64,000 nt of DNA from Candidatus Bathyarchaeota archaeon (GTDB lineage Archaea; Thermoproteota; Bathyarchaeia; Bathyarchaeales; Bathycorpusculaceae): the NCBI GenBank assembly GCA_963833575.1, contig CAWHXY010000001.1:5869-69868 (forward strand). The letters run 5' to 3'. The notes beneath the pieces were generated by a model, which did not search any database, was not told where the DNA came from, and saw nothing but the letters and a program-made list of their open reading frames with translations. Position 1 is the first letter of the stretch. Every line of letters starts with the position of its first letter. Of this stretch, positions 1 to 64,000 are shown one piece after another. Both the position numbers and the translations under genes were made by a program.

Positions 1-235
1 TTTCAAGCATTTCGAAACCAACCAGCACATCAGCTTTTCCAGTTTCAATCAGCGGAGACTCAACCTTATCACCAATTCTTGCATACGCCACAATCGAGCC
101 TCCCCTTTGTGCCATACCATGAATTTCAGCTTTAGCGACATCAAAACCGTCAATCATTGCAGCTTCACAATATATGTCACTTAAAACTACAACCCCTTGC
201 CCTCCAACGCCGCTAAAAACTGTATCAATTTTCAT
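1..235 (-). CDS. iorB: Indolepyruvate:ferredoxin oxidoreductase beta subunit, N-terminal part (runs off window edge)
   Basis: Not in ORF track. Manual translation from ATG at 235 (ATGA overlap with iorA stop): MKIDTVFSGVGGQGVVVLSDIYCEAAMIDGFDVAKAEIHGMAQRGGSIVAYARIG; GVGGQG and HGMAQRGG are IorB/POR-gamma signatures. Confidence 0.92.
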   Translation of the reverse strand, partial: MKIDTVFSGVGGQGVVVLSDIYCEAAMIDGFDVAKAEIHGMAQRGGSIVAYARIGDKVESPLIETGKADVLVGFEMLE

Positions 236-2424
236 TTTTCTTTTCTCCTTATGGCTTCGAAGGGACAGACAGTCTCGCAGACGCCACATCCGTAACAAAG
301 AGTCGTATCTATCTCGGCTCGTTCGCCCGATTGGGAGATGGCTGGGCACCCGAAGGCTTTTACGCACACTCCGCAACCGTTGCATTTTTCCAGGACTTCT
401 CTAGGTTTGCCTCTTTCGATTAATAGTGGACAGGGTTTTTGTGAGATGATGACTGATGGTCCATTATATTCGAGTGCTTGTCTTATTGCCTCGGTTGTGG
501 CTTTAATGTCATATGGATCCACGATGTCGACTTTGTCTATTCCAATGGCTTTTGCCACATCTTGAATTCTGACTATTTTCGCGTCAAAACCCATGGCAGT
601 TTTTCCAGAGCTTGGTGTCGGCTGATGACCGGTCATGGCAACCGTGCTGTTATCCAGGATAATAACGCAGACGTTAGCCTTGTTGTACACTATATTTAGC
701 AATCCGGGCATTCCCGCATGGAAAAAAGTTGAATCCCCAATAACTGCGAAAACCTTCTCTTTTACTCCAGCATGAACCATCCCTGCAGCCTGCGAAATTC
801 CAGCCCCCATACATAAGCAAGATTGAACGGTAGTTACAGGCGGCAAAACACCAAGCGTATAACAACCAATGTCGCCAGTGACAATTTTATCATCTGATTT
901 TCCAGTCAAACTCAATGCGCTTTCAGGGCAAGCGGGAATACATTTCGGATCTCCATTGCAGGTGTCGCAAATCATGACTTTATGTGTGTTCGGATGAAGC
1001 GTGATTGCGCCGTATTTGCAGGTTTCCATGCACCATCTGCAGCCATTGCATTTTTCTTCATCAACCGAAATGGCGCCAGTTTCTGGTGATTGCCTTATCG
1101 CTTTTGGTTCGCAAGCGATTACGCATGGCGCATCTTTGCATGAATTGCAGGTTACTGCAGTATTGAAGGTTTGACCGATTCTAACTGAACGGATTCTAGA
1201 TTTTATGGGATTGAATACTTTTTCTTTCTCAAAAGAGCAAGCGTATTCGCATATGTCGCAGCCTACACATTTTTCGCTGTCGCAATGGACATGCTGGTTA
1301 ACCATGTTTAATGCATAGTAGAAGGCACGATGAGGGCATCCTGGGCAAAGCGCAGGCGGCCTTGGAGGCAAATTCAAAATCGCAGGAATCTCCCCCTTAG
1401 ACGTCAAATGTAAATTTGCAAGAACTTGCCGTACTCTATCGGGCGTAAGCTCGCCAATTTCCTCCAATCCCAGCTCGTTTTTTCCTAAAACATGCAAGCC
1501 TAATCTCTGGAAGTTTTCCTCAAGATAAGGTCTTAGCTCCTCAATTACAATCATTTTTTTGACTTTAAGTGCAAATCTTCTGGCCATTTCTGTTGGAAAA
1601 GGATAAACAAACCCTAACTTTAGCCACGAAAACTTTTTCGTGTCAAGAACTGACCGCGCATAATAGTAACCTACTCCGCTTCCTACTATTCCAATTTCAC
1701 TTGAATTGTCTTCAATAAAATTGAATCTTGAATGGTTGACAAGTGTTTTTGCCTCAGCCATCTTGACCTCTAAAACTCTGTGTTGCCGAATAGCATTTGA
1801 AGGGACCATAACCCATTTTGAACTTTGCTTGTCAAATTTCGGCTTTCGAGTCAGATTTTGCATTCGGCCAAGTTTCACTCTGGCTTTTCCGTGAGCTACT
1901 CTTGTTGTTAAGCGCAGTATGACTGGCAAATGCAGTTTTTCGCTTATCTCAAAGCCTTCTTTCGCCATATCCAAGGCCTCCTGAGGGCTACCAGCATCAA
2001 GCAACGGTAACTTTGAGTGCAGCGCAAAGTATCTCGTATCCTGCTCATTTTGGCTACTATGTAATGCAGGATCATCGCATACCGCAATTACCATTCCGCC
2101 CTCAATTCCCGTGTAAGCTAAAGTCATAGCGGCATCAGCAGCCACGTTTAAGCCAACATGCTTCATAGAAACAATAGAGCGAACACCTGCCATTGAAGCG
2201 CCGGCAGCAACCTCCGCAGCCACAATCTCGTTAATGCTCCATTCAGCATAAATACCGAATTCTCTTGCAAATTCAGCAATGGTTTCCAAAATTTCAGTGG
2301 CCGGAGTTCCAGGATAGGATGAAGCAACTTTCACGCTGGCTTCCAAAGCCCCTCTTGCAACAGCTTCATCGCCGTTTAACAAGGCAAAAGTGGCTGGCTT
2401 ATCTTGTGCAATCTTGGAAGTCAT
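232..2424 (-). CDS. iorA: Indolepyruvate:ferredoxin oxidoreductase alpha subunit with internal 4x[4Fe-4S] ferredoxin insertion
   Basis: GDEAVARGALEA, SYPGTPATEI, MKHVGLNVAAD, SSQNEQDTR, CPGCPHR, GDIGCYTLG, GDSTFFHAG, C-terminal 2x[4Fe-4S]. Start moved to ATG 2424 (MTSKIAQ) because the track start at 2520 overlaps paaK. Confidence 0.93.
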   Translation of the reverse strand: MTSKIAQDKPATFALLNGDEAVARGALEASVKVASSYPGTPATEILETIAEFAREFGIYAEWSINEIVAAEVAAGASMAGVRSIVSMKHVGLNVAADAAMTLAYTGIEGGMVIAVCDDPALHSSQNEQDTRYFALHSKLPLLDAGSPQEALDMAKEGFEISEKLHLPVILRLTTRVAHGKARVKLGRMQNLTRKPKFDKQSSKWVMVPSNAIRQHRVLEVKMAEAKTLVNHSRFNFIEDNSSEIGIVGSGVGYYYARSVLDTKKFSWLKLGFVYPFPTEMARRFALKVKKMIVIEELRPYLEENFQRLGLHVLGKNELGLEEIGELTPDRVRQVLANLHLTSKGEIPAILNLPPRPPALCPGCPHRAFYYALNMVNQHVHCDSEKCVGCDICEYACSFEKEKVFNPIKSRIRSVRIGQTFNTAVTCNSCKDAPCVIACEPKAIRQSPETGAISVDEEKCNGCRWCMETCKYGAITLHPNTHKVMICDTCNGDPKCIPACPESALSLTGKSDDKIVTGDIGCYTLGVLPPVTTVQSCLCMGAGISQAAGMVHAGVKEKVFAVIGDSTFFHAGMPGLLNIVYNKANVCVIILDNSTVAMTGHQPTPSSGKTAMGFDAKIVRIQDVAKAIGIDKVDIVDPYDIKATTEAIRQALEYNGPSVIISQKPCPLLIERGKPREVLEKCNGCGVCVKAFGCPAISQSGERAEIDTTLCYGCGVCETVCPFEAIRRKEK

Positions 2425-2434
2425 GTTGAATCCT

Positions 2435-3751
2435 TTACATTTTGCCTTTGCGCAAATCCAAAACTCTTTTTGCTTTTCCTTCGGTTCTAGGGAGCTCGCC
2501 TGGCTTAACAATTTCCACATCAGCGGATATGCCAGTTACTATGTGAATTCTTTTCTGGATGTCATTCTTCAACGCATTCTTATCCATCTTTGGATCTTTG
2601 GAAGCTTTTTCAGATAATTCGACCTTTACAACAAACGTGTCTAATGCTCCAGGCCTATCAACTACTATGAGATATTGAGTAGCTAGTTCTGAGAAACACA
2701 TTACTGCAAACTCTATTTGTGATGGGAAAACGTTTACTCCACGAATGATCAACATGTCGTCTGATCTTCCGTGCACACGAGCCATTCTGGCATGTGTCCG
2801 TCCGCATTTGCAAGGGGCGGTTTCTATTTTGGAAATATCTCTTGTCCTGTACCTGAGCATGGGTAAGCCTGTTTTACTTAATGTTGTAAAGATAAGTTCA
2901 CCTTCTTCTCCGGTAGGCAAAACTTCGCCAGTGTCTGGGTCAATTGTTTCTACAATAAAATGATCTTCGGCAATATGCAACCCATTTTGCTCAGGACATT
3001 CGATTGAAACGCCTGGACCGCAAAGTTCAGTTAATCCGTAAACATCGAACGCTTTTATTCCAAGGTCATTTTCAATTCTTTCTCTAATCTTGTCTGACCA
3101 AGGTTCTGCCCCAAACATTCCAATTTTAAGTTTGAGGTCTTTTCTTGGGTCAATCTCATCTTGCTCCATAGTTTCTGCTAAGTAAACTGCAAAGCTTGGA
3201 GTACAAGCCAAAATCGTGGCTTCAAGGTCTTTCATAAGTTTTATTTGGCGTTGAGTCATTCCCCCACTCGCAGGAATAATTTTGGTTCCAACTTTTTGAG
3301 CACCGTAATGGAAGCCCATTCCGCCTGTAAATAAGCCGTAGCCATATGCGATGTGTATTACGTCTTGTTGCCTACCGCCTGTGGTGTATATGGATCTTGC
3401 CATTAATTCTTGCCAGACATCCAAATCGCTTCTTGTGTAGGCACCGACAATTGGGTTTCCAGTTGTTCCACTTGAAGCATGAATCTCACATATCTCATCA
3501 GATTTGACAGCGACCATGCCGAACGGGTAATTATCTCGTAAATCAGCTTTAACTGTAAAAGGAATTTTCTTAAGATCATCAAGGGAGCGTATGTCTTCAG
3601 GCTTTAACCCGATGCCGTCAAATTTTTTCTTGTAAAAACCGCTGTTTTCGTAGCAATGTTTGACCTGTTCTTTTAGTTTCTTGAGCTGATGCTTTTTTAT
3701 TTCTTCAGTGGGCATGGTTTCGATTTTTTCGTTCCAGTAATTGCCAGTCAT
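2435..3751 (-). CDS. paaK: Phenylacetate-CoA ligase family protein
   Basis: HASSGTTGNP P-loop, YGYGLFTGGMGFHYG, DVYGLTELCGPG, RYRTRD, GRSDDMLIIRGVNVFPSQIE, EGKAKRV. Confidence 0.93.
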   Translation of the reverse strand: MTGNYWNEKIETMPTEEIKKHQLKKLKEQVKHCYENSGFYKKKFDGIGLKPEDIRSLDDLKKIPFTVKADLRDNYPFGMVAVKSDEICEIHASSGTTGNPIVGAYTRSDLDVWQELMARSIYTTGGRQQDVIHIAYGYGLFTGGMGFHYGAQKVGTKIIPASGGMTQRQIKLMKDLEATILACTPSFAVYLAETMEQDEIDPRKDLKLKIGMFGAEPWSDKIRERIENDLGIKAFDVYGLTELCGPGVSIECPEQNGLHIAEDHFIVETIDPDTGEVLPTGEEGELIFTTLSKTGLPMLRYRTRDISKIETAPCKCGRTHARMARVHGRSDDMLIIRGVNVFPSQIEFAVMCFSELATQYLIVVDRPGALDTFVVKVELSEKASKDPKMDKNALKNDIQKRIHIVTGISADVEIVKPGELPRTEGKAKRVLDLRKGKM

Positions 3752-3769
3752 TGCTTTTCCCTCTCTTTT

Positions 3770-4474
3770 CTAAAGGCCTAGATACACTTCTTTTATGTGA
3801 CTATTAGATAAAAGTTCCCTACTTTTTCCTTCTAAAACGATTTTGCCTTCCTCTAAAACGTAACCTCTATCTGCCACATTTAATGAGTCGTGAATGTTCT
3901 GTTCCACAAGTACAACTGTTACGCCTTCATCGTTGATTGTACGTATAGTATCTAACACTTTTTCAACGATAATTGGAGCCAAACCCAATGAAGGCTCATC
4001 GAGAATCAGCATTTGAGGGTTGCACATTAAACTTCGACAAATAACAAGCATTTGCTGCTCGCCGCCGCTAAGCGTTTGAGCTAACGCTTTTTCCTTCTTT
4101 CTTAGCACAGGAAAAATCTCGTAAACATTTTCCTTAGATTCCTTAATCTTCGCCTTATCCTTTATTGTATAGGCACCCAACATCAAGTTTTCCTCAATAG
4201 TCATGCGGGGAAAAATTTCTCTGCCTTCAGGAATCATTGTTAAGCCTTTTTTGACTATTTCATAAGTTGGCAGTTTCTCGATGTTTTCGCCTTTAAACTT
4301 GATTGTTCCATTTTTAGGATGCAGAAAACCCATGATAGTTTTTACGATGGTCGTTTTTCCTGCTCCATTAGGGCCAATGATGCTTAGAATTTCTTTCTCT
4401 TCCACTTTAAAAGTTACGTCGCGGAGTATTTGCACCATGCCATACGCCGACGAAACATTCTGGACTTCTAGCAC
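3770..4474 (-). CDS. livF: Branched-chain amino acid ABC transporter ATP-binding protein (LivF type)
   Basis: GPNGAGKTT, PEGREIFPRMT, LSGGEQQML, LDEPSLGLAP, LVEQN; GTG start. Confidence 0.92.
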   Translation of the reverse strand: MLEVQNVSSAYGMVQILRDVTFKVEEKEILSIIGPNGAGKTTIVKTIMGFLHPKNGTIKFKGENIEKLPTYEIVKKGLTMIPEGREIFPRMTIEENLMLGAYTIKDKAKIKESKENVYEIFPVLRKKEKALAQTLSGGEQQMLVICRSLMCNPQMLILDEPSLGLAPIIVEKVLDTIRTINDEGVTVVLVEQNIHDSLNVADRGYVLEEGKIVLEGKSRELLSNSHIKEVYLGL

Positions 4475-4476
4475 GT

Positions 4477-5217
4477 TTACTCCTCCTCATTAAACGTGAA
4501 CTTTTTGCCCAAGTAAACCTTCACAACGTTTTCATCATTACAAACTTGTTTGGGTGTTCCTTCGCAGATTTTTTTGCCATGTTGCAATACGATTACTCGG
4601 TCACATAAACCCATTATAACCCTCATAACGTGCTCAACAATTAGCACGCTTACCCCCTGCTTGTTAATTAGTTTGATAAGTGCAATGGCTTCATCTGATT
4701 CAGCTGGAGTTAAACCCGCAAGCAACTCGTCTAAGAGAAGCAATTTAGGACTAGTTGCTAAAGCCTTAGCAAGCTGTATACGTCGTAACTCAACCACGTT
4801 CAAGTTTTTTGCAGGAACATCAAATTTTTCTTTACCCAAACCAACAAAACCCAAAAGTTCCTGAGCCCTTGGCAAGGCACCAATTTTATCTTTTGATTTT
4901 TTCTCGTTGAAAAGCACACTTGTCAAAACATTTTCGATAGCTGTCATTTCAGGAAAAGACTGAACCGTCTGCGACGTCTTCGATATTCCTTTGGCGCAAA
5001 TCTTGTATGGCGGTAATTTGGTGATGTCTTCATTTAGAAAAACGATTTGGCCTGAATCTGGATTGTAAACGCCGCTAATAAGGTTCAAAAGTGTCGATTT
5101 TCCTGAGCCGTTTGGTCCTACAAGCCCCGTTATTTCGTTGCTGTTTACCGTTAAATCCACTTTTTTTAATGCCTGAAGCCCTCCAAACTGCTTTGAAACT
5201 TCGGTGCACTTTAGCAA
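4477..5217 (-). CDS. livG: Branched-chain amino acid ABC transporter ATP-binding protein (LivG type)
   Basis: FGGLQAL, GPNGSGKST, LLLLDE, IVEHVM, C-terminal VVKVYLG; TTG start. Confidence 0.9.
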   Translation of the reverse strand: MLKCTEVSKQFGGLQALKKVDLTVNSNEITGLVGPNGSGKSTLLNLISGVYNPDSGQIVFLNEDITKLPPYKICAKGISKTSQTVQSFPEMTAIENVLTSVLFNEKKSKDKIGALPRAQELLGFVGLGKEKFDVPAKNLNVVELRRIQLAKALATSPKLLLLDELLAGLTPAESDEAIALIKLINKQGVSVLIVEHVMRVIMGLCDRVIVLQHGKKICEGTPKQVCNDENVVKVYLGKKFTFNEEE

Positions 5218-5351
5218 ATTAGCAAATCTCCGATTAGCAAGGAATTATTCAAAGTGCAAATATAAAGTTTGGTAAAATACTGTTCCTCGATTTTTAAAAA
5301 AAGAAGAAGACAAATTATTGTCAAAAAAGAAGTGACGATTAGCGGATGCTT

Positions 5352-5582
5352 TTATTCGCCCCAATCTTCGCCTTCAATTGTTAATTCTTGAAGATCTATG
5401 CATTCGCCTCCATTTGCGATTTTTTTGACTTCGAGTTCAAGTCCGCAACCAGGACAACTCAGCACTTCTCCCTTTTCAATGTCAAAGGGAATGTTGAGGT
5501 CTGAATCGCAGTCTGGACATTTGGTTTTGTTTCCTTTGTTTTGAAAATTTGAATTTACAGGATTAATCATTATTGTTTTCAC
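5352..5582 (-). CDS. lysW: LysW/ArgW-type amino-group carrier protein
   Basis: CPDC...CPGC zinc ribbon and C-terminal EGEDWGE-stop, the LysW signature. Start may be GTG 5582 or ATG 5570. Confidence 0.88.
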   Translation of the reverse strand: MKTIMINPVNSNFQNKGNKTKCPDCDSDLNIPFDIEKGEVLSCPGCGLELEVKKIANGGECIDLQELTIEGEDWGE

Positions 5583-6030
5583 TTTTTGGTATTACACTTT
5601 CAATAAATGATGAACCTTATTAAATATTGTGACTTTTATGTTACAAATTATGCTATTCATGTTCTATTTGGTACACTTAGGCTAGAACAGAAAAATTCTA
5701 GAATACTTTTGTAAAAACATCCTGAAAACATTTCAAATCCTTTCCATTTCTTTCAAAGCTGACTTATCTGGGTTAAAGTTAAATCTCAATCTATTTTCTG
5801 GCGGTTTCAAAACTCTAAAGTTTTTTATTTGATGGACTTGAATCCTTCTTGGTTCAAATTACTTTAAGACCTACATTGCTTCCAGTTCAAATCCACCTAG
5901 TTCATTCAAATTAATCCGTGCTGGGTTCTTGAAAAATGTCGGCAAGGAAAGAATTCGAATCCATTAACTATTGAGCGTTGGGGCTCAAAGAAAGGCTAGA
6001 ATAGTCCAATCTTTTTCTCTAATGCTATCC

Positions 6031-6996
6031 TCAGAAGGTGGATATATACTGACGTTGGCCAGGCCAAGCAGCAGGGAGCTGCCTCAACCTTGATTCCGTC
6101 CTTTTAATATTTGATATTTTTGCTATCTGGTCACTAATGTCCATCATATTTTTACAATCTTTAACTAAAGCAACAACTTCCAGATCGAAGGTTCCACTTA
6201 TTTTTACCAGATACGTTACCCCCGGCATTTCCGATAATTTGTTGACAATTTCGTTTACTACGCTTTGATCTGCGAGTCCTATGCTAATTTCCAAAATACC
6301 TTGAAAGCCCAACTCTAAAGGGTTAACTTGAATTGAAACTTTGATAAAATTGTTCTCTTTGAGCCTTTCATATCTTCTCGCTATAGTAGCTGTTGTTGTC
6401 CCAATTTGCTGAGCAATTTTTCTGAAAGATAAGCGACCGTTTTCAGTAAGTGCATCAATTATTTGCATGTCCATTTCATCAATTTTTAGGGTTGGTTTTT
6501 TGACTTTTTCTTTAATGTAGTTCTCGACGTTTTGAGTTTCAGAAGGATTTGACAAAATATTTTCTGGTATGTTCCTAACGTCTGTCCAAATCTGTGTTTC
6601 AAACTCATTTATCTTGGTTTGTTTACAGATGATTTGTTTAACACGATCCAGATCACTTAGGGAATGTAATCGATAGATGGCTGCAATATTGTGTTTTGAA
6701 TTATAGTAGCGACATGTCCCAATATCAGTAATCTTGCGTAGTCGATTTAGAACATAATCAGCATCTTGCGATTCTGTATTTATCAGAATCAAAGCAAGTC
6801 CGCTGTAGCCTAGTTTTTGAAAATTAAATTGAATGGTTGCGCCTACAATTATGCCTGCTTTTTTCAACTCTTTGTAATGTGTCCAGATGACATCTTTTGA
6901 CACATGGCACTGTGCAGCGATGGAGGTAAAGTTTCTTCGCCCATCATTGAGAAGTGCTCTAAGAATTTTGACGTCTATGTCTCCGAGGTTTTTCAT
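6031..6996 (-). CDS. Lrp/AsnC family transcriptional regulator with two tandem HTH+RAM units
   Basis: DIDVKILRALLNDGRRNFTSIA and DEMDMQIIDALTENGRLSFRKIAQQIG, each followed by a ligand-binding-like domain. Confidence 0.88.
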   Translation of the reverse strand: MKNLGDIDVKILRALLNDGRRNFTSIAAQCHVSKDVIWTHYKELKKAGIIVGATIQFNFQKLGYSGLALILINTESQDADYVLNRLRKITDIGTCRYYNSKHNIAAIYRLHSLSDLDRVKQIICKQTKINEFETQIWTDVRNIPENILSNPSETQNVENYIKEKVKKPTLKIDEMDMQIIDALTENGRLSFRKIAQQIGTTTATIARRYERLKENNFIKVSIQVNPLELGFQGILEISIGLADQSVVNEIVNKLSEMPGVTYLVKISGTFDLEVVALVKDCKNMMDISDQIAKISNIKRTESRLRQLPAAWPGQRQYISTF

Positions 6997-7360
6997 ATTA
7001 TTGATTTTTCCCGTTTTACTACATAATTAAGATATGTTTAAGATTTTTCTTTTTGTTTATTTCCCAATTACGGTTATATTTGATAGATCTTGCGATGCTT
7101 GCGGGAAAATGATAAGTTTGGGCTTTAATAGTTGCCTAAGATGTCAAATTTACTTCTGCTCTCTGTGCTCATACTATTAAGAAGCTGGAATAAGCGTGAA
7201 CTTTGTTTTTTGTCTCCGCAGAATCTGTTGTCATTGTGGATGAATCGAAATGTGTTATCCTCTTTTTTCTTAAATTTAGTCTTTAACCGAATATGTGAAA
7301 TATTCGTTTAAAATTTACTGATTTAACGATTTTGTTCATTATTTTTAGTCATGTTGAAAA

Positions 7361-7407
7361 GTCTTATAAAGAAATCGTTGAAAATAATGACTTAGGAGAA
7401 AAGAAAA
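7361..7407 (+). promoter_or_regulatory. Candidate BRE/TATA box and ribosome-binding site of beta-propeller gene
   Basis: gaaaagtcttataaa followed by aggagaaaagaaaaATG; a similar cttataaa...aggagaagaaaagaaaaATG precedes the 41102 paralog. Confidence 0.55.
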
Positions 7408-10014
7408 ATGAAAACTGTAAAACAAAAAACAGAAGCTATTGCAATTGCTATATTTTTAATGTTTTCAATGACAGCTTCAATGATATTACTACCAAATGTT
7501 AGTGCACATACTCCGCCAATCCAGGTTCCTACATACGCGTTCATTAATGTTGCGCCCGAACCTATCGGAGTCGGCCAGCAAGCTACTGTTGCTTTCTGGC
7601 TTGACAAAGTCCCAATTGGAGCAGAAGGACTCTACGGCGACAGATGGCACGGGTTTACAGTAACAGTTACTAAGCCTGACGGAACCACTGAGGTGCTAGG
7701 ACCTTTTAATTCGGATGTTAACGGCGGCGCTTCAACAAGATATACACCTAACCAAGTTGGCACTTACACATTCTTGTTCAAATACCCTGGGCAAGTAGCA
7801 CAAAATGCAAATCCATATCCCTATACTCCTGGGTTTGTTCCACTAGGACTTGACTATGTAAATGACACTTTTCTGGCAAGTAGTGCAACCACGACACTAA
7901 CAGTGCAGCAACAGCCAGTAATAACGGCTTATGGACAAGCTCCGCTTCCAACAGCATACTGGACTCGCCCCATAAATTCAATGAATAGAGAATGGTCTGT
8001 AATTGCCGGCAACTGGATTGGGCTTGGAGTGACAACATTTGGCGCAACTGGGCTCCTGGCAAATACAGGCAACTATGACCCATATACTACAGCTCCCAAC
8101 AGTGCTCACATAATGTGGACTCAACCATTGGCTTTCGGGGGTCAGATCGGAGGCGAATTCGGTAGCAGTGAAACTGGTCTTTACTCAACCGGGACAGCAT
8201 ACGAAACCAAGTTCGGAGCAGTTATACTTAACGGGATTCTTTACTACACAGAATATCCTGGCGCTGGAAACAACCCGACAGGCTTGAAAGCTGTCGACAT
8301 AAGAACCGGAAATACAGTATGGGAAAAACCCATCACTACCCCACTGAGATGCGGCATGATATTGAACTTCATAACAGGAGATCAATACGGCGGACACGCT
8401 TACTTGTTCTGTGCCCCTGCAGCGATCGGATTCATTCCTTATCCACCTGGAAGCAATTGGGAAATGTATGATGCAATGACAGGCGCTTGGATACTCGACA
8501 TCAATAATACAAATGCTGGTACACTTGTAGAAGGTCCAAATGGCGAAATACTAAGCTACACTGTTGCAAATGGCATGCTAACTATGTGGAATTCAACTAA
8601 ATGTATCTCAGCTGGATCAACAAAGAATCTATTTTATACGGTTTATAGCTCTTCGGAAATTTGGCGGCCTCCACAAGGAGCAACTATTGATTGGAGTGCA
8701 GGATACCAGTGGAGTGCGCCACTGGCCACAAGCATTAGCGGCGTACCCATAATTCCAGGCTTAGCCATTTCCAAAGTTGATAGCGGCGTAGTTCTTACGA
8801 CAGCAGTGCCGGGAGGTATATTTACTGGACCACCAGGTGGATCCCAATTAGGTTATGAAATTGATGCAGGCTATAGTGCGACCACAGGTCAGCTGCTTTG
8901 GGGTCCGGTTAATCGGACTTTAACGCCATTCACAACTGTTGCTTTGCAGGCTGGTGATGGAAAATATGCTGTTTACACGCAACAACTTGAGTCTTGGACT
9001 GGTTATGATATTACAACTGGGCAGAAACTTTGGACAACTCCCGCTGAAAACAGTTCTTGGGGCTATTATGATTTCTCAGGCGATGGTGCTTTTGGCTATG
9101 GCAGCTTTTACACGTGGGGCTTAGGTGGAACAATATATGCCTATAATTCGACAACTGGAGCGCTAGAGTGGACTTGGAATACTGGAAACTCCGGAGTAGA
9201 TACTCCATATGGCTCATGGCCTTTGGGAACATGGGCGACGCACTACATTCTTGCAGACAACAAATTTTATGTTAGGGCTGGTCATGACTACACTCCGCCA
9301 GTGTTCAAAGGGGCACAGCTTTACTGCATTAACGCTACGGATGGAAAAGAAATCTGGGATTCATTAAGTTTTGACATAGAAGGCTCACCAGCTATAGCTG
9401 ATGGCTATATGGTTTGGTTTAACGGCTATGACAATCAAATATACTCTTATGGCAAAGGCCCCAGTGCTCTAACTGTCACTGCACCACAGGCTGGCGTAGA
9501 AGTTGGCAAATCAATAGATATTAGCGGTACGGTCTTGGATATCTCGGCAGGTACGCAGCAAGATGCAGTGAAAGCTAACTATCCGAACGGTGTTCCAGCG
9601 ATTTCAGACGCAAGCCAAAGTGCATGGATGAACTACTTATACGAACAGCAGCCAATGCCGACTAATGCAACAGGAGTTCCTGTATCAATCGATGTCATAG
9701 ATTCTAACGGCAACTACCGAAACATAGGTACAACAATCTCTGACATGAGCGGTACTTTCAGATTTAGCTGGAAACCTGATATTGCAGGCAACTACACTGT
9801 GATCGCTACTTTCCACGGTTCTGATTCATATTATCCATCATATGCGGAATCTGGGTTTGTCGCTGATTCAGCACCAACAACAACCACTGCTGTTCCTACA
9901 TCCGCACCCGCCTCTGTTGTTGATACTTACTTTGCTCCTGCCGTCGTTGGCATAATATTGACTATCGTCATAGTTGGCGCTGCAATAATACTCCTACAAA
10001 GAAAACGACCATAA
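7408..10014 (+). CDS. Secreted, C-terminally anchored PQQ-like beta-propeller repeat surface protein (paralog 1)
   Basis: Signal peptide ending VSA-H, repeated G..LW / G..IW propeller motifs, SPAIADG, C-terminal hydrophobic helix plus RKRP; paralogous to 38224 and 41102 ORFs. Confidence 0.85.
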   Translation: MKTVKQKTEAIAIAIFLMFSMTASMILLPNVSAHTPPIQVPTYAFINVAPEPIGVGQQATVAFWLDKVPIGAEGLYGDRWHGFTVTVTKPDGTTEVLGPFNSDVNGGASTRYTPNQVGTYTFLFKYPGQVAQNANPYPYTPGFVPLGLDYVNDTFLASSATTTLTVQQQPVITAYGQAPLPTAYWTRPINSMNREWSVIAGNWIGLGVTTFGATGLLANTGNYDPYTTAPNSAHIMWTQPLAFGGQIGGEFGSSETGLYSTGTAYETKFGAVILNGILYYTEYPGAGNNPTGLKAVDIRTGNTVWEKPITTPLRCGMILNFITGDQYGGHAYLFCAPAAIGFIPYPPGSNWEMYDAMTGAWILDINNTNAGTLVEGPNGEILSYTVANGMLTMWNSTKCISAGSTKNLFYTVYSSSEIWRPPQGATIDWSAGYQWSAPLATSISGVPIIPGLAISKVDSGVVLTTAVPGGIFTGPPGGSQLGYEIDAGYSATTGQLLWGPVNRTLTPFTTVALQAGDGKYAVYTQQLESWTGYDITTGQKLWTTPAENSSWGYYDFSGDGAFGYGSFYTWGLGGTIYAYNSTTGALEWTWNTGNSGVDTPYGSWPLGTWATHYILADNKFYVRAGHDYTPPVFKGAQLYCINATDGKEIWDSLSFDIEGSPAIADGYMVWFNGYDNQIYSYGKGPSALTVTAPQAGVEVGKSIDISGTVLDISAGTQQDAVKANYPNGVPAISDASQSAWMNYLYEQQPMPTNATGVPVSIDVIDSNGNYRNIGTTISDMSGTFRFSWKPDIAGNYTVIATFHGSDSYYPSYAESGFVADSAPTTTTAVPTSAPASVVDTYFAPAVVGIILTIVIVGAAIILLQRKRP

Positions 10015-10027
10015 ATGAATCAAGAAG

Positions 10028-10053
10028 AAACAAATTTCCTTTTCTTTTTTTTG
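10028..10053 (+). terminator. Oligo-T terminator-like element shared by the three beta-propeller genes
   Basis: aaacaaatttccttttcttttttttg; matching elements at 40864-40890 and 43775-43811. Confidence 0.6.
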
Positions 10054-10330
10054 TTCAAATATTAAGTAAAATATGGGGCTGAGTGGGCTCTGGTTAGATT
10101 TCACGAGATAGCTATGGTATTTGGAAAATAGCGCATTTGCATTTGCACTGTTTTTCTCCTTATGTTTTCCAGAGCCTCAGCAAACCCTATTTTTTACTTG
10201 AATAAATATTTGATACTGAAACTTGAAAACGCAAGGTTAGGCTTGCAGGGTGTTTCTGTTTTAAATATACAAACTTAAGGTACGTTACAGTTAAATATTA
10301 TTCTAAACCATTGAAATATGGGTATCGCGT

Positions 10331-10777
10331 TTGCCTATAACTCAAGTAAGTGTATTTCTAGATAATCATCCGGGCTCGCTTTTTGATGTTATGTCGAAGC
10401 TTGACGAAAATAAATTGAAAGTTTTTGCGCTGTCAATTGCTGATGCAGGCGAGTTTGGTTTAGTGCGGTTAATAACTGAAGAGCCCCACATAGCCTCCAA
10501 ATTCTTAGAAGATGCAGACTTTAACCTAGCAAAGTCTAAGAAAAACACTGAGGTCACGGCAATTTTCATTTCTGCTCAAGAAACGCTATCAAAAATTACT
10601 AAAATTTTAGGTGACGGAGGCATTAACATAGAATATGCATATTCATCAGCTATCCACGTTGACGGCAAAGTCGCATTAATATTGCGTCCAAGTAATGTTG
10701 AGAAAGCAGAGCAAATGTTAACTGCCAATGGCGTTGCAGTTCTTTCGCTTGAGGAAATCAAAAAATATTTCCAGTAA
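10331..10777 (+). CDS. Tandem ACT-domain protein (type usually linked to paaK/ior)
   Basis: QVSVFLDNHPGSL, ALSIADAGEFGLVRLI, INIEYAYS; TTG start. Confidence 0.88.
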   Translation: MPITQVSVFLDNHPGSLFDVMSKLDENKLKVFALSIADAGEFGLVRLITEEPHIASKFLEDADFNLAKSKKNTEVTAIFISAQETLSKITKILGDGGINIEYAYSSAIHVDGKVALILRPSNVEKAEQMLTANGVAVLSLEEIKKYFQ

Positions 10778-10922
10778 GCAAACTTTCATCGCTATTTTCA
10801 AGACTCAAGAATACATATATTAACGGCATTTGTGAAGTTGTGCTCCATAAAACAATTAAAAGGGATGGTAAACTTAATTTACGTCCATTATATTGGAGCA
10901 ATAACCAAAGGTTAGATCGAAA

Positions 10923-13769
10923 ATGGGAACATTAAATCTTGACAAGATTTTCGACCCTCAAAGCGTAGCTATAGTCGGAGCCAGCGACGCGGAAGGATCA
11001 GTTGGGTACGCAATTGTTAAAAATTTTACCCAAATGGGTTACACCGGCAAAGTTTACTTTGTAAACATCCGAAAGCCTGAGATTTTGGGAGTTAAAACTT
11101 ACAAATCAGTTGACGAAATTCCAGAGCCCGTTGATTTAGTCATGATCGCCACGCCTGCAAAAACCGTTCCTGACGTTATGGAGGAATGTGGACGAGCAAA
11201 AGTTAAAGGTGTTATCATCGTATCTGCAGGTTTCAAAGAAACTGGTCCTGCAGGAAAAGCTTTGGAAGACAAAATCCTTGAAAGCGCCAAAAAATATGGA
11301 ATCCGAGTTATTGGTCCAAACTGCATCGGCATGATCCGACCCAGAGTAAACCTTAATGCCACTTTTTTAGACAAAATGCCTAAACCAGGCAATGTTGCTT
11401 TTCTATCTCAAAGCGGCGCTTTAGGCTCTGCAATTCTTGACTGGGCAATCCACGAAAACATCGGCTTTAGCAATTTTGTCTCAGTCGGCTCTATGATTGA
11501 CGTAGACTTTGGTGATCTGATTGATTATTTTGGTTCTGATCCAAAAACTAAAAGCATATTGATGTATGTTGAAGGCATAACTCAAGCACGCAAATTTATG
11601 AGTGCAGCAAGGCATTTTGCAAGAACCAAACCAATAATCGTAGTTAAATCAGGAAAATTCGCAGAAAGCGCAAAAGCAGCAGCTTCTCACACAGGTTCGC
11701 TTTCAGGCGAAGATGACATTTACGACGCAGCCTTCAAACGCGCCGGAATCGTTCGAGTCAACGAAATCGCTGATCTGTTTAATTCAGCTGAAGTTTTAGG
11801 AACACAGCCCCTACCTAAGGGTCCTAGGCTTGCCATAATAACTAATGCAGGTGGACCTGGAGTAATGGCAACTGACGCTTTGATCGGTCAAAACGGTAAA
11901 TTGGCTAAGTTAAGCCAAAAATCACTTGATGCACTTAACGCTGTCCTGCCTCCTTTCTGGAGTCACGGAAACCCAATTGATGTCTTAGGTGATGCAAAAT
12001 CTGAACGCTACAAAACTGCGTTAGACGTTTGCCTCAACGACGAAAACATCGATGGGATTCTAATTATTTTTACTCAACAAGCAGTTTCAGAATCGGTTGA
12101 AATAGCCAAAAACATTGTTGAACTTGTACGCAACAAATCTTACCAAAACAAAACAATCCTGACCTCGTTTATGGGATATGGCGCAGTGTTAGAAGCAAAC
12201 AGCATTCTGAACGCAAATAACATTCCAACCTATTCAACTCCTGAACAAGCAATCAAGACATACATGTACATGTATGAATACCAACGCAACATCGATCTTC
12301 TATACGAAACCCCTGAAGAGTTGCCAGTTGACGCTTCACCACCCAAACGCCCAATCATGGTAATATTAAGAAACGCAGCGTTCGAGGGTCGAGAAGTCTT
12401 AACTGAAGATGAAGCTAAAAAAATACTCAAATATTATAATTTCCCAATAGTAAGGACTGCAGCTGCAAACAACGTGGAAGAAGCAGTTACATTTGCCCAA
12501 GAAATGGGCTTCCCAGTCGTACTAAAAATTCTGTCACCCCAAATCGTCCATAAAACTGACGCAGGCGGAGTAATCCTAAACATTAACTCACCAAACGAAG
12601 TCCGCGAAGCCTTCGAGGTTCTAATACAAAGGGCCACAGCGTACAATCCAACCGCCCAAATAATCGGCGTCACGGTTCAACCCATGATCGAAAAGAAAGG
12701 GCAAGAAATAATTATCGGTGGAAAAACCGACCCAGTTTTCGGACCCGTAATACTGTTCGGTATGGGCGGCGTAGGAGTAGAACTCTTCAAAGATTATTCA
12801 ATTGGTCTTCCGCCATTGAATACAACACTTATTCATCGGATGATGGAAGAAACTAAAATTTACCGCTTACTCAAAGGGTACAGAGGTTCACCTGCAGTTG
12901 ACCTTAAAAAACTCGACGAAACTCTGCTGCTTTTCTCTCAATTACTTGTTGATTTCCCGCAAATAAAAGAAATTGATATTAACCCAATGTTAATCAGCGA
13001 AAAAGAAGCATGCATACTTGATGCTCGCATTGTAATTGACAAAGATGCGGTTTGCCATAAATTTGATCCACACGAGCACATGGTCATTAGCCCTTATCCA
13101 AAAAAAGACGAAATTCTGTGGCAACTGAAAAACGGTCAAGAAGTCATGCTTCGCCCCATAAAACCAGAAGATGAACCTATGTGGCTGGAAATGTTCCAAA
13201 GCTTCTCCGAAGAATCCATACGATACCGGTTCTTCCAAATGCTCAAAGATACCCCGCATGAAGTCCGTGTCCGCTACTGCAACGTCGATTATGACCGAGA
13301 AGTCGCCATTGTTTCCGAAATGGATGAAAATGGTAAAAGGAAAATACTTGGTGTAGCTCGCGTTAGCCTCGAATCTGATGGAAGAAGCAGTGAAATGGCC
13401 TTCATTGTAAGCGACTACTGGCAGGGTTTAGGTTTAGGCACTAAAATGGTTGATTACGTGCTTGATCTCGCAAAAGAAAAAGGCGTTGAAAACGTCTACG
13501 CAATTATGCTACCTGACAACTACAGAGCTTTGAGCCTGACAAAGAAAATGGGTTTCACAATTGAATACTTAAGCGATGGCACTGTCAAAGCATCACTTAA
13601 CCTGAAAAACGAAGACGTTGATTCAAGATGTCCAGTTATAAGCCCGGTCATTGGTCCAGTTATAACGTTGCCTGAACCTCCACGTGAGCAACCTGAGCAG
13701 ATAATTACAGCGGTACGAGAAGAAAAGAAAAAGGAATCTAAAGCACAGCGAGAGCTAACACCGGCGTAA
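10923..13769 (+). CDS. Acetate-CoA ligase (ADP-forming) alpha+beta fusion with C-terminal GNAT domain
   Basis: CoA-binding SVAIVGAS, IGPNCIG, SQSGA, ASHTGSL (phospho-His), ATP-grasp HKTDAGGV, EIDINP, then GNAT with WQGLGLGT. Confidence 0.92.
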   Translation: MGTLNLDKIFDPQSVAIVGASDAEGSVGYAIVKNFTQMGYTGKVYFVNIRKPEILGVKTYKSVDEIPEPVDLVMIATPAKTVPDVMEECGRAKVKGVIIVSAGFKETGPAGKALEDKILESAKKYGIRVIGPNCIGMIRPRVNLNATFLDKMPKPGNVAFLSQSGALGSAILDWAIHENIGFSNFVSVGSMIDVDFGDLIDYFGSDPKTKSILMYVEGITQARKFMSAARHFARTKPIIVVKSGKFAESAKAAASHTGSLSGEDDIYDAAFKRAGIVRVNEIADLFNSAEVLGTQPLPKGPRLAIITNAGGPGVMATDALIGQNGKLAKLSQKSLDALNAVLPPFWSHGNPIDVLGDAKSERYKTALDVCLNDENIDGILIIFTQQAVSESVEIAKNIVELVRNKSYQNKTILTSFMGYGAVLEANSILNANNIPTYSTPEQAIKTYMYMYEYQRNIDLLYETPEELPVDASPPKRPIMVILRNAAFEGREVLTEDEAKKILKYYNFPIVRTAAANNVEEAVTFAQEMGFPVVLKILSPQIVHKTDAGGVILNINSPNEVREAFEVLIQRATAYNPTAQIIGVTVQPMIEKKGQEIIIGGKTDPVFGPVILFGMGGVGVELFKDYSIGLPPLNTTLIHRMMEETKIYRLLKGYRGSPAVDLKKLDETLLLFSQLLVDFPQIKEIDINPMLISEKEACILDARIVIDKDAVCHKFDPHEHMVISPYPKKDEILWQLKNGQEVMLRPIKPEDEPMWLEMFQSFSEESIRYRFFQMLKDTPHEVRVRYCNVDYDREVAIVSEMDENGKRKILGVARVSLESDGRSSEMAFIVSDYWQGLGLGTKMVDYVLDLAKEKGVENVYAIMLPDNYRALSLTKKMGFTIEYLSDGTVKASLNLKNEDVDSRCPVISPVIGPVITLPEPPREQPEQIITAVREEKKKESKAQRELTPA

Positions 13770-13996
13770 CTAACTAAAGATCAGTCTTTTTTTCATTTTT
13801 ATTTAAGATTATTAGAAAGAAAACAGCGATCAATGTCATTTAAGCACAAACCTTCATAGATCGTCAATAATTAAGGTTTTTTTCTTAGATTTTTCCTGTA
13901 AAACTCCAGTTTTTGCCCCCTATTATATTTTTATACTAAAACTTTCTGTAGTAAGTTGAGATTGATTCTCATAAGACTCAAAGGAAGATCAACCGT

Positions 13997-14488
13997 TTGA
14001 CTGAGAAAGATAAAAGACGTTTGTTGCTTGAAAAAGTTATGAAAGAACATAATTATCAAGAAAGCGCTCTTCTTGAAATATTGCATCAAGCCCAAGAAAT
14101 CTATGGGTATCTAGATAGGGATCTGCTTATGGATATTTCCGGCTCTCTAAATCTTCCTCCTAGTCATGTATACGGCGTAACCACTTTCTACAGCTTCTTC
14201 AAACTCAAAAAACCAGGCCAACACATAGTGACAGGCTGCTTAGGAACTGCCTGCTACGTGAAAGATGTTGAACAAATCATAGAAGCAATCGAGGACAAAT
14301 TCGACCTTAAACGTGGCGGATCCACCGCAGATGGGAAGCTTTCTTTACTTATTACACGCTGCATAGGAGCCTGCGCTATGGCACCTAATATTGTCGTTGA
14401 TGGCGAAGTGATAGGCAAAGCCACAAAAGAAATAGTTATAGAAAAAATAGAAAACGTTCTTGGAGGAGTCAAAACTGAAACTCAGTGA
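13997..14488 (+). CDS. hoxE: Bidirectional NAD-linked hydrogenase diaphorase subunit HoxE (NuoE-like, [2Fe-2S])
   Basis: VYGVTTFYSFF, CLGTACYVK, RCIGACAMAP. Confidence 0.85.
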   Translation: MTEKDKRRLLLEKVMKEHNYQESALLEILHQAQEIYGYLDRDLLMDISGSLNLPPSHVYGVTTFYSFFKLKKPGQHIVTGCLGTACYVKDVEQIIEAIEDKFDLKRGGSTADGKLSLLITRCIGACAMAPNIVVDGEVIGKATKEIVIEKIENVLGGVKTETQ

Positions 14489-16127
14489 TCTTCAAAAAAT
14501 AACAGAGCAAGAACTTGATTTCCAAAGAGGTTACAAATACCGAATTAACGTATGTTGCTCAAGCGGCTGCGTTCCTTTCGGTGCCTTCAAAGTTCTTAAA
14601 GCATTCGAGGATGCAGTTAAAGAATTTGGTCTAGAAAATGAATGCAAAGTTGCACGTACAGGCTGTGTAGGCACCTGTTCGGTTGCTCCAGTAGTGCTAA
14701 TAGAACCTGGCGATTACCTCTACCAGAGTGTTACTCCTGAAAGCGCGCGAGAAATAGTCCGCGATCACATAGTTTTAGGATTACCCGCAAAAGATATGCT
14801 CTATAAGAACCAAGCATACTTCCAAAAACAGCATCGGCTTGTCCTACGGAACGCAGGAAAAATTGATCCTTCAAGAATTCAAGATTATATTTCTGCAGGT
14901 GGCTACTCGGCTTTAGCCAAATGCCTTGCAACCATGACACAGCAGGGAGTAATTTATGAGGTTATGGTAAGTGGGCTTAGAGGTCGCGGAGGCGCAGGTT
15001 TCCCGACAGGCCAAAAATGGACGCTGGTCTCAAGAGCGCACAGCGCTCCAAAATATATAGTTGCCAATTTAGATGAAGGAGATCCAGGCGTTTTCGCCAA
15101 CAGAACTCTGGCAGAAGCTGATCCACACGCCATCATTGAAGGCATGCTTATCGCGGCTTATGCCGTCGGTTCAGAGAAAGGTTACATTTACATTAGATCT
15201 GAGTATCCATTAGCTATTCAAACGTTACAGAAGGCTATTTCCCAAGCTAAAGCAATGACATTTCTTGGCGATAACATTTTAGAGACCCCCTTCAAGTTTG
15301 ATCTTGAACTACGATTCGGGGCAGGCGCATTTGTAGCTGGAGAAGAAACAGCTATTCTTGCCTCTGTCGAAGGTCGTAGAGCCATGCCTCGTCCGCGCCC
15401 TCCATACCCAGCAAACTCTGGATTATGGCAGAAGCCAACGCTTATACAAAACGTTGAAACCTTAGCAAACATACCGCTCATCATACAAAACGGTGGCTTA
15501 TGGTTCTCAAAAATAGGCACACCAAAATGTAGCGGAACCAAATGTTTCTCTTTAACAGGCAAAGTAAACAATCCGGGCTTAATTGAAGTTCCAATGGGAA
15601 TTACACTCAAAGAAGTAGTGTTTGAAATCGGCGGCGGAGTTCCAGAGGGAAGAAAATTCAAGTCAGTTCTAGTCGGGGGACCCTCAGGCGGTTGTCTACC
15701 TGAAACTTTTCTTGAAATTCCAATAGACTATGACTCATTAACAAAAGTCGGAGCAATAATGGGGTCAGGCGGAATTGTAGTGCTCGACGACGAATCATGT
15801 ATGGTTGACACAGCGAGATTCTTCACTGAGTTCTGTAATGATGAATCATGCGGCAAATGCACTCCCTGCAGAGCAGGATTAGCCCGAGTTAAAGAAATTT
15901 ACGATCAAATTACAAGCGGCAACGGAAAAATGGAAGACATTACTACTTTGGAGAAATCTGGAGTTTTCATAAGAGACGCAAGCCTTTGTGGTCTTGGACA
16001 AACAGCTCCAAACCCAGTAATAACCACTCTTCGATACTTCAAAGATGAATACATAAAACACATCGTCGATAAAAAATGTGAAGCAGGAAAGTGCTTCAAC
16101 AAAAAGAGGGAGGAAGAACGAAGTTGA
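14460..16127 (+). CDS. hoxF: Diaphorase subunit HoxF (NuoF-like, FMN/NADH)
   Basis: N-terminal [2Fe-2S] thioredoxin-like domain (CCSSGC, GCVGTC), SGLRGRGGAGFPTG, DEGDPG, GAGAFVAGEETA, ESCGKCTPCR, SLCGLGQ. Confidence 0.9.
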   Translation: MEESKLKLSDLQKITEQELDFQRGYKYRINVCCSSGCVPFGAFKVLKAFEDAVKEFGLENECKVARTGCVGTCSVAPVVLIEPGDYLYQSVTPESAREIVRDHIVLGLPAKDMLYKNQAYFQKQHRLVLRNAGKIDPSRIQDYISAGGYSALAKCLATMTQQGVIYEVMVSGLRGRGGAGFPTGQKWTLVSRAHSAPKYIVANLDEGDPGVFANRTLAEADPHAIIEGMLIAAYAVGSEKGYIYIRSEYPLAIQTLQKAISQAKAMTFLGDNILETPFKFDLELRFGAGAFVAGEETAILASVEGRRAMPRPRPPYPANSGLWQKPTLIQNVETLANIPLIIQNGGLWFSKIGTPKCSGTKCFSLTGKVNNPGLIEVPMGITLKEVVFEIGGGVPEGRKFKSVLVGGPSGGCLPETFLEIPIDYDSLTKVGAIMGSGGIVVLDDESCMVDTARFFTEFCNDESCGKCTPCRAGLARVKEIYDQITSGNGKMEDITTLEKSGVFIRDASLCGLGQTAPNPVITTLRYFKDEYIKHIVDKKCEAGKCFNKKREEERS

Positions 16128-16831
16128 GCTTATCAACTGTTAAGCTTACCATTGATGGCGTTGAAATAACCGTTCCTGAAGGCACAACTATTCTGGAAGC
16201 TGCCAAGGACAACGGCATAATAATACCTACATTATGTAATCTTGAAGGCTTAACTGCTTATGGGGGCTGTCGCCTTTGTCTCGTGGAAGTTAGCGGTTCA
16301 CCAAAACTTTTCCCCGCTTGCACTACACCCGTAGGTCCAAATATAGAAGTTACAACCAATTCAGACAGACTTAAAGACTATCGTAAAATGGTTGTCCAGA
16401 TGCTTCTTGCCGAGCGAACTCACATATGCTCAGTTTGTGTAGCCAACGACCATTGCGAACTCCAAGCTATGGCAAACCAACTCGGAGTGGACCATGTCAT
16501 GTTCGAGCGAAACTGGAGCAGGGACCCAATTGATTCCACTCATGACTTCTTAGTAATTGACCGCAACCGATGTATTTTGTGTACTCGATGCATACGTGTC
16601 TGCGACCAAATTGAAGGGGTTCATACACTGGACCTCAAACTAAGGGGAAAAGATACTCAAGTGATAATGGATCTTGATGAGAACTGGGCTAATTCTTGTT
16701 CTTGCACTTCATGCCGCAAATGCGCTAAAGTTTGCCCTGTAGGCGCAATATATATTGAGGGAGAGCAAATCGCACAAACAAAACGTAAAGATATAGCTGA
16801 GTTTATCTTGACAAGGAGGAACCGCAAATGA
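16124..16831 (+). CDS. hoxU: Diaphorase subunit HoxU
   Basis: IPTLC...GGCRLC...ACT, H.CSVCVANDHCELQ, CILCTRC, CTSCRKCAKVCPVGA. Start set at TTG 16124 (TTGA overlap with hoxF stop). Confidence 0.9.
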   Translation: MSLSTVKLTIDGVEITVPEGTTILEAAKDNGIIIPTLCNLEGLTAYGGCRLCLVEVSGSPKLFPACTTPVGPNIEVTTNSDRLKDYRKMVVQMLLAERTHICSVCVANDHCELQAMANQLGVDHVMFERNWSRDPIDSTHDFLVIDRNRCILCTRCIRVCDQIEGVHTLDLKLRGKDTQVIMDLDENWANSCSCTSCRKCAKVCPVGAIYIEGEQIAQTKRKDIAEFILTRRNRK

Positions 16832-17364
16832 CAGAAAAAGTTAGAGTCGCCACAATTTGGCTTAGCGGCTGCTCAGGTTGCCACATGTCATTTCTAGATC
16901 AAGATGAACGTCTTGTTGATTTATCGCAGAAAATTCAGTTGGTTTATAGCCCAATCATGGACATTAAAAAGTTCCCAGAAAACGTCGATGTAACCTTAGT
17001 CGAGGGTGCCGTAGCCAACGAGGAACAGCTAACTACGCTTAAAAATGCAAGAACAAATACGAAAATCTTGATTTCGCTTGGTGACTGCGCTGTAACAGGA
17101 AACGTCACCGCACTGCGCAATGCTTGGCCTCATAGTGACAAAGAAATCTTAAATAGAGCTTACCTAGACGAATCTGACTTAAACCCTCAGCTACCAGACC
17201 AAATGCCTAAACTGCTGCTAAAAGCTCACCCGCTTCACGAAGCAGTTAACGTTGACTTTTTCATTCCCGGTTGTCCACCCCACGCCGATCTGATTAACTA
17301 TGTGTTAACTGAGTTATTGGCCGGCAGAACGCCAAAGATGGAAGGTAGATCAAAATATGGTTAA
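16828..17364 (+). CDS. hoxY: [NiFe] hydrogenase small subunit HoxY
   Basis: WLSGCSGCHMSFLD, EGAV, GDCAVTGNV, IPGCPP; short, proximal cluster only. Confidence 0.9.
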   Translation: MTEKVRVATIWLSGCSGCHMSFLDQDERLVDLSQKIQLVYSPIMDIKKFPENVDVTLVEGAVANEEQLTTLKNARTNTKILISLGDCAVTGNVTALRNAWPHSDKEILNRAYLDESDLNPQLPDQMPKLLLKAHPLHEAVNVDFFIPGCPPHADLINYVLTELLAGRTPKMEGRSKYG

Positions 17365-18799
17365 TGAACAAAAAAGTAAACAAATCGTAATTGCCCCAAT
17401 TACAAGGATTGAGGGACATGCACAAGTAACTATTTTCTTAAAAGACGACGATACGGTGAGAGAGGCACGATTCCAAGTTACTGACTTTAGAGGTTTCGAG
17501 AAATTCACTGAAGGCAGACCATTCTATGAGATGCCAAGTATCACTTCAAGATCCTGCGGAATCTGTCCAGTTAGTCACCTGCTTGCTTCAGCCAAAGCCT
17601 GCGACGCTATCGTCGGCGTTAACCCGCCAAAAACGGCTATAATGCTAAGGCGCTTAATGCATATGGGGCAACTAATCCAATCACACGCCTTGAACTTCTT
17701 TCACCTCTCATCACCCGATCTATTGTTAGGCTTTGATTCAGATCCAGGGCAAAGAAACATTTTCGGCTTAATTGAAAAACAGCCAGAACTAGCCATGCGA
17801 GGCATCAAACTTCGAAAGTTCGGTCAGGAACTTATAGAAAAAATAGCTGGTAAACGAATACATTCAAGCGACTGGATACTGCCCGGAGGAGCAAAATGGC
17901 CACTCACGCAAGAAAGAGCCGACTACCTCTGCGCCAATCTACCTGAAGCTTTAGCGAGTACGCAAGAGACGTTGGTGATGTACAAGAAGATGCTGGACGG
18001 GTTTGAAGAAGAAGTTGGAAACTTCGGTAACTTCCCAACTTATTATATGGGTTTAGTTACAGCTGACGGAGGACTTGAACACTACGACGGAAAAATTCGC
18101 ATAATGGACAAGAACGGCAAAACGGCTGCTGAATGCGTTGATCCAAAAAAATATAACGAATTTATTTGCGAAGCCGTTGAACCATGGTCTTTCATGAAGT
18201 TTCCATACTTCAAAACCGTTGGTTACCCAGATGGAGCCTACAGAGTTGGACCCTTGGCAAGATTAAATGTTGCTTCGCATTGTGATACACCTCTGGCTGA
18301 CCAAGAACTCAAGGAATTCAAGAAACTAGGCCAGAATGGCGTTGTGCAAAGCACATTCCACTACCATTACGCTCGCTTAATTGAGATGCTTTTCTGCCTT
18401 GAAACCGCCAAAAACCTGCTTGAAGACCCAGAAATTCTCTCTGAACACGTCACATCAAAAGCGTTAGTTAACAACTATGAAGGCGTCGGGGTAGCTGAAG
18501 CCCCAAGAGGGACCCTGATCCACCACTACAAAGTTGACCAACAAGGAATAATCACACGGAACAACATGATAATCGCCACAGAACACAACAACATCGCCTA
18601 CAACATGGCAGTAACACAAGTAGCCAAAAAATATGTTAAAGCACAACAGCTCCAAGAAGGCATGCTGAACCGCGTAGAAGCAGTAATCCGAGCATTCGAC
18701 CCATGCTTAAGTTGCGCAACTCATGCCGTTGGCAAAATGCCTTTAGAAATAAAATTAATCAATGCAGATGGTAAACTCGTTGACCGCAAAATAAGGTAA
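17357..18799 (+). CDS. hoxH: [NiFe] hydrogenase large subunit HoxH (group 3d-like)
   Basis: TRIEGH, RSCGICPVSH (L1), EAPRGTLIHHY, FDPCLSCATH (L2) plus cleavable C-terminal extension. Confidence 0.92.
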   Translation: MVNEQKSKQIVIAPITRIEGHAQVTIFLKDDDTVREARFQVTDFRGFEKFTEGRPFYEMPSITSRSCGICPVSHLLASAKACDAIVGVNPPKTAIMLRRLMHMGQLIQSHALNFFHLSSPDLLLGFDSDPGQRNIFGLIEKQPELAMRGIKLRKFGQELIEKIAGKRIHSSDWILPGGAKWPLTQERADYLCANLPEALASTQETLVMYKKMLDGFEEEVGNFGNFPTYYMGLVTADGGLEHYDGKIRIMDKNGKTAAECVDPKKYNEFICEAVEPWSFMKFPYFKTVGYPDGAYRVGPLARLNVASHCDTPLADQELKEFKKLGQNGVVQSTFHYHYARLIEMLFCLETAKNLLEDPEILSEHVTSKALVNNYEGVGVAEAPRGTLIHHYKVDQQGIITRNNMIIATEHNNIAYNMAVTQVAKKYVKAQQLQEGMLNRVEAVIRAFDPCLSCATHAVGKMPLEIKLINADGKLVDRKIR

Positions 18800-19026
18800 A
18801 TCTATTTTTTATTGTTTCAAATATTTTTATATCTGCTTTCATCAGCCAGTGCTTTAAATCAAGTTTTCTTACAAAAAATATTTTTGCTTTCCATAATTTT
18901 CATATGAAAATGTCACATCCGATATGGCAGAATCATTTAAGCCTTGACTGAACCTTTATGTATTTGTCTTTGGAATTTGGAGTAAATAAGCACGTATGGT
19001 GCTACCTATCTGTCAAAGTGAACCTA

Positions 19027-19584
19027 TTGACTGAGACAGCAACAACTCCATCAGGCAAAGAGCCGATAAAAGCTTCTGAGCTAGACCCAAAATTCAAGTA
19101 TGAACTCCAGAAAATGCACGGAAGCGAAAAAATTCTTAAATGTTTTCAGTGCGGAACATGCACATCAGACTGCCCAGTTGCAAGGTACAGCGACAGTTAT
19201 CGTCCGAGAACATTGATTCATATGGCTCAACTTGGCCTTCGAGATCGAGTGCTAAAAAGCGAAACTTTATGGTTATGCGCAGCCTGTTTTACATGCACTG
19301 ATCGATGTCCACAAGACGTTGAAGTAGCAAGTGTTATTCGTGTATTTCGCAATTTAGCGATCGAAAATGGCTGTGTACCTCAAGTCTTTAAAGAACAAAC
19401 TGCATCCTTACTTGAATCAGGGTACGCTTACAAAATTCCTGAGTTAAGAATTAAAAAACGTGAATCCCAATGTTTGCCACCGCTGCCAAAAGGCAATGCG
19501 GAAAATGTCCGAAAAGTCCTCAAAGGTGTAAAATTCGTCGAAGCTGTCCAGAAACCAGCGGGAGGCCAACCAAGTGGGCAATAA
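19027..19584 (+). CDS. hdrC: Heterodisulfide reductase subunit C
   Basis: CFQCGTCTSDCP and WLCAACFTCTDRCPQ. Start uncertain (TTG 19027 preferred; track gives 18958). Confidence 0.88.
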   Translation: MTETATTPSGKEPIKASELDPKFKYELQKMHGSEKILKCFQCGTCTSDCPVARYSDSYRPRTLIHMAQLGLRDRVLKSETLWLCAACFTCTDRCPQDVEVASVIRVFRNLAIENGCVPQVFKEQTASLLESGYAYKIPELRIKKRESQCLPPLPKGNAENVRKVLKGVKFVEAVQKPAGGQPSGQ

Positions 19585-20467
19585 GTATCTTATTTTTCTC
19601 GGGTGTGCAATCCCCTATCGTGTTTCAGCTTACGAGATTTCTGCTCGCAAAGTCCTCGCTAAGTTAGGTGTTGAACTGGTTGAAATGCCAGAATTCAACT
19701 GTTGCGGTTTACCGTTAGATCCAGTAAGCCATGAAACTATGCTTATTTTAGCAGCAAAAAACTTGGCAATGGCTGAACAAACGGGACTAAACATTCTTAC
19801 GCTTTGTCCGGGCTGTGCTGGCACAATCAAGAAAGTCAACAAAATTCTGAAAGAGGACAAGGCACTTAAAGAGCAAATTAATGGGCACTTAAAAGAAGTA
19901 GGATTGGAATTCAAAGGAACCTTAGAAACAAAACATCTCCTTCAACTGCTCAAAGAGGATGTTGGGGTAGAAAAAATCAAAGCATCTGTCGTTAAACCTC
20001 TCAATATGCTTAAAGTCGCTGAACACAATGGTTGCCACATTCTTAGACCGAAAGAGTTTATTGGTTTTGATGATCCTGAAGATCCGCAAACATTAAAAAT
20101 GCTGATTGAAGCTACAGGCGCTACATGCTTAGATTACATCGATGAAACAGAATGCTGCGGAGCGCCAAGCGTCGGAGTAAGCGACAAAATTGCCCTGCAA
20201 CTTGCAAGAGACAAGTTAAATCACGTAAAAATGGTTGAAGCGCAAGCATTAATTACAATTTGTCCATTTTGCCACATAATGTATGATACAAACGAGTTGC
20301 GAATAGAGAAAATGTTTAAAGAAGCATATGGTATTCCAATTCTCCATTACCCACAGCTACTCGGGTTAGCAATGGGCTTAACACCTGAAGAATTAGCCTT
20401 CAACGAACTGCGTGTAAACGCATCAAAAATACTGGAACTAGTAAATAAGGAAGTAAACAAGCAATGA
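19574..20467 (+). CDS. hdrB: Heterodisulfide reductase subunit B
   Basis: FLGCAIP, FNCCG, TLCPGC, HNGCHILRP, ECCG, TICPFC: two CCG domains. Confidence 0.92.
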   Translation: MGNKYLIFLGCAIPYRVSAYEISARKVLAKLGVELVEMPEFNCCGLPLDPVSHETMLILAAKNLAMAEQTGLNILTLCPGCAGTIKKVNKILKEDKALKEQINGHLKEVGLEFKGTLETKHLLQLLKEDVGVEKIKASVVKPLNMLKVAEHNGCHILRPKEFIGFDDPEDPQTLKMLIEATGATCLDYIDETECCGAPSVGVSDKIALQLARDKLNHVKMVEAQALITICPFCHIMYDTNELRIEKMFKEAYGIPILHYPQLLGLAMGLTPEELAFNELRVNASKILELVNKEVNKQ

Positions 20468-21450
20468 GCGACAAATTAAAAATAGCCTTTTACTGGGCTG
20501 CAAGCTGCGGCGGCTGCGAAATAGCCGTCCTAGACTTAAACGAAAAAATCCTTGACGTAGTGGCATTAGCCGACATTGTTTTCTGGCCAGTAGCCATAGA
20601 CATCAAATACAAAGATGTCGAAGCAATGCCAGACAAATCCATAGATATTACATTCTTCAATGGATCAATCCGCAACTCAGAACAGGAACATATGGCAAAG
20701 GTGCTCAGAGAAAAATCCAAAACCCTTGTTGCTTTCGGTTCATGCGCTCACCAAGGAAGCGTACCCGGATTAGCAAACCTAAACGACAAAAAAGAAATTT
20801 TCGATCAAGTATACATGAAAGACTTATCCAACGTAAATCCAAAATCAACCACCCCTCAAACTCAAACCAAAGTCAAAGAAGGCACCCTCAACATCCCCGA
20901 ATTCTACGACACAGTAAAAACTCTGGCACAAACAGTAGATGTAGACTATTATCTTCCAGGTTGCCCACCACCAGTCAAACTAATCGCCGCTGCAGTTGAA
21001 GCGATAAAGTGCAACAAACTTCCACCAAAAGGATCGGTACTTGCACCGCTCAAAGCAGTATGCGACGAATGCCCAAGAAAACGAGAAAACAAAAAAATCG
21101 GCAAAATCTACCGAGTTTATGATAAAACACCAGAACCAGAAAAATGTCTTCTAGAACAAGGCATTCTCTGTCTCGGTCTCGCAACCAGAAGCGGCTGCGG
21201 TGCTCAATGCTTAAATGTTGACATGCCATGCACAGGTTGCGGTGGACCAGCTCCAAACGTTCCAGATCAAGGAGCAGCAATGATGTCTGCTTTAGCTTCA
21301 ATTCTCGGATACGATGGAGAACCAGGAAAAACCAAATATACAGAGAAAGAGATTGAAGAATTATTGAGCCAAGTGAAAGATCCAGTTGGCACATTCTTCA
21401 TGTATAGTTTACCCGCATCGATTCTTAAAAGAAAGGTGATTAAAAAATGA
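20464..21450 (+). CDS. mvhG: F420-non-reducing [NiFe] hydrogenase small subunit
   Basis: WAASCGGCE, AFGSCA, LPGCPP, VCDECP, CLLEQGILCLG, SGCGAQC, PCTGCGG. Confidence 0.9.
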   Translation: MSDKLKIAFYWAASCGGCEIAVLDLNEKILDVVALADIVFWPVAIDIKYKDVEAMPDKSIDITFFNGSIRNSEQEHMAKVLREKSKTLVAFGSCAHQGSVPGLANLNDKKEIFDQVYMKDLSNVNPKSTTPQTQTKVKEGTLNIPEFYDTVKTLAQTVDVDYYLPGCPPPVKLIAAAVEAIKCNKLPPKGSVLAPLKAVCDECPRKRENKKIGKIYRVYDKTPEPEKCLLEQGILCLGLATRSGCGAQCLNVDMPCTGCGGPAPNVPDQGAAMMSALASILGYDGEPGKTKYTEKEIEELLSQVKDPVGTFFMYSLPASILKRKVIKK

Positions 21451-22901
21451 AAGAAATAATCATAGATCCTATCACCCGTCTTGAAGGACATGGAAACGTA
21501 TCCATATTCCTCAATGACAAAGGTGATGTAGAAAACGCCTATCTTAAAATTCCAGAATTAAGAGGGTTCGAGAAATTCTGCATTGGCAGAAAAGCTGAAC
21601 TCATGCCTCAACTCACTTCCAGAATCTGTGGCGTCTGCCCAGTTGCACACCATTTTGCGGCAACAAAAGCTTTAGACGCAGCATTCAACGTTGAACCACC
21701 ATCAGCTGCTAAGAAACTGCGCGAACTAATGTACAGTGCTTACTACATTTACGATCACACATTACACTTTTACTATCTTGGCGGACCAGACTTCATAGTT
21801 GGGCCCGATGCTCCACCAGAAAAACGAAACATACTCGGAGTAATAGAAAAAGCCGGTATGCCAGTTGCAAAGGAAGTCATAAAACACAGAGCTTACGGAC
21901 AAAGAATAACCGAAATCATCGGCGGAAAAGCAACCCACCCAGTCTGCGGACTACCGGGCGGAATGTCAAAAGCATTAACTGAACCTAACAGGCAAGAAAT
22001 CGAGACAATGGCTGCCTCATGCGTAAACTTCGCCCAGTTCACACTTAAACTCTTCCATGATATCGTCTTAGGCAACACCCAATATGTTGACATGATTAAG
22101 AGCCAAGCCTACACCATGCCAACTTATTACATGGGGACAGTTGATCAAAACAACAAAGTTAACTTCTATGACGGTAAAATCCGTGTTGTAGATCCAACTG
22201 GCAATGAATTCCTCAAATTCGAATCAAAAGATTACCTGCAGCATATCGGTGAACATGTTGAAGAATGGACATATAGCAAATTCCCATACCTTAAAGCAAT
22301 TGGCTGGAAAGGACAAGTTTCAGGCGCGGACAGCGGTGTCTACCGAGTTGGTCCACTTGCAAGGTTAAATGCATCGGACGGTATGGCAACACCCCTTGCA
22401 CAAGCAGAATATGAAGTCATGTACAAGACTCTCGGCGGCAAACCAGTCCACAGCACTTTAGCCTATCACTGGGCACGCCTAATTGAATTACTCTATGCAA
22501 CAGAAAGAGCAATGGAGTTAGTCAAAGACCCAGAAATTACAAGCACAAACATCCGCAATAAACCAGGCGAACCAACCGAAGGCGTCGGCATCACAGAAGC
22601 AGCAAGAGGCACACTCATCCACCACTACAAATTAGACAAAGACGCCCTAATCAAAGACGTAAACCTAATCGTCGCCACAACAAACAATTACCCAGCTATT
22701 TGCATGAGCATACGCGACGCAGCCAAAGGCTTAATACACGACGGCAAAGTTGACCAAGGCATATTAAACAAAGTCGAAATGGGTTTCCGAGCCTACGACC
22801 CCTGCTTCGGATGCGCAACACACGCAGCAGTTGGACAAATGCCACTCACCGTCGAAGTCTACAACTCTCAAAAACAATTAGTCAGCTCAGTATCTCGCTA
22901 A
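21447..22901 (+). CDS. mvhA: F420-non-reducing [NiFe] hydrogenase large subunit (group 3c-like)
   Basis: IDPITRLEGHG, ELRGFEKF, RICGVCPVAH, EAARGTLIHHY, YDPCFGCATH plus extension. Confidence 0.92.
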   Translation: MKEIIIDPITRLEGHGNVSIFLNDKGDVENAYLKIPELRGFEKFCIGRKAELMPQLTSRICGVCPVAHHFAATKALDAAFNVEPPSAAKKLRELMYSAYYIYDHTLHFYYLGGPDFIVGPDAPPEKRNILGVIEKAGMPVAKEVIKHRAYGQRITEIIGGKATHPVCGLPGGMSKALTEPNRQEIETMAASCVNFAQFTLKLFHDIVLGNTQYVDMIKSQAYTMPTYYMGTVDQNNKVNFYDGKIRVVDPTGNEFLKFESKDYLQHIGEHVEEWTYSKFPYLKAIGWKGQVSGADSGVYRVGPLARLNASDGMATPLAQAEYEVMYKTLGGKPVHSTLAYHWARLIELLYATERAMELVKDPEITSTNIRNKPGEPTEGVGITEAARGTLIHHYKLDKDALIKDVNLIVATTNNYPAICMSIRDAAKGLIHDGKVDQGILNKVEMGFRAYDPCFGCATHAAVGQMPLTVEVYNSQKQLVSSVSR

Positions 22902-23019
22902 GCTAACCCATTTTTTAGGAAATTTCTCTTTTTCAATTTATTCTACAAAACCCCTAACGTTTTAGGGTAAACTCTTATCTTAACACACCGCCCTATTGTT
23001 TTGTTAGCTGAGATTTGAC

Positions 23020-23379
23020 ATGCAACCGCAACCACCTAATCCAGAACATAAAAGAATGAAACGAGAGAAAAAAACAATAGGCTATATGGTTGACATATAT
23101 TGCAAAGGACACCACGACACTCAGGGTGAACTCTGTTCTGAATGCAAAGAATTCAAAGAATACGCATTCATGCGTCTTGACAAATGTCCATTTCAAGACA
23201 AGAAGAGCACGTGCGGGAAATGCGTTATACACTGCTACAGACCAGACATGAAAGAAAAAGTGAAAAAAGTTATGCGTTATTCGGGTCCACGGATGCTTCT
23301 GCCTCACCCAACTCTAGCGTTGCATCACGCTTGGGATAGCCACAGGAAGGCACCTAAGCTGGCCAAGAAAACAAACTAA
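23020..23379 (+). CDS. YgbA-like (nitrous oxide-stimulated promoter family) Cys-rich protein
   Basis: REKKTI..MV.IYC..HH, C.EC, RLDKCPF...K..C.KC..HCY, VMRYSGPRML. Confidence 0.85.
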   Translation: MQPQPPNPEHKRMKREKKTIGYMVDIYCKGHHDTQGELCSECKEFKEYAFMRLDKCPFQDKKSTCGKCVIHCYRPDMKEKVKKVMRYSGPRMLLPHPTLALHHAWDSHRKAPKLAKKTN

Positions 23380-23484
23380 TTAATTCTGCCGCAAAGCTCC
23401 GTTGAATGCAATTTTTTTGAATAGACTTTGCTGTGACAAGCTTTTTCTGTCCTCGAGGCTTATTTTCTAATTATTGGTGCTTCC

Positions 23485-23970
23485 ATGAGTGACAGAATCG
23501 AAAAAGATCTAGCAAACTGGTTTGTTGGTGCAACGAAGGTCGTTCTAGCTGGCATTGGCAACCCAATCCGCACCGATGACTACGTTGGATTACACATCGT
23601 TGAACAATTGAGGGGCAAGTTGCCCGAAAACGTTTGCTTGCTGGAAGCTGAGACGGTTCCAGAAAGCTACCTGTTAGATATAGAAATGTTTCATCCATCG
23701 CATGTCCTCTTGATTGATGCTGCTTTCTTGGGTTTGAAGCCCGGTGAAGCCAACCTTGTTGATCCTGTGAATATTGAAGATTATTCTGCCGTAACAACTC
23801 ATTTGTTACCATTGCGGATTTTCTGCGACTACATTAAACAGGCAACAGGTGCAAAAATTGCTTCTCTTCTGATCGAACCCAAAAGCATGGAGTTTGGTGA
23901 AGGCTTAACCGTGGAAGTTCAAACTGCTGCTGAGCGGTTAATAAAAACATTGGCTAATTTGCTTGGCTAG
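23485..23970 (+). CDS. hycI: Hydrogenase maturation endopeptidase
   Basis: GIGNPIRTDDYVG, ETVPE, LLIDAA, TTHLLPL. Confidence 0.88.
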   Translation: MSDRIEKDLANWFVGATKVVLAGIGNPIRTDDYVGLHIVEQLRGKLPENVCLLEAETVPESYLLDIEMFHPSHVLLIDAAFLGLKPGEANLVDPVNIEDYSAVTTHLLPLRIFCDYIKQATGAKIASLLIEPKSMEFGEGLTVEVQTAAERLIKTLANLLG

Positions 23971-24437
23971 CCTTGTTTTCTTTTAAAAACATAGTTAGTT
24001 GTAAGCACTTCCTTGCCTAGTGACAAGCTGACTTCTTTGAGTTCAATTTGGTCTTTTGTTACCCATTTTGCAGTTATCTTTTCTTCTAATTCTTGATCCT
24101 CGAAGGTTCCTCGCCAGTATACTTCAAGGGTATTTTCATTGACCCAGTTGCCAACGTGATCATGAGCTTCGCCTTCTGAATTGATTCCGAAAAGATGCAC
24201 TTTGCCAGTTGCTCGGTCGAAACTCCAAAGATCGTTCTCATAATAATCTTCGTAACCTTCAATATGCGTGTCAATTTCTGAGTTTATCCCTATATCTGCT
24301 ACTTCAACAGCGCTCATTTCGCCACACCCGGAAACTATTCTGTCCGCACTAGTCTTCAGGGCTATGCCTACTGTCCATTCTCCAATTAACTGCTTGAGTA
24401 ACTCTAACTCTTTAGCCTGTTTCGTCTCTTGTATCAT
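23967..24437 (-). CDS. Hypothetical beta-barrel protein (DUF1579-like)
   Basis: LELLKQLIGEW N-terminus, beta-rich; start moved to ATG 24437 (MIQETKQ). Family call is weak. Confidence 0.55.
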   Translation of the reverse strand: MIQETKQAKELELLKQLIGEWTVGIALKTSADRIVSGCGEMSAVEVADIGINSEIDTHIEGYEDYYENDLWSFDRATGKVHLFGINSEGEAHDHVGNWVNENTLEVYWRGTFEDQELEEKITAKWVTKDQIELKEVSLSLGKEVLTTNYVFKRKQG

Positions 24438-24561
24438 AAAACCAACCCAATAAACTAAACCATAAAAAAACTTACATTTCAGTAATAAATAAATGTGATT
24501 GATATGGTGCAACAATCTTTACAGTTTAGTTAATTAGCTTGTTTTTAGTTAGATTTTATCT

Positions 24562-25053
24562 GTGAAACGGGGTATGTCTGGAAAAGCAGTCATTCTTATG
24601 GGGTCTGAGCGGGATTTGGATTTTTCCCGAGAAATAGCAAAATACCTAAAGCTTTTAGGCGTAAATTATGAGTTTCGAGTTGCTTCTGCCCATAAAAATC
24701 CGGAGAACGTTCTTGCAATAATAAAAGAATTCGAAGGAGAAAAAGTAGTTTTCATAACTGTTGCAGGTCGCTCAAATGCACTCAGCGCTTTTGTTGACGG
24801 AAACTCATCTAAACCAGTTATTGCATGCCCACCATACTCCGATACATTCAATGGAATCGATATTTTCTCTTCGCTCCGAGTACCAAGCGGCATAGGATCC
24901 GTTGTAACAATTGAGCCTGAAGGCGCAGCAATTGCGACGGCGAAGATTTTCGCTCTAGACGACCTCGCAGTAGCGGAAACCATTAAAAATTATCAAGCTT
25001 CAAAGAAAAAAGAGCTTGAAAACGCAAACGAATCAATAAAGAAACTAAAATAA
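24562..25053 (+). CDS. purE: AIR carboxylase PurE (class II-like)
   Basis: ILMGSERD, VASAHK, VAGRSNAL, PVIACPP; start GTG 24562 or ATG 24574. Confidence 0.9.
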   Translation: MKRGMSGKAVILMGSERDLDFSREIAKYLKLLGVNYEFRVASAHKNPENVLAIIKEFEGEKVVFITVAGRSNALSAFVDGNSSKPVIACPPYSDTFNGIDIFSSLRVPSGIGSVVTIEPEGAAIATAKIFALDDLAVAETIKNYQASKKKELENANESIKKLK

Positions 25054-25184
25054 CAATTAACTTCTATTTTTCCAATAATTATGAAATCATTCTTTCAGTT
25101 CTAGAAAGAGCAGAAGGTCAGACTAAAGCGATATAAGTTAAATAGAATAATTCTGCTACAACTAAATATAACCTGGGATAATAA

Positions 25185-26237
25185 ATGGGCAGCGTAAAAG
25201 ATCTTGAAGTGATAAAACAACCAAGCCACGAGGTTATGGGTATCGGGAGATTTCACTTTTCAGACCGCTATAGCGTTTTTGATTGGGGTGAAATGCCCGA
25301 AAATATTGGCGCCAAGGGAGCAGCCCTGTGCCTTATGGGCGCTTATTGTTTTGAACAGTTAGAGAAAAAAGGCGTCAAAACTCACTATCAAGGTTTAGTA
25401 GGTGCAAACGGTAGAGCGGTCAAAACCAAAGAGTTAAGCCAGCCCACAAGCGTCATGGAAGTTAGTTTGGTTAATGTTTACAAGCCCAAAACAAGCGTAG
25501 TGAACAGTAAGATTGTCCACGATTACAGCATTTACAAGCCAGATCTAAAGAACTGCTTAATTCCTTTGGAAATTATCTATAGAAATGGTTTACCCGAAGG
25601 GTCATCAGTCTTTAAACGTCTCGAACAGGGGAAAATAACTTTTATGGATTTAGGCCTTGATCACTACCCCCACCCAGGTGAGCAACTTGCCAAACCCATA
25701 TTTGACGTTAGTACAAAACTTGAGGAAACCGACCGATATGTTACGTGGCAAGAAGCACAGAAAATCGCTGGATTAACCGACCAGGAGCTCGATGAAATTA
25801 AAGTAGTTCTACTTAAAGCAGATGAGACCATAAACGAAATGGCTTCAAGAGCTGGGCTCAAAAATGAAGATGGAAAAATCGAGTTAGCTTTTGATGACAA
25901 CAGGAAACTTGTGATAGTTGATGTCGTCGGTACCCTTGATGAATGCAGGTTCACTTACAATGGCATACATGTTAGCAAAGAAATTGCAAGACAATTCTAC
26001 AAAAAAACAAGATGGTATGCAGATTTGGAACAAGCGAAAAAAGAGGGCGAAGCTAAAGGCATTCAAGACTGGAAATCACTCTGCAAGTCGCAACCGCCCA
26101 AATTAGACCCGAAGCTTAAGACAATCATCAGTGAAATGTATATGGCGGCTGCAAATGAGTTGACCGGTCACAAATTATTTAATGCACCGTTGCTTGCAGA
26201 TGTGATTGCCAATTACAAGGATTATATGAAGGAATGA
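25185..26237 (+). CDS. purC: SAICAR synthetase
   Basis: GSVKDL, FSDRYSVFD, IPLEIIYRN, STKLEETD, DGKIELA, DVVGTLDECR, SKEIAR. Confidence 0.9.
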   Translation: MGSVKDLEVIKQPSHEVMGIGRFHFSDRYSVFDWGEMPENIGAKGAALCLMGAYCFEQLEKKGVKTHYQGLVGANGRAVKTKELSQPTSVMEVSLVNVYKPKTSVVNSKIVHDYSIYKPDLKNCLIPLEIIYRNGLPEGSSVFKRLEQGKITFMDLGLDHYPHPGEQLAKPIFDVSTKLEETDRYVTWQEAQKIAGLTDQELDEIKVVLLKADETINEMASRAGLKNEDGKIELAFDDNRKLVIVDVVGTLDECRFTYNGIHVSKEIARQFYKKTRWYADLEQAKKEGEAKGIQDWKSLCKSQPPKLDPKLKTIISEMYMAAANELTGHKLFNAPLLADVIANYKDYMKE

Positions 26238-27334
26238 TTATGATAGACGACATTAAGCAAATAATAAAGAAATACAACTCCAAAGAAATTCGAATAGGGG
26301 TTTTAGGTTCCCACTCAGCACTTGAGATTGCTTCGGGCGCAAAACAAGAAGGCTTAGAAACCGTAGTTGTTTGCCAGAAAGGCCGAGATAAAACTTACAC
26401 CAAATATTACAAGAACGTTTTTGACCACTTTCTTATGCTCGATAAATTCTCGAACATAACAAGCGAGGCGAACGTGAAGAAACTGGTTGATTTGAACACG
26501 ATTTTTGTTCCTAACCGCTCATTTTCAGTATATGCTGGTTACGAAGCGATAGAAAACCATTTTGCAGTGCCTTTAATGGGCAACCGCTCAATGCTTCGTA
26601 CCGAGGAACGCAACACGCCTAGAAACCAACTTTACCTTCTTCAGAAAGCTGGTATAGCAACGCCGAAAACTTTCAAGGTGCCCAGTGAAATAGACCGCTT
26701 ATCCATAGTTAAAGTTCCAGAAAAGGAACGTGCTATTGAAAGAGCCTTTTTCTACCCGTCAAATCCCGTTGAATTTGACAAGATGGCCAGCGACCGTATA
26801 GCCAAGGGCATAATTACACAGGAAGCACTCGATCATGCAGTGATAGAAGAGTATGTTATTGGCGCCAAATTCAATGCTAACTTGTTTTGGTCACCCTTAA
26901 CCGATGAAATCGACCTCTTAGGGTTTGATAGACGTATTCAAACTGATCTTGATGGCATCTTAGACTTGCCCGCTCAGGAACAGTTGGATGTAAATATTCC
27001 CACTCAAAACATCGAAATCGGTCATATGGGCGCCACTATGCGTGAGAGCCAAATAGAAAAGATTTTTGACGCAGCGGAAAAATTCGTTAAAACTTGCAAA
27101 AAAGAGTATCCGCCGGGAATGCTTGGTTTGTTCGCGTTGCAGGGCGCAGTAACAAAAGATTTAGAGTTCTACGTTTTCGATGTTAGTCCTCGTGTTCCAG
27201 GCTGCCCATGTGTTGAGCCCACTTCGCCTTACATGAAGTACAAGTACGGAATGGAAGTTGGTCCAGGACGGCGGGTAGCTATGGAAATTAAACGTGCAGT
27301 TAAAGAGGGCAGGCTTGCGGAAGTAGTAACATGA
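26234..27334 (+). CDS. purP: PurP-like FAICAR synthetase paralog
   Basis: LGSHSALEI, PNRSFSVY, GFDRRIQ, GMLGLFALQ, DVSPRVPG, GRRVAMEI. Confidence 0.85.
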   Translation: MIMIDDIKQIIKKYNSKEIRIGVLGSHSALEIASGAKQEGLETVVVCQKGRDKTYTKYYKNVFDHFLMLDKFSNITSEANVKKLVDLNTIFVPNRSFSVYAGYEAIENHFAVPLMGNRSMLRTEERNTPRNQLYLLQKAGIATPKTFKVPSEIDRLSIVKVPEKERAIERAFFYPSNPVEFDKMASDRIAKGIITQEALDHAVIEEYVIGAKFNANLFWSPLTDEIDLLGFDRRIQTDLDGILDLPAQEQLDVNIPTQNIEIGHMGATMRESQIEKIFDAAEKFVKTCKKEYPPGMLGLFALQGAVTKDLEFYVFDVSPRVPGCPCVEPTSPYMKYKYGMEVGPGRRVAMEIKRAVKEGRLAEVVT

Positions 27335-28416
27335 TAACCAGCCAAGACATCGGCAAAATAGTTGAGAAATACGACCAGAAAAAAATAGCTATTGGAACAT
27401 TAGGCTCCCACAGTTCCCTAAATATTTTCAAGGGCGCCAAAGAAGAAGGCTTCCGAACAGTATGCATTTGCAAAGAAAAAGACGCCATTATGTACAAAAA
27501 ATACCCGCTAGTTGACGAGTTAATAATAGTTAACGACTTCAGTGAACTCCTAAACGAGCCAATGCAGGAAAAATTGCGCAAATTAGATGTTGTTTTGATT
27601 CCGCATGGCTCATTCACCGCTTACCTGAGTACTGAAGAGTTAACTGACAGGCTTTTGGTGCCGATGTTTGGAAACCGTCAGCTGCTCCTTTGGGAAGCAA
27701 ATCGCAAATCCCAGGAAGACTGGCTAAGACAGGCAGGGCTGCGTTTACCCGCAACTTTCAAAACCCCCGAAGACATAGACCGCTTAGTTATCGCCAAACT
27801 ACCAGGAGCCAAAGGCGGCAGAGGCTACTTTTTAGCCAACTCACCCAAAGCTTTCAACAAGAAGTTTGGCGAATTAGTCAAACGTGGCTTATTAAAAGAG
27901 GAGGACCTGCCTCAGATTCACTTGCAGGAGTACGCTTTGGGTGTGAATGTTTACCCAAGCTACTTCAGTTCAATAATAAATGACGATGTAGAGTTGCTGG
28001 CTATGGATAGGCGCTACGAATCAGCCGTGGACTCCATCGGCAAAATCCCCGCAGCTGAACAACTGCAAATAGAGGTTAACCCCACATATACGGTAGTTGG
28101 CAATTTTCCAATTGTACTCCGTGAATCCTTGTTGCCTGAAATGATGCGCATGGGTGACAGCGTACACAAGAAAGCCAAAGAATTGGCGCCTCCTGGAATC
28201 ATTGGGCCTTTCTGCCTTGAAACCGTGATAACTGATGACTTGAAAATCTTTACCTTCGAGATTTCCGCGCGTATTGTTGCTGGAACCAACGTTGGAATTG
28301 GCACTTCACCTTATGCTTACTTGAAGTATGGCGAAAACATGTACATGGGCAGAAGAATAGCTGTGGAAATCAAAGAGGCTGCAAAACAGAAAAGGCTACA
28401 TGACATTTTAGCCTAA
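27331..28416 (+). CDS. purP: Formate-dependent FAICAR synthetase PurP
   Basis: LGSHSSLNI, IPHGSF, GAKGGRGYF, MDRRYE, GPFCLE, FEISARIVAGTN, MGRRIAVEI. Confidence 0.9.
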   Translation: MITSQDIGKIVEKYDQKKIAIGTLGSHSSLNIFKGAKEEGFRTVCICKEKDAIMYKKYPLVDELIIVNDFSELLNEPMQEKLRKLDVVLIPHGSFTAYLSTEELTDRLLVPMFGNRQLLLWEANRKSQEDWLRQAGLRLPATFKTPEDIDRLVIAKLPGAKGGRGYFLANSPKAFNKKFGELVKRGLLKEEDLPQIHLQEYALGVNVYPSYFSSIINDDVELLAMDRRYESAVDSIGKIPAAEQLQIEVNPTYTVVGNFPIVLRESLLPEMMRMGDSVHKKAKELAPPGIIGPFCLETVITDDLKIFTFEISARIVAGTNVGIGTSPYAYLKYGENMYMGRRIAVEIKEAAKQKRLHDILA

Positions 28417-28422
28417 ACTGTG

Positions 28423-29190
28423 CTAAGCGAGACAGAACTCAAGTAAGCCCTCAAAGTTTTCTCGGGTTCTATTTTTCTTGTAAACCTTTAACACGTCAAT
28501 CAAATCCAATCTATTCTTTTCTCCAAAAATTTCTGTCAAAATCTTTGCTGCTGAGCTGTTGCCTGCAAAAAGATACTGGCAAACCGCTGTAACATTAGCA
28601 ACTCTTCGCCCTACGCTGGAGGTTTCAAAATCAACAATAAATACCCTATTTAATTTGTCCACTAACAAATGTTTAGGCGCTTTGCTAAGTTCACCATGAT
28701 CCAAACCTGAATGATCCAGCCTGAAACACTGCTCCAAAACCTCCGACAAAACTCGCTTCACTTCCGCTTTTTCTTTGTTTGTTTTTAACCAATTGGGAAG
28801 CAAGTCCCCATCAATAAGCTGCATTAGGAGAAAGTTTTTGCTTGCCGTTGCAAGTTTCGGAGCCACACCAACAGCGTTTGCTCTGGCCAACATGGCTGCT
28901 TCATGAAGCAGGTCAGCTCGGTCTGCGTCTGAACGTCGAATTTTGACAGCCAATCTTTGTCCGTTAAGGTATCCAACGATTACGATGCCAACGAAACCCT
29001 TGCCCAAAACGGGAACTGCAACGCCAAATACGCTGGCTGAACCCGAAAACTCAAGAGCCGTGACGCCGAGGCTTCGGAGTTCCTGGAGACGGCTTTGCAG
29101 TTCGCCTTCGGTGGGGTTTGGAAAGCACAGGACAGATGAGTACGGTTCTTGCGTCAGTTGATCAACTGGGATGATTAAAGGCTCTTTCAT
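28423..29190 (-). CDS. Archaeal RIO/Bud32-like Ser/Thr protein kinase
   Basis: LGKGFVGIV, AVKIRR, LDHGELS, IVDFETS. Confidence 0.85.
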   Translation of the reverse strand: MKEPLIIPVDQLTQEPYSSVLCFPNPTEGELQSRLQELRSLGVTALEFSGSASVFGVAVPVLGKGFVGIVIVGYLNGQRLAVKIRRSDADRADLLHEAAMLARANAVGVAPKLATASKNFLLMQLIDGDLLPNWLKTNKEKAEVKRVLSEVLEQCFRLDHSGLDHGELSKAPKHLLVDKLNRVFIVDFETSSVGRRVANVTAVCQYLFAGNSSAAKILTEIFGEKNRLDLIDVLKVYKKNRTRENFEGLLEFCLA

Positions 29191-29335
29191 TGACGGCTCG
29201 CTCTTGGGTTCTTGACTATATCCTCATCGGTCTATTAATCTAATATTGGAAACATCAAAAGAATCTGCTTTTACCCATCATTCCTATTTCTTTTGTGCGA
29301 ATGCACTATAAGCAGCGAAACATGTACGCTTAGAA

Positions 29336-29533
29336 ATGGAACCTAATCAACAGAGAAGTCGAATCAAATCGGGCAGCCGAGTAAAAATCGTCTTGAAGCA
29401 GCACCAGCAAAGCGGCATCTTAACTGACGGTATTGTCAAAGAAATTCTTACTAACAGCTCAACTCACCCCCACGGAATCAAGGTGCGACTCACTGACGGC
29501 AAAGTAGGTCGAGTGCAAACAATAATAAAATAA
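29336..29533 (+). CDS. YwbE family small protein
   Basis: IVLKQHQQSGILTDGIVKEILTNSSTHPHGIKVRL..GKVGRVQ. Confidence 0.88.
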   Translation: MEPNQQRSRIKSGSRVKIVLKQHQQSGILTDGIVKEILTNSSTHPHGIKVRLTDGKVGRVQTIIK

Positions 29534-29897
29534 TCTATTTTTTGTGTAGCTTCAACTAATATATTCTTTCTGTTTGTATTTAGTTTCTATTTCGTTGAGT
29601 GTTAAAGCTGCTTCAAATATGATTGCATCAATCGTATCAAATTCTTGTTTTACTGCAACTTTTATTTGACTCAAAGTCAATTCCCCAAATAAGAAAACAA
29701 TTTGCCTGCGGGGCTTATTAAAACATAACATGCTGGAATATCGCAGACTATATTGTTCTACTCTAAGACTCTCAAAATTGTTAATATTTGTTTGTGGTTT
29801 ACTCCATACAACAACAAATGAGTCAGCATCTGAGATTTTTCGGTTATAAATTTTAATAAGGTGACGGTATTATTGGAATTCTGTTTGTGTACTGACT

Positions 29898-32009
29898 ATG
29901 CCGAGATTCAAACAAATGGCGCAAATCCAAGAGCTTATGACTAGAAAGGAGGTTATCCGAAACATCGGCATAATCGCTCATATTGACCATGGCAAAACCA
30001 CGCTTGCGGATTCCCTATTGGCTGGGGTAGGTTTGCTTTCTACAGCAATGGCTGGTCAAGCGAGAGTGCTTGATTATCTTGAGGAAGAACAAAAACGAAA
30101 AATCACCATAAAAACAGCCAACATAACTTTGCTTTACAAAACTCCAAACAAATCATATATAATTAATCTTGTCGACACTCCAGGACATGTGGATTTCACG
30201 GGCAAAGTAACCCGGGCCTTACGTGTTATTGACGGTGCCGTTGTAGTTGTGGATGCTGTCGAAGAGATTATGGCTCAAACCGAAATTGTTACGCGCCAAG
30301 CCCTTAATGAACGTGTAAGACCTGTCCTATTCATAAACAAAGTTGATCGACTCATCACTGAATTACACCTAAACGAGGATCAAATCAAAAAGAAATTAGA
30401 CCACATAATCAGCAGCTTCAACGACCTCATAGAACTTTATGGCCAAGAACCTTTCAAAAACCAGTGGAAAATTGACAGTTCTTCGGGGAACGTTGCTTTT
30501 GGAGCGGCTCTCCATGGCTGGGGCTTTACGATGAATATGGCAAAGGAAAAAAGCTTAAAGTTTTCAGACATAATCTACGCTTATCAAAAAGGGGAAGGAA
30601 CAAAACTTTCAAAAACACTACCTGTTTACGAAGCAATTTTTGAAATGATAATCAAGAAGGTTCCAAACCCAAGAGAAGCCCAATTATACAGAATAGAGGC
30701 GATTTGGGATGGACATGTTAACTCGCCGATTGGCAAGGCATTGACTGAATGCAACGATGAAGGACCAGGGGTTTTTTGCGTAACCAATGTTTTTCCTGAT
30801 TCAAACGGAGGCACCGTTGCCACAGGAAGATTGTTTTCGGGAACAGTTCAGAAGGATGATAGATTCCATCTTGTAGATGCTTTAGCTGAAACAGTTGTTA
30901 ACCAAGTCGATGTTGACATGGGTTCCCTCAAAGAAGAAGTGATATCTGCCTCCGCTGGTAATCTCTTTTCTTTATCTTTGACTGGCGAAGTTAAAGCTGG
31001 CGAAACTCTCGTCGACATGGCGCATAAAGCTGAAATGGTTCCATTTGAAGGCATATGCTACGTTTCCGAGCCTATTGTAACTTTGGCGATTGAACCAAAA
31101 AAACCCCAAGATATTCCCGTTTTGCTTGAAGGATTGGATAAGCTTGCAAGTGAAGATCCAAACCTAAACGTTAAGCTGGATAAGGAAACGGGCGAGTACC
31201 TGCTTAGCGGTATGGGCGAATTGCATTTAGAAGTCGCTCTTAACCAGCTAAAAGCTTTGTGCGGAAATTTGCAGGTAGGTGTTTCGTCACCAAGAGTTGT
31301 ATACATGGAAACTGTCGAGAATCAAGGTAATGTGGCTTTGGCAAAGAGTCCAAATAAGCAAAATAGTTTCTGGGTACAGATTTCTTCTGACGGAAAAGAA
31401 ATGGCGGAATTAGCTAATATTCTTTCAGTTGATGAACATCGGAACGTGCTTTTAGATTGCAGCGGCAAGACAGAGCAGATTTCTGAGGAAGTTTTAGAAG
31501 CTATTATTGGCGGGTTCGAGTTTGCTTGTAAAGCTGGACCGTTGTGCGGTGAACCCGTGCGGCATTTGAAGGTTGACTTAGTTAATTTTCAGCTAGGCAA
31601 GAAATTTGATTCCACAGAGGTCATGCGTGGTGTAGGAAAAGCAGTTTTTGGTTCATTCTTATCTGCTCAGCCAATCCTGATGGAACCTATTTATAAAATA
31701 ATAATCACTGTCGCGTCCGAATTAACAGGTGAATCTTCAAGAATAATTACAAGCAGACGCGGTAAGGTGACTTTGTATGAGCAAAAAGGGCAGTTATCCG
31801 TTATCAGTGGTTACGTGCCTGTATCCGAAACCTTTGGCTTCTCAAAAGAGCTACGGTCTGCAACTTCCGGCAAAGCTTTTTGGCAATCATTTTTTGATCA
31901 CTGGGAAAAGATGCCTCCAAAATTAAACTTGCAGGTAATAACTGATTTGCGTCAGCGCAAAGGTCTATCGATAGATGTGCCTAAACCAGAAATGTTCATG
32001 GAGCAATAG
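29898..32009 (+). CDS. Elongation factor 2 paralog lacking the diphthamide loop
   Basis: AHIDHGKTT, DTPGHVDF, NKVD, GMGELHLE, GPLCGEPV, LMEPIY, ETFGFSKELRSATSG; RKIT in place of RGIT; no HxDxxHRG loop. Confidence 0.88.
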   Translation: MPRFKQMAQIQELMTRKEVIRNIGIIAHIDHGKTTLADSLLAGVGLLSTAMAGQARVLDYLEEEQKRKITIKTANITLLYKTPNKSYIINLVDTPGHVDFTGKVTRALRVIDGAVVVVDAVEEIMAQTEIVTRQALNERVRPVLFINKVDRLITELHLNEDQIKKKLDHIISSFNDLIELYGQEPFKNQWKIDSSSGNVAFGAALHGWGFTMNMAKEKSLKFSDIIYAYQKGEGTKLSKTLPVYEAIFEMIIKKVPNPREAQLYRIEAIWDGHVNSPIGKALTECNDEGPGVFCVTNVFPDSNGGTVATGRLFSGTVQKDDRFHLVDALAETVVNQVDVDMGSLKEEVISASAGNLFSLSLTGEVKAGETLVDMAHKAEMVPFEGICYVSEPIVTLAIEPKKPQDIPVLLEGLDKLASEDPNLNVKLDKETGEYLLSGMGELHLEVALNQLKALCGNLQVGVSSPRVVYMETVENQGNVALAKSPNKQNSFWVQISSDGKEMAELANILSVDEHRNVLLDCSGKTEQISEEVLEAIIGGFEFACKAGPLCGEPVRHLKVDLVNFQLGKKFDSTEVMRGVGKAVFGSFLSAQPILMEPIYKIIITVASELTGESSRIITSRRGKVTLYEQKGQLSVISGYVPVSETFGFSKELRSATSGKAFWQSFFDHWEKMPPKLNLQVITDLRQRKGLSIDVPKPEMFMEQ

Positions 32010-32010
32010 C

Positions 32011-32871
32011 ATGCGTCTGGGCGTCCCGTTTGATTTGGATTTTTCGCTTTGCTGTGGACAAGTTTTTAGATGGAAGAAGATCGGCGGTTGGTGGTATGGT
32101 GTTGTGGGCGATAAGATGTTTAAGATTCGTCAATGTAGCGTTGAGCTAGAGTTTGTTGGCGTCGACGAAAATTTTGTTAGGCATTATTTTGGTTTAGATG
32201 ATGATTTAGAGCAAATCAAACGCTGCATCAGCAAAGACGATTACATTAAACAAGCTTTGTGTCGATTCGAGGGTTTGCGAATTGTTCGCCAGATTCCTTG
32301 GGAGTGCCTCATCAGCTTTATCTGTGCAACATACAAGAGTATTGCAGCTATAGAGTTGATGCTTCACAAGCTTTCAGCGAAGTTTGGTGAGAAACGAGTT
32401 TTTGATGGTTTGGAGTTTAACACTTTCCCTCCTACCCAGAAGCTGGCAAGTGCAAGTGAGAGTGAGCTGCAGGAATGCGGTTTAGGCTATAGAGCTAAGT
32501 ATGTTCAGGCAACCGCAAAAAAAATCCTCGAAGAAAATATTGATCTCGAAAACCTGAAAAACTTACCTTATCTTGAAGCAAGAAAAGCGCTTATTGAGTT
32601 TCCAGGAGTCGGTTTGAAGGTAGCCGATTGTGTACTGATTTTTTCTCTTGAAAAAATGGAAGCTTTTCCAGTTGATGTTTGGGTAAAACGAATAGTCCTG
32701 AACCATTATGCGAACCAGCTTCCAGAACCATTCGTGAAAAAACTGTCCAGTCATAATTCCCTCACAAACGGAGAATATGAAAAAGTTAATGCTTTTGGTC
32801 GGAGCTACTTTGGACATTTTGCTGGTTATGCTCAAGAATACCTATTTCACTGGGAAAGAACACAGCGTTGA
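32011..32871 (+). CDS. 8-oxoguanine DNA glycosylase (OGG1-like HhH-GPD)
   Basis: CGQVFRW, GLRIVRQIPWECLISFICA, GLGYRAKY, FPGVGLKVADC, AFPVDVW, AGYAQEYLF; start ATG 32011. Confidence 0.9.
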   Translation: MRLGVPFDLDFSLCCGQVFRWKKIGGWWYGVVGDKMFKIRQCSVELEFVGVDENFVRHYFGLDDDLEQIKRCISKDDYIKQALCRFEGLRIVRQIPWECLISFICATYKSIAAIELMLHKLSAKFGEKRVFDGLEFNTFPPTQKLASASESELQECGLGYRAKYVQATAKKILEENIDLENLKNLPYLEARKALIEFPGVGLKVADCVLIFSLEKMEAFPVDVWVKRIVLNHYANQLPEPFVKKLSSHNSLTNGEYEKVNAFGRSYFGHFAGYAQEYLFHWERTQR

Positions 32872-32947
32872 TGCTTTGGCTTGTTTAGTGGATATGCGGA
32901 AAATGTTTAAATCTGCTATGAAATAGCAATATTAGGAACAGTGCAAA

Positions 32948-33026
<79 letters not shown>

Positions 33027-33050
33027 CTCAACTTTAAAGAGCTAACGCGA

Positions 33051-33599
33051 ATGGGAGCCGCTTACTCGCAAAAAAACTACGCTTGCATGATGGTTGAATC
33101 TGTCAAACGTCATTTGTTGTCCATTGGTTTTTGGCTGGTTTTTTTCGGGGTGGCTGATTTATGGTTTGTTATGCCAAACCTGTATGCTGGGTTGGTGGGA
33201 GATTGGCCGAATGTCGATTGGCGGTTTTTCTACTTTTACATACCGCAATGGAGATTCACTGTTCCAGCTCTTCTACTAATGACTTTAGTTGGAACCTTAC
33301 TGATGGGTATATACTGCATAAAGGGCATTCAACCTCAAGTAACTGACAATAAACAAAATGCAGCAATACTGGTTACCGCTCTTGGCTTTACCTATCAAGT
33401 GGTTGGGGCATGGCCGCTGTGGAATCAAGTGTATGCTTGGCCATGGCAGGCAGAAATCGCTAGGTACGGAAACTGGCTCGTTTTTCCACTTTTCATCGGA
33501 AGCCTTATTGCATTGGTAATCGGAGCTGCGTCACTGTATAAACACAGCAAGATTTACCACCTAAGAACTATGAAATCTGAGAACTTGATAGAAAAATAA
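33051..33599 (+). CDS. Hypothetical Trp-rich multi-pass membrane protein
   Basis: 182-aa ORF with about four hydrophobic segments; no family recognised; start uncertain. Confidence 0.6.
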   Translation: MGAAYSQKNYACMMVESVKRHLLSIGFWLVFFGVADLWFVMPNLYAGLVGDWPNVDWRFFYFYIPQWRFTVPALLLMTLVGTLLMGIYCIKGIQPQVTDNKQNAAILVTALGFTYQVVGAWPLWNQVYAWPWQAEIARYGNWLVFPLFIGSLIALVIGAASLYKHSKIYHLRTMKSENLIEK

Positions 33600-33682
33600 C
33601 ATTTTCCAAAAAAATGGTAAAATGGTTCTTAAACAAACTTGCAGAGTTCGTTTTCAGAAAATTTAAGTAGTGGGAATTTTGG

Positions 33683-34255
33683 CTATTTCACTATTTCTTC
33701 GATTATATCGGTAACCATCATTACTTTTGCGCTGTAGACATTTTCTAAGTATTTGAGTCCTTGCTCTTGGTCTTCTTGCGTGAATGCTTCTACTCCATCT
33801 TTGGCGATTATTATGTGATAGCCTCGGAAGAAAGCGTCAGCAGCGGTATGGCGAACGCACATGTGAGTATGTAAGCCTCCGAGAACCACTGTTTTTACAC
33901 CTTGCCCCTTATAGAGGCTTCGCAGGAGTGAATCTAAGCCTGTCTCGAAAAAGCCGCTGTATGTTCGCTTCTCCACAATGTAATCTTTGCTTTCTTCAGG
34001 TTTAAGTTCTGGGATAACATCTGCTCCTTTTGTGCCTTTTATGGCATGGTTACCCCATTTACGTGTAACTTCAAGGTCTTGTGGATAATGAGCGTCGTTA
34101 CTGTATATGACAGGTACATCATTTTTCCGTGCCTCCACGACTAATCTCTGAAGAGGCAGAATAACGGTCTTGACTCGTTTTGCTTCTAAGGCTCCAGTAA
34201 CAAAATCATTCAAAATATCAACGAGTATTACGGCTGGGTTATCCAAAGAATTCAC
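33683..34255 (-). CDS. Isochorismatase-family cysteine hydrolase
   Basis: ILVDILNDF, VEKRTYSGF, HTHMCVRHTA (Asp-Lys-Cys triad). Confidence 0.9.
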   Translation of the reverse strand: MNSLDNPAVILVDILNDFVTGALEAKRVKTVILPLQRLVVEARKNDVPVIYSNDAHYPQDLEVTRKWGNHAIKGTKGADVIPELKPEESKDYIVEKRTYSGFFETGLDSLLRSLYKGQGVKTVVLGGLHTHMCVRHTAADAFFRGYHIIIAKDGVEAFTQEDQEQGLKYLENVYSAKVMMVTDIIEEIVK

Positions 34256-34297
34256 TTCTATTAAACAAAATCTGTGAAGTGGCTATTTAGTTTTACT

Positions 34298-35371
34298 TTA
34301 ACGAACCGTATCAAGCGAATAATACTCTGTGGTTAACCTCTCAGCACCATTAGAAGTGACTAAGACGGTGTCTTCGATTCTCACTCCGCCGCACCCTGGC
34401 AGATAAATTCCAGGCTCATCCGTCACCACGTTGCCAGCGGCTAAGGTATCTTTGCTGTCTGGACTCAAGATAGGTGCTTCATGAATCTCTAAGCCAACGC
34501 CATGCCCAAGATTATGTACGAAAAACTCGCCAAACCCAGCCATCTCAATAACCCGTCTAGCCGCTGCATCAACTTGAGCCGCTGGAATGTTTGGACTCAT
34601 GGCTTTGAAAGCTTTTTGTTGTGCTGCTTTAACCGTTTCATATATTTTCATTTGTTTCTCTGTTGACTTGCCAGCCGTAAAAGTTCGGGTCATATCTGAC
34701 CGGTAAGATCGATAAGTCGCCCCCAAATCCACGACCACCAAGTCGCCCGGATGAATTGTTCTATTAGTGCAGGATCCATGCGGAAAAGCTGAGCTAATGC
34801 CTGAAGCGATTATAGTGTCAAAACTTGTTCCGTCAGCGCCTTTTTTACGCATAGCGTATTCAACTTCAGCCGCGACACGTCGCTCTGTCACACCTGGCTT
34901 GACGGTTTCAAAGGCCACTTGCATACCTATCTCTGCCAAATTGCAAGCCTCACGAATAAGCTTGACTTCATCTTGATCTTTAACGCTCCTTAACTTGCGG
35001 ATTAGATTGGCACCTAACTCTAATTTTTCTTCGCCACCGACTGCTTTAGCCAGGGCACGCCACGATTCAATTGACAATGAGTCTACAGCCAGTTTGGATG
35101 GTATATCGGAGGCCATTTGTTTAGTCATTTTCTCCATTAAATTTTCGCTGCGGTTAAGAAGCTTGACAGTTAAGCCGCTGATTTCAGCTTTTGCCTGTTC
35201 ATAATTGACTCCTGAAACGTATAGGGTGCTTTCGCCTTGTTTCGGAATCAGCAGAGCAGTTGCTCCTGAAAAGCTTGTGAAGTATGTCAAGTTTATGTTA
35301 TTAAAAATCAAGAAAAAATCCATTTTGTCTTGATTAAGCATTTTTTGCTGGAGGTCACTTATTTTATTCAA
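34298..35371 (-). CDS. Xaa-Pro peptidase (M24B)
   Basis: SAFPHG, VVVDLG, YRSDMTRT, HNLGHGVGLEIHEAP, TDEPGIY, GVRIEDTV. Confidence 0.92.
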   Translation of the reverse strand: MNKISDLQQKMLNQDKMDFFLIFNNINLTYFTSFSGATALLIPKQGESTLYVSGVNYEQAKAEISGLTVKLLNRSENLMEKMTKQMASDIPSKLAVDSLSIESWRALAKAVGGEEKLELGANLIRKLRSVKDQDEVKLIREACNLAEIGMQVAFETVKPGVTERRVAAEVEYAMRKKGADGTSFDTIIASGISSAFPHGSCTNRTIHPGDLVVVDLGATYRSYRSDMTRTFTAGKSTEKQMKIYETVKAAQQKAFKAMSPNIPAAQVDAAARRVIEMAGFGEFFVHNLGHGVGLEIHEAPILSPDSKDTLAAGNVVTDEPGIYLPGCGGVRIEDTVLVTSNGAERLTTEYYSLDTVR

Positions 35372-35548
35372 GGTTTTTCGCCTTTTAGGAAAAAGAATGT
35401 TTTGGGCGGTTTAAGTTTTCGCTTCCGATTTTGCGTTATGCAGCTCAAGACAAGTCGTTTTTAGTCAAGAATTCTTAAATGAAATAGCCATTAACTTAAT
35501 ATAAGGTTCAGATGACTTCCATAAATAAGACTTTGAGGGGAAAAAAGC

Positions 35549-37462
35549 ATGTTTGCTTATGCAGGAAAAATTTTACATGTTAACCTCACTACGGGAGAAA
35601 CAAAAACTGAGCCATTATCAGAACAAATGGCTAAAGATTACATCGGCGGTATAGGTTTAGGCATTCGCCTATTGTTTGACAACTCAAAACCAGGGACAGA
35701 CGCCTACGACCCTGAAAACCCGATAATTTACTTAACTGGTCCACTCAGCGGCACCATGGGACCAACAGGCGGCAACAGCTACGCTGTTGTTTCCAAATCA
35801 CCAGCAACCGGCGGCATAGGCAATGCTGAAGCCCACGGCTTCTTTGGTCCAGATCTGAAACGTGCAGGCTACGACGCAGTCATAATCACAGGTAAAGCTC
35901 CCAAACTATCCTACCTTTGGCTTGACGACGACAAAGTCGAAATTCGAGATGCCGCATATCTCAAAAACGCAACCGTTAAAGAAACCGATGACAAAATTCG
36001 AGATGAACTCGGAGATTTCTACATTCGTGTTTCAGCAATTGGTGAAGCTGGCGAGAAACTTTGTAGGTTTGCCGCCATCATAAATGACGAGTTCCGCGCT
36101 ATCGGAAGGAGCGGCATGGGCGGAGTCATGGGCAGCAAAAACCTAAAAGCAGTTGCCGTCCGTGGAACACATGACGTTAACGTAGCTAACCTGGAAGGAT
36201 TCAAAGAATTTATCAAAATGATTCATGAACGCATGAAGGGTCCATCAACCAAAAAATACAAAACCTTGGGCACTCCGGAAAACGTTTTGGTCCTTAATTC
36301 ACTTTCAGCTTTGGCAACAAGAAACTGGACGAACGCAACTTTTGAAGGGGCAGACAAAGTCAGCGGAGAATACTTCAACGAGCATTATGTAAAGAAGATC
36401 GTCGGCTGCGCCACTTGCGGTATGCGTTGTGACCACATTGGTGTTGTTCCTGAAGGTCCATACAAAGGTTCAACCTCAAGGCTTGAGTTCGAGTGCCTTT
36501 GGAGTATGGGACCACTGTGTGGCGTTGACCGGCTTGATGCAATTATCGAAGCCATGCGAATAGTTAACGAGTACGGCATGGACGGCATATCCATAGGTGT
36601 TGTTGTTGCATTCGCAATGGATATTTATGAGCATGGTATAATTACGAAGGAACAAACAGACGGAATAGATCTCAAATTCGGAAATGCCGAAGCACTTATA
36701 GCCATGATTCACAAAATCGGAAAACGCGAAGGCTGGTTGGGAAACATCCTTGCGGAAGGTGTTGCAAAAGCGGCTGAATTAATCGGCGGAGACGCTTACA
36801 AGTACGCTTGCCACATTAAAGGCTTGGAACTTCCAGGCTACGACTTACGCACACTAAAGACTGCTGCTCTTGGCTTTAGTGTTTCATTCAGAGGCGCTTG
36901 CCACTTACGCAATGGTGCTTATTCACCTGATGTTAAAGGCAAAGTTAATCGGTTCAAAATTGAGAAGGGCAGAGGCAAAATGATTACTGAAGAAAGCTAC
37001 ATGTACAATATTATTGACTCGCTTATCGTATGCAAATTCAGTAGAGGCACATATTATGACGGCTGGAAAGATTTGACTAACTATTACACTCTTGCAACTG
37101 GCATCCCAATCACCCCAGAAGAAATGATTAAAGACGGCGACAGAATCGAAAACCTCGCAAGACTTTTCAACATCAGAGAAGGCAAAGGCACACGCAAATA
37201 CGACGATGTTCCCTACAAAATAAAGAATTTCCCAGTTCCCGATGAAGGACCAGCCAAAGGTGTCTGCGTAAACGACGAAGAAATGGCTGTAGGTTTAGAT
37301 GACTATTACGCTTCAAGAGGCTGGACAGTGGATGGAATACCAACCGTTGAACGTTTGCAACAGCTAGGCCTTGGCGACTTAGCATACATAGCCCAAGATG
37401 CAATTAAGGCGGCTCAATCAGCAAAGCCTCAAGCGGTAGCCGCAACTGTGGGAGGTAACTAG
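35549..37462 (+). CDS. aor: Tungsten-dependent aldehyde:ferredoxin oxidoreductase
   Basis: KILHVNLT, SKSPATG, GRSGMGGVMGSKNLKAVAV, CATCGMRC, GMDGISIG, KGLELPGYD, GACHLR, YYASRGW. Confidence 0.93.
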   Translation: MFAYAGKILHVNLTTGETKTEPLSEQMAKDYIGGIGLGIRLLFDNSKPGTDAYDPENPIIYLTGPLSGTMGPTGGNSYAVVSKSPATGGIGNAEAHGFFGPDLKRAGYDAVIITGKAPKLSYLWLDDDKVEIRDAAYLKNATVKETDDKIRDELGDFYIRVSAIGEAGEKLCRFAAIINDEFRAIGRSGMGGVMGSKNLKAVAVRGTHDVNVANLEGFKEFIKMIHERMKGPSTKKYKTLGTPENVLVLNSLSALATRNWTNATFEGADKVSGEYFNEHYVKKIVGCATCGMRCDHIGVVPEGPYKGSTSRLEFECLWSMGPLCGVDRLDAIIEAMRIVNEYGMDGISIGVVVAFAMDIYEHGIITKEQTDGIDLKFGNAEALIAMIHKIGKREGWLGNILAEGVAKAAELIGGDAYKYACHIKGLELPGYDLRTLKTAALGFSVSFRGACHLRNGAYSPDVKGKVNRFKIEKGRGKMITEESYMYNIIDSLIVCKFSRGTYYDGWKDLTNYYTLATGIPITPEEMIKDGDRIENLARLFNIREGKGTRKYDDVPYKIKNFPVPDEGPAKGVCVNDEEMAVGLDDYYASRGWTVDGIPTVERLQQLGLGDLAYIAQDAIKAAQSAKPQAVAATVGGN

Positions 37463-37463
37463 T

Positions 37464-37973
37464 ATGGTTCGACCGCAAGACCGAAAATTCGTGACCGCAG
37501 ACCCTGACAAATGCATCGGCTGTTGCGTCTGCGAATACGCTTGTAGCATGGTTAACGAAAAAACCTTCAATCCTACTAAATCACGAATACGTGCAATGCG
37601 CATGGGTCCACTAGTAAACTTGGCAATAACATGCCGACACTGCGAAGAACCTGCATGCGTAGCAGCTTGCCCAAGAGATGCACTCACCCAAGAAGAAAAC
37701 AGCGGAATTATCCGTGTTGATGAGAACGCCTGCAACGGCTGCGGATGGTGCATTAGTGCATGCCAATTTGGCGCTATGAACATGCACCCAGAAAAGAAAA
37801 TCGTATTCACATGCAATAGCTGCACAGACAACGAAACAAAAGAGCCGCAATGCGTCAAATGGTGCCCAGAAGAAGCATTAACATATGTCAGCGCAGAAAC
37901 ATTGGCACAAAAGTACAGGCAAAAAGCTGTCAAGAACCTATTCCAAACCGCAGAAACCAACAAACAAAAATAG
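37464..37973 (+). CDS. 4x[4Fe-4S] ferredoxin (CooF/DmsB-like), AOR partner
   Basis: CIGCCVCEYAC, CRHCEEPACVAACP, CNGCGWCISAC, CNSC...CVKWCP. Confidence 0.9.
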   Translation: MVRPQDRKFVTADPDKCIGCCVCEYACSMVNEKTFNPTKSRIRAMRMGPLVNLAITCRHCEEPACVAACPRDALTQEENSGIIRVDENACNGCGWCISACQFGAMNMHPEKKIVFTCNSCTDNETKEPQCVKWCPEEALTYVSAETLAQKYRQKAVKNLFQTAETNKQK

Positions 37974-38223
37974 ACTTTAAAGGCTTAATATTTTAGCCTT
38001 TTTAATTATGTCTTCAACAATACTCTTAGTATTTGGTCTTGGTTAATTTCTATCCTTGGCAATTGGTAGTATTTTAGTCAGTTTTACTTGATTTACTTCA
38101 CTTTTTTTCTTTTTTGTGGTAAATAGTATCTTTTTTTGGTTTTTTCCTTTTTGGTAAAATTACAGAAATTATATTAGCTGAAAATGATAAACCACCCCCC
38201 ATAAACTTTAGGAGAAAAAGACA

Positions 38224-40851
38224 TTGAAAATATTAGAAAGTAAAACTATAGCTATTTTGATTGCAGTATTCATAACACTTTCTATGGCAGGCTCAATGAT
38301 ACTTTTGCCAAGTGCAAATGCGCATTCACCAGCATGGCAAGTTCCGACTTATTCTTTCTGCAGTGTTTCACCTAACCCCATAGGCATCGGGCAAACAGTC
38401 AACGTGAACTTCTGGGTTAACATACCGCCGCCAACAGCAAACCAACAATTTGGTGACAGATGGCAAAATATGACCGTTGTAGTTACACACCCTGATGGAA
38501 CCACTGAAAAACTTGGGCCATTTACCTCAGACGATACTGGAGGATCACATACTACATATACACCAAATTCACTGGGTAATTATACTTTCCAAATGATCTT
38601 TGGCGGGCAAACATTAGCAGGTGCCAATCCATCTTTAACTGGCACAACTAGCGTATTTGTCGGTGACTATTTCCAACCGAGCCAAAGCAACGTATTCAAG
38701 CTTACTGTGCAGCAGCAAGCAATAACCTACGCAGGTGTATCTCCACTTCCCACAAACTACTGGACTCGCCCAATATACGCAGAGAACACTAACTGGTACT
38801 CAATTGCTGGAAACTGGCTTGGTCTTGGCATATCAACGTTTGCTAACACTGGAATGTACAATGCAAGCGCAAACTACAACGCCTATACTAATGCACCAAA
38901 CACGGCTCACATTCTATGGACTAAGCCTGCAGCGTGGGGAGGTATTATCGGTGGAGAATTCGGAGGTTCTGAAATAAGCAACTATTATTCAACGTCACAG
39001 TATGAGCCAAAATTCGCACCAATAATAATGCAAGGCGTCCTCTATTACACTCTGTATCCCGGAGCTTCCAGTTACCCCGAAGGCTGGGTTGCTGTAGACT
39101 TACACACAGGACAAACTCTATGGACAAAAAATACTACTGAGATCTTAAGATGCGGTCAGCTACTCCAAATGGTCACCCCTAACCAGTACGGAGCCCTTGC
39201 ATACTTATGGAGTAATCCGGTTGGAAACCTTACAGCTGGCTCCAGTCGCCCAGGTGTATTGGGGTCTTTAGAGATGTGGGATGCCATGACCGGGAACTAC
39301 ATACTTACTATCACTGGCGTTCAAACAATGACACTTACAGAGGACAACCAAGGTGACTTGATAGGCTACTACACTAACAATACTGGAACCAGTCAATCGC
39401 TGACTATGTGGAACTCAACACTATGCATCAATCTAAATATACCCAGCAGCAACAACAACGGAGTTCCTCTTGCAGACAATTGGTATTGGCGACCTGGAAC
39501 AGGTGCACAAATGCCATTTGCAAAAGGAATACAATGGTCAGTCCCGTTGCCAAATAACATTTCAGGCGTACCCCTAGTCTCTCCTTCAAGTGGACTCTTA
39601 GGTCTAAGCGTTTCCGCAATCAACAGCAACACAGTACTATTAGTAGAAGCATTAAGTGGCATTACAAATGCTGGGTACCAAGCAGGATGGCAAATAGAAA
39701 CAGGCTACAACGCGGCAACAGGTGCACAGTTATGGGCGCCAATCAACCGAACCGAAACACCCTTCTCAATCATATACACAGGCAGCGTTTGGGCTGGAAG
39801 CGGAGCATACGTAGAATTAACCGAATCAACTCTGTCAATCGCAGGCTATAGCTTGACTACAGGTCAACAGCTATGGGGACCAATAGCACTTCCAAACGTT
39901 AGTCCATTCAGTTCACTGGGTGCAAACGCTGTCGTTGCAAATGGCTCAATCTACATTTGGGGCTACGGAGGAGACGTTTACTCTTTCAATATCGTTACCG
40001 GAGCATTAAACTGGCAATATCATACTCCAAGCGGCGGTTATGAGTCTCCCTACGGAGTTGAACCAATATGGACATTCACTGTAGGCACAGTCGCTGACGG
40101 TAAACTCTTTGTTCCGGAAGGACATATGTACAGTCCACCGCTATTCCACAATGCACAACAACTAGCACTCAACACCACTGACGGGAATCTTGTTTGGAGT
40201 ATTGATGCTTTTGATGTTACAAGTGCACCAGCCATTTCCGACGGAGTTATGACCACTTTAAACGCCTATGACAACCAAATATACGCTTACGGCAAAGGCG
40301 CTACCAAAGTTACTGTCACAGCCCCCGGTGTCGGAATCACAACTTCAACACCAGTAACAATCAGCGGTTCAGTAACTGATATCTCTGCAGGCGCAACACA
40401 ACAAGCAGTAGCAGCAAATTTCCCCAACGGACTTCCAGCAGTCTCTGACACAAGCATGACGAATTGGATGGAATATGTTTACATGCAACAACCATTCCCA
40501 GCAAACACAACTGGTGTACCCATTTCAATCGACGTAATCGACTCCAATGGAAATTATAGAAACATCGGTAGCACAACAAGCGATGCAAGCGGCAAGTTCT
40601 CTTTCACTTGGACACCTGATATTGCAGGTCACTATACTGTAGTCGCCAGTTTCCATGGTTCAGAATCGTATTATTCATCCTATGATGAAGCATTCTTCAC
40701 CGCAAGTGCATCACCAACCGCATCTCCAATCGCGACATCAGAGCCTGCATCAATGGCTGATACATACTTAATTCCATCAGTCGTGGCCATAATCGTCGTC
40801 ATCATAATAGTAGGCGCGGTACTAGCATTGATGATAAGGAAACAACCATAG
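38224..40851 (+). CDS. PQQ-like beta-propeller surface protein (paralog 2)
   Basis: TTG start after aggaga; signal peptide; conserved blocks shared with 7408 and 41102; TM anchor plus RKQP. Confidence 0.85.
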   Translation: MKILESKTIAILIAVFITLSMAGSMILLPSANAHSPAWQVPTYSFCSVSPNPIGIGQTVNVNFWVNIPPPTANQQFGDRWQNMTVVVTHPDGTTEKLGPFTSDDTGGSHTTYTPNSLGNYTFQMIFGGQTLAGANPSLTGTTSVFVGDYFQPSQSNVFKLTVQQQAITYAGVSPLPTNYWTRPIYAENTNWYSIAGNWLGLGISTFANTGMYNASANYNAYTNAPNTAHILWTKPAAWGGIIGGEFGGSEISNYYSTSQYEPKFAPIIMQGVLYYTLYPGASSYPEGWVAVDLHTGQTLWTKNTTEILRCGQLLQMVTPNQYGALAYLWSNPVGNLTAGSSRPGVLGSLEMWDAMTGNYILTITGVQTMTLTEDNQGDLIGYYTNNTGTSQSLTMWNSTLCINLNIPSSNNNGVPLADNWYWRPGTGAQMPFAKGIQWSVPLPNNISGVPLVSPSSGLLGLSVSAINSNTVLLVEALSGITNAGYQAGWQIETGYNAATGAQLWAPINRTETPFSIIYTGSVWAGSGAYVELTESTLSIAGYSLTTGQQLWGPIALPNVSPFSSLGANAVVANGSIYIWGYGGDVYSFNIVTGALNWQYHTPSGGYESPYGVEPIWTFTVGTVADGKLFVPEGHMYSPPLFHNAQQLALNTTDGNLVWSIDAFDVTSAPAISDGVMTTLNAYDNQIYAYGKGATKVTVTAPGVGITTSTPVTISGSVTDISAGATQQAVAANFPNGLPAVSDTSMTNWMEYVYMQQPFPANTTGVPISIDVIDSNGNYRNIGSTTSDASGKFSFTWTPDIAGHYTVVASFHGSESYYSSYDEAFFTASASPTASPIATSEPASMADTYLIPSVVAIIVVIIIVGAVLALMIRKQP

Positions 40852-40863
40852 CTAAACATAAAC

Positions 40864-40890
40864 AAAAACAACTTTTCCCCTTCTTTTTTG
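40864..40890 (+). terminator. Oligo-T terminator-like element
   Basis: aaaaacaacttttccccttcttttttg after paralog 2. Confidence 0.6.
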
Positions 40891-41101
40891 TTATTTAAAA
40901 AAAGTAATGATTCTATTCTTTTGTTATTTTCAAATATTTTTAAATAATATATTGTATTTTGATTTCAAAATAAGACTTTATTTGTAAGAATTCGAATTGT
41001 TTTATATCAAAATAGAGCTTCGGACTTCTAATGATGCGCAAATCTTATAAACAAACTGAACGAACAGTGATTCTTATAAACTTAAGGAGAAGAAAAGAAA
41101 A

Positions 41102-43762
41102 ATGAAAATGCTAAAAAGCAAAACTATGGCTATTTTGATTGCAGCATTTTTAACAATCTCTATGGGAGCCTCAATGATACTATTACCCAGTGCAGGCGCT
41201 CACAATCCTCCATGGCAAATTCCAACATACAGTTTCTGCAGCGTTTCGCCAAATCCAGTCGGCGTAGGTCAACAAATTAACGTTAACTTTTGGGTCAATG
41301 AACCACCGCCAACCGCAAGCGCACAATACGGTGACAGATTCCACAATATGACAGTTGTTGTCACACACCCTGACGGAACAAAAGAAACACTTGGTCCGTT
41401 TTCATCTGACGCTACCGGAGGATCACATACAACCTATACACCATCCGTTATTGGTAATTACTCCTTCCAGTTTGTCTTTGGTGGAGATACCATAACAGAC
41501 GAGAATCCAGCAACTCCAATAACTAATCCATCTCAACACAGCGCTTCTTACCTTGACTATTTCATGCCCAGCGTAAGCAACGTATTCACTCTGACAGTTC
41601 AGCAAGAGCCAATAAGCTATGCAGCAGTTGCTCCACTTCCAACTCAATATTGGACACGTCCAATTTATGGCGAAAACAACAATTGGTACTCCGTTGCGGG
41701 AAACTGGCTTGGTCTAGCAGCATCAACCTTTGCCGCAACTGGAATGTACAATGCAACTGGAAACTATAACCCATATACTACAGCACCAAACTCTGCTCAC
41801 ATTTTGTGGACCAAACCTGAAGCTTTCGGTGGCATAATTGGCGGAGAATTCGGTGGCAGCGAAACAGGAAACTACTACTCAACTTCTCAGTACGAACCAA
41901 AGTTTGCGCCAATCATCATGAACGGCATACTATACTATACTCTATATCCAGGAGCTTCAACTTATCCAGAAGGATGGGTTGCAGTAGACCTGCACACTGG
42001 ACAAACCATATGGACAAAGACAGAAGCTGAAACCAACAACGAAGTTCTAAAATGCGGACAAATACTCAACGAAATCACACCTAACCAATATGGAGCAGAA
42101 GCATACCTATGGTCAGTACCAATATCAGCAGCTGGCTTCATGGCTGGTGGTTCTTACATGGCCATGTATGATGCAATGACAGGACAATGGATACTCAACA
42201 TCACAGGCACACCTTCCATGACACTTGTTCAAGGCACGTATGGCGACTTAATCGGCTACTACACAACTACAGACTATGCGACAGGCAATAACTACCTGAA
42301 CATGTGGAACTCTACCGCATGCATCAACTTGAACGTAGCTAACTACGGCGGTGGTGCAAGCGTTCCAGATCAATGGATGTGGAGGCCACCACAAGGAGCA
42401 CAGTTAAACTTCAACTTAGGCGTACAACATGACTCTCACTGGCCAGCATTAATGCCATCTAATGACAAAACAAACAATGCCACGTTAACTGTTATGACAA
42501 GCATGTTCGGCATGGTGTTCCCATCATACCTACTAGGCATCTCAGCAATACAGAGCGGCGTAATATTTGCATCAGGAACATCAAGTACAGGATTCGCTTA
42601 TACACCAGGATGGTATGAGGAAGCAGGATTCGACCAAGCAACTGGAGCACTTCTATGGGGACCGTACAACGTATCTGAAGTACCATATTCCATCATTTAC
42701 ACCGGAGGAAACTGGGCAGGAAGCGGTGCTCGTATAGAACTCACTGAATCCTCACTATCAGTCACAGGCTACAGTCTAACCACAGGCGCAAAACTATGGG
42801 GACCAACAGCACTACCAAACGTTAGTCCATTCAGTTCGCTCGGTGCAAACTCAGTTGTCGCTAACGGCATAGATTACATATGGGGCTACGGAGGAGACGT
42901 TTACGCCTACAACATTGTTACTGGCGCTCTATTGTGGCAATATCACACACCATCCGGTGGCTACGAATCACCTTACGGTGTTGAACCACTATGGACTTTC
43001 AGCGTCGGAACAGTCGCTGACGGCAAACTCTTTGTTCCTGAAGGCCACATGTACAGTCCACCACTATTCCACAATGCACAGCAACTAGCACTCAATACCA
43101 CTGACGGAAGCGTAGTATGGAGCATGGATGCTTTCGACGTTACAAGTGCACCAGCTATCTCTGACGGTATCATGACGACACTTAACGCGTATGACAACCA
43201 AATATACGCATGGGGCAAAGGACCAACCGATACCACTGTTAGCGCACAACCATACGGATCGGATATAATGATCAGCGGATCAGTAACCGATGTTTCCGCA
43301 GGCGCTCAGCAGGACGCAGTTGCAAAGAACTTCCCCAATGGTCTTCCAGCAGTTTCAGATGCAAGCCAAAGTGCATGGATGGAATACGTATACATGCAAC
43401 AAACACGTCCATCAAACGCAACTGGTGTTCCAGTTACCCTAAGCGTCATTGACTCAAACGGCAACTTTAGAGATATCGGAAGTGCTACAAGCGACTCAAC
43501 CGGCAAATTCAGCTTCCTATGGACACCAAACATTTCAGGCAAATACACAGTCATCGCAACATTCGCAGGTTCAGAATCATACTATTCATCATATGATGAA
43601 GCATTCTTCAACTCAGCCGCAGCAACACCGACACCATCACCATATCCAGTGACAGTTCTACCGCCCACTGAAATGTACATTGCAGCAGCAGCAATCGCAA
43701 TCATCATTGCAGTGGCTATAGTCGGCGTCCTAATGCTGATGGCAATCAAAAAACGGGCATAA
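41102..43762 (+). CDS. PQQ-like beta-propeller surface protein (paralog 3)
   Basis: Signal peptide; long peptide blocks identical to paralog 2 (e.g. QYHTPSGGYESPYGVEP, TVADGKLFVPEGHMYSPPLFHNAQQLALNTTDG); TM anchor plus KKRA. Confidence 0.85.
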   Translation: MKMLKSKTMAILIAAFLTISMGASMILLPSAGAHNPPWQIPTYSFCSVSPNPVGVGQQINVNFWVNEPPPTASAQYGDRFHNMTVVVTHPDGTKETLGPFSSDATGGSHTTYTPSVIGNYSFQFVFGGDTITDENPATPITNPSQHSASYLDYFMPSVSNVFTLTVQQEPISYAAVAPLPTQYWTRPIYGENNNWYSVAGNWLGLAASTFAATGMYNATGNYNPYTTAPNSAHILWTKPEAFGGIIGGEFGGSETGNYYSTSQYEPKFAPIIMNGILYYTLYPGASTYPEGWVAVDLHTGQTIWTKTEAETNNEVLKCGQILNEITPNQYGAEAYLWSVPISAAGFMAGGSYMAMYDAMTGQWILNITGTPSMTLVQGTYGDLIGYYTTTDYATGNNYLNMWNSTACINLNVANYGGGASVPDQWMWRPPQGAQLNFNLGVQHDSHWPALMPSNDKTNNATLTVMTSMFGMVFPSYLLGISAIQSGVIFASGTSSTGFAYTPGWYEEAGFDQATGALLWGPYNVSEVPYSIIYTGGNWAGSGARIELTESSLSVTGYSLTTGAKLWGPTALPNVSPFSSLGANSVVANGIDYIWGYGGDVYAYNIVTGALLWQYHTPSGGYESPYGVEPLWTFSVGTVADGKLFVPEGHMYSPPLFHNAQQLALNTTDGSVVWSMDAFDVTSAPAISDGIMTTLNAYDNQIYAWGKGPTDTTVSAQPYGSDIMISGSVTDVSAGAQQDAVAKNFPNGLPAVSDASQSAWMEYVYMQQTRPSNATGVPVTLSVIDSNGNFRDIGSATSDSTGKFSFLWTPNISGKYTVIATFAGSESYYSSYDEAFFNSAAATPTPSPYPVTVLPPTEMYIAAAAIAIIIAVAIVGVLMLMAIKKRA

Positions 43763-43774
43763 AAACGCACACAC

Positions 43775-43811
43775 AAAAAACAACTTTCCTCTTTCTTTTT
43801 TATTTTTTTTT
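43775..43811 (+). terminator. Oligo-T terminator-like element
   Basis: aaaaaacaactttcctctttctttttt... after paralog 3. Confidence 0.6.
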
Positions 43812-44008
43812 GAAATTTTAAAAACTAAAGCTCTACTTCACAAATTTTCCATATCTGCAACGGAATTTCATTTTTCTTAGTTCCCTTCTTTTCAAAACTT
43901 AGAAAAACATTTAATCAAATGCGAGATTTGTTGAAAATATTTTGCTCAATTGGGCCACATAGACCCTTTTGGTAGGTGCTGTTCCAACCGCTAAAAACCT
44001 AGGCCGTT

Positions 44009-46066
44009 TTAAGGTTGATTTCTCATTATTGCACCTTTGGTGTAGGGCACGAACTCTCTAATCTGCTCAATTGATGTTTTTCCAGCTTTTTCCCGCTGAT
44101 CCTTAGACAGCTTAAGAACTAGAGACTTGAGGATTTGCTTTAGAAGCTCTTTACTCTGAATATCACCCGGCAAGAGGACAACATAGGCTTTGGTTTTAGC
44201 TTTTACAGCATCCACGGGACCGCCAACAAAAGATGTTTGGTCACTGACGATTATTCCGACCGCAGTTCTAAGTGGCATGTTCCGCGTCCAATTCCGTTTC
44301 CCAACAACTGCAAAAGCGCCATGTGGAACCGATTCGCCTGAAGGGCCACTTTTGCTTAGCTGATCCACTTTAACCCAGTAAACGTCCGCAGAGCCAGCGT
44401 TTTCGCGCCAAGCTCGTGAAAAAGATGCTGCGTACTCGCCAGCTTCGTGCAACGTTTGATCACTTATGGTTTTACCTTCGGCTTTAACAACCACAAATGG
44501 GGCGCCAGAAATTTCCGCGTGAAACACAACGTCCTCTTGGTCAGTATACTTCTTTACGAGTACTTCGTTGCTGACCGTGTCTTTTCCCGCGACCACTAAA
44601 AAACCATCAGAAGAAATGAACCATCGAAACTTTTCATACCATTCCTTGTTTTCTCTCTCTAACTTTCGTTTAGAGAGTGCTTCTATAATTTCCGCTGGTT
44701 TGAGACTTTTCAACTCTTCCGCTTCATTAAGCTCTTTCTCAATTTTAGCTAACTTTTTCTTTGAATCCTCAAGTGCTATCAATGCGCCCCCAGATTTTTG
44801 CTTAGCCCTCTTCCCTTTTTCATAGTATTCGTTAGCGTTCTCAAAGAGCGAGTGTCTTAGGTTCAAGCTAAACTGACAATTATCCATGCAAAGGTTCAAT
44901 GCAAGATTTTTGCCGTCAAACGATTGAATATACGCTTCAGGTATGCTGCCAGTTTTTTTAGCTGCTAATGCATCATTGATTACAATATTCCAGTCTTTGC
45001 CATTTCGGTTTGCGCTTAAAAGTTTGTTTTGGAATGTTTGCAGTTCGTTGAAGTGAGCATAAATGGTGTCGCCGATCAATTTGTCGCGCTGCGATTTTAC
45101 TTCATCTTCATGTATGGATTTTTCCTGGTCAACGACTATTCGTTTTAGCCGTTCGGCTTCCTTCTTTAATTTATCAACTTCAACAGCATTAACGGCTCTC
45201 TCTGCCACAGTAACCCTTAGATAAAACTCATCTAAAGCCCGATTGAAAGTCTCATAAACCTGTGTTTTGAAGCCTTCATAACGCTTAAGTCTGAGGGGCA
45301 CAACATCCAAGAAGTCGTCATCTTCGCCTAAAACTATGCATGGCTCTAAATGCATGTTTGAAATGGGTGAAAGTAAACTTTGAACCGCTTCAAAAATACC
45401 CTTAACTTCAATTTCTGTCAAGGTGTTGCAATGCTTGGTTTTTTCAACGTTAGCTCTAAGAAGGATTTCTTCCGCGTAAACTCCACCAACTCCCAAAAAA
45501 CGCGCTATGGATCTAACAACTTCTGTTTTACCCGCGTTTTTGAGGGCATCTTCCAGTTCAGGTAGGTTTACTTTGAAGGGATTTTTGCTACTTGAAGGGG
45601 GCAACTCAAGAACGACATTATGGAGAATGTCTCGGTCACGCATTTTTTTGAACGCTAAGGCGTGAATGATTACGTTTTGCTCGTTGGTTATTATGATGTT
45701 GCCTTCGCCGAAAAGCTCTATTACCAGTTTTAACAAGCCCGTTTTGGTTCGAAAGCTAACTGTTACTATTCTTTCAAACTCATACTGGTCAATACCTGCT
45801 ACCCACGCATCTCGCAGGTATTTTCTGAGGGTCATGCAGAATGCGGGCGGTTCAGTAGGGTTTTCTTCAGCGTAACCAGTGGTGTGCAATCTTCTACCTG
45901 CTTCAATTACGAGTCGTATCGGAGACGTGTCTGTTTTGTGCAATTTGAAAATTACTGTTTTTTCGTCGAGTTGGTAGATGTTGTTCACTCGGGAATCAGC
46001 GATTAATCCTTTTAGTTCTTGGATTACCGCGGCGATATCAAAGCTTGAGAAGTCTTTCTTACGCAA
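44009..46066 (-). CDS. Ribosome quality control factor Rqc2/NEMF homolog
   Basis: SSFDIAAV, FCMTLRKYL, ELFGEGNII, WYEKFRWFISSDGFLVVAGKD, FHAEISGAP, SGESVPHGAF. Confidence 0.92.
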   Translation of the reverse strand: MRKKDFSSFDIAAVIQELKGLIADSRVNNIYQLDEKTVIFKLHKTDTSPIRLVIEAGRRLHTTGYAEENPTEPPAFCMTLRKYLRDAWVAGIDQYEFERIVTVSFRTKTGLLKLVIELFGEGNIIITNEQNVIIHALAFKKMRDRDILHNVVLELPPSSSKNPFKVNLPELEDALKNAGKTEVVRSIARFLGVGGVYAEEILLRANVEKTKHCNTLTEIEVKGIFEAVQSLLSPISNMHLEPCIVLGEDDDFLDVVPLRLKRYEGFKTQVYETFNRALDEFYLRVTVAERAVNAVEVDKLKKEAERLKRIVVDQEKSIHEDEVKSQRDKLIGDTIYAHFNELQTFQNKLLSANRNGKDWNIVINDALAAKKTGSIPEAYIQSFDGKNLALNLCMDNCQFSLNLRHSLFENANEYYEKGKRAKQKSGGALIALEDSKKKLAKIEKELNEAEELKSLKPAEIIEALSKRKLERENKEWYEKFRWFISSDGFLVVAGKDTVSNEVLVKKYTDQEDVVFHAEISGAPFVVVKAEGKTISDQTLHEAGEYAASFSRAWRENAGSADVYWVKVDQLSKSGPSGESVPHGAFAVVGKRNWTRNMPLRTAVGIIVSDQTSFVGGPVDAVKAKTKAYVVLLPGDIQSKELLKQILKSLVLKLSKDQREKAGKTSIEQIREFVPYTKGAIMRNQP

Positions 46067-46238
46067 AGTTTACACATCAACTGTCGAATCTATATGGTAA
46101 TAGACTATAAAATAACCCTTTCACTTAAAAACCACTAAAATCAGAAGGCTGATGCTTTTTGACGGGAGAAACGATTAATATCTAGGCACCTTTTTTAAGT
46201 AAGAAGAAAAATATACTCAGCCAAGGATTAGATTCGGC

Positions 46239-46538
46239 ATGACCCCTATAGCTCAACTTTACTGGATAAGAGTCGCGTTAGGTATAGCTGCGGGAGCAGT
46301 AAGTGCAGTAGTAGCTTTTTTACTTAACAATGCAAGTGACATTACTACTTTCGTTAACGCTTTTACAATAGCCTTGATAATTTATTTAATTTCATATTAC
46401 ATTTTCAAGGCGCTATTCAAAAACAAAATAGAAAAACAGTCAAAAATACTCAGCACAGCCATAGCCGCTTACTTTTTCAGTTGGTTACCATTCTTCGTAT
46501 TGTTCTACACGGCAATATGGGTAGCGACTGGTCACTAA
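46239..46538 (+). CDS. Small three-TM membrane protein, EMC6-like
   Basis: LYWIRVALGIAAG, central TM, and KILSTAIAAYFFSW..F.LFYT resemble the EMC6/Rab5ip layout; by-eye only. Confidence 0.55.
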   Translation: MTPIAQLYWIRVALGIAAGAVSAVVAFLLNNASDITTFVNAFTIALIIYLISYYIFKALFKNKIEKQSKILSTAIAAYFFSWLPFFVLFYTAIWVATGH

Positions 46539-46551
46539 ACCAAAAGCAATA

Positions 46552-47013
46552 TTATTCTGATTTGTCTTTCTGAAAGAAATTTGCGATTGTAGCTTGGCTT
46601 TTGTCACTTCTTACGGTTTCTATTTTTTCTTCTGAAGGTGCAGCTTTATTATTTGTGTTTTGTGGGGCTTCAATTTCCAAGCGTGTTAAGATTCGCATGC
46701 AGTCCGCCCAAGCAGAGAAGTATCCTCGGTCAAAGTCACCATGTAAGCCATTTCGCATGTGGTCAAGGAACTCTTTGCGATACGCATGTAAATTCACTTT
46801 GTCACTTAAATCCAATTTTGCAAAGAATGCGTAATCGTCGTTAACATTTTTTCGTGACAGATACATTCCGTATAAAGCTCGGAAGTACCCTCTGTTCCAG
46901 TCGGTTTTCTGCATTTTTTGTTTGACTCGTTCCAACTCTCGCTCTGCTTCAGTGAATTGCCTACTAACTATGAGTTGGAAGTAACGTGAAACCAGGGCTT
47001 GTGGTATTGGCAT
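46552..47013 (-). CDS. Hypothetical helical protein co-transcribed with radA
   Basis: Starts 2 nt after radA stop; internally repeated motif (WNRGYFRAL / FDRGYFSAW). Confidence 0.7.
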   Translation of the reverse strand: MPIPQALVSRYFQLIVSRQFTEAERELERVKQKMQKTDWNRGYFRALYGMYLSRKNVNDDYAFFAKLDLSDKVNLHAYRKEFLDHMRNGLHGDFDRGYFSAWADCMRILTRLEIEAPQNTNNKAAPSEEKIETVRSDKSQATIANFFQKDKSE

Positions 47014-47015
47014 GC

Positions 47016-48086
47016 TTAGCGTCCACGACTTTTACTTGCTTTCTCGGCTTTTTCCTCTTCCGAGACATCTTCTATTCCGTTCTCCGTGACTTTAAGTATT
47101 TCCTCTCCTTCGGGCAAATATGGGCTGGAAACTAGTCTTGCAATTCTTATTGGTCCGTGAGGTGCTCTGCGAAGATAGATACGAGTATGGCTTGTGTGGC
47201 CAACGATGTTTCCGCCGATTGGGTGGATTGCGTCGCCAAAGAATTGGTCGGGTTTTGCCATCACTTGGTTAGTTACGACCGCTACTGCATTGAATGCTCT
47301 GGCCAAAGCGATTAGTTTATGCATATGCTTGTTAAGTTTCTGCTGTCTTGAAGCCAACATTTCTCTTCCGAGATATTCACTTCGGAAATGCGCTGTTAAT
47401 GAGTCAACTATAATTAATTTGATGTTGTTTGCTTTAATTATTTCATCAGCGTTCTCAAGAAGGAACATTTGATGGTCTGAAGTGTAGGCTTCAGCGTAAA
47501 TGATGTTTTTCACCACTGTTTCAGGGTCTAGACCTAAAAATTTTGACATTTGTACTATTCGTTCAAGCCTGAAAGTGTTTTCCGTATCTACGTATAATGC
47601 TGCACCATTTAATCCTCCGCGTTCGGGCGGAAGTTGAACGTTCACGCATAATTGATGACACATTTGGCTTTTTCCACTGCCATACTCACCATAAAATTCT
47701 GTTATCGTTTGCGTTTCTAAGCCGCCATCAACGACTTTGTCTAAGGCTTTACTGCCTGTGCTCAAACGAAGAACGTTTTTGCGCATTTTGAAGAGTTCAT
47801 CTGCACGGATAAACGAAATGCCTATGGCTGAACGTGCCGCTTCTATAATTTGAAAAGCCTTTTTCTCACTCACTCCGACCGGTTCTAGTTCGCGTGAGGT
47901 CGCCATAGCTAAAGACTCGACAGTGTGGTAGCCAAGTTCGCGAAGTTTCTGGGCTGTAGCGGGACCGACTCCTGGCAAGTCTTCTATGAATTGATATTTT
48001 TCCTTGTTTACTTCAATTTCTGATTTTTGAGTTTCAGGTTCTTGTTCTCTCTGATCTTCAGCATCTTCTTCAGTCATTACTTCCAC
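47016..48086 (-). CDS. radA: DNA repair and recombination protein RadA
   Basis: N-terminal HhH (LPGVGPATA), GEYGSGKSQ, YVDTENTFR, IVDSLTAHFRSEY, RQQKLN, TNQV, GGNIVGH; no intein. Confidence 0.97.
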   Translation of the reverse strand: MEVMTEEDAEDQREQEPETQKSEIEVNKEKYQFIEDLPGVGPATAQKLRELGYHTVESLAMATSRELEPVGVSEKKAFQIIEAARSAIGISFIRADELFKMRKNVLRLSTGSKALDKVVDGGLETQTITEFYGEYGSGKSQMCHQLCVNVQLPPERGGLNGAALYVDTENTFRLERIVQMSKFLGLDPETVVKNIIYAEAYTSDHQMFLLENADEIIKANNIKLIIVDSLTAHFRSEYLGREMLASRQQKLNKHMHKLIALARAFNAVAVVTNQVMAKPDQFFGDAIHPIGGNIVGHTSHTRIYLRRAPHGPIRIARLVSSPYLPEGEEILKVTENGIEDVSEEEKAEKASKSRGR

Positions 48087-48248
48087 ACTTGGATGATGAA
48101 GTAATGTCTGGGATATTTAAAACAACCGAAGATTAGGGTTAGTTGCTCAGTGGAGGGGTGAGTGAAAGTGAAGGTTGACTTTGATGTCTATGAAATCTTT
48201 TTGGTAGAAGGGTTAACTAATTTCAAATAAAAAGTTTGAGGATTTAGG

Positions 48249-48530
48249 TTATTCTTTGCATTGTTTGAGTTCGCTGAGTTCTTGCATGGTTTTGTTGAGT
48301 ATGAATGTGTCTTGAATAGTTTTAATTGAAGAAACCGGCAAGCAAACGACCACTTTTCCAAGGTATGGTCTTTTGAAGCCTATCTTCTTTGTGGCTTCAT
48401 CTGTTAAGGCAACGTAGAAATTGTTTATTTGCCAGGTGTTCATGTCTAGTTCTGCGCTTTCAACTTCGCCAAGCAAAAAGGCGTCTGAACTGTATGCTTT
48501 TTTCCAAAATATTCTGCTTATTTCAACCAT
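48249..48530 (-). CDS. PRC-barrel domain protein
   Basis: KKAYSSDAFLLGEV, LPVSSIKTIQDTFIL; PRC-barrel layout. Confidence 0.7.
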   Translation of the reverse strand: MVEISRIFWKKAYSSDAFLLGEVESAELDMNTWQINNFYVALTDEATKKIGFKRPYLGKVVVCLPVSSIKTIQDTFILNKTMQELSELKQCKE

Positions 48531-48640
48531 TTAGAAACCTCGCTATTAAACTTACAAGCGCATCCTTATATCTGTTTTTTAAAGGGAAAGTGCGAAATCC
48601 TTTTTTACACCACAAACTCATAGTTTATTTGGTAATTTTT

Positions 48641-49018
48641 ATGACTTCTCAAAATCAAACAAAAGAGCTTACTCCTGAAGAGGAACGTGTTATAGTCAAA
48701 AAGGGCACGGAGATCCCTTTCACTGGGAAATACTTTGCTTTTTGGGAAAAAGGCACCTATGTTTGCAAACGTTGCGGCGCAAAACTGTACCGTTCAGAAA
48801 ACAAGTTTGAAGCAGATTGCGGGTGGCCAAGCTTTGACGGGGAAATACCTGGCGCTGTAAAACGGTTGCCCGACCCTGACGGCGTACGAACAGAAATACA
48901 ATGCGTCAACTGCGGCGCCCACTTAGGCCACGTCTTCACAGGTGAACACTTCACCGAAAAGAACACTCGGCACTGCGTAAACTCAATTTCAATGGATTTC
49001 ATCCCAGACAAAGTCTAA
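48641..49018 (+). CDS. msrB: Peptide methionine-(R)-sulfoxide reductase
   Basis: KGTEIPFTG, YVCKRCG, CGWPSF, RTEIQCVNCGAHLGHVF, RHCVNS; true start ATG 48641. Confidence 0.95.
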   Translation: MTSQNQTKELTPEEERVIVKKGTEIPFTGKYFAFWEKGTYVCKRCGAKLYRSENKFEADCGWPSFDGEIPGAVKRLPDPDGVRTEIQCVNCGAHLGHVFTGEHFTEKNTRHCVNSISMDFIPDKV

Positions 49019-49087
49019 GCTTAAAGAAATGAAAAACAAGATTCAATAGCCAAAAAAATGACGTAATTATTTAGGAGCTAAAAGGGA

Positions 49088-49411
49088 ATGTCTAAAGAAC
49101 TTGTTGCAGAAGTCTCAAACATTGCAGATTTAATTGATTATCAGGATGGCTCAGTGGTTAGCCGAACATTAATTGACAAGAAGACAGGCACGGTAACATT
49201 GTTTGCGTTTGACAACGGTCAAGGTTTAAGTGAGCACACCGCGCCTTACGACGCACTGGTTTACATTCTTGACGGAGAAGTAGAAATCACAATATCAGGC
49301 AAACCTCTAAGACTAAAACAAGGAGAAATGACCATTATGCCAGCTAACAAGCAACATGCCTTAACTGCAAAAACAAAGTTCAAAATGCTTCTAACAATGA
49401 TAAAATCCTAA
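49088..49411 (+). CDS. Cupin domain protein
   Basis: FAFDNGQGLSEHTAP, ILDGE, IMPANKQHAL. Confidence 0.9.
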   Translation: MSKELVAEVSNIADLIDYQDGSVVSRTLIDKKTGTVTLFAFDNGQGLSEHTAPYDALVYILDGEVEITISGKPLRLKQGEMTIMPANKQHALTAKTKFKMLLTMIKS

Positions 49412-49650
49412 CCCAACTTCCTTCCCAGGTATATCAAAACAATAGTCTCTAATTGCTCTTCTAATTATCATAATTGATTTCTCATTTGGATTGGTAACCC
49501 ATAGCAAACAACGTTTCAGGCTCAATCTCCTTAGGGATTTTCTAGCACAATGTGGCTAGTTTATCTTTTGAAAATTGAGATTTGCTGCAACTTTTTTTCT
49601 TTGTGTTTTGGGTTGCTTTTTTGATTTAGCGTTTGCTGCGTTTGCAGGTT

Positions 49651-49740
49651 GCGTACAGATTCGGCTAGATTCGTACAGTTTCGTAGAGAAAAGTATGGAA
49701 AAGTATGAAAAAGGTTAGTAAAGTATGGAAAAGGTCGTTG
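49651..49740. repeat. Degenerate tandem array of nine 10-bp units
   Basis: gcgtacagat/tcggctagat/tcgtacagtt/tcgtagagaa/aagtatggaa/aagtatgaaa/aaggttagta/aagtatggaa/aaggtcgttg; G at position 3 in all nine. Confidence 0.75.
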
Positions 49741-49949
49741 GAGATTGGTTGGTTTGTTTGAAAGTGGCTGAATTTTGAGAAGCTCATTTCAGTAGGCTTT
49801 CTTGGTTTGGGGTTTGGTTCGTTTGCAAGTTGCGACTCTATTCGACCCTACGCGCCCTTCTCGATTCCTTCTAACTCCTATTGTGACACTACCCTGGCAG
49901 ACTTGTTTGTTTTGACTCGCTGATTTTTTGGGTATTGCTTAGTCTAACT

Positions 49950-50567
49950 TTAGGTGAACTCTTTGCCCCAGTAGTTCTTGAATGCATAGTTTTTGAGCTT
50001 TTTTCTGGGAGGTGTAGTTGGCTGTTCAGCGGGGTAACCCATCAGAATCAACGCTTGAGGCTCAACATCGCTTGGAATCTTTAGCACTTTTCTAACTGTG
50101 CCTTTGCAAAAGCCCGGTGCACAGAACCAGCATGCACCTAAACCCTTGGCATGTGCTGTCAACAGCATATTTTGTATAGCTGCCCCCAAACCTTGGATAG
50201 CCAAATCCCTCTCGCAATCTCTCAGCTTTTTGTCCGGAAATTTTTTCATCTCGTTCATAGTAAAACAGGCAAGTATGAGTACAGGAGCGGTAGCGAACCT
50301 ATCGATCCTTTTTTTTCGTATTTCTTCTTCAATTTTTAAGCCGTCCTTAGCCATGTCGGCAGTCCACGATTCAGCCATAGAATCTGCTAATTCCTGCTTT
50401 ACTGAAATGTCTTCTAAAACGATGAACCGCCAGGGTTGAGCGTTATGAGCTGAAGGAGCCCAGCCGGCAGCCAACAAAACGTCTTTGATTAGATCTTGTG
50501 AAACAGGCGTGTCTAAGAATTTCCTGATGCTTCGTCTTAATTTTATTTCATCTAGCAAGTATGCCAT
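49950..50567 (-). CDS. Nitroreductase family protein resembling the FbiB C-terminal domain
   Basis: RRSIRKF, WAPSAHNAQPWRF, GAAIQNMLL.AHAKGLGACW, LILMGYP. Confidence 0.82.
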   Translation of the reverse strand: MAYLLDEIKLRRSIRKFLDTPVSQDLIKDVLLAAGWAPSAHNAQPWRFIVLEDISVKQELADSMAESWTADMAKDGLKIEEEIRKKRIDRFATAPVLILACFTMNEMKKFPDKKLRDCERDLAIQGLGAAIQNMLLTAHAKGLGACWFCAPGFCKGTVRKVLKIPSDVEPQALILMGYPAEQPTTPPRKKLKNYAFKNYWGKEFT

Positions 50568-50608
50568 GAATAGCTGTATGTTAGCACTCTTTTTATCTCT
50601 TATTTACT

Positions 50609-51928
50609 TCATTCTTGAAGTGGCTTTGTTTTTCTGCCATTTATGACCAGTCTAAGCACAACTACAACTATTATCACAATTGCAATTGCAGCAACTATTC
50701 CATAAACAATCTGAATAAAGCTCGATTGCGTCGTTGTTCCACTATGCGGGGCTATCGGGCTTGAAGAGGAGCCTGTTAGTAATGGTAAACTTGCCCAGAG
50801 TTGAAGTTCTGGTGCAGCTTCCGTTTCAGGTAAACTTACGATCACTTCGTGCGTCGAATGGTGATAAACGAAGTAGAGGATCTGGGAATCGCCTACGGTG
50901 TTGGCGGTGAAGTTTATGTCTTGTTTGTCGACGTAAATTTTCAGGCCAGCAAGATTGGGCAGCAGGGTTTTGGAGACGGTGATGTTTACGTAGCCTGTTG
51001 TTCCTGGTGGTCCGCTTACGGTGAAGGACAGTTCTTCTGAGGTTGAGTTAAATGCCAGTGAGGAAACGGTTGAGTTTGATGTTATTGAGAACGTTGGCTG
51101 GGTTTGGTCGCTTGAAGTTGGTATAGGGCTGGGTGTATTCAAAAGATTAGGTGTCTGCTGAACAGTTATGTTGTCTATTTGGAAGTTGGTCCAGCCCCAC
51201 CAGGAGCCCCAGGCGGCTTCATCTTCTGGTGATACGGGTAGATCAAATATGGGTGGCTCGCCAACGATGATTGTTGTAGGCCTCAAATCTGATTGGGCTT
51301 GAGCAACTTGATTTCCGTTAACATAAACTAAGTAGGTTCCGTTAATGTATCTTAACTCATAAGTTTGTTCTGGAGAGGATGGCTTAAAACCCGAATAGTC
51401 CACTTCGTAAACTGCCTTGTTTAAGAGTTCTATGTAAATATCTGTTTGGTTATTACTGACTAATTGTCCAGTTTGTGGATCGACCACTGTTCCTTTATCC
51501 GCTGCCCAAACATCAAATATTTTATTGTGCCAAGTGCCGTCAGACTGGTCAATAGTAGGTGTTCCATTACCTATCATTAGTCCGTCTCCCCAGTCAGCAA
51601 TACAGGTATATTGTAAGCTAAACTCCAAAACGAAGTCGCCACTGGTTGGAAACGGATTATTGATTGTTTGAATGAACGGAAATGCTGAACCATTGCTTGA
51701 CATGTACAAGTAGCTGTTTGCCACAGTAATATTGCCGCCGTACGCTGGGTTACCAGATAAATCAACGTTTTGTTCCTGTACCTGCCACTTAGAAGCGTCA
51801 ACTGCCGAACCTTCGAAATGGTCAGAAAAAAAACTTGAATCCTGAGCTTTGGCTGATTGGATACTGACAAACGGGGAAAGTACAAATATAATCAAAACTA
51901 AAACAGCGAATAGACCTGAATTTTTCAA
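50609..51928 (-). CDS. Secreted, membrane-anchored protein with lectin/LamG-like N-terminal domain and archaeal surface C-terminal domain
   Basis: Signal peptide, FSDHFEG..VDASKW, beta-rich core, Pro/Thr linker, ITSNSTVSSLAFN...YHHSTHEV domain, C-terminal TM plus basic tail. Confidence 0.65.
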   Translation of the reverse strand: MKNSGLFAVLVLIIFVLSPFVSIQSAKAQDSSFFSDHFEGSAVDASKWQVQEQNVDLSGNPAYGGNITVANSYLYMSSNGSAFPFIQTINNPFPTSGDFVLEFSLQYTCIADWGDGLMIGNGTPTIDQSDGTWHNKIFDVWAADKGTVVDPQTGQLVSNNQTDIYIELLNKAVYEVDYSGFKPSSPEQTYELRYINGTYLVYVNGNQVAQAQSDLRPTTIIVGEPPIFDLPVSPEDEAAWGSWWGWTNFQIDNITVQQTPNLLNTPSPIPTSSDQTQPTFSITSNSTVSSLAFNSTSEELSFTVSGPPGTTGYVNITVSKTLLPNLAGLKIYVDKQDINFTANTVGDSQILYFVYHHSTHEVIVSLPETEAAPELQLWASLPLLTGSSSSPIAPHSGTTTQSSFIQIVYGIVAAIAIVIIVVVVLRLVINGRKTKPLQE

Positions 51929-52063
51929 TTACTTGACCCTCAGCTCTACCCTATTAGATTAAAGTTTTACTAATTTTAAGATTTCTTATCAAGTTTCTTG
52001 ACTAAACGAATTAACATTTACTCAAAATTTCTTAACTAGAAACGTGCCCTATCAGTTAGTTTC

Positions 52064-53092
52064 CTAAGCCCTATTTGGCTCCAAAATAACCTTTAGTGAT
52101 TGGCCAGCTTCAGCCATCAACTTGAAGCCTTCCTGTGCCTCGCTCAAACTAAGTCTGTGCGTGATCATATCTTTGATATTGAGTTGTTTAGTTGCTAAAA
52201 CGCGCATTGATTCTTCCAAATCATTTGGCGCTGCTCCGTAGCTGGTGCGCATGGTTATTTCGTTTCTCCAGAACTGGTTAATTGGAACTGGAAGCTTCAC
52301 CGTTGGATCGGGCACAGCAAAAAACAATATAGTTCCCCCATTTTCTACACAGTCTAAAGCTGTCAAAGCAGCTGACGTCGCTCCAGTGCAGACAATCACT
52401 TGGTCTGCTAGCCGTCCATTGTTGATTTCTTTTAGTTTCTGAGGAAGGTTCTCCTTTGCGTTTAATGTTTGGTTTGCGCCAAATTTTTTTGCAAGTTCCA
52501 GTCTGTATGAGTTAATGTCCGCTACAACAATGTTTTCTAAGCCTTTAAATTTAGCAAGTTGTGTATGCAAGATCCCTGATATGCCGCCGCCTACAATTAG
52601 AACTGTATCGTCTTTTTTTAGAACAGCTAGGCGTTGCCCTCTCGACACGCATGCTAGTGGCTCAATAAAGGTGCCTTCTTCAAAAGACATGTCTTCGGGC
52701 AGCTTGTAGATTCCGAAATCGATGTTTATTTTTGGGACTCGAATGTATTGTGAGAAGCCGCCTGGGTAATAATTTGTTGTATGTAGTGTATGGCAGGCTG
52801 TGTTGGAGCCTCTTTGGCAGTAACGGCATTGGTTACAGGGTACGTGGTGAGAAACAAAGACTCTGTCACCAACTTTTACGCCTTTAGCTTTGCTGCCGAC
52901 ATTCTCGATGACGCCTGTTGCTTCATGTCCCAACACACGCGGTGCTTTTGGCACTCGGTACCATTCAATAACGTCGCTGCCGCATATGCCGCTAGCCATA
53001 ACTTTAAGCAACGCTTCGTCATCGCCGATGTTTGGGATTGGTATCTCTTCGATGCGAACGTCATGGTTGTTGTAGTAGACAGCGGCTAGCAA
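52064..53092 (-). CDS. Zinc-dependent alcohol dehydrogenase (sorbitol/threonine dehydrogenase-like MDR)
   Basis: GICGSD, GHE, CNQCRYC...C, EPLAC, GGGISG. Confidence 0.9.
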   Translation of the reverse strand: MLAAVYYNNHDVRIEEIPIPNIGDDEALLKVMASGICGSDVIEWYRVPKAPRVLGHEATGVIENVGSKAKGVKVGDRVFVSHHVPCNQCRYCQRGSNTACHTLHTTNYYPGGFSQYIRVPKINIDFGIYKLPEDMSFEEGTFIEPLACVSRGQRLAVLKKDDTVLIVGGGISGILHTQLAKFKGLENIVVADINSYRLELAKKFGANQTLNAKENLPQKLKEINNGRLADQVIVCTGATSAALTALDCVENGGTILFFAVPDPTVKLPVPINQFWRNEITMRTSYGAAPNDLEESMRVLATKQLNIKDMITHRLSLSEAQEGFKLMAEAGQSLKVILEPNRA

Positions 53093-53118
53093 CTTTTTTC
53101 ACCAAAAGAAAGTTTGGG

Positions 53119-53916
53119 TTAAGCTTTGCCTGCTTTTATTTGATTGAAGAGATCGAAGGCTTCTTGCGGTGTATAGTTTTCATGGATGATAGCTCGGAGT
53201 CCTCTTATGGCAGCCACAGGGTTTTCGGTTTGCCAAACGTTCCTTCCCAAGTTAACACCTATAGCGCCCTTCTGCATACCATCATAGACAAAGTCGAATA
53301 CTTCTTTTTGTGTTTCAGCTTTAGGTCCGCCTGCCATAACAACTGGCACTGGGCAGCCGTCAACAACTTTTTCAAAGTTTTCTTTGCAATAGTATGTTTT
53401 GACAACTCTTGCGCCTATTTCAGCTGAAACTCTGGCAACCAAAGCTAAGTAGCGGGCTTCTCGTTTTTCAAGTTCTTTTCCAACCGCTGAAACAGCCATA
53501 ACTGGAACGCCATACTCTTCGCATTCATCAACGAGTTTAGCTAGATTGCTTAGACTTTTATTTTCATATTTTGTTCCTGCAAAAACAGACATAGAAACTG
53601 CACTAACGTTTAAACGCAGAATCTCTTCAATTGATGTGACTACGCTTTCGTTAGCTAGGTCTTCACCTACAACCGTTACTGCTCCGGAAACTCGTAGTAT
53701 GATAGGTTTCTCAATTGCTGGATCAATGCAATTGCGCAAAACGCCGCGAGTAAGCATGATTGCATCAGCATACTGGTATATTGGTTTGATTGTTTGTTCA
53801 GGTTTCTCAAGACCATGTGTTGGTCCTTGGAAGTATCCGTGATCAACGGGTAAAAAGAGGGCTTTGCCATCTTTCTGTATAAGTCGGCTTAATCTGTTTT
53901 TCATACCCCAATCCAT
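53119..53916 (-). CDS. lsrF: LsrF-like class I aldolase/thiolase (DhnA family)
   Basis: DWGMKNRLSR, DHGYFQGPT.GLE, LTRGVLR, GARVVKTYY, VMAGG, GRNVWQ closely follow E. coli LsrF. Confidence 0.82.
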   Translation of the reverse strand: MDWGMKNRLSRLIQKDGKALFLPVDHGYFQGPTHGLEKPEQTIKPIYQYADAIMLTRGVLRNCIDPAIEKPIILRVSGAVTVVGEDLANESVVTSIEEILRLNVSAVSMSVFAGTKYENKSLSNLAKLVDECEEYGVPVMAVSAVGKELEKREARYLALVARVSAEIGARVVKTYYCKENFEKVVDGCPVPVVMAGGPKAETQKEVFDFVYDGMQKGAIGVNLGRNVWQTENPVAAIRGLRAIIHENYTPQEAFDLFNQIKAGKA

Positions 53917-54134
53917 TACTATTTCTCCGAGGAAGCTTTTGGTTTAAGAATTAAATAACTTTATGGTTTTATTAAATTAATAAAGGTGCCAATGTGTGAA
54001 ATATTTAGGTAACTATTTCTTGTTTTCAGTAATTTTAACAATTGACCATTTATTATGAAAAATTAAGCATAAATCACAACCAAATTTATATTTGGCTAAT
54101 CATGTAAACAGTAAAATACAAAAGAGTTGAAAAG

Positions 54135-54290
54135 ATGCACGCATGCCCTCAATGTAAAACGACAATGGAATCAAAAGGAGAAACGTCCGACGAAGGTGGA
54201 GGTATCATTTTTTATCAATGCCCTAAATGCAAAAACATCCAACTCTACACATTACAGTGTCAGAACAAATTTAGAATGAGCTACCCTTAG
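54135..54290 (+). CDS. Zinc-ribbon microprotein (51 aa), absent from ORF track
   Basis: Manual translation MHACPQCKTTMESKGETSDEGGGIIFYQCPKCKNIQLYTLQCQNKFRMSYP; two CPxC knuckles; upstream tttatat TATA-like box near 54085. Confidence 0.7.
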   Translation: MHACPQCKTTMESKGETSDEGGGIIFYQCPKCKNIQLYTLQCQNKFRMSYP

Positions 54291-54311
54291 GTTTACGCTC
54301 ATGTTTTCCTT

Positions 54312-54524
54312 TCAAGTCTTTGGTTTGACGATGACGTACCCTTTTTCTATGAGCCAATGATGAAACTGCCAAGTTGTATATAGGCAAGCGTTACTGCATT
54401 TTTGCTTTGTTTGCTCATAAACTGGAGACCCCTCTTCAAGTCTGTTTAGTTCCATTTGTACTTGGCATTGAACATCTTTGCAGAATTCTCTGCGCTTATA
54501 TTCCACATATCCATCAATTGTCAT
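54312..54524 (-). CDS. Small Cys/His-containing hypothetical protein
   Basis: FCKDVQC...CSNAC..TTWQFHHWL pattern suggests metal binding. Confidence 0.65.
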   Translation of the reverse strand: MTIDGYVEYKRREFCKDVQCQVQMELNRLEEGSPVYEQTKQKCSNACLYTTWQFHHWLIEKGYVIVKPKT

Positions 54525-54616
54525 TTTTCATCGGTGGCTAACTCCTCGCTTAAACTTAATAAGCCTTGTTTTTCCGCGAAGCATGCGCTTTTAAGGTACG
54601 TTTCCAATTTTGCTGT

Positions 54617-55288
54617 ATGCCTATCCTGTATCTGCTAGGTGGAGAAAACGTCTTTAGACGAAGTGCAAAGGAGGTAAACGAGAGAGCCTTCCAAGATGCA
54701 GGAAAACCACTAAATGTTCTTGTGTTTTCTTGGGCAAGAGCTTCATTTGATAATTCGTACAAGAGAAGAAAAACACTGGTTGATTATTTCATAAGTCTTG
54801 GCGCTGACTCAATTAACTATGTGGATTTCTCTGATTCGAATGAAGTAATCGCTAGAAAGATGTCTGATTCTAACTTAGTTTACTTGACAGGAGGGCTTCC
54901 AACCATCCTGCTTGAGCGTCTTAAGAAAATGCGTGTTGACCATTTGCTGCATGATTATTGCGGAGTTATTGTTGGGCGAAGTGCAGGAGCTTTGGCACTT
55001 TGTCGTAAATGCGTAATCACTTGTCGCAGTAGTTTAGAATCCAAAATTATTAATGGCCTAGGTATAGTAGACATGACGCTCAAAGTTCACTATGAACCAG
55101 AAAAAGATGATACTTTGAAAGCGCTGTCAAAGAAAGAGACAATTTATGCCCTGCCTGAGAGTTCAGCGATAATTTACAGTAATGGTGTTTGCTCATTTAT
55201 AGGAAATGTTTTCTTATTTCAGGAAGGACAAATGCGAACATTGCAAAAAGTTGACACTAATCCAGTTCAAACGGTCAAACCCAAGTAA
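54617..55288 (+). CDS. Peptidase S51 / class I glutamine amidotransferase-like protein
   Basis: LYLLGGE, VYLTGG, GRSAGA nucleophile elbow, VHY; start moved to ATG 54617. Confidence 0.82.
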   Translation: MPILYLLGGENVFRRSAKEVNERAFQDAGKPLNVLVFSWARASFDNSYKRRKTLVDYFISLGADSINYVDFSDSNEVIARKMSDSNLVYLTGGLPTILLERLKKMRVDHLLHDYCGVIVGRSAGALALCRKCVITCRSSLESKIINGLGIVDMTLKVHYEPEKDDTLKALSKKETIYALPESSAIIYSNGVCSFIGNVFLFQEGQMRTLQKVDTNPVQTVKPK

Positions 55289-55336
55289 AATTATATAATC
55301 AAACAAAATCCAATATTATAACAAATCAAATGGAGA

Positions 55337-56230
55337 ATGACAACAATGGCCGTAACATACAATTTGGGAACTGGACCCACTGCATGGTATACTACTTCTC
55401 AGGATGGAAGCGTCACCGTTACTGTTAAAAGCGGCTCTCCCCTAAAACCCAAAGTGATTTATGCAGGCGACGCCAGCCTAGAGTCTTACTGGACTAATAC
55501 AGGTAAGACCAGTAGTTGGCATTTTGCCCCCAAGCTACTGAATCCAACCCAAGTGCAATACAACGAGTCCACGGACGAATACCAAAACCAAATCATCACC
55601 ATTGACTTAGGCAATCAAGTGTTTCCAGCCTCAGGACTCGTACTGCCCGACCTGACAGGCGAAATCAAAGCACCCGCAATCCACTTTGATCTGCCCCATG
55701 CCTATGATCTATGGGTAGCTATTCTGCGTTCTCCATCATCTCCCATAAAAATAGGTATAGAAAAATCGCCTCTTACCATATCCCATAGTTCGGCGCAAGC
55801 TATGGCTCAAATTGAAAGCGAGACAGCTGACCCTGAAGAAATTTCGACTCTGCGTGCCGACGTTTCAGTGAATGGTGAGGGCTTTAAGAAAGTTTGGCTT
55901 TCGATCAAAAGAAGCATCCAAAGAGCCTCATTCGAAGAAACCATTGGGGATCTGACCAACGGTCTTGAAACATTCACTTGGAAACCCACCATTAGGAGCT
56001 TCGATACAATACTTGTGACGTACTCAGACATGTTCATGAACCACTTTGCAGGCTTGTTACAACAGCTCGGCGCAGAAACTAACCGAAACTTCTTAGCGTT
56101 CCGATCTTATTTACCAAAACCCTTTGTACTCTGCGACGGCGAAGGCATAGACTATAAAGTGCTCTTAACGGGAGAAAAACACATTTTAGGACATGAAAAA
56201 GACGAAACCCAAATTACATTAACCATGTAG
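55337..56230 (+). CDS. Hypothetical protein
   Basis: 297-aa ORF with upstream TATA-like box and ggaga; no family recognised. Confidence 0.7.
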   Translation: MTTMAVTYNLGTGPTAWYTTSQDGSVTVTVKSGSPLKPKVIYAGDASLESYWTNTGKTSSWHFAPKLLNPTQVQYNESTDEYQNQIITIDLGNQVFPASGLVLPDLTGEIKAPAIHFDLPHAYDLWVAILRSPSSPIKIGIEKSPLTISHSSAQAMAQIESETADPEEISTLRADVSVNGEGFKKVWLSIKRSIQRASFEETIGDLTNGLETFTWKPTIRSFDTILVTYSDMFMNHFAGLLQQLGAETNRNFLAFRSYLPKPFVLCDGEGIDYKVLLTGEKHILGHEKDETQITLTM

Positions 56231-56246
56231 CCTAAATCGTCTTTTG

Positions 56247-56486
56247 TTAGTTCTTTGAAGACTTCCGAGAAACCGCTAAAATAACCGCAACCAACACAAA
56301 GACAAGGAGCACAATCCCCAATACAGTAAGCGGAATCCTAAAGACAGGTTCACCATGAAGAACCGTTGTAGAAGGGTGCATGAACATTCCTCCCAGATAA
56401 GCTGTTAAGAAAAATCCTACAAAAACTGCGCCTATACCCTGAAAAGCAAACAGCAAGTTACGTATCATCTTATTATTATGTTCCAA
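56247..56486 (-). CDS. Small two-TM membrane protein
   Basis: Two hydrophobic helices with basic C-terminus. Confidence 0.65.
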   Translation of the reverse strand: MEHNNKMIRNLLFAFQGIGAVFVGFFLTAYLGGMFMHPSTTVLHGEPVFRIPLTVLGIVLLVFVLVAVILAVSRKSSKN

Positions 56487-56601
56487 AGCAAAGCCTCATC
56501 AAATACTAACAAACATTTTAATTATATAAAACTTTAATTCAAGTTAACCGACAAACCGAAAGTATAATATATTCAACTAGCCGAATGTTTTTCACACGAC
56601 C

Positions 56602-57516
56602 GTGATTCTAATGACAGAGCCTAAAACAGTTACTCCGCTGAAAGTTGGTTTTCTCTTAGTTGTTGCCTCATATTTCTTATTCACTTTGCATGCGATGTTT
56701 ACGCTTCAATGGTGGAACGAATGGAACTTCGGAGGGTCATTCAACTTTGGTGTTTTCATAACCGACGTAGCGGCGTTTCCTGGGCTTGTAGTCCGTTTTA
56801 CAGGCAGCCTAATTGCTTTAATTGCAGTCGTTCTTGCTATAACCAAAAAAGGTCTGCCCCAATCCTCCATTTACAAACTTCTCAAAATAGTTCTAGTCTT
56901 AGAAGCCCTTTACTGGTTAACTCTATTGCCATCAGGAATCTGGGGAACCTTGCCAACGGCTGCGGGTTTTAACCTAAGCTTTCTAGTATCGACTGGGGTA
57001 CCATGCTTAGTGGCATCGATAAGCATCCCTATTTGCTTGTTTGCACTTGTACGAAATCTGGGGCAAAACAAGCCTCAAAAGGCGGCAATCAAATGGTCGA
57101 TGATTGCCGGGATATTCTACGTTTTGTCTTTCTGGCTTAACAACAGCGGCATGTGGATAATTACAGTAATGCAAACAGGCTTTGGATATGTCCTTAATAC
57201 ACCCCAATACATGATAAGTTTTTCAGCCACTTTGTTCGGATTACTTGCACTAGCAATCTTCACAGCGTACCTTGCCAAGAAATCAATGGGAACAGAACAA
57301 GTACAGAACTTAAGGATTAGATCAATCGGTGCTATCTTAACCGCTTTAGGTGTATACTACTTGTGGAACTATTTAACATGGATTTTCTTTGGTGGCTGGA
57401 ACCAGTGGTATGCATGGATTCTCGGTCACAACTTGGACCTTTGGCTGCTTTCGCTTCCACTCTTAGGGATTCCTTTGCTTTTCACTAAAAAAGCTGATCT
57501 AGAAAATAATCCATAA
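56602..57516 (+). CDS. Hypothetical polytopic membrane protein
   Basis: About eight hydrophobic segments; start GTG 56602 or ATG 56611. Confidence 0.7.
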   Translation: MILMTEPKTVTPLKVGFLLVVASYFLFTLHAMFTLQWWNEWNFGGSFNFGVFITDVAAFPGLVVRFTGSLIALIAVVLAITKKGLPQSSIYKLLKIVLVLEALYWLTLLPSGIWGTLPTAAGFNLSFLVSTGVPCLVASISIPICLFALVRNLGQNKPQKAAIKWSMIAGIFYVLSFWLNNSGMWIITVMQTGFGYVLNTPQYMISFSATLFGLLALAIFTAYLAKKSMGTEQVQNLRIRSIGAILTALGVYYLWNYLTWIFFGGWNQWYAWILGHNLDLWLLSLPLLGIPLLFTKKADLENNP

Positions 57517-57596
57517 TCTTGCTGAGTATAACCACAGAAACCATTTCTGTCGGTAAGGTTTAAGTGGTTCTTTCAACCTTTTAGAATTGGATTTTT

Positions 57597-58376
57597 ATGC
57601 GAAGAATCTTGCCTTTAGTTTTAGTCATTTTGCTTGTTTCGTCTTGTGGATGTTTCAGTGGGGCTTTTGGCGAAATGATGTCATCAACGGTTGGAGTAGG
57701 CACCGGCGATGTCTTCCGCTACAGCTATACATGCTATTTTGCTTCAAGTGACCCCCACGCCGTTCCCGATGCTGCTTTGATTTTTATAAATCAAACAAAT
57801 TATTTTATGCTTAATGTGACAGGGGTATCTGGGTCAACAATATACTTCAACACGATACTGCTTAGTTTGAATGGCTCAAACTACCTTGGCGTCTGCAGCA
57901 TGAACGTTGGAACTGGTCAACCCGTGGTTTCCGGATTCGGTGGTCCGAGCTCTTTCTATTTCATGGCACGCAATGTAGGTATGATGGGAAAAATGTTTCC
58001 CTCTTCATCTTTTAGCCCAACCGTAAACGATACCTTGATGATGAGTTATCCCGGTGCTTCGCGATTAACTAATCATTTTGTGACTACAGAGGAAAATAAT
58101 CTGATAAGTGTCTTGAATTCGCAGGATATCTATTTTGACCAAACTACAGGCATGATGGTGCAGTGGCGCCAAGAGGTCATTCAGACAATCGGCTCCATCC
58201 AAACCAACACTACCGAGACGATGAAGATGACCTCTTCTTCAGTTTGGGTCATTCCGGAGTTTCCGTCATCCATTATTGCGTTAACTTTCGCAGTTGTTGT
58301 GTCAGTTTCAGCCTTAGCTATTATTAAAATAGGCAAATTCAAAAAGGGCTATTCCCAGAATAAACTTGTAATGTAA
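57597..58376 (+). CDS. Secreted protein with PEF-CTERM-like sorting signal
   Basis: Signal peptide; C-terminal VIPEFPS followed by TM helix and basic tail. Confidence 0.7.
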   Translation: MRRILPLVLVILLVSSCGCFSGAFGEMMSSTVGVGTGDVFRYSYTCYFASSDPHAVPDAALIFINQTNYFMLNVTGVSGSTIYFNTILLSLNGSNYLGVCSMNVGTGQPVVSGFGGPSSFYFMARNVGMMGKMFPSSSFSPTVNDTLMMSYPGASRLTNHFVTTEENNLISVLNSQDIYFDQTTGMMVQWRQEVIQTIGSIQTNTTETMKMTSSSVWVIPEFPSSIIALTFAVVVSVSALAIIKIGKFKKGYSQNKLVM

Positions 58377-58377
58377 G

Positions 58378-58722
58378 GTGTTTATGATGGTGGAGAAAAA
58401 AAGTAAAGAAGATTCTCATGATGCTTGTGTTAGGGCTGTTGCCGAAGAGTTAAAACGGGATAACTGGACTGTAAAAGCGGATTTGGAAGGTCTCGATAAG
58501 CCATCTGAGGTAAGGAAGGGTTACGTCCCGGATATTCAAGCAGAGAAGAAAGGGTGTTTAACCAGAATTTGCGAAGTAGCAACCCCTGAAATGTTTGAAG
58601 GCAACAAGAACCGCTACATTGAGTTCAAGAATTATTGTGACGAATATGACTTCCACTTTTACGTAGTTGAAAAAGATGGGACACGAAAGCAGATTGATCC
58701 AGAAACATTTGGAAAAAAGTAG
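58378..58722 (+). CDS. Hypothetical protein with PD-(D/E)XK-like layout
   Basis: H..C...VAEEL...W.V, YVPDIQAEK, ICEVAT; fold call is tentative. Confidence 0.55.
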   Translation: MFMMVEKKSKEDSHDACVRAVAEELKRDNWTVKADLEGLDKPSEVRKGYVPDIQAEKKGCLTRICEVATPEMFEGNKNRYIEFKNYCDEYDFHFYVVEKDGTRKQIDPETFGKK

Positions 58723-58792
58723 GACATAATGATTTAGTATTGCTTATTTTACTTCTTGATAACTTATAAAAGCACAAAAGACAATAGACCGA

Positions 58793-59452
58793 TTGACTCT
58801 CATGCGCAAATTAGTATTACTTGCGGTTGCCATAACAATACTCTTAGTAACTACTTCGTTATTTTCCGAAGCTTTCGCTGATATCTCTGTTGGCGTTAAG
58901 AAAGGCGATTGGATAAAGTATCAGGTAAAAGAAACTGGCAATGTAACTGCTGATTATAATATAACTTGGGCAAGAATCGATGTCGCCGATGTTGAAGGCG
59001 CTAAAATAAACATTGATGTGCAAACTGGGTACGCGAATGGAACTTTGTATCCTGAAAAGGTTCCCCTTAATCTAGCTACAGGCGCGATAGGTGACGGATT
59101 CTTCGTATCTACAAACCTCAACTTGGGAGACCAATTCTATAGTGAGTACCAAGGCAATATGACCATCACAAGCATTTGGCAAATGGAAGTTGGAGAAGCA
59201 TCACGAACAGTTATTTCATCTACGTCAAACCAGACCACCTATTATTGGGACAGACAAACCGGCATCCTTGTTGGTGCAACTACTTCATTTCCAAGCTTTA
59301 CTCTTTTCACAATGACAAGCGGAACTAACCTTTGGCAACCGCAAATTCTAGGCTTGGATTCAACCGCATTTTATGAAGTTATAATCATAATAATTGTATT
59401 CTTAGTGCTTGTTTTTGCAGTTTTGATTTGGCAGAAACGAAAAATCAGCTGA
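58793..59452 (+). CDS. Secreted, C-terminally anchored protein, distant paralog of 57597
   Basis: VGVKKGDWIKY vs VGVGTGDVFRY; YYWDRQTGILV vs YFDQTTGMMV; TM plus KRK tail. Confidence 0.7.
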   Translation: MTLMRKLVLLAVAITILLVTTSLFSEAFADISVGVKKGDWIKYQVKETGNVTADYNITWARIDVADVEGAKINIDVQTGYANGTLYPEKVPLNLATGAIGDGFFVSTNLNLGDQFYSEYQGNMTITSIWQMEVGEASRTVISSTSNQTTYYWDRQTGILVGATTSFPSFTLFTMTSGTNLWQPQILGLDSTAFYEVIIIIIVFLVLVFAVLIWQKRKIS

Positions 59453-59520
59453 TTCTATTGTTAGTGGTCAGTTATGCCAAAGCTTATAGGTAGCCTAACA
59501 AATAGCCAAACTAGAAGAAA

Positions 59521-60849
59521 ATGCTACGAATAGGAAGTAAACGTTTTCTCACTTTGGTAATCTTAGGTTTGCTTGTTGTAGCAATGCTTTTGCTTATGAC
59601 AAATAGTATGTTAGGTTTTTTCTCTGCTGGATCAGTCCAGCCAGTAGCCTCTGCAACCGGAAACACGGTTGTCATAGCAGATTTTGATGTTCAAGTGGAT
59701 CCAGGCTCAGTAGCCTTTATGTCCCGTGTCGTAGCAACTGCCCAAAGTGATAATGCAGCCGCCATAGTTATCGAAATGAATACTCCTGGTGGTAGCCTAA
59801 ACGACATGCTCTCCATCATATCTTCCATCACGGCTGCGAATCAATCGGGCATCCCAACCTACACTTTCATCACGTCAAACGGCTTAGGCGCTTCAGCTGG
59901 CAGCTACATAGCCATGGCAACAAACAGGATTCTTATGGCTCCCGGCTCAATAATTGGTCCAAGCACACCCTACATAATCGGTGGCACAGAGCTAGAGCAG
60001 AATCACACTCAAGCTGCCATGCTAAGTCTGCTAACGAGCCTTGCAGAAAATTGGGGACGCAACACCACGGCAGTCTACGATATGGTTCAATCAAATCAAG
60101 CATTTTCAGCTAACCAGGCAGTAGCTATCCATGTTGCCGACGGCTCAGCAAATTCACTTTCTGATGCGCTTAACCAATTGGGCCTGTCAGGAAACCCTCA
60201 GGTAACTTTGAGTGAAGACCTCTATGAACAAATAATCAGCGCTTTAAGCAACGCTACTTTGGATGGTATTCTTTTCCTTGTCGGAATCATCGCGATTGTG
60301 CTGGATATTTATCACCCAACTATTGTGCTCACAATCCTAGGTGTAATCGCTATTGTTGCGGGCTTAGTTGGCGCAGAAATAATTGGTGCCTCACTGCTTG
60401 GCATCGTTATACTGGTTATAGCTGCCGCATTAATCGTCGCTGAGTTGAAGTTAGGACATGGCTTCGCCCTTATAGCGGGTGTGGTTTTGGGTGCCTTCGG
60501 CATTTACTATCTCTCCTTAGGATTGCAGTATTCCCCTTCACCCATAACTGCGTTGACGGAAATTGAGCTTGGTGTACTAGTCGTTTTCGGAGTGATTATT
60601 GGCTTGTATATCAGATGGATAATCGGGCCAGTTAGGCGACGCAAAAAGCTTACAGGTCCTGAAGCTATGATGGGAAAAATAGGCGTTGCTATTACTGACC
60701 TCAAACCTGACGGAGAGGTTAGAGTGCAAGGCGAAATCTGGCGAGCCCATTCAATATCAGGAGACGTTGAAAAAGGTGAGCAGATCATCGTTAAAGCTTT
60801 GAACGGACTTGTTGTCAGGGTTGAAAAAGTTCAAGAACATGAAAGTTGA
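59521..60849 (+). CDS. NfeD family membrane-bound serine protease (long form)
   Basis: IEMNTPGG, GASAGSYI, MAPGSIIG, GRN, TM bundle, C-terminal OB fold (L.PDGEVRVQGEIWRA). Confidence 0.9.
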   Translation: MLRIGSKRFLTLVILGLLVVAMLLLMTNSMLGFFSAGSVQPVASATGNTVVIADFDVQVDPGSVAFMSRVVATAQSDNAAAIVIEMNTPGGSLNDMLSIISSITAANQSGIPTYTFITSNGLGASAGSYIAMATNRILMAPGSIIGPSTPYIIGGTELEQNHTQAAMLSLLTSLAENWGRNTTAVYDMVQSNQAFSANQAVAIHVADGSANSLSDALNQLGLSGNPQVTLSEDLYEQIISALSNATLDGILFLVGIIAIVLDIYHPTIVLTILGVIAIVAGLVGAEIIGASLLGIVILVIAAALIVAELKLGHGFALIAGVVLGAFGIYYLSLGLQYSPSPITALTEIELGVLVVFGVIIGLYIRWIIGPVRRRKKLTGPEAMMGKIGVAITDLKPDGEVRVQGEIWRAHSISGDVEKGEQIIVKALNGLVVRVEKVQEHES

Positions 60850-60923
60850 TTGTAAAAAAATAAAACTGGTAACTTTTCTTATTAACTGTTGCAAGTAATC
60901 GGGAAAATTTTTGCTGTTTAATT

Positions 60924-62216
60924 CTAATCTTTTAGGCTGTTGAGTCCAGCTACTGCAAATGGAACAAGCATTTCCTGTTCGTTTAATCCTCCATGTTGTC
61001 CGAGAAGACTAATTTTTTCTCCCCAGTGGCTCTCAAACCATACTGTTTCGTTTCCATATGGTAGAATCATCAAGTTCCCTGTTCGTTCAAAAAGTTCTTT
61101 GCTTGCATGGCCCAAGCCAAACAAGCCGCGTTCCGCTGCTTCTACAGTTTCAATTATTTGAGCTCTGTCGCCAATCTTTTGTAATAGCCATTCCTTAGTC
61201 TCAGCAAGTTTTCCTTCCTTAATATGCAAAAATACTTCTCGAGGGCCTCCTGAGGGCAAAATTGGTTTTCGATTTTTTCCAACCTGCAAATTCAATATCG
61301 CTTTGGGTAGACAATTGAGATAAGTTGTTTTTTTTGGGTCAATGTTCAAACCCCCATGGTCAGCAGTAACTAGAAGTAGTGTCTCTTTGGCCGTTTTGGG
61401 GTCTATTTTTTGCACTAATTCCTTTTTTAATAAATAAGTTATCAGTGATAATTCTAAATAATACTCGTAGCTCTCTGGTCCGTACGTATGTGAAACCGTG
61501 TCGAGAGTATCTAGATGAACAAAAAAATAACCGCTCTTGCCGCTGTTTTCTTCCAGGTTTTTTCTTAGTCTAATAATTGAGTCATATGATTTTGCGGATG
61601 GTATTATTTTGCTTCCTTGGAAAATTAATTTTGAACAGGCGTTGGAAGCATTCGACGCGTGGATATGAGTAAAAGTGTTGATTCCTTTTTCTTTTAATGT
61701 GTTATGAATAGTTTTATTTTTTAATAGAAGGATGCTTGGGTCATATCCTTCGTCTATTAGTTTATTTTGCCCTCTTGAACCTAGGCATTCAAATCGCAAC
61801 GCGTTAACTAAACCAATATCTTTCAAGTAGATGAAGTACTCAAAGAGTCCATGTTCCTGAGGGGTTAAACCAGTGTTTAGCGTTGTTAATGCATTTGTTG
61901 TTTGAGACGGAAAAACACTTGTTAGAGGATATACTTCGCCTTTATTTGTAAGGTTGGCTAAAAACCGGTTTTCTTTATAGTAATTTAAGAATTGGTTGAA
62001 TCCGAATCCGTCGATGACTAAAAGAACGACTTTATTTATTTTTCCAGGGCTGGCTATTTTTGGGTTTTCAAATAGCGACTTTGTTCTTTCCTTCTCTGCT
62101 TCAAAAAACCGTAGAATTGAGTTTGGTATTTTTGAGATGCATTTCCTGTCGTATTGAGGGTAGACGAAAGTCTTTTTTGTTTTTGTCTCTGAAGATTCAA
62201 CTTGGTATGTTAACAT
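60924..62216 (-). CDS. Alkaline phosphatase superfamily / nucleotide pyrophosphatase
   Basis: LLVIDGFG, SVFPSQT, PQEHGL, DTVSH..GP, TADHG, GQHGG. Confidence 0.88.
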   Translation of the reverse strand: MLTYQVESSETKTKKTFVYPQYDRKCISKIPNSILRFFEAEKERTKSLFENPKIASPGKINKVVLLVIDGFGFNQFLNYYKENRFLANLTNKGEVYPLTSVFPSQTTNALTTLNTGLTPQEHGLFEYFIYLKDIGLVNALRFECLGSRGQNKLIDEGYDPSILLLKNKTIHNTLKEKGINTFTHIHASNASNACSKLIFQGSKIIPSAKSYDSIIRLRKNLEENSGKSGYFFVHLDTLDTVSHTYGPESYEYYLELSLITYLLKKELVQKIDPKTAKETLLLVTADHGGLNIDPKKTTYLNCLPKAILNLQVGKNRKPILPSGGPREVFLHIKEGKLAETKEWLLQKIGDRAQIIETVEAAERGLFGLGHASKELFERTGNLMILPYGNETVWFESHWGEKISLLGQHGGLNEQEMLVPFAVAGLNSLKD

Positions 62217-62359
62217 TACGTTACCTTAGGCGAGGTTTTTTTGGCGTGGCAACTCGTTGTCTACGGATTACTGCATGGAGGTCGGTCGCCACGTTTCCCA
62301 CTTGCTCCTTCTAAATTTCTCTTTGCATTGATTGTTTAGTAACTCGTAAAAGCATTTTC

Positions 62360-62400
62360 GTCAAGATTTCTTGACCTATGCTTAGTCAAACTTTCTTGAC
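62360..62400. promoter_or_regulatory. Tandem palindromic operator-like sites GTCAA-N6-TTGAC
   Basis: gtcaagatttcttgac (62360-62375) and gtcaaactttcttgac (62385-62400) in a divergent intergenic region. Confidence 0.6.
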
Positions 62401-62582
62401 TAACTTTTTCTTCGCTTAAATTTTAAAACACTGAGTTAACACAGGTAGATTTGTCTGAAACAAAGAAATTCTGTGTCGACAATTGTATTTGATCAAGCTG
62501 TAAATTAGATTGCAGATGAGTAAGTAACAGGAATCATTTTATACCACGCTGTACTTTTTCGGACAAACAAACGGTGAAATGA

Positions 62583-62816
62583 ATGACCGAATCAATCGAA
62601 AAAAGAGTTCAGAAAGCTCTCGATGAAATAAGACCGCAAATTCAAGCTGACGGTGGAGACATAGAATTTGTTGCCGTCGAAAACAAAACCTTGAAAGTTC
62701 GACTGAGAGGTGCATGTGCAGGTTGTCCAATGGCAGCGATGACGCTTAAGCAAGGCGTTGAAACGATAGTAAAGCAACGGGTCCCAGAAATATCAAAGGT
62801 TGAAGCAGTAGAATAA
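62583..62816 (+). CDS. NifU/Nfu-type Fe-S cluster scaffold or carrier (single CxxC domain)
   Basis: IRPQIQADGGDIE, LRGACAGCPMA..TLKQGVE. Confidence 0.92.
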   Translation: MTESIEKRVQKALDEIRPQIQADGGDIEFVAVENKTLKVRLRGACAGCPMAAMTLKQGVETIVKQRVPEISKVEAVE

Positions 62817-63163
62817 GCATAAGCTTGTGATTACTAACCAATTTTTGGCTTGAGAGCTTGCTTATCCAATCCGTGTACAAGATGGTTTGGATTCAAGAGA
62901 TATAAAATCGCTCCAGCTACGCCCTACTAAAGGTGATAGAGGCCTCAAAAAAGCGCAGCTAAGCAATCACCTATAAATCTGCATAAAAAACTTGGGTGGT
63001 TGGTAGCTGAACAAGAGATTTCTGAAAAAAACCTGCAGGAGCAGGTTATGGCGAAAAAAAATACTTGCTTTTCGCAGACGCAAAGTGGGTCAATAAAAAG
63101 TAAGAATGGATGAAGTTTTACGGACTTCTCTTTTCCTTTTCCTGGGGGAAATTCATTCATTAT

Positions 63164-63961
63164 TTATCGGTTTTTTTCACTCCGCACGAAGAGGAATGTT
63201 CCAATCACGAAAGATGCTATTGAAATTGCAGCGACTATCGTTAAATCGAACAGTGGGTTGTATAGGGCTATATGGCTGTAGAATGGTGTGCCTTGGTAAA
63301 CTAGTCCTCTGAGCAAATCAACTATGTAAGTCATGGGCATGGCATGTGATAGGGCGCTTAAGACGCCGCTGGATTGGTTTATCGGTATGAATGCGCCTGA
63401 GAGGAACATCTGGGCAAATGCGAATAGGATTACGCCTCTATCCGCTGTTTTTGGGCTGCTGCTAAATATGCTGGCGACCAGTATGCCTAGTGTTCCGCCT
63501 GATATGCAGATAATTGGCGCTGTGACAAAGATCCAGCCGATTGCTGACAGCCCGATGGATATGCCCATAATTGGGGCGATGATGACGAATGCGAAAAGCT
63601 GTAGAATGCTTGTGATGCTGCCTCCTAAGATTTTACCGAGTATGATTGAATAGCGCGATATTGGAGCTACAAAGATTTCCTGTGTGAAGTCGTTTTCGCG
63701 GTCTTCGACAAGTGATGTTACGCTCATCATAGTGTTCATAGAAATTGTTGCGGCGACCATTCCTAAAAGCGCAAACTGAAGGTAATTGTACCCTAGACCG
63801 CCACCTAAGTTCTGCGCAATAACGCCACCCAGAATTCCCAGAAACAGAACCGGAAAGAGTAAGCTAAAAGCAAGCGAATTCTTCCAATCCTTAAAGAACC
63901 GCAATACTTCTCGGGCGGCAATAACGACTACTGCGTTTAGGTCTTTTTGAAGTGGCTTCAT
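63164..63961 (-). CDS. ABC-2 type transporter permease
   Basis: REVLRFFK, DRENDFTQEIFVAPISR.SIILGK, FLSGAFIP, PMTYIVDLLRG. Confidence 0.9.
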   Translation of the reverse strand: MKPLQKDLNAVVVIAAREVLRFFKDWKNSLAFSLLFPVLFLGILGGVIAQNLGGGLGYNYLQFALLGMVAATISMNTMMSVTSLVEDRENDFTQEIFVAPISRYSIILGKILGGSITSILQLFAFVIIAPIMGISIGLSAIGWIFVTAPIICISGGTLGILVASIFSSSPKTADRGVILFAFAQMFLSGAFIPINQSSGVLSALSHAMPMTYIVDLLRGLVYQGTPFYSHIALYNPLFDLTIVAAISIASFVIGTFLFVRSEKNR

Positions 63962-64000
63962 TAAGTCGTTTCCTCCTGAGTTTTATTTTGGATTAAATCC

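Follow-up and report, generated by a model that had tools for sequence, protein, structure and literature searches.

A WorS/AorA-type four-cluster polyferredoxin module nested within the IorA subunit of a Bathyarchaeia order

We have found that the IorA protein encoded in this archaeal DNA carries a whole four-cluster [4Fe-4S] polyferredoxin module of the WorS/AorA type, nested between two of the ligands of its TPP-proximal cluster. IorA with a nested AOR-type polyferredoxin is a conserved and so far undescribed variant. No published description of this insertion in IorA has been found in the open-access literature, and the insert-bearing proteins, which are widespread in the databases within one Bathyarchaeia order, carry automatic names only. 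Our main reading, to which we assign a probability of roughly 0.6, is that a complete module was nested once in IorA and acts there as a built-in polyferredoxin, i.e., an extra electron branch to a dedicated partner. A sequence-only reading of the same DNA had proposed that a complete 4x[4Fe-4S] ferredoxin domain is inserted in frame into IorA, and this insertion is genuine.

The iorA gene lies at 232–2424 on the minus strand of the window (the whole stretch of DNA analysed, 64,000 nucleotides). Its product of 730 aa comprises the OFOR domains I–II, the TPP (PP) domain VI, which is split by the insert, and a C-terminal 2x[4Fe-4S] domain V. In its longest form, the open reading frame spans 232–2520 on the same strand (762 aa); the homologs are 730 aa long, and the true start is the ATG at 2422–2424, 10 nt past the stop of paaK. 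The NCBIfam profile TIGR03336 (IOR_alpha) matches the frame with 703.1 bits, against a cut-off of 650.9, and the match is split in two by the insert, its first stretch (residues 47–409 of the 762-aa frame) corresponding to profile positions 4–376. The Pfam domains POR_N (PF01855, 1.8e-19) and TPP_enzyme_C (PF02775, 7.9e-24) are both detected.

As for the TPP-proximal [4Fe-4S] cluster, ligands 1 and 2 lie in the motif CPGCPHR (1327–1347, minus strand), which is invariant among the insert-bearing sequences and conserved in insert-less IorA; its C360 and C363 are taken by us to be the ligands after the known cluster A of PFOR/OFOR. Ligand 3, C521, belongs to the motif GDIGC (862–876, minus strand) immediately past the insert, as assigned by the junction alignment and its invariance, while the invariant C665 in SQKPCP (430–432, minus strand) is presumed to be ligand 4 by analogy with the OFOR beta subunits. 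The protein also retains domain V (235–399, minus strand), i.e., the 2x[4Fe-4S] ferredoxin domain of canonical IorA, with the invariant cysteines C681/684/687/693 and C710/713/716/720 and with Pfam matches to Fer4 and Fer4_7 (residues 712–758 of the 762-aa frame). The neighbouring gene, a predicted iorB of which only the 5' part (1–235, minus strand) lies within the window, begins in an ATGA that it shares with the stop of iorA. It encodes 193 aa in the genome and is best matched by the IorB models, though below their cut-offs (NF005322, 192.7 against 237; TIGR03334, 169.3 against 205.8).

The insert-bearing IorA keeps every canonical part of the subunit, with proximal cluster, TPP motif and domain V all in place, and a predicted IorB is encoded beside it. 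Canonical IorAB is the indolepyruvate:ferredoxin oxidoreductase, which converts aromatic keto-acids to aryl-acetyl-CoA and back (TIGR03336/TIGR03334; for the enzyme of Pyrococcus furiosus, see Mai & Adams 1994, as cited in PMC13768988). The insert-bearing IorA has in common with it the above-cut-off IorA match, POR_N and TPP_enzyme_C, the four proximal cysteines, the C-terminal 2x[4Fe-4S] domain and the paaK neighbour; the adjacent, translationally coupled gene is a candidate iorB. The difference is the module of ~130 aa between proximal ligands 2 and 3, with which the alpha subunit would bind seven [4Fe-4S] clusters, compared with three in canonical IorA. This insert-bearing protein is the sole IOR of the genome.

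The module itself occupies 895–1296 (minus strand), or residues ~377–510 of the 730-aa protein with boundaries of +/- 5 aa, as delimited by the junction alignment, the PDB relatives and the invariant cysteines; the span of 900–1293 given in the sequence-only reading agrees with it. Against 12 insert-less Bathyarchaeia IorA, in which only 10–13 residues occupy the same site, the insert aligns as a clean block of ~128 aa that follows ...CPGCPHRAFYYALN and precedes (K)IVTGDIGC. It thus falls between CPGC and GDIGC, which supply ligand 2 and ligand 3, respectively, of the proximal cluster. Pfam detects Fer4_11 at residues 455–536 of the 762-aa frame. The alignment and the motif positions bear out the claim of ~130 extra residues with 16 cysteines in four cluster motifs, which in the 730-aa numbering are C386/389/392/396, C426/429/434/438, C459/462/465/469 and C486/489/495/499. 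The cysteine count needs one addition, namely C381, a 17th invariant cysteine of the insert, which lies five residues N-terminal of motif I and is absent from the standalone relatives. C381 and C536 are invariant cysteines specific to the insert-bearing clade.

It had also been claimed that the insert lies next to the TPP-proximal cluster. This holds at the level of sequence, where the insert separates two of the cluster ligands. The stretch of ~13 residues after CPGC is presumed to be a helix leading away, with the insertion loop at its far end, so that closeness in space, within electron-transfer distance of the cluster, is no more than possible. The AlphaFold2 model of the 730-aa IorA is too poor to decide this (mean pLDDT 64.5, pTM 0.53), with values below 50 for the insert and its junctions, and its input alignment of 116 IorA sequences was too shallow (67–97% identity). 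A sequence search of the PDB has found no IOR structure.

As to whether the insertion recurs in Bathyarchaeia, we have found it with the same junctions at 42 loci in ~41 GTDB species genomes, which come from several independent studies, with some contigs reaching 0.5–2.9 Mb. In addition, more than 110 database clusters contain insert-bearing proteins of 726–732 aa. The scan of the class has revealed insert-bearing IorA in 27 of 301 Bathyarchaeia genomes, and none was present outside the one Bathyarchaeia order among 401 Thermoproteota genomes. The insert is distributed over two families of this order, in peat and soil lineages. Across the 116 sequences, the cluster cysteines (16 + 4 + 8) are all invariant. 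The dN/dS values are 0.07 (insert), 0.06 (catalytic domains) and 0.10 (domain V). That is, purifying selection on the insert is as strong as on the catalytic domains.

The closest PDB matches of the insert are AorA (8c0z_C, 3.2e-25), WorS (9mqx_E, 5e-25) and WOR5-S (6x6u_B, 5.1e-22). In the representative library, the insert matches ferredoxins of 150–200 aa and AOR-ferredoxin fusions. This search has returned the fragments P0123 and P0127 but no full-length IorA, probably because the 50% clusters that contain the insert-bearing proteins are represented there by other sequences; independent insertions in other OFOR lineages could therefore have escaped it. The nearest standalone relatives (57–60% identity) are all encoded directly downstream of an AOR. 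In the insert tree, the inserts form one clade (SH-aLRT 98), which is sister to the Bathyarchaeia AOR-partner ferredoxins. In the tree of the host IorA with the insert columns removed, the insert-bearing proteins again form one clade (SH-aLRT 100), with one change; they sit on a long branch and share no more than 49% identity with insert-less Bathyarchaeia IorA. The above trees and matches show that the insert descends from the gene of an AOR small subunit of Bathyarchaeia, and that it was gained in a single event by the ancestor of a clade spanning two families of one Bathyarchaeia order.

A relative of the insert is found in the window as well. The genome encodes three AORs, and the gene of one of them, a WorL-type tungsten oxidoreductase of the AOR family, lies at 35549–37462 on the plus strand (NF007354 at 5.4e-62); the gene of a WorS-type partner polyferredoxin of 169 aa (37464–37973, plus strand; Pfam Fer4_11) begins 1 nt past it. 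The sequence-only reading had named this ferredoxin as a paralog of the insert. The homology stands (45% identity over 136 aa, E = 2e-44, in line with the AOR small-subunit matches in the PDB), and in the tree the protein belongs to the AOR-adjacent ferredoxins that are sister to the inserts. However, a closer paralog is encoded elsewhere in the same genome, namely a further AOR-linked ferredoxin with 56% identity to the insert, compared with 45–47%. The insert belongs to the same family as the WorS/AorA subunits (8C0Z chain C, 9MQX chain E, 6X6U/6X1O chain B; PMC10413684, PMC12318220) and has the same four cysteine motifs for four [4Fe-4S] clusters. Those subunits are separate small proteins beside WorL, or are fused end-to-end with it, whereas the insert is continuous with IorA at both ends and has no AOR gene in its operon.

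The operon order livGF-paaK-iorA-iorB-livKHM/paaI is found at all 42 insert-bearing loci. The gene for the PaaK-like phenylacetate-CoA ligase, which adjoins every insert-bearing iorA, lies here directly upstream of it (2435–3751, minus strand; TIGR02155 with 575.6 bits, cut-off 646). The ABC-transporter ATPase genes livF and livG (3770–5217, minus strand) are assigned to the iorA operon by operon conservation, and livK, livH, livM and paaI come after iorB, outside the window. From this content (ABC importer, PaaK CoA ligase, IorAB and PaaI thioesterase), we infer that the enzyme works in aryl-acid or aromatic amino-acid metabolism. No candidate electron-partner gene is present in the conserved operon at the 42 loci. 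Pathway content was also considered as a guide to the reaction direction. The genome encodes aroC and prephenate dehydratase, i.e., a de novo aromatic amino-acid pathway, as well as ACD-type genes. With the ACD-type genes, an oxidative, ATP-yielding use is possible; since both groups of genes occur, the direction of IorAB is ambiguous, and pathway content was set aside as uninformative.

The insert probably changes the electron exchange of the enzyme. In the mechanism that we propose, the module would be a second electron branch, or would extend the chain that leads from TPP through the proximal cluster to domain V. The arylpyruvate/arylacetyl-CoA couple would then exchange electrons with a dedicated partner, which may replace soluble ferredoxin or act besides it. 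Since domain V is retained, the normal ferredoxin exit still exists. As for the direction, we slightly favour an assimilation of aryl acids, in which the module would feed electrons into the reductive carboxylation of arylacetyl-CoA.

The POR of Methanococcus maripaludis is an anabolic enzyme, working in reductive carboxylation. According to PMC13768988, it is accompanied by the polyferredoxins PorE/PorF. Here, likewise, an OFOR enzyme has an extra polyferredoxin, but PorE/PorF are encoded by separate genes and are loosely bound. PadI of the NADH-dependent phenylglyoxylate dehydrogenase (NF045766) and the AegA/YgfT-type proteins contain a four-cluster module of the same superfamily as the insert (E = 1.2e-22 for the insert against PadI residues 6–137), which serves a 2-oxoacid oxidoreductase. 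That module forms the N-terminal part of PadI, a separate subunit that continues as a GltD-like NAD(P)H flavoprotein, while the insert has no flavoprotein part and lies inside the TPP domain. PorE/PorF and the N-terminal module of PadI are thus precedents for OFOR enzymes served by polyferredoxin modules.

It seems unlikely that the insert serves chiefly in structure or oligomerisation, or as a buffer of redox equivalents. Its clusters would then be bound with no productive path to an outside partner, and the module would stabilise the enzyme or its assembly, e.g., by bridging the two alpha subunits. Polyferredoxin subunits of this kind do organise assemblies in AOR and HDCR (PMC10413684), the canonical exit is intact with domain V, and C381 and C536 hint at a special contact between insert and host. 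On the other hand, AorA forms filaments through its C-terminal helix, which is required for them (PMC10413684), and this helix is missing in the insert: of the 192 residues of AorA, the alignment reaches only to 166, after which the insert leads back into IorA at GDIGC. In addition, the 16 invariant cluster ligands and the low dN/dS of the insert fit a working electron-transfer module.

A little less probable again is a docking of AOR, in which the insert would keep its WorL-binding face and IorAB would recruit a tungsten AOR subunit, so that one Fe-S wire would serve both the oxidation of aldehydes (or the reduction of acids) and the interconversion of arylpyruvate and arylacetyl-CoA. In favour of such a docking, the 2-oxoacid oxidoreductases of Pyrococcus release aldehydes as side products, and the insert descends from the AOR small-subunit family, next to the AOR-adjacent ferredoxins. 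Furthermore, WorS-WorL fusions show that the module normally touches WorL, and the clusters FS1 and FS2 of AorA connect to AorB (PMC10413684). An AOR-ferredoxin pair does lie beside the iorAB operon at locus L041, but only there, and 41 of the 42 loci have no AOR gene in the conserved operon. All three AORs of this genome are paired with their own adjacent ferredoxins, leaving no orphan WorL, and an orphan AOR was therefore rejected as support for docking. The identity between insert and WorS is just 45–60%, and both termini of the insert are tied into IorA.

A related proposal, which we regard as speculative and as slightly weaker still, is that IorAB plugs via the kept partner-binding faces of WorS into WorL/WorS or another complex that recognises WorS. 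The result would be an Fe-S wire across different enzymes, along which electrons of very low potential, released by the oxidation of aldehydes or by a hydrogenase, would directly drive the reductive carboxylation of arylacetyl-CoA without soluble ferredoxin. If true, peat Bathyarchaeia would possess a hard-wired machine for aryl-acid assimilation. Finally, an assembly chimera or misjoined contig that put a ferredoxin gene inside iorA has nothing for it except the odd architecture, and is refuted by the recurrence of identical junctions in independent projects, the database clusters and the class scan, together with an unbroken reading frame and conserved coding constraint.

OFOR enzymes are three-cluster machines, and their direction, i.e., oxidative decarboxylation or CO2 fixation, is set by the redox partner. 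In the insert-bearing IorA, for which we prefer the reading of a built-in polyferredoxin, a whole four-cluster subunit of an unrelated enzyme, the tungsten AOR, is nested between two catalytic-cluster ligands and is under strong selection. It offers a test case for how added Fe-S wiring affects partner choice and reaction bias, for how complete cofactor-binding domains can be inserted within a cluster-binding loop without destroying the loop, and for the reuse of redox modules. In ecological terms, the insert marks the only IOR in a lineage of Bathyarchaeia that is abundant in peat and soil. It stands in an operon for aromatic-acid uptake and CoA activation, and bears on how these archaea handle lignin- or peptide-derived aromatic carbon.

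The iorA gene lies in an uninterrupted ORF called at window 232–2520 on the minus strand. Homologs of its product are 730 aa long, and translation actually begins with the ATG at 2422–2424, which has AGGA ahead of it and stands 10 nt past the stop codon of the paaK-like gene upstream; at the other end, the iorB start overlaps the iorA stop as ATGA. The ORF product scores 703 bits with the NCBIfam IorA profile TIGR03336 (cut-off 650.9), and the match falls into two segments, of which the first reaches residue 409 in the 762-aa ORF and position 376 in the profile. Besides POR_N, TPP_enzyme_C and the C-terminal Fer4 pair, Pfam places a Fer4_11 dicluster domain at residues 455–536.

In an alignment of the protein with 12 IorA of other Bathyarchaeia that lack the insert, a clean block of ~128 residues (window ~895–1296, minus strand) appears between ...CPGCPHRAFYYALN and (K)IVTGDIGC, a position where the insert-less proteins have 10–13 residues. 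The sequence-only reading had placed a four-cluster ferredoxin here, and its coordinates and motifs were right. By analogy with cluster A of PFOR/OFOR, we take the TPP-proximal [4Fe-4S] cluster to draw ligands 1–2 from CPGC and ligand 3 from GDIGC, which places the insert within a cluster-binding loop. It exits the chain after a stretch of ~13 residues, presumably a helix, leading away from CPGC, and the chain returns just ahead of the strand ending in GDIGC. This placement is read from the sequence.

A search with the junction-spanning segment (residues 390–560) has recovered more than 110 database clusters (726–732 aa, 76–97% identity) and 42 loci in GTDB species genomes. The genomes with these loci are without exception Bathyarchaeota/Bathyarchaeia MAGs, produced by several independent projects, with isolate names including SPRUCE, bog, palsa, MFD and 'Bathy6-', and some of the loci are on megabase contigs. 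Since the junctions recur in independent genomes, an assembly chimera at the locus is refuted and the in-frame insertion is genuine. One MAG, MFD00709.bin.2.110, carries an insert-bearing livGF-paaK-iorA-iorB operon on each of two contigs (loci L024 and L028); the two reflect a true duplication or else redundant strains within the bin.

Across 116 aligned sequences, none of the 16 cluster cysteines in the insert varies, nor do the four of the proximal cluster or the eight of domain V, the C-terminal 2x[4Fe-4S] domain. In pairwise identity the insert (0.76) differs little from domain V (0.79) and the catalytic domains (0.82). The NG86 dN/dS values, approximate because dS is near saturation, are 0.07 for the insert, 0.06 for domains I–II and the TPP (PP) domain VI, and 0.10 for domain V. 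That is, the insert is under purifying selection and is not decaying. Two further cysteines are invariant in the same 116 proteins: C381 (window 1294–1296 region), five residues ahead of motif I and absent from the standalone ferredoxin relatives, and C536 (window ~829–831, in SCLCMG), replaced by L, I, S or V in insert-less IorA. This pair might serve as a contact between insert and host, as a disulfide or as an additional metal site.

Full-length insert-bearing matches (64–88% identity) occur in 27 of 301 Bathyarchaeia species genomes, which belong to the window's genus, to five further genera of its family and to a single genus from another family in the same order. The remaining IorA are ~630 aa and at most 49% identical, the match ending at residue ~405–410. 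Among 401 Thermoproteota genomes, junction-spanning matches are confined to the same two families. Two of the 301 genomes hold both forms of IorA. In genome G253 (contig C2, loci L073/L074), an iorAB operon with the insert and an iorAB pair without it (39% identity) lie 11 kb apart, with the conserved operon around the insert-bearing copy only; thus both forms coexist as paralogs in some genomes.

In a PDB search with residues 409–548, the closest solved relatives are polyferredoxin small subunits of tungsten aldehyde oxidoreductases (AORs): AorA of Aromatoleum aromaticum (8C0Z_C, E 3e-25), an Fe-S-cluster-containing subunit (9MQX_E, 5e-25) and WOR5-S, presumably from Pyrococcus furiosus (6X6U_B / 6X1O_B, 5e-22). 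We take 9MQX_E to be the WorS of the WorABCSL structure (PMC12318220). HDCR HycB3/4, FHL HycB and NrfC rank next. The insert is the complete double-ferredoxin core, without the C-terminal extension that AorA needs to form filaments (PMC10413684). Exhaustive HMMER scanning across 1.84 billion representative proteins returned almost only ferredoxins of 150–200 aa. Full-length insert-bearing proteins are probably hidden behind these representatives, so the scan may have missed insertions that arose independently in distant OFOR lineages. It also matched two single-chain fusions, P0191 and P0198, in which an AOR catalytic subunit and a WorS-type polyferredoxin are joined in both orders (AOR-Fd, Fd-AOR).

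In the source genome, iorA is present once, and the insert has five standalone paralogs. The paralog at C6:311061–311588, downstream of an AOR, is 56% identical; C4:869759–870382, with no AOR neighbour, 51%; the window ORF 37464–37973, downstream of the AOR at 35549–37462, 45–47%; C4:191475–192047, upstream of an AOR, 36%; and C4:1146130–1146660, adjoining genes that we read as glutamate-synthase-like, 35%. The paralogy to the AOR partner ferredoxin 37464–37973 proposed earlier therefore holds, but the C6 protein is closer. The nearest standalone relatives in other genomes (57–60% identity; MAG names JZ and HHBFW, which we take to mean hot springs) are all orthologs of this C6 ferredoxin, each directly after an AOR. 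In a tree of 178 ferredoxins, the inserts are monophyletic (SH-aLRT 98) and sister to a group of 16 holding these AOR-partner ferredoxins, within a 73-member clade of support 99. In the host-protein tree with the insert removed, the insert-bearing IorA also form one clade (SH-aLRT 100); its stem is long, at 1.0 substitutions per site, and one change of state suffices. The insert thus has a single origin, and the simplest history, which is well supported, is that a Bathyarchaeia WorS-type coding sequence entered iorA once and that the host then diverged markedly.

Every insert-bearing iorA locus examined shows livG-livF-paaK-iorA-iorB-livK-livH-livM(-paaI) or paaK-iorA-iorB-paaI, a cassette of uptake, CoA activation and IOR for aromatic acids or amino acids, and no extra redox partner gene is encoded in it. 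Just upstream of livG and oriented as the operon, a 321-aa protein (6031–6996, minus strand) combines two AsnC-type HTH domains with an Lrp/AsnC ligand-binding domain and is likely an amino-acid-responsive regulator of the cassette. The plus strand of the window also encodes a 948-aa Pat-like protein (10923–13769) with an ADP-forming acyl-CoA synthetase core (CoA_binding_2, Succ_CoA_lig, ATP-grasp_5) and a C-terminal GNAT acetyltransferase domain. Three plus-strand paralogs of ~870 aa (7408–10014, 38224–40851, 41102–43762), each judged by eye to have a signal-like segment at the N terminus and a membrane anchor at the C terminus, may make up a family of surface proteins in this lineage; in Pfam, the first weakly matches PQQ_2/BamB-like and Big_3_5 domains.

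How the module acts we only infer. Each alpha subunit would bind seven [4Fe-4S] clusters, and the module derived from WorS would add an electron conduit on the PP domain, connecting the IOR chain with a dedicated redox partner, either donor or acceptor. WorS likewise links the W-pterin subunit WorL to its partner, and the N-terminal module of PadI does the same for phenylglyoxylate dehydrogenase. The pyruvate oxidoreductase (POR) of Methanococcus maripaludis is anabolic. PorE/PorF are thought to link this POR in the same way (PMC13768988). A mainly structural role of the insert seems improbable to us. Docking of an AOR catalytic subunit, plausible by the insert's ancestry, is slightly less probable still, as the source genome has no orphan AOR (its three AORs each have their own ferredoxin) and iorA has no operon link to an AOR.

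The AORs, chorismate synthase with prephenate dehydratase, and three ACD-type genes of the source genome do not favour one direction of the reaction over the other. Insert-bearing proteins go under generic database names ('thiamine pyrophosphate-dependent enzyme', 'IOR alpha subunit'), and no description of the insertion was found in the open-access literature searched, OFOR-diversity papers included. Overall, this IorA is a real, conserved and clade-restricted form of IOR, whose module may supply electrons for reductive carboxylation of arylacetyl-CoA, a direction slightly favoured because of the paaK and importer context.

Follow-up and report, generated by a model that had tools for sequence, protein, structure and literature searches.

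A bathyarchaeal hdrCB-mvhGA cassette beside a Hox hydrogenase: most likely one part of an H2-driven heterodisulfide reductase encoded at two loci

The window analysed here, a stretch of 64,000 nt from a Candidatus Bathyarchaeota archaeon (GCA_963833575.1, CAWHXY010000001.1:5869-69868), carries two hydrogenase gene sets one after the other (Table 1). Pfam and NCBIfam searches gave the order hoxEFUYH, a 227-bp gap, hdrC-hdrB-mvhG-mvhA, a ygbA-like gene, and a single HycI protease, bearing out the hoxEFUYH-then-hdrC-hdrB-mvhG-mvhA order of an initial annotation. The gap, earlier put at roughly 160-230 bp, spans 18800-19026, and the reported overlap of the hdrB stop with the mvhG start measures 4 nt, as does that of mvhG with mvhA; hdrC and hdrB overlap by 11 nt, and all four genes are translationally coupled. 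The protease had been said to follow mvhA; it is indeed present, except that the ygbA-like ORF, found in roughly half of 80 related loci, lies between the two. It is the only member of its family (PF01750) in the whole genome. The longest hdrC ORF opens at 18958 and hdrC orthologs are 185-187 aa long; because these orthologs begin ATGACTGAG at TTG 19027 in an upstream alignment, this codon is most likely the true start.

Table 1. Genes and putative regulatory elements of the hox and hdrCB-mvhGA region, in window coordinates.
Feature	Position	Strand	Description
hoxE	13997..14488	+	NuoE-like 2Fe-2S diaphorase subunit; PF01257 1.9e-41; NCBIfam NF005747 197.6 bits
hoxF	14460..16127	+	NuoF-like FMN/NAD(H) subunit with N-terminal 2Fe-2S domain; PF01512, PF10589, PF01257
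hoxU	16091..16831	+	truncated NuoG-like FeS subunit; NCBIfam HoxU NF005745 312 bits
hoxY	16828..17364	+	short [NiFe] small subunit, 178 aa; PF01058
hoxH	17357..18799	+	[NiFe] large subunit; PF00374; RSCGICPVSH, DPCLSCATH; 24-aa C-terminal extension
T6 tract	18805..18810	+	archaeal terminator-like (putative function), read in the sequence; 6 nt after hoxH stop
BRE/TATA-like element	18948..18962	+	CTGAAC-CTTTATGTA; ~70 nt upstream of hdrC
Palindrome	18989..19003	+	AGCAC-N5-GTGCT; in predicted 5' leader of hdrC
hdrC	19027..19584	+	2x[4Fe-4S]; TTG start predicted from orthologs; TIGR03290 3.8e-34
hdrB	19574..20467	+	two CCG domains, all 10 Cys; TIGR03288 281 bits; PF02754 x2
mvhG	20464..21450	+	group 3c small subunit, three FeS-cluster Cys sets
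mvhA	21447..22901	+	group 3c [NiFe] large subunit; NCBIfam VhuA 429.8 bits; RICGVCPVAH, DPCFGCATH
ygbA-like gene	23020..23379	+	Cys-rich small protein; PF11756 4.1e-43
HycI-type protease gene	23485..23970	+	hydrogenase maturation endopeptidase; TIGR00142/TIGR00072

One of the nearest known counterparts of the cassette is the MvhADG-HdrABC complex of Methanothermococcus thermolithotrophicus (5ODC; related entries 8RVU, 9SW2, and 9SFI), every subunit type and cofactor motif of which is also found in this organism. HdrB (236 bits to 9sfi_C, 222 bits to 5odc_B) has the two CCG domains with 10 Cys, and HdrC has the two [4Fe-4S] sites, of that complex. MvhG matches 5odc_E over its full length (233 bits) with the cysteines of three FeS clusters aligned, and MvhA has both the N-terminal RxCGxC and the C-terminal DPCxxCxxH motif of a group 3c large subunit. 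The [2Fe-2S] adaptor MvhD is not encoded beside the hydrogenase: as had been noted for the operon, hdrA and mvhD are both missing, and neither an HdrA nor a match to the FlpD/MvhD domain (PF02662) was detected anywhere on the window's 78-kb contig.

Profile searches of the remaining genome, a check proposed at the outset, located three HdrA genes and five PF02662 matches, all outside this contig, the MvhD domain occurring mainly at the C-terminus of HdrA. Among them is an orphan polyferredoxin gene with an hdrA::mvhD fusion (contig C6, 208648-212048). Residues 19-667 of the fusion protein align end to end with HdrA 5odc_A (814 bits), and residues 670-803 match MvhD 5odc_D (120 bits). The FAD subunit HdrA is thus present in the genome, and the first reading offered by the initial annotation, that hdrA and mvhD act in trans, gains support. 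Compared with the 5ODC system, MvhD is here fused to HdrA, the genes are divided between an hdrC, hdrB, mvhG, and mvhA locus and a polyferredoxin and hdrA::mvhD locus, and the organism lacks MCR. The genome also contains an additional, complete canonical hdrACB-mvhDGA operon (contig C3) and, next to NfnAB/GltD-like genes, the gene of a conserved 2xMvhD-ferredoxin protein (contig C4, 484932-488381).

The same partition recurs among relatives, 51 of 52 cassette-bearing ones having the polyferredoxin and HdrA::MvhD fusion genes at an unlinked locus. Eight of them, among which are the closed chromosomes OY970280.1 and OY970286.1, were checked for both HdrB and HdrA; in each, the cassette HdrB and the HdrA of the fusion are the only copies, and MvhD does not occur as a free protein. 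In further cassette-bearing genomes, the fusion was found in 43 of 44 and was the sole HdrA match in 31 of those; it is likewise the only HdrA in a same-genus genome (G027) and in seven other genera. In those of the eight that have both loci on one contig, the distance between them ranges from 170 kb to about 850 kb. The fusion gene is always preceded by a polyferredoxin gene, with no hdrBC nearby in the relatives examined for its neighbourhood. In three genera, however, hdrCB or hdrB orthologs do adjoin it: hdrC-hdrB (81% and 75% identity; G071 and G066) next to polyferredoxin-hdrA::mvhD, and hdrB immediately before hdrA::mvhD (G017). No HdrA was detected in two cassette-bearing genomes, G052 (95% complete) and G078; both are fragmented MAGs.

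The synteny comparison across Bathyarchaeia that had been suggested shows the hdrCB-mvhGA cassette kept in all 80 loci examined, with Hox adjoining it in 19. HoxH is absent from three genomes with an intact cassette, one of them a closed chromosome (G006, G007, and G008, the last closed), and is frameshifted in another (G011); elsewhere Hox lies about 8 kb from the cassette with other genes between (G015 and G016) or 1.1 Mb away (G003). Adjacency is limited to one subclade and has been lost repeatedly, with at least five changes forced on the tree. In the nearest relative (L006, 96% identity) Hox is not adjacent; there and in L007, the other closest relative, the slot held by hox is taken up by a group 3b-like hydrogenase encoded on the other strand. 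Hox is thus dispensable for the cassette, and its adjacency is phylogenetically labile. In deeper relatives, hdrA(type II)-mvhD-hdrC-hdrB-mvhG-mvhA forms one operon, and in an MvhG+MvhA tree the cassettes without these two genes group in a single supported clade (99*, 54 rows); the hdrA-mvhD loss falls on a single branch.

Promoter-like elements belonging to the cassette itself are conserved in loci with and without hox upstream. The BRE/TATA-like element consists of invariant columns in the upstream alignment and occurs at a fixed -66 to -80 in 15 of 20 hox-linked and about 20 of 43 unlinked loci; the palindrome, as GCAC-N4-7-GTGC at -32 to -44, occurs in 14/20 and 30/43, respectively. An Rfam scan of the intergenic region returned only sub-threshold chance matches and no family, and sigma-70 promoter and intrinsic-terminator scans, whose models are unsuited to an archaeon, gave counts not above those of shuffled sequences. 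The hdrC-hdrB-mvhG-mvhA(-ygbA)-hycI genes are read as a putative self-standing transcription unit with predicted boundaries.

The neighbouring cluster has the hoxE-F-U-Y-H gene set and order, the short HoxY, and the NuoEFG-like diaphorase of a group 3d Hox hydrogenase, with HoxE and HoxU falling slightly under their equivalog cut-offs (197.6 versus 224 and 312 versus 333). Its best solved-structure match is the NiFe-HydABCSL of Acetomicrobium mobile (7T2R): HoxF aligns with 7t2r_B at 658 bits (query residues 25-545, chain residues 4-536 of 597), and HoxH with 7t2r_D at 545 bits, followed by 5xf9_D at 457 bits. These matches suggested a bifurcating HydABCSL, an assignment rejected because the ~60-residue C-terminal 2x[4Fe-4S] ferredoxin domain of HydB is missing. 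The window's HoxF ends ~10 residues past the aligned core, in a tail with only 2 Cys, and thus looks like that of a non-bifurcating Hox. Neither MvhD nor HdrA is encoded in or beside the cluster, as would be expected of a FlxABCD-HdrABC-type system. Judged by its sequence, hoxEFUYH encodes a hydrogenase of its own, NAD(P)-linked and of group 3d type, and the lone HycI protease is probably all that it has in common with the cassette. The accessible part of Loh et al., 2021 (PMC7886697) already describes hoxEFUYH in Bathy-6 Bathyarchaeia, the same five-gene cluster in the same archaeal class, with HoxH sister to bacterial Hox; that part makes no mention of hox beside an hdrCB-mvhGA cassette or of an HdrA::MvhD in trans.

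Because a single fused hdrA::mvhD elsewhere in the genome can supply the absent HdrA and MvhD, the locus most likely belongs to an ordinary H2-driven heterodisulfide reductase spread over two loci, which merely neighbours a Hox hydrogenase. By the yardstick set in the initial annotation it is a split operon, with presumed co-regulation of the two loci and presumed independent hox transcription. With a probability of about three in four, the cassette encodes the peripheral arms, H2-oxidising MvhAG and disulfide-reducing HdrBC, of a canonical-type, flavin-based electron-bifurcating [NiFe]-hydrogenase:Hdr complex, whose core would come in trans from two genes conserved as a unit, one for polyferredoxin and one for a type Ia HdrA with MvhD at its C-terminus. 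Electrons from H2 would pass from MvhA through the three MvhG clusters to the [2Fe-2S] cluster of the fused MvhD domain and on to the HdrA FAD, where the pair would be split. HdrC would carry one electron to the non-cubane HdrB clusters and on to a (hetero)disulfide, while the clusters of the HdrA ferredoxin domain would pass the other to ferredoxin or polyferredoxin, which, once reduced, would feed the Wood-Ljungdahl pathway. Gene content, synteny, co-occurrence, promoter-like elements, and cofactor motifs were observed; assembly of the cassette proteins with the trans HdrA::MvhD, and bifurcation by them, are predictions. The hoxEFUYH genes would occupy a variable "hydrogenase slot" upstream. 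No McrA was found in the organism's own genome, and CdhA is present; the context is therefore non-methanogenic Wood-Ljungdahl metabolism, and CoM-S-S-CoB is an unlikely substrate in the absence of MCR.

HdrA classes designated type Ia and type II have been described (PMC12054007), and a precedent for the proposed partition exists in Methanosarcina acetivorans, where hdrA2, fused to mvhD, shares an operon with a polyferredoxin gene far from hdrC2B2, yet an active complex of the proteins is documented biochemically (Yan et al., 2017; PMC5296606). The C-terminal MvhD fusion, the polyferredoxin neighbour, and the unlinked hdrCB are common to both systems; there, however, hdrC2B2 stand alone, whereas here translational coupling ties hdrCB to group 3c hydrogenase genes and their protease gene. 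The donors of HdrA2B2C2, the type Ia enzyme that has been characterised, are F420H2, at mid-potential, and ferredoxin, with no hydrogenase involved (PMC5296606); this counts against a hydrogenase-fed complex, although the co-operonic hdrCB and mvhGA genes point to H2 rather than F420H2 as the donor here. Other observations also speak against the two-locus complex. G052 and G078 carry the cassette with no detected HdrA, no operator common to the cassette and polyferredoxin-hdrA::mvhD promoters was found when looked for, the genome encodes no MCR, and the HdrA and MvhD of the additional C3 operon could equally serve. Moreover, nearly all members of the family have the fusion, even those that lack the cassette, and its co-occurrence with the cassette is therefore not discriminating in itself.

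The initial annotation had also raised the possibility that MvhAG feeds HdrBC without bifurcation. Such a minimal soluble H2:disulfide oxidoreductase, lacking HdrA and MvhD and passing electrons exergonically from the distal MvhG cluster directly to HdrC, would account for four coupled genes staying together without hdrA or mvhD throughout a clade that comprises 54 or more species, and for the cassettes of G052 and G078. We consider it unlikely: it would deprive the sole HdrA, the fusion, of any HdrBC partner in the eight genomes checked, where the cassette HdrB is also the only HdrB, and it fits poorly with the deeper relatives' co-operonic hdrA and mvhD, with the hdrCB orthologs adjoining the fusion gene in three genera, and with the canonical three-cluster architecture, feeding MvhD, that MvhG retains. 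Both genomes in its favour are, moreover, fragmented assemblies (60 contigs in the case of G052). Alternatively, MvhAG might dock on the 2xMvhD-ferredoxin protein while HdrA::MvhD serves HdrBC separately, the cassette co-expressing two enzymes. This protein (~410-430 aa, two FlpD domains) occurs in every relative examined and is the only MvhD-domain protein in G052, yet its gene has no neighbourhood link to the cassette. The hdrB-mvhG coupling and the ancestral hdrA-mvhD-hdrCB-mvhGA order favour a single complex, leaving separate docking a decidedly slim prospect. Taken as one, a stand-alone non-bifurcating MvhAG-HdrBC or a hydrogenase arm on other MvhD modules (2xMvhD-ferredoxin/NfnAB-like) is improbable; if true, it would explain the cassette in the HdrA-less MAGs.

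FlxABCD plays an NAD(H)-linking role for HdrABC in sulfate reducers, and a comparable suggestion had been made here, namely that HoxEFU provides a flavin module joining NAD(H), H2, and heterodisulfide; it would then stand in for HdrA and MvhD within a Hox-Hdr-Mvh supercomplex. Direct adjacency in the window and in 19 of 80 loci, a HycI protease that is the only one for both clusters, and the similarity of HoxF and HoxH to the bifurcating A. mobile enzyme are consistent with it. However, genomes devoid of Hox, one of them a closed chromosome, retain the cassette unchanged, as does one in which 1.1 Mb separates it from Hox; all cases of adjacency fall within a single subclade, with repeated losses; and the slot holds an oppositely oriented group 3b-like hydrogenase in the closest relatives. 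Together with the T6 tract after hoxH, the cassette's own promoter-like elements, and the missing HydB-type domain of HoxF, these findings make the supercomplex scarcely credible.

Bathyarchaeia of soil and peat, abundant and uncultured, have been proposed to live as H2-using acetogens, and their source of low-potential ferredoxin bears on models of peat carbon flow. No new type of enzyme emerges from the split cassette; rather, the main group 3c hydrogenase/Hdr system of these archaea is most likely complete even though its operon looks truncated, and pipelines that call MvhADG-HdrABC present by operon completeness would overlook it. The two-locus partition, with HdrBC and MvhAG arms versus an HdrA::MvhD core, could guide heterologous reconstitution, and a reconstituted system could be used to seek the disulfide substrate of Hdr in non-methanogens.

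The hdrACB-mvhDGA genes of contig C3 are missing from the same-genus genome G027, which prompted the idea that the contig was mis-binned. This was rejected: the last ~5 kb of C3 match the end of C6 at 100% identity, and C3 is therefore probably part of the genome.

ORF listing together with Pfam and NCBIfam scans established the gene order of the locus (see the table), and bore out the initial annotation of hoxEFUYH followed by a cassette of hdrC, hdrB, mvhG and mvhA without hdrA or mvhD. Neither an MvhD (PF02662) domain nor HdrA was found on the 78-kb contig carrying the window (C1:5869-69868). Consecutive cassette genes overlap by 11 nt (hdrC/hdrB) and 4 nt (hdrB/mvhG and mvhG/mvhA). The true hdrC start is most likely at 19027, because the lengths (185-187 aa) and N-termini (ATGACTGAG) of its orthologs align there with the window counterpart, TTGACTGAG. 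HdrB retains ten of ten CCG cysteines (236 bits versus 9sfi_C, 222 bits versus 5odc_B), MvhG aligns over its full length to 5odc_E of the solved MvhADG-HdrABC complex, medial and distal cluster cysteines included, and RxCGxC and DPCxxCxxH motifs are present in both MvhA and HoxH.

Features of the window locus and related loci elsewhere in the genome (positions without a contig are window positions)
Feature	Location	Strand	Remark
ACD-GNAT fusion gene	10923-13769		948 aa
hoxE	13997-14488	+	
hoxF	14460-16127	+	
hoxU	16091-16831	+	
hoxY	16828-17364	+	
hoxH	17357-18799	+	
hoxH-hdrC gap	18800-19026		227 bp, non-coding
T6 tract	18805-18810		start of gap
TATA-like element	18948-18962		CTGAAC-CTTTATGTA, in gap
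Palindrome	18989-19003		AGCAC-N5-GTGCT, predicted hdrC leader
hdrC	longest ORF from 18958; likely start 19027	+	
hdrB	19574-20467	+	
mvhG	20464-21450	+	
mvhA	21447-22901	+	
ygbA-like gene	23020-23379	+	PF11756
HycI-type endopeptidase	23485-23970	+	
hdrA-hdrC-hdrB-mvhD-mvhG-mvhA	C3:26857-33204		complete canonical operon
hdrB-hdrC-x-polyferredoxin-hdrA::mvhD	C3:46161-51732		
Polyferredoxin and hdrA::mvhD	C6:208648-212048		orphan; no hdrBC or hydrogenase nearby
Gene for 408-aa protein	C4:484932-488381		two MvhD (FlpD) domains interleaved with 2x[4Fe-4S] motifs; adjoins NfnA/PyrK-like and GltD/NfnB-like genes
Second NuoE/NuoF/NuoG-like set	C4:887078-890954		150 aa, 640-aa NuoF with C-terminal extension, 496-aa protein

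Searching the rest of this 2.75-Mb Bathyarchaeia MAG (eight contigs, 94% complete) for hdrA and mvhD uncovered four further relevant loci outside the window contig, two on contig C3 and one each on C6 and C4. Among them is an orphan hdrA::mvhD fusion on C6, preceded by a polyferredoxin gene, and the parts orphaned there are exactly those missing from the window cassette. The fusion is collinear with 5odc_A (HdrA; 814 bits, residues 19-667) and then 5odc_D (MvhD; 120 bits, residues 670-803). The canonical operon on C3 encodes proteins 81% (MvhA), 72% (MvhG), 46% (HdrB) and 37% (HdrC) identical to the window copies; the extra C3 hdr/mvh sets were not found in G027, a genome of the same genus. 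Gene conversion is suggested between the two fusion copies (C3:48335-51732 and C6:208648-212048), because they are 97.5% identical whereas the adjacent polyferredoxins share only 65%. Contigs C3 and C6 probably join, since the final ~5 kb of C3 matches the C6 end at 100% identity (C3:56881-62092 versus C6:346300-351511). On C4, the protein with two MvhD domains is kept (~405-435 aa) in every relative examined; the 496-aa protein of the NuoEFG-like set has an FrhB-like C-terminal half, and this set may be a flavin module of the bifurcating type that has no relation to Hox.

Supply of HdrA and MvhD in trans, one of the options originally offered, gains support from relatives with the same truncated cassette. 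In all eight such genomes searched (G001-3, G006-8, G015 and G016, including two closed chromosomes), the only HdrB (E<=1e-20) lies in the cassette and the only HdrA (E<=1e-30) is an HdrA::MvhD fusion of ~820-840 aa; free MvhD was not found in any of them. A polyferredoxin gene (~311 aa) always lies 5' of the fusion, without an hdrBC neighbor, and where fusion and cassette share a contig they are 170 kb to ~850 kb apart. The fusion is also present in 43 of 44 further cassette-bearing genomes, as the sole HdrA match in 31. Within a family sample of 61 genomes from 55 genera, the pattern of one HdrA and one cassette recurs in G027 (100% complete) and in seven further genera. In some lineages the two are neighbors: orthologous hdrC-hdrB genes (81% and 75% identity) adjoin polyferredoxin-hdrA::mvhD in G071 and G066, and hdrB lies immediately 5' of hdrA::mvhD in G017. 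Since neither component has another partner in such genomes and some lineages keep them side by side, one complex encoded at two loci is the parsimonious reading. In three soil genomes (L089 6141-8714 on G016:C6, and also G015:C6 and G005:C3), the fusion carries two in-frame TGA codons, TLDCSI[TGA]IEGP in HdrA and MCNW[TGA]GYAGAD in the MvhD domain. Because both align exactly to conserved cysteines, the fusion in these soil Bathyarchaeia may be a selenoprotein with two selenocysteines.

Most likely, the cassette supplies stoichiometric MvhAG and HdrBC arms to an HdrA::MvhD docking core. MvhA would take up electrons from H2, MvhG would relay them to the [2Fe-2S] cluster in the MvhD part of the fusion, and from this cluster they would reach the FAD of HdrA. 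Bifurcation at the FAD would send one electron to a disulfide via HdrC and HdrB and the second to ferredoxin or polyferredoxin; we infer both assembly and bifurcation. McrA was not found in this genome and CdhA is present; the ferredoxin so reduced would plausibly feed the Wood-Ljungdahl pathway, a use that Loh et al. (PMC7886697) proposed for Bathy-6. An MvhAG-HdrBC unit that works independently of HdrA, or docks in another way, is unlikely. It would account for two exceptions to the pattern, the cassette-bearing MAGs G052 (95% complete, 60 contigs) and G078, which yielded no detectable HdrA but may be incomplete. The suggested feeding of HdrBC by MvhAG without bifurcation is not supported.

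The suggestion that HoxEFU provides the flavin module fares no better, as the truncated cassette is kept in genomes where HoxH is absent (G006, G007 and G008, the last a closed chromosome, OY970286.1) and in G003, where HoxH is 1.1 Mb away. HoxH is also missing from several genomes with an hdrA-mvhD-linked cassette, lies ~8 kb off in G015 and G016, where other genes and changes of strand intervene, and is frameshifted in G011. The cassette thus does not need Hox. HoxF and HoxH best match the Acetomicrobium mobile NiFe-HydABCSL (7t2r; 658 and 545 bits); unlike the bifurcating HydB, however, the window HoxF lacks the C-terminal two-cluster domain. A bifurcating HydABCSL was rejected on this ground, and the sequence fits an ordinary NAD(P)-linked Hox better. 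hoxEFUYH genes of Bathy-6 Bathyarchaeia have been published before (PMC7886697).

A scan of one genome per species yielded 80 loci (MvhA 84-96% identical), nearly all labelled Bathyarchaeia and from peat, bog, fen and Danish soils. The hdrC-hdrB-mvhG-mvhA order held in every locus extending far enough upstream, while adjacency to hox did not: hoxEFUYH adjoins the cassette in 19 loci, unrelated genes (often on the opposite strand) in 43, and a type II double HdrA (~1007 aa) with free mvhD in 10, giving hdrA-mvhD-hdrC-hdrB-mvhG-mvhA; eight are too short to tell. The protease gene is present in most loci, and about half keep the ygbA-like gene, which encodes a small Cys-rich protein of the 'nitrous oxide-stimulated promoter' family. 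Rooting an MvhG+MvhA tree on the C3 paralog places the loci with linked hdrA-mvhD at the base and unites the cassettes lacking both genes in a single supported clade (99*, 54 rows), a grouping that points to one departure of hdrA-mvhD from the operon and stable inheritance of the truncated cassette afterwards. Deeper relatives (L062, L063, L067-L069, L072, L074-L076, L078 and L100-L103) carry tandem HdrA/MvhD clusters directly upstream of hdrCB-mvhGA, with type II double HdrA (~1007 aa), split HdrA halves (~440 and ~570 aa) and long MvhD variants (~255-275 aa). Cassette contigs L006, L041, L072 and L079 (85-96% identity) are filed under Acidoferrum, Limnocylindrales, Acidiferrales and Methanocella MAGs, probably through binning errors in the public records.

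All hox-adjacent loci fall within an inner 39-row subclade, and counting well-supported branches alone still calls for five or more changes of this context; L006, the closest relative of the window (96% identity), has no hox beside its cassette. Either hoxEFUYH occupies the interval from the conserved ACD-GNAT gene to hdrC or, in L006, L007, L073, L082 and L085, a group 3b-like hydrogenase encoded on the other strand does so, comprising a 442-aa large, a 245-aa small and a ~640-aa fused beta/gamma subunit. G001 has all three hydrogenases in one cluster, and the region resembles a variable hydrogenase island.

Among hox-linked loci, 15 of 20 share the TATA-like box at -66 to -80, as do ~20 of 43 unlinked ones; the palindrome, with constant stem and variable spacer, is shared at -32 to -44 by 14 of 20 and 30 of 43 (44/63 in all). 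Neither was found in the 10 loci that have mvhD directly before hdrC. Because both recur in linked and unlinked loci, the cassette has its own conserved promoter-like region whatever stands upstream, and this is a putative functioning promoter. The palindrome, which matched no Rfam family, may bind a regulator or form a 5' hairpin.

Separation of hdrA::mvhD from hdrCB is not unusual, because in Methanosarcina acetivorans an MvhD-fused hdrA2, in an operon with polyferredoxin, lies far from hdrC2B2 and the proteins reconstitute an active complex (PMC5296606). The likeness extends to a fused HdrA and polyferredoxin encoded apart from hdrCB; here, however, hdrCB is joined in an operon with mvhGA and a protease gene. 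Both HdrA classes, type Ia (MvhD-fused) and type II (double), have been catalogued (PMC12054007). Should the model hold, the type Ia HdrA here would work with a group 3c hydrogenase instead of F420H2. What is new at this locus is the gene order; the system is a known one rather than a new type of complex, and the variant is useful for annotation and reconstitution.

Maturation is the only functional link of hox with the cassette that the data suggest. One HycI-family protease was found in each of G000 (the present genome), G001, G003, G008 and G027, and two in G052. Yet the five genomes with a single protease each encode two or three [NiFe] large subunits that bear C-terminal extensions, and in G001 the protease gene is ~1 Mb from the cassette. 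The C-terminal extensions of HoxH (GKMPLEIKLINADGKLV) and MvhA (GQMPLTVEVYNSQKQLV) are similar.
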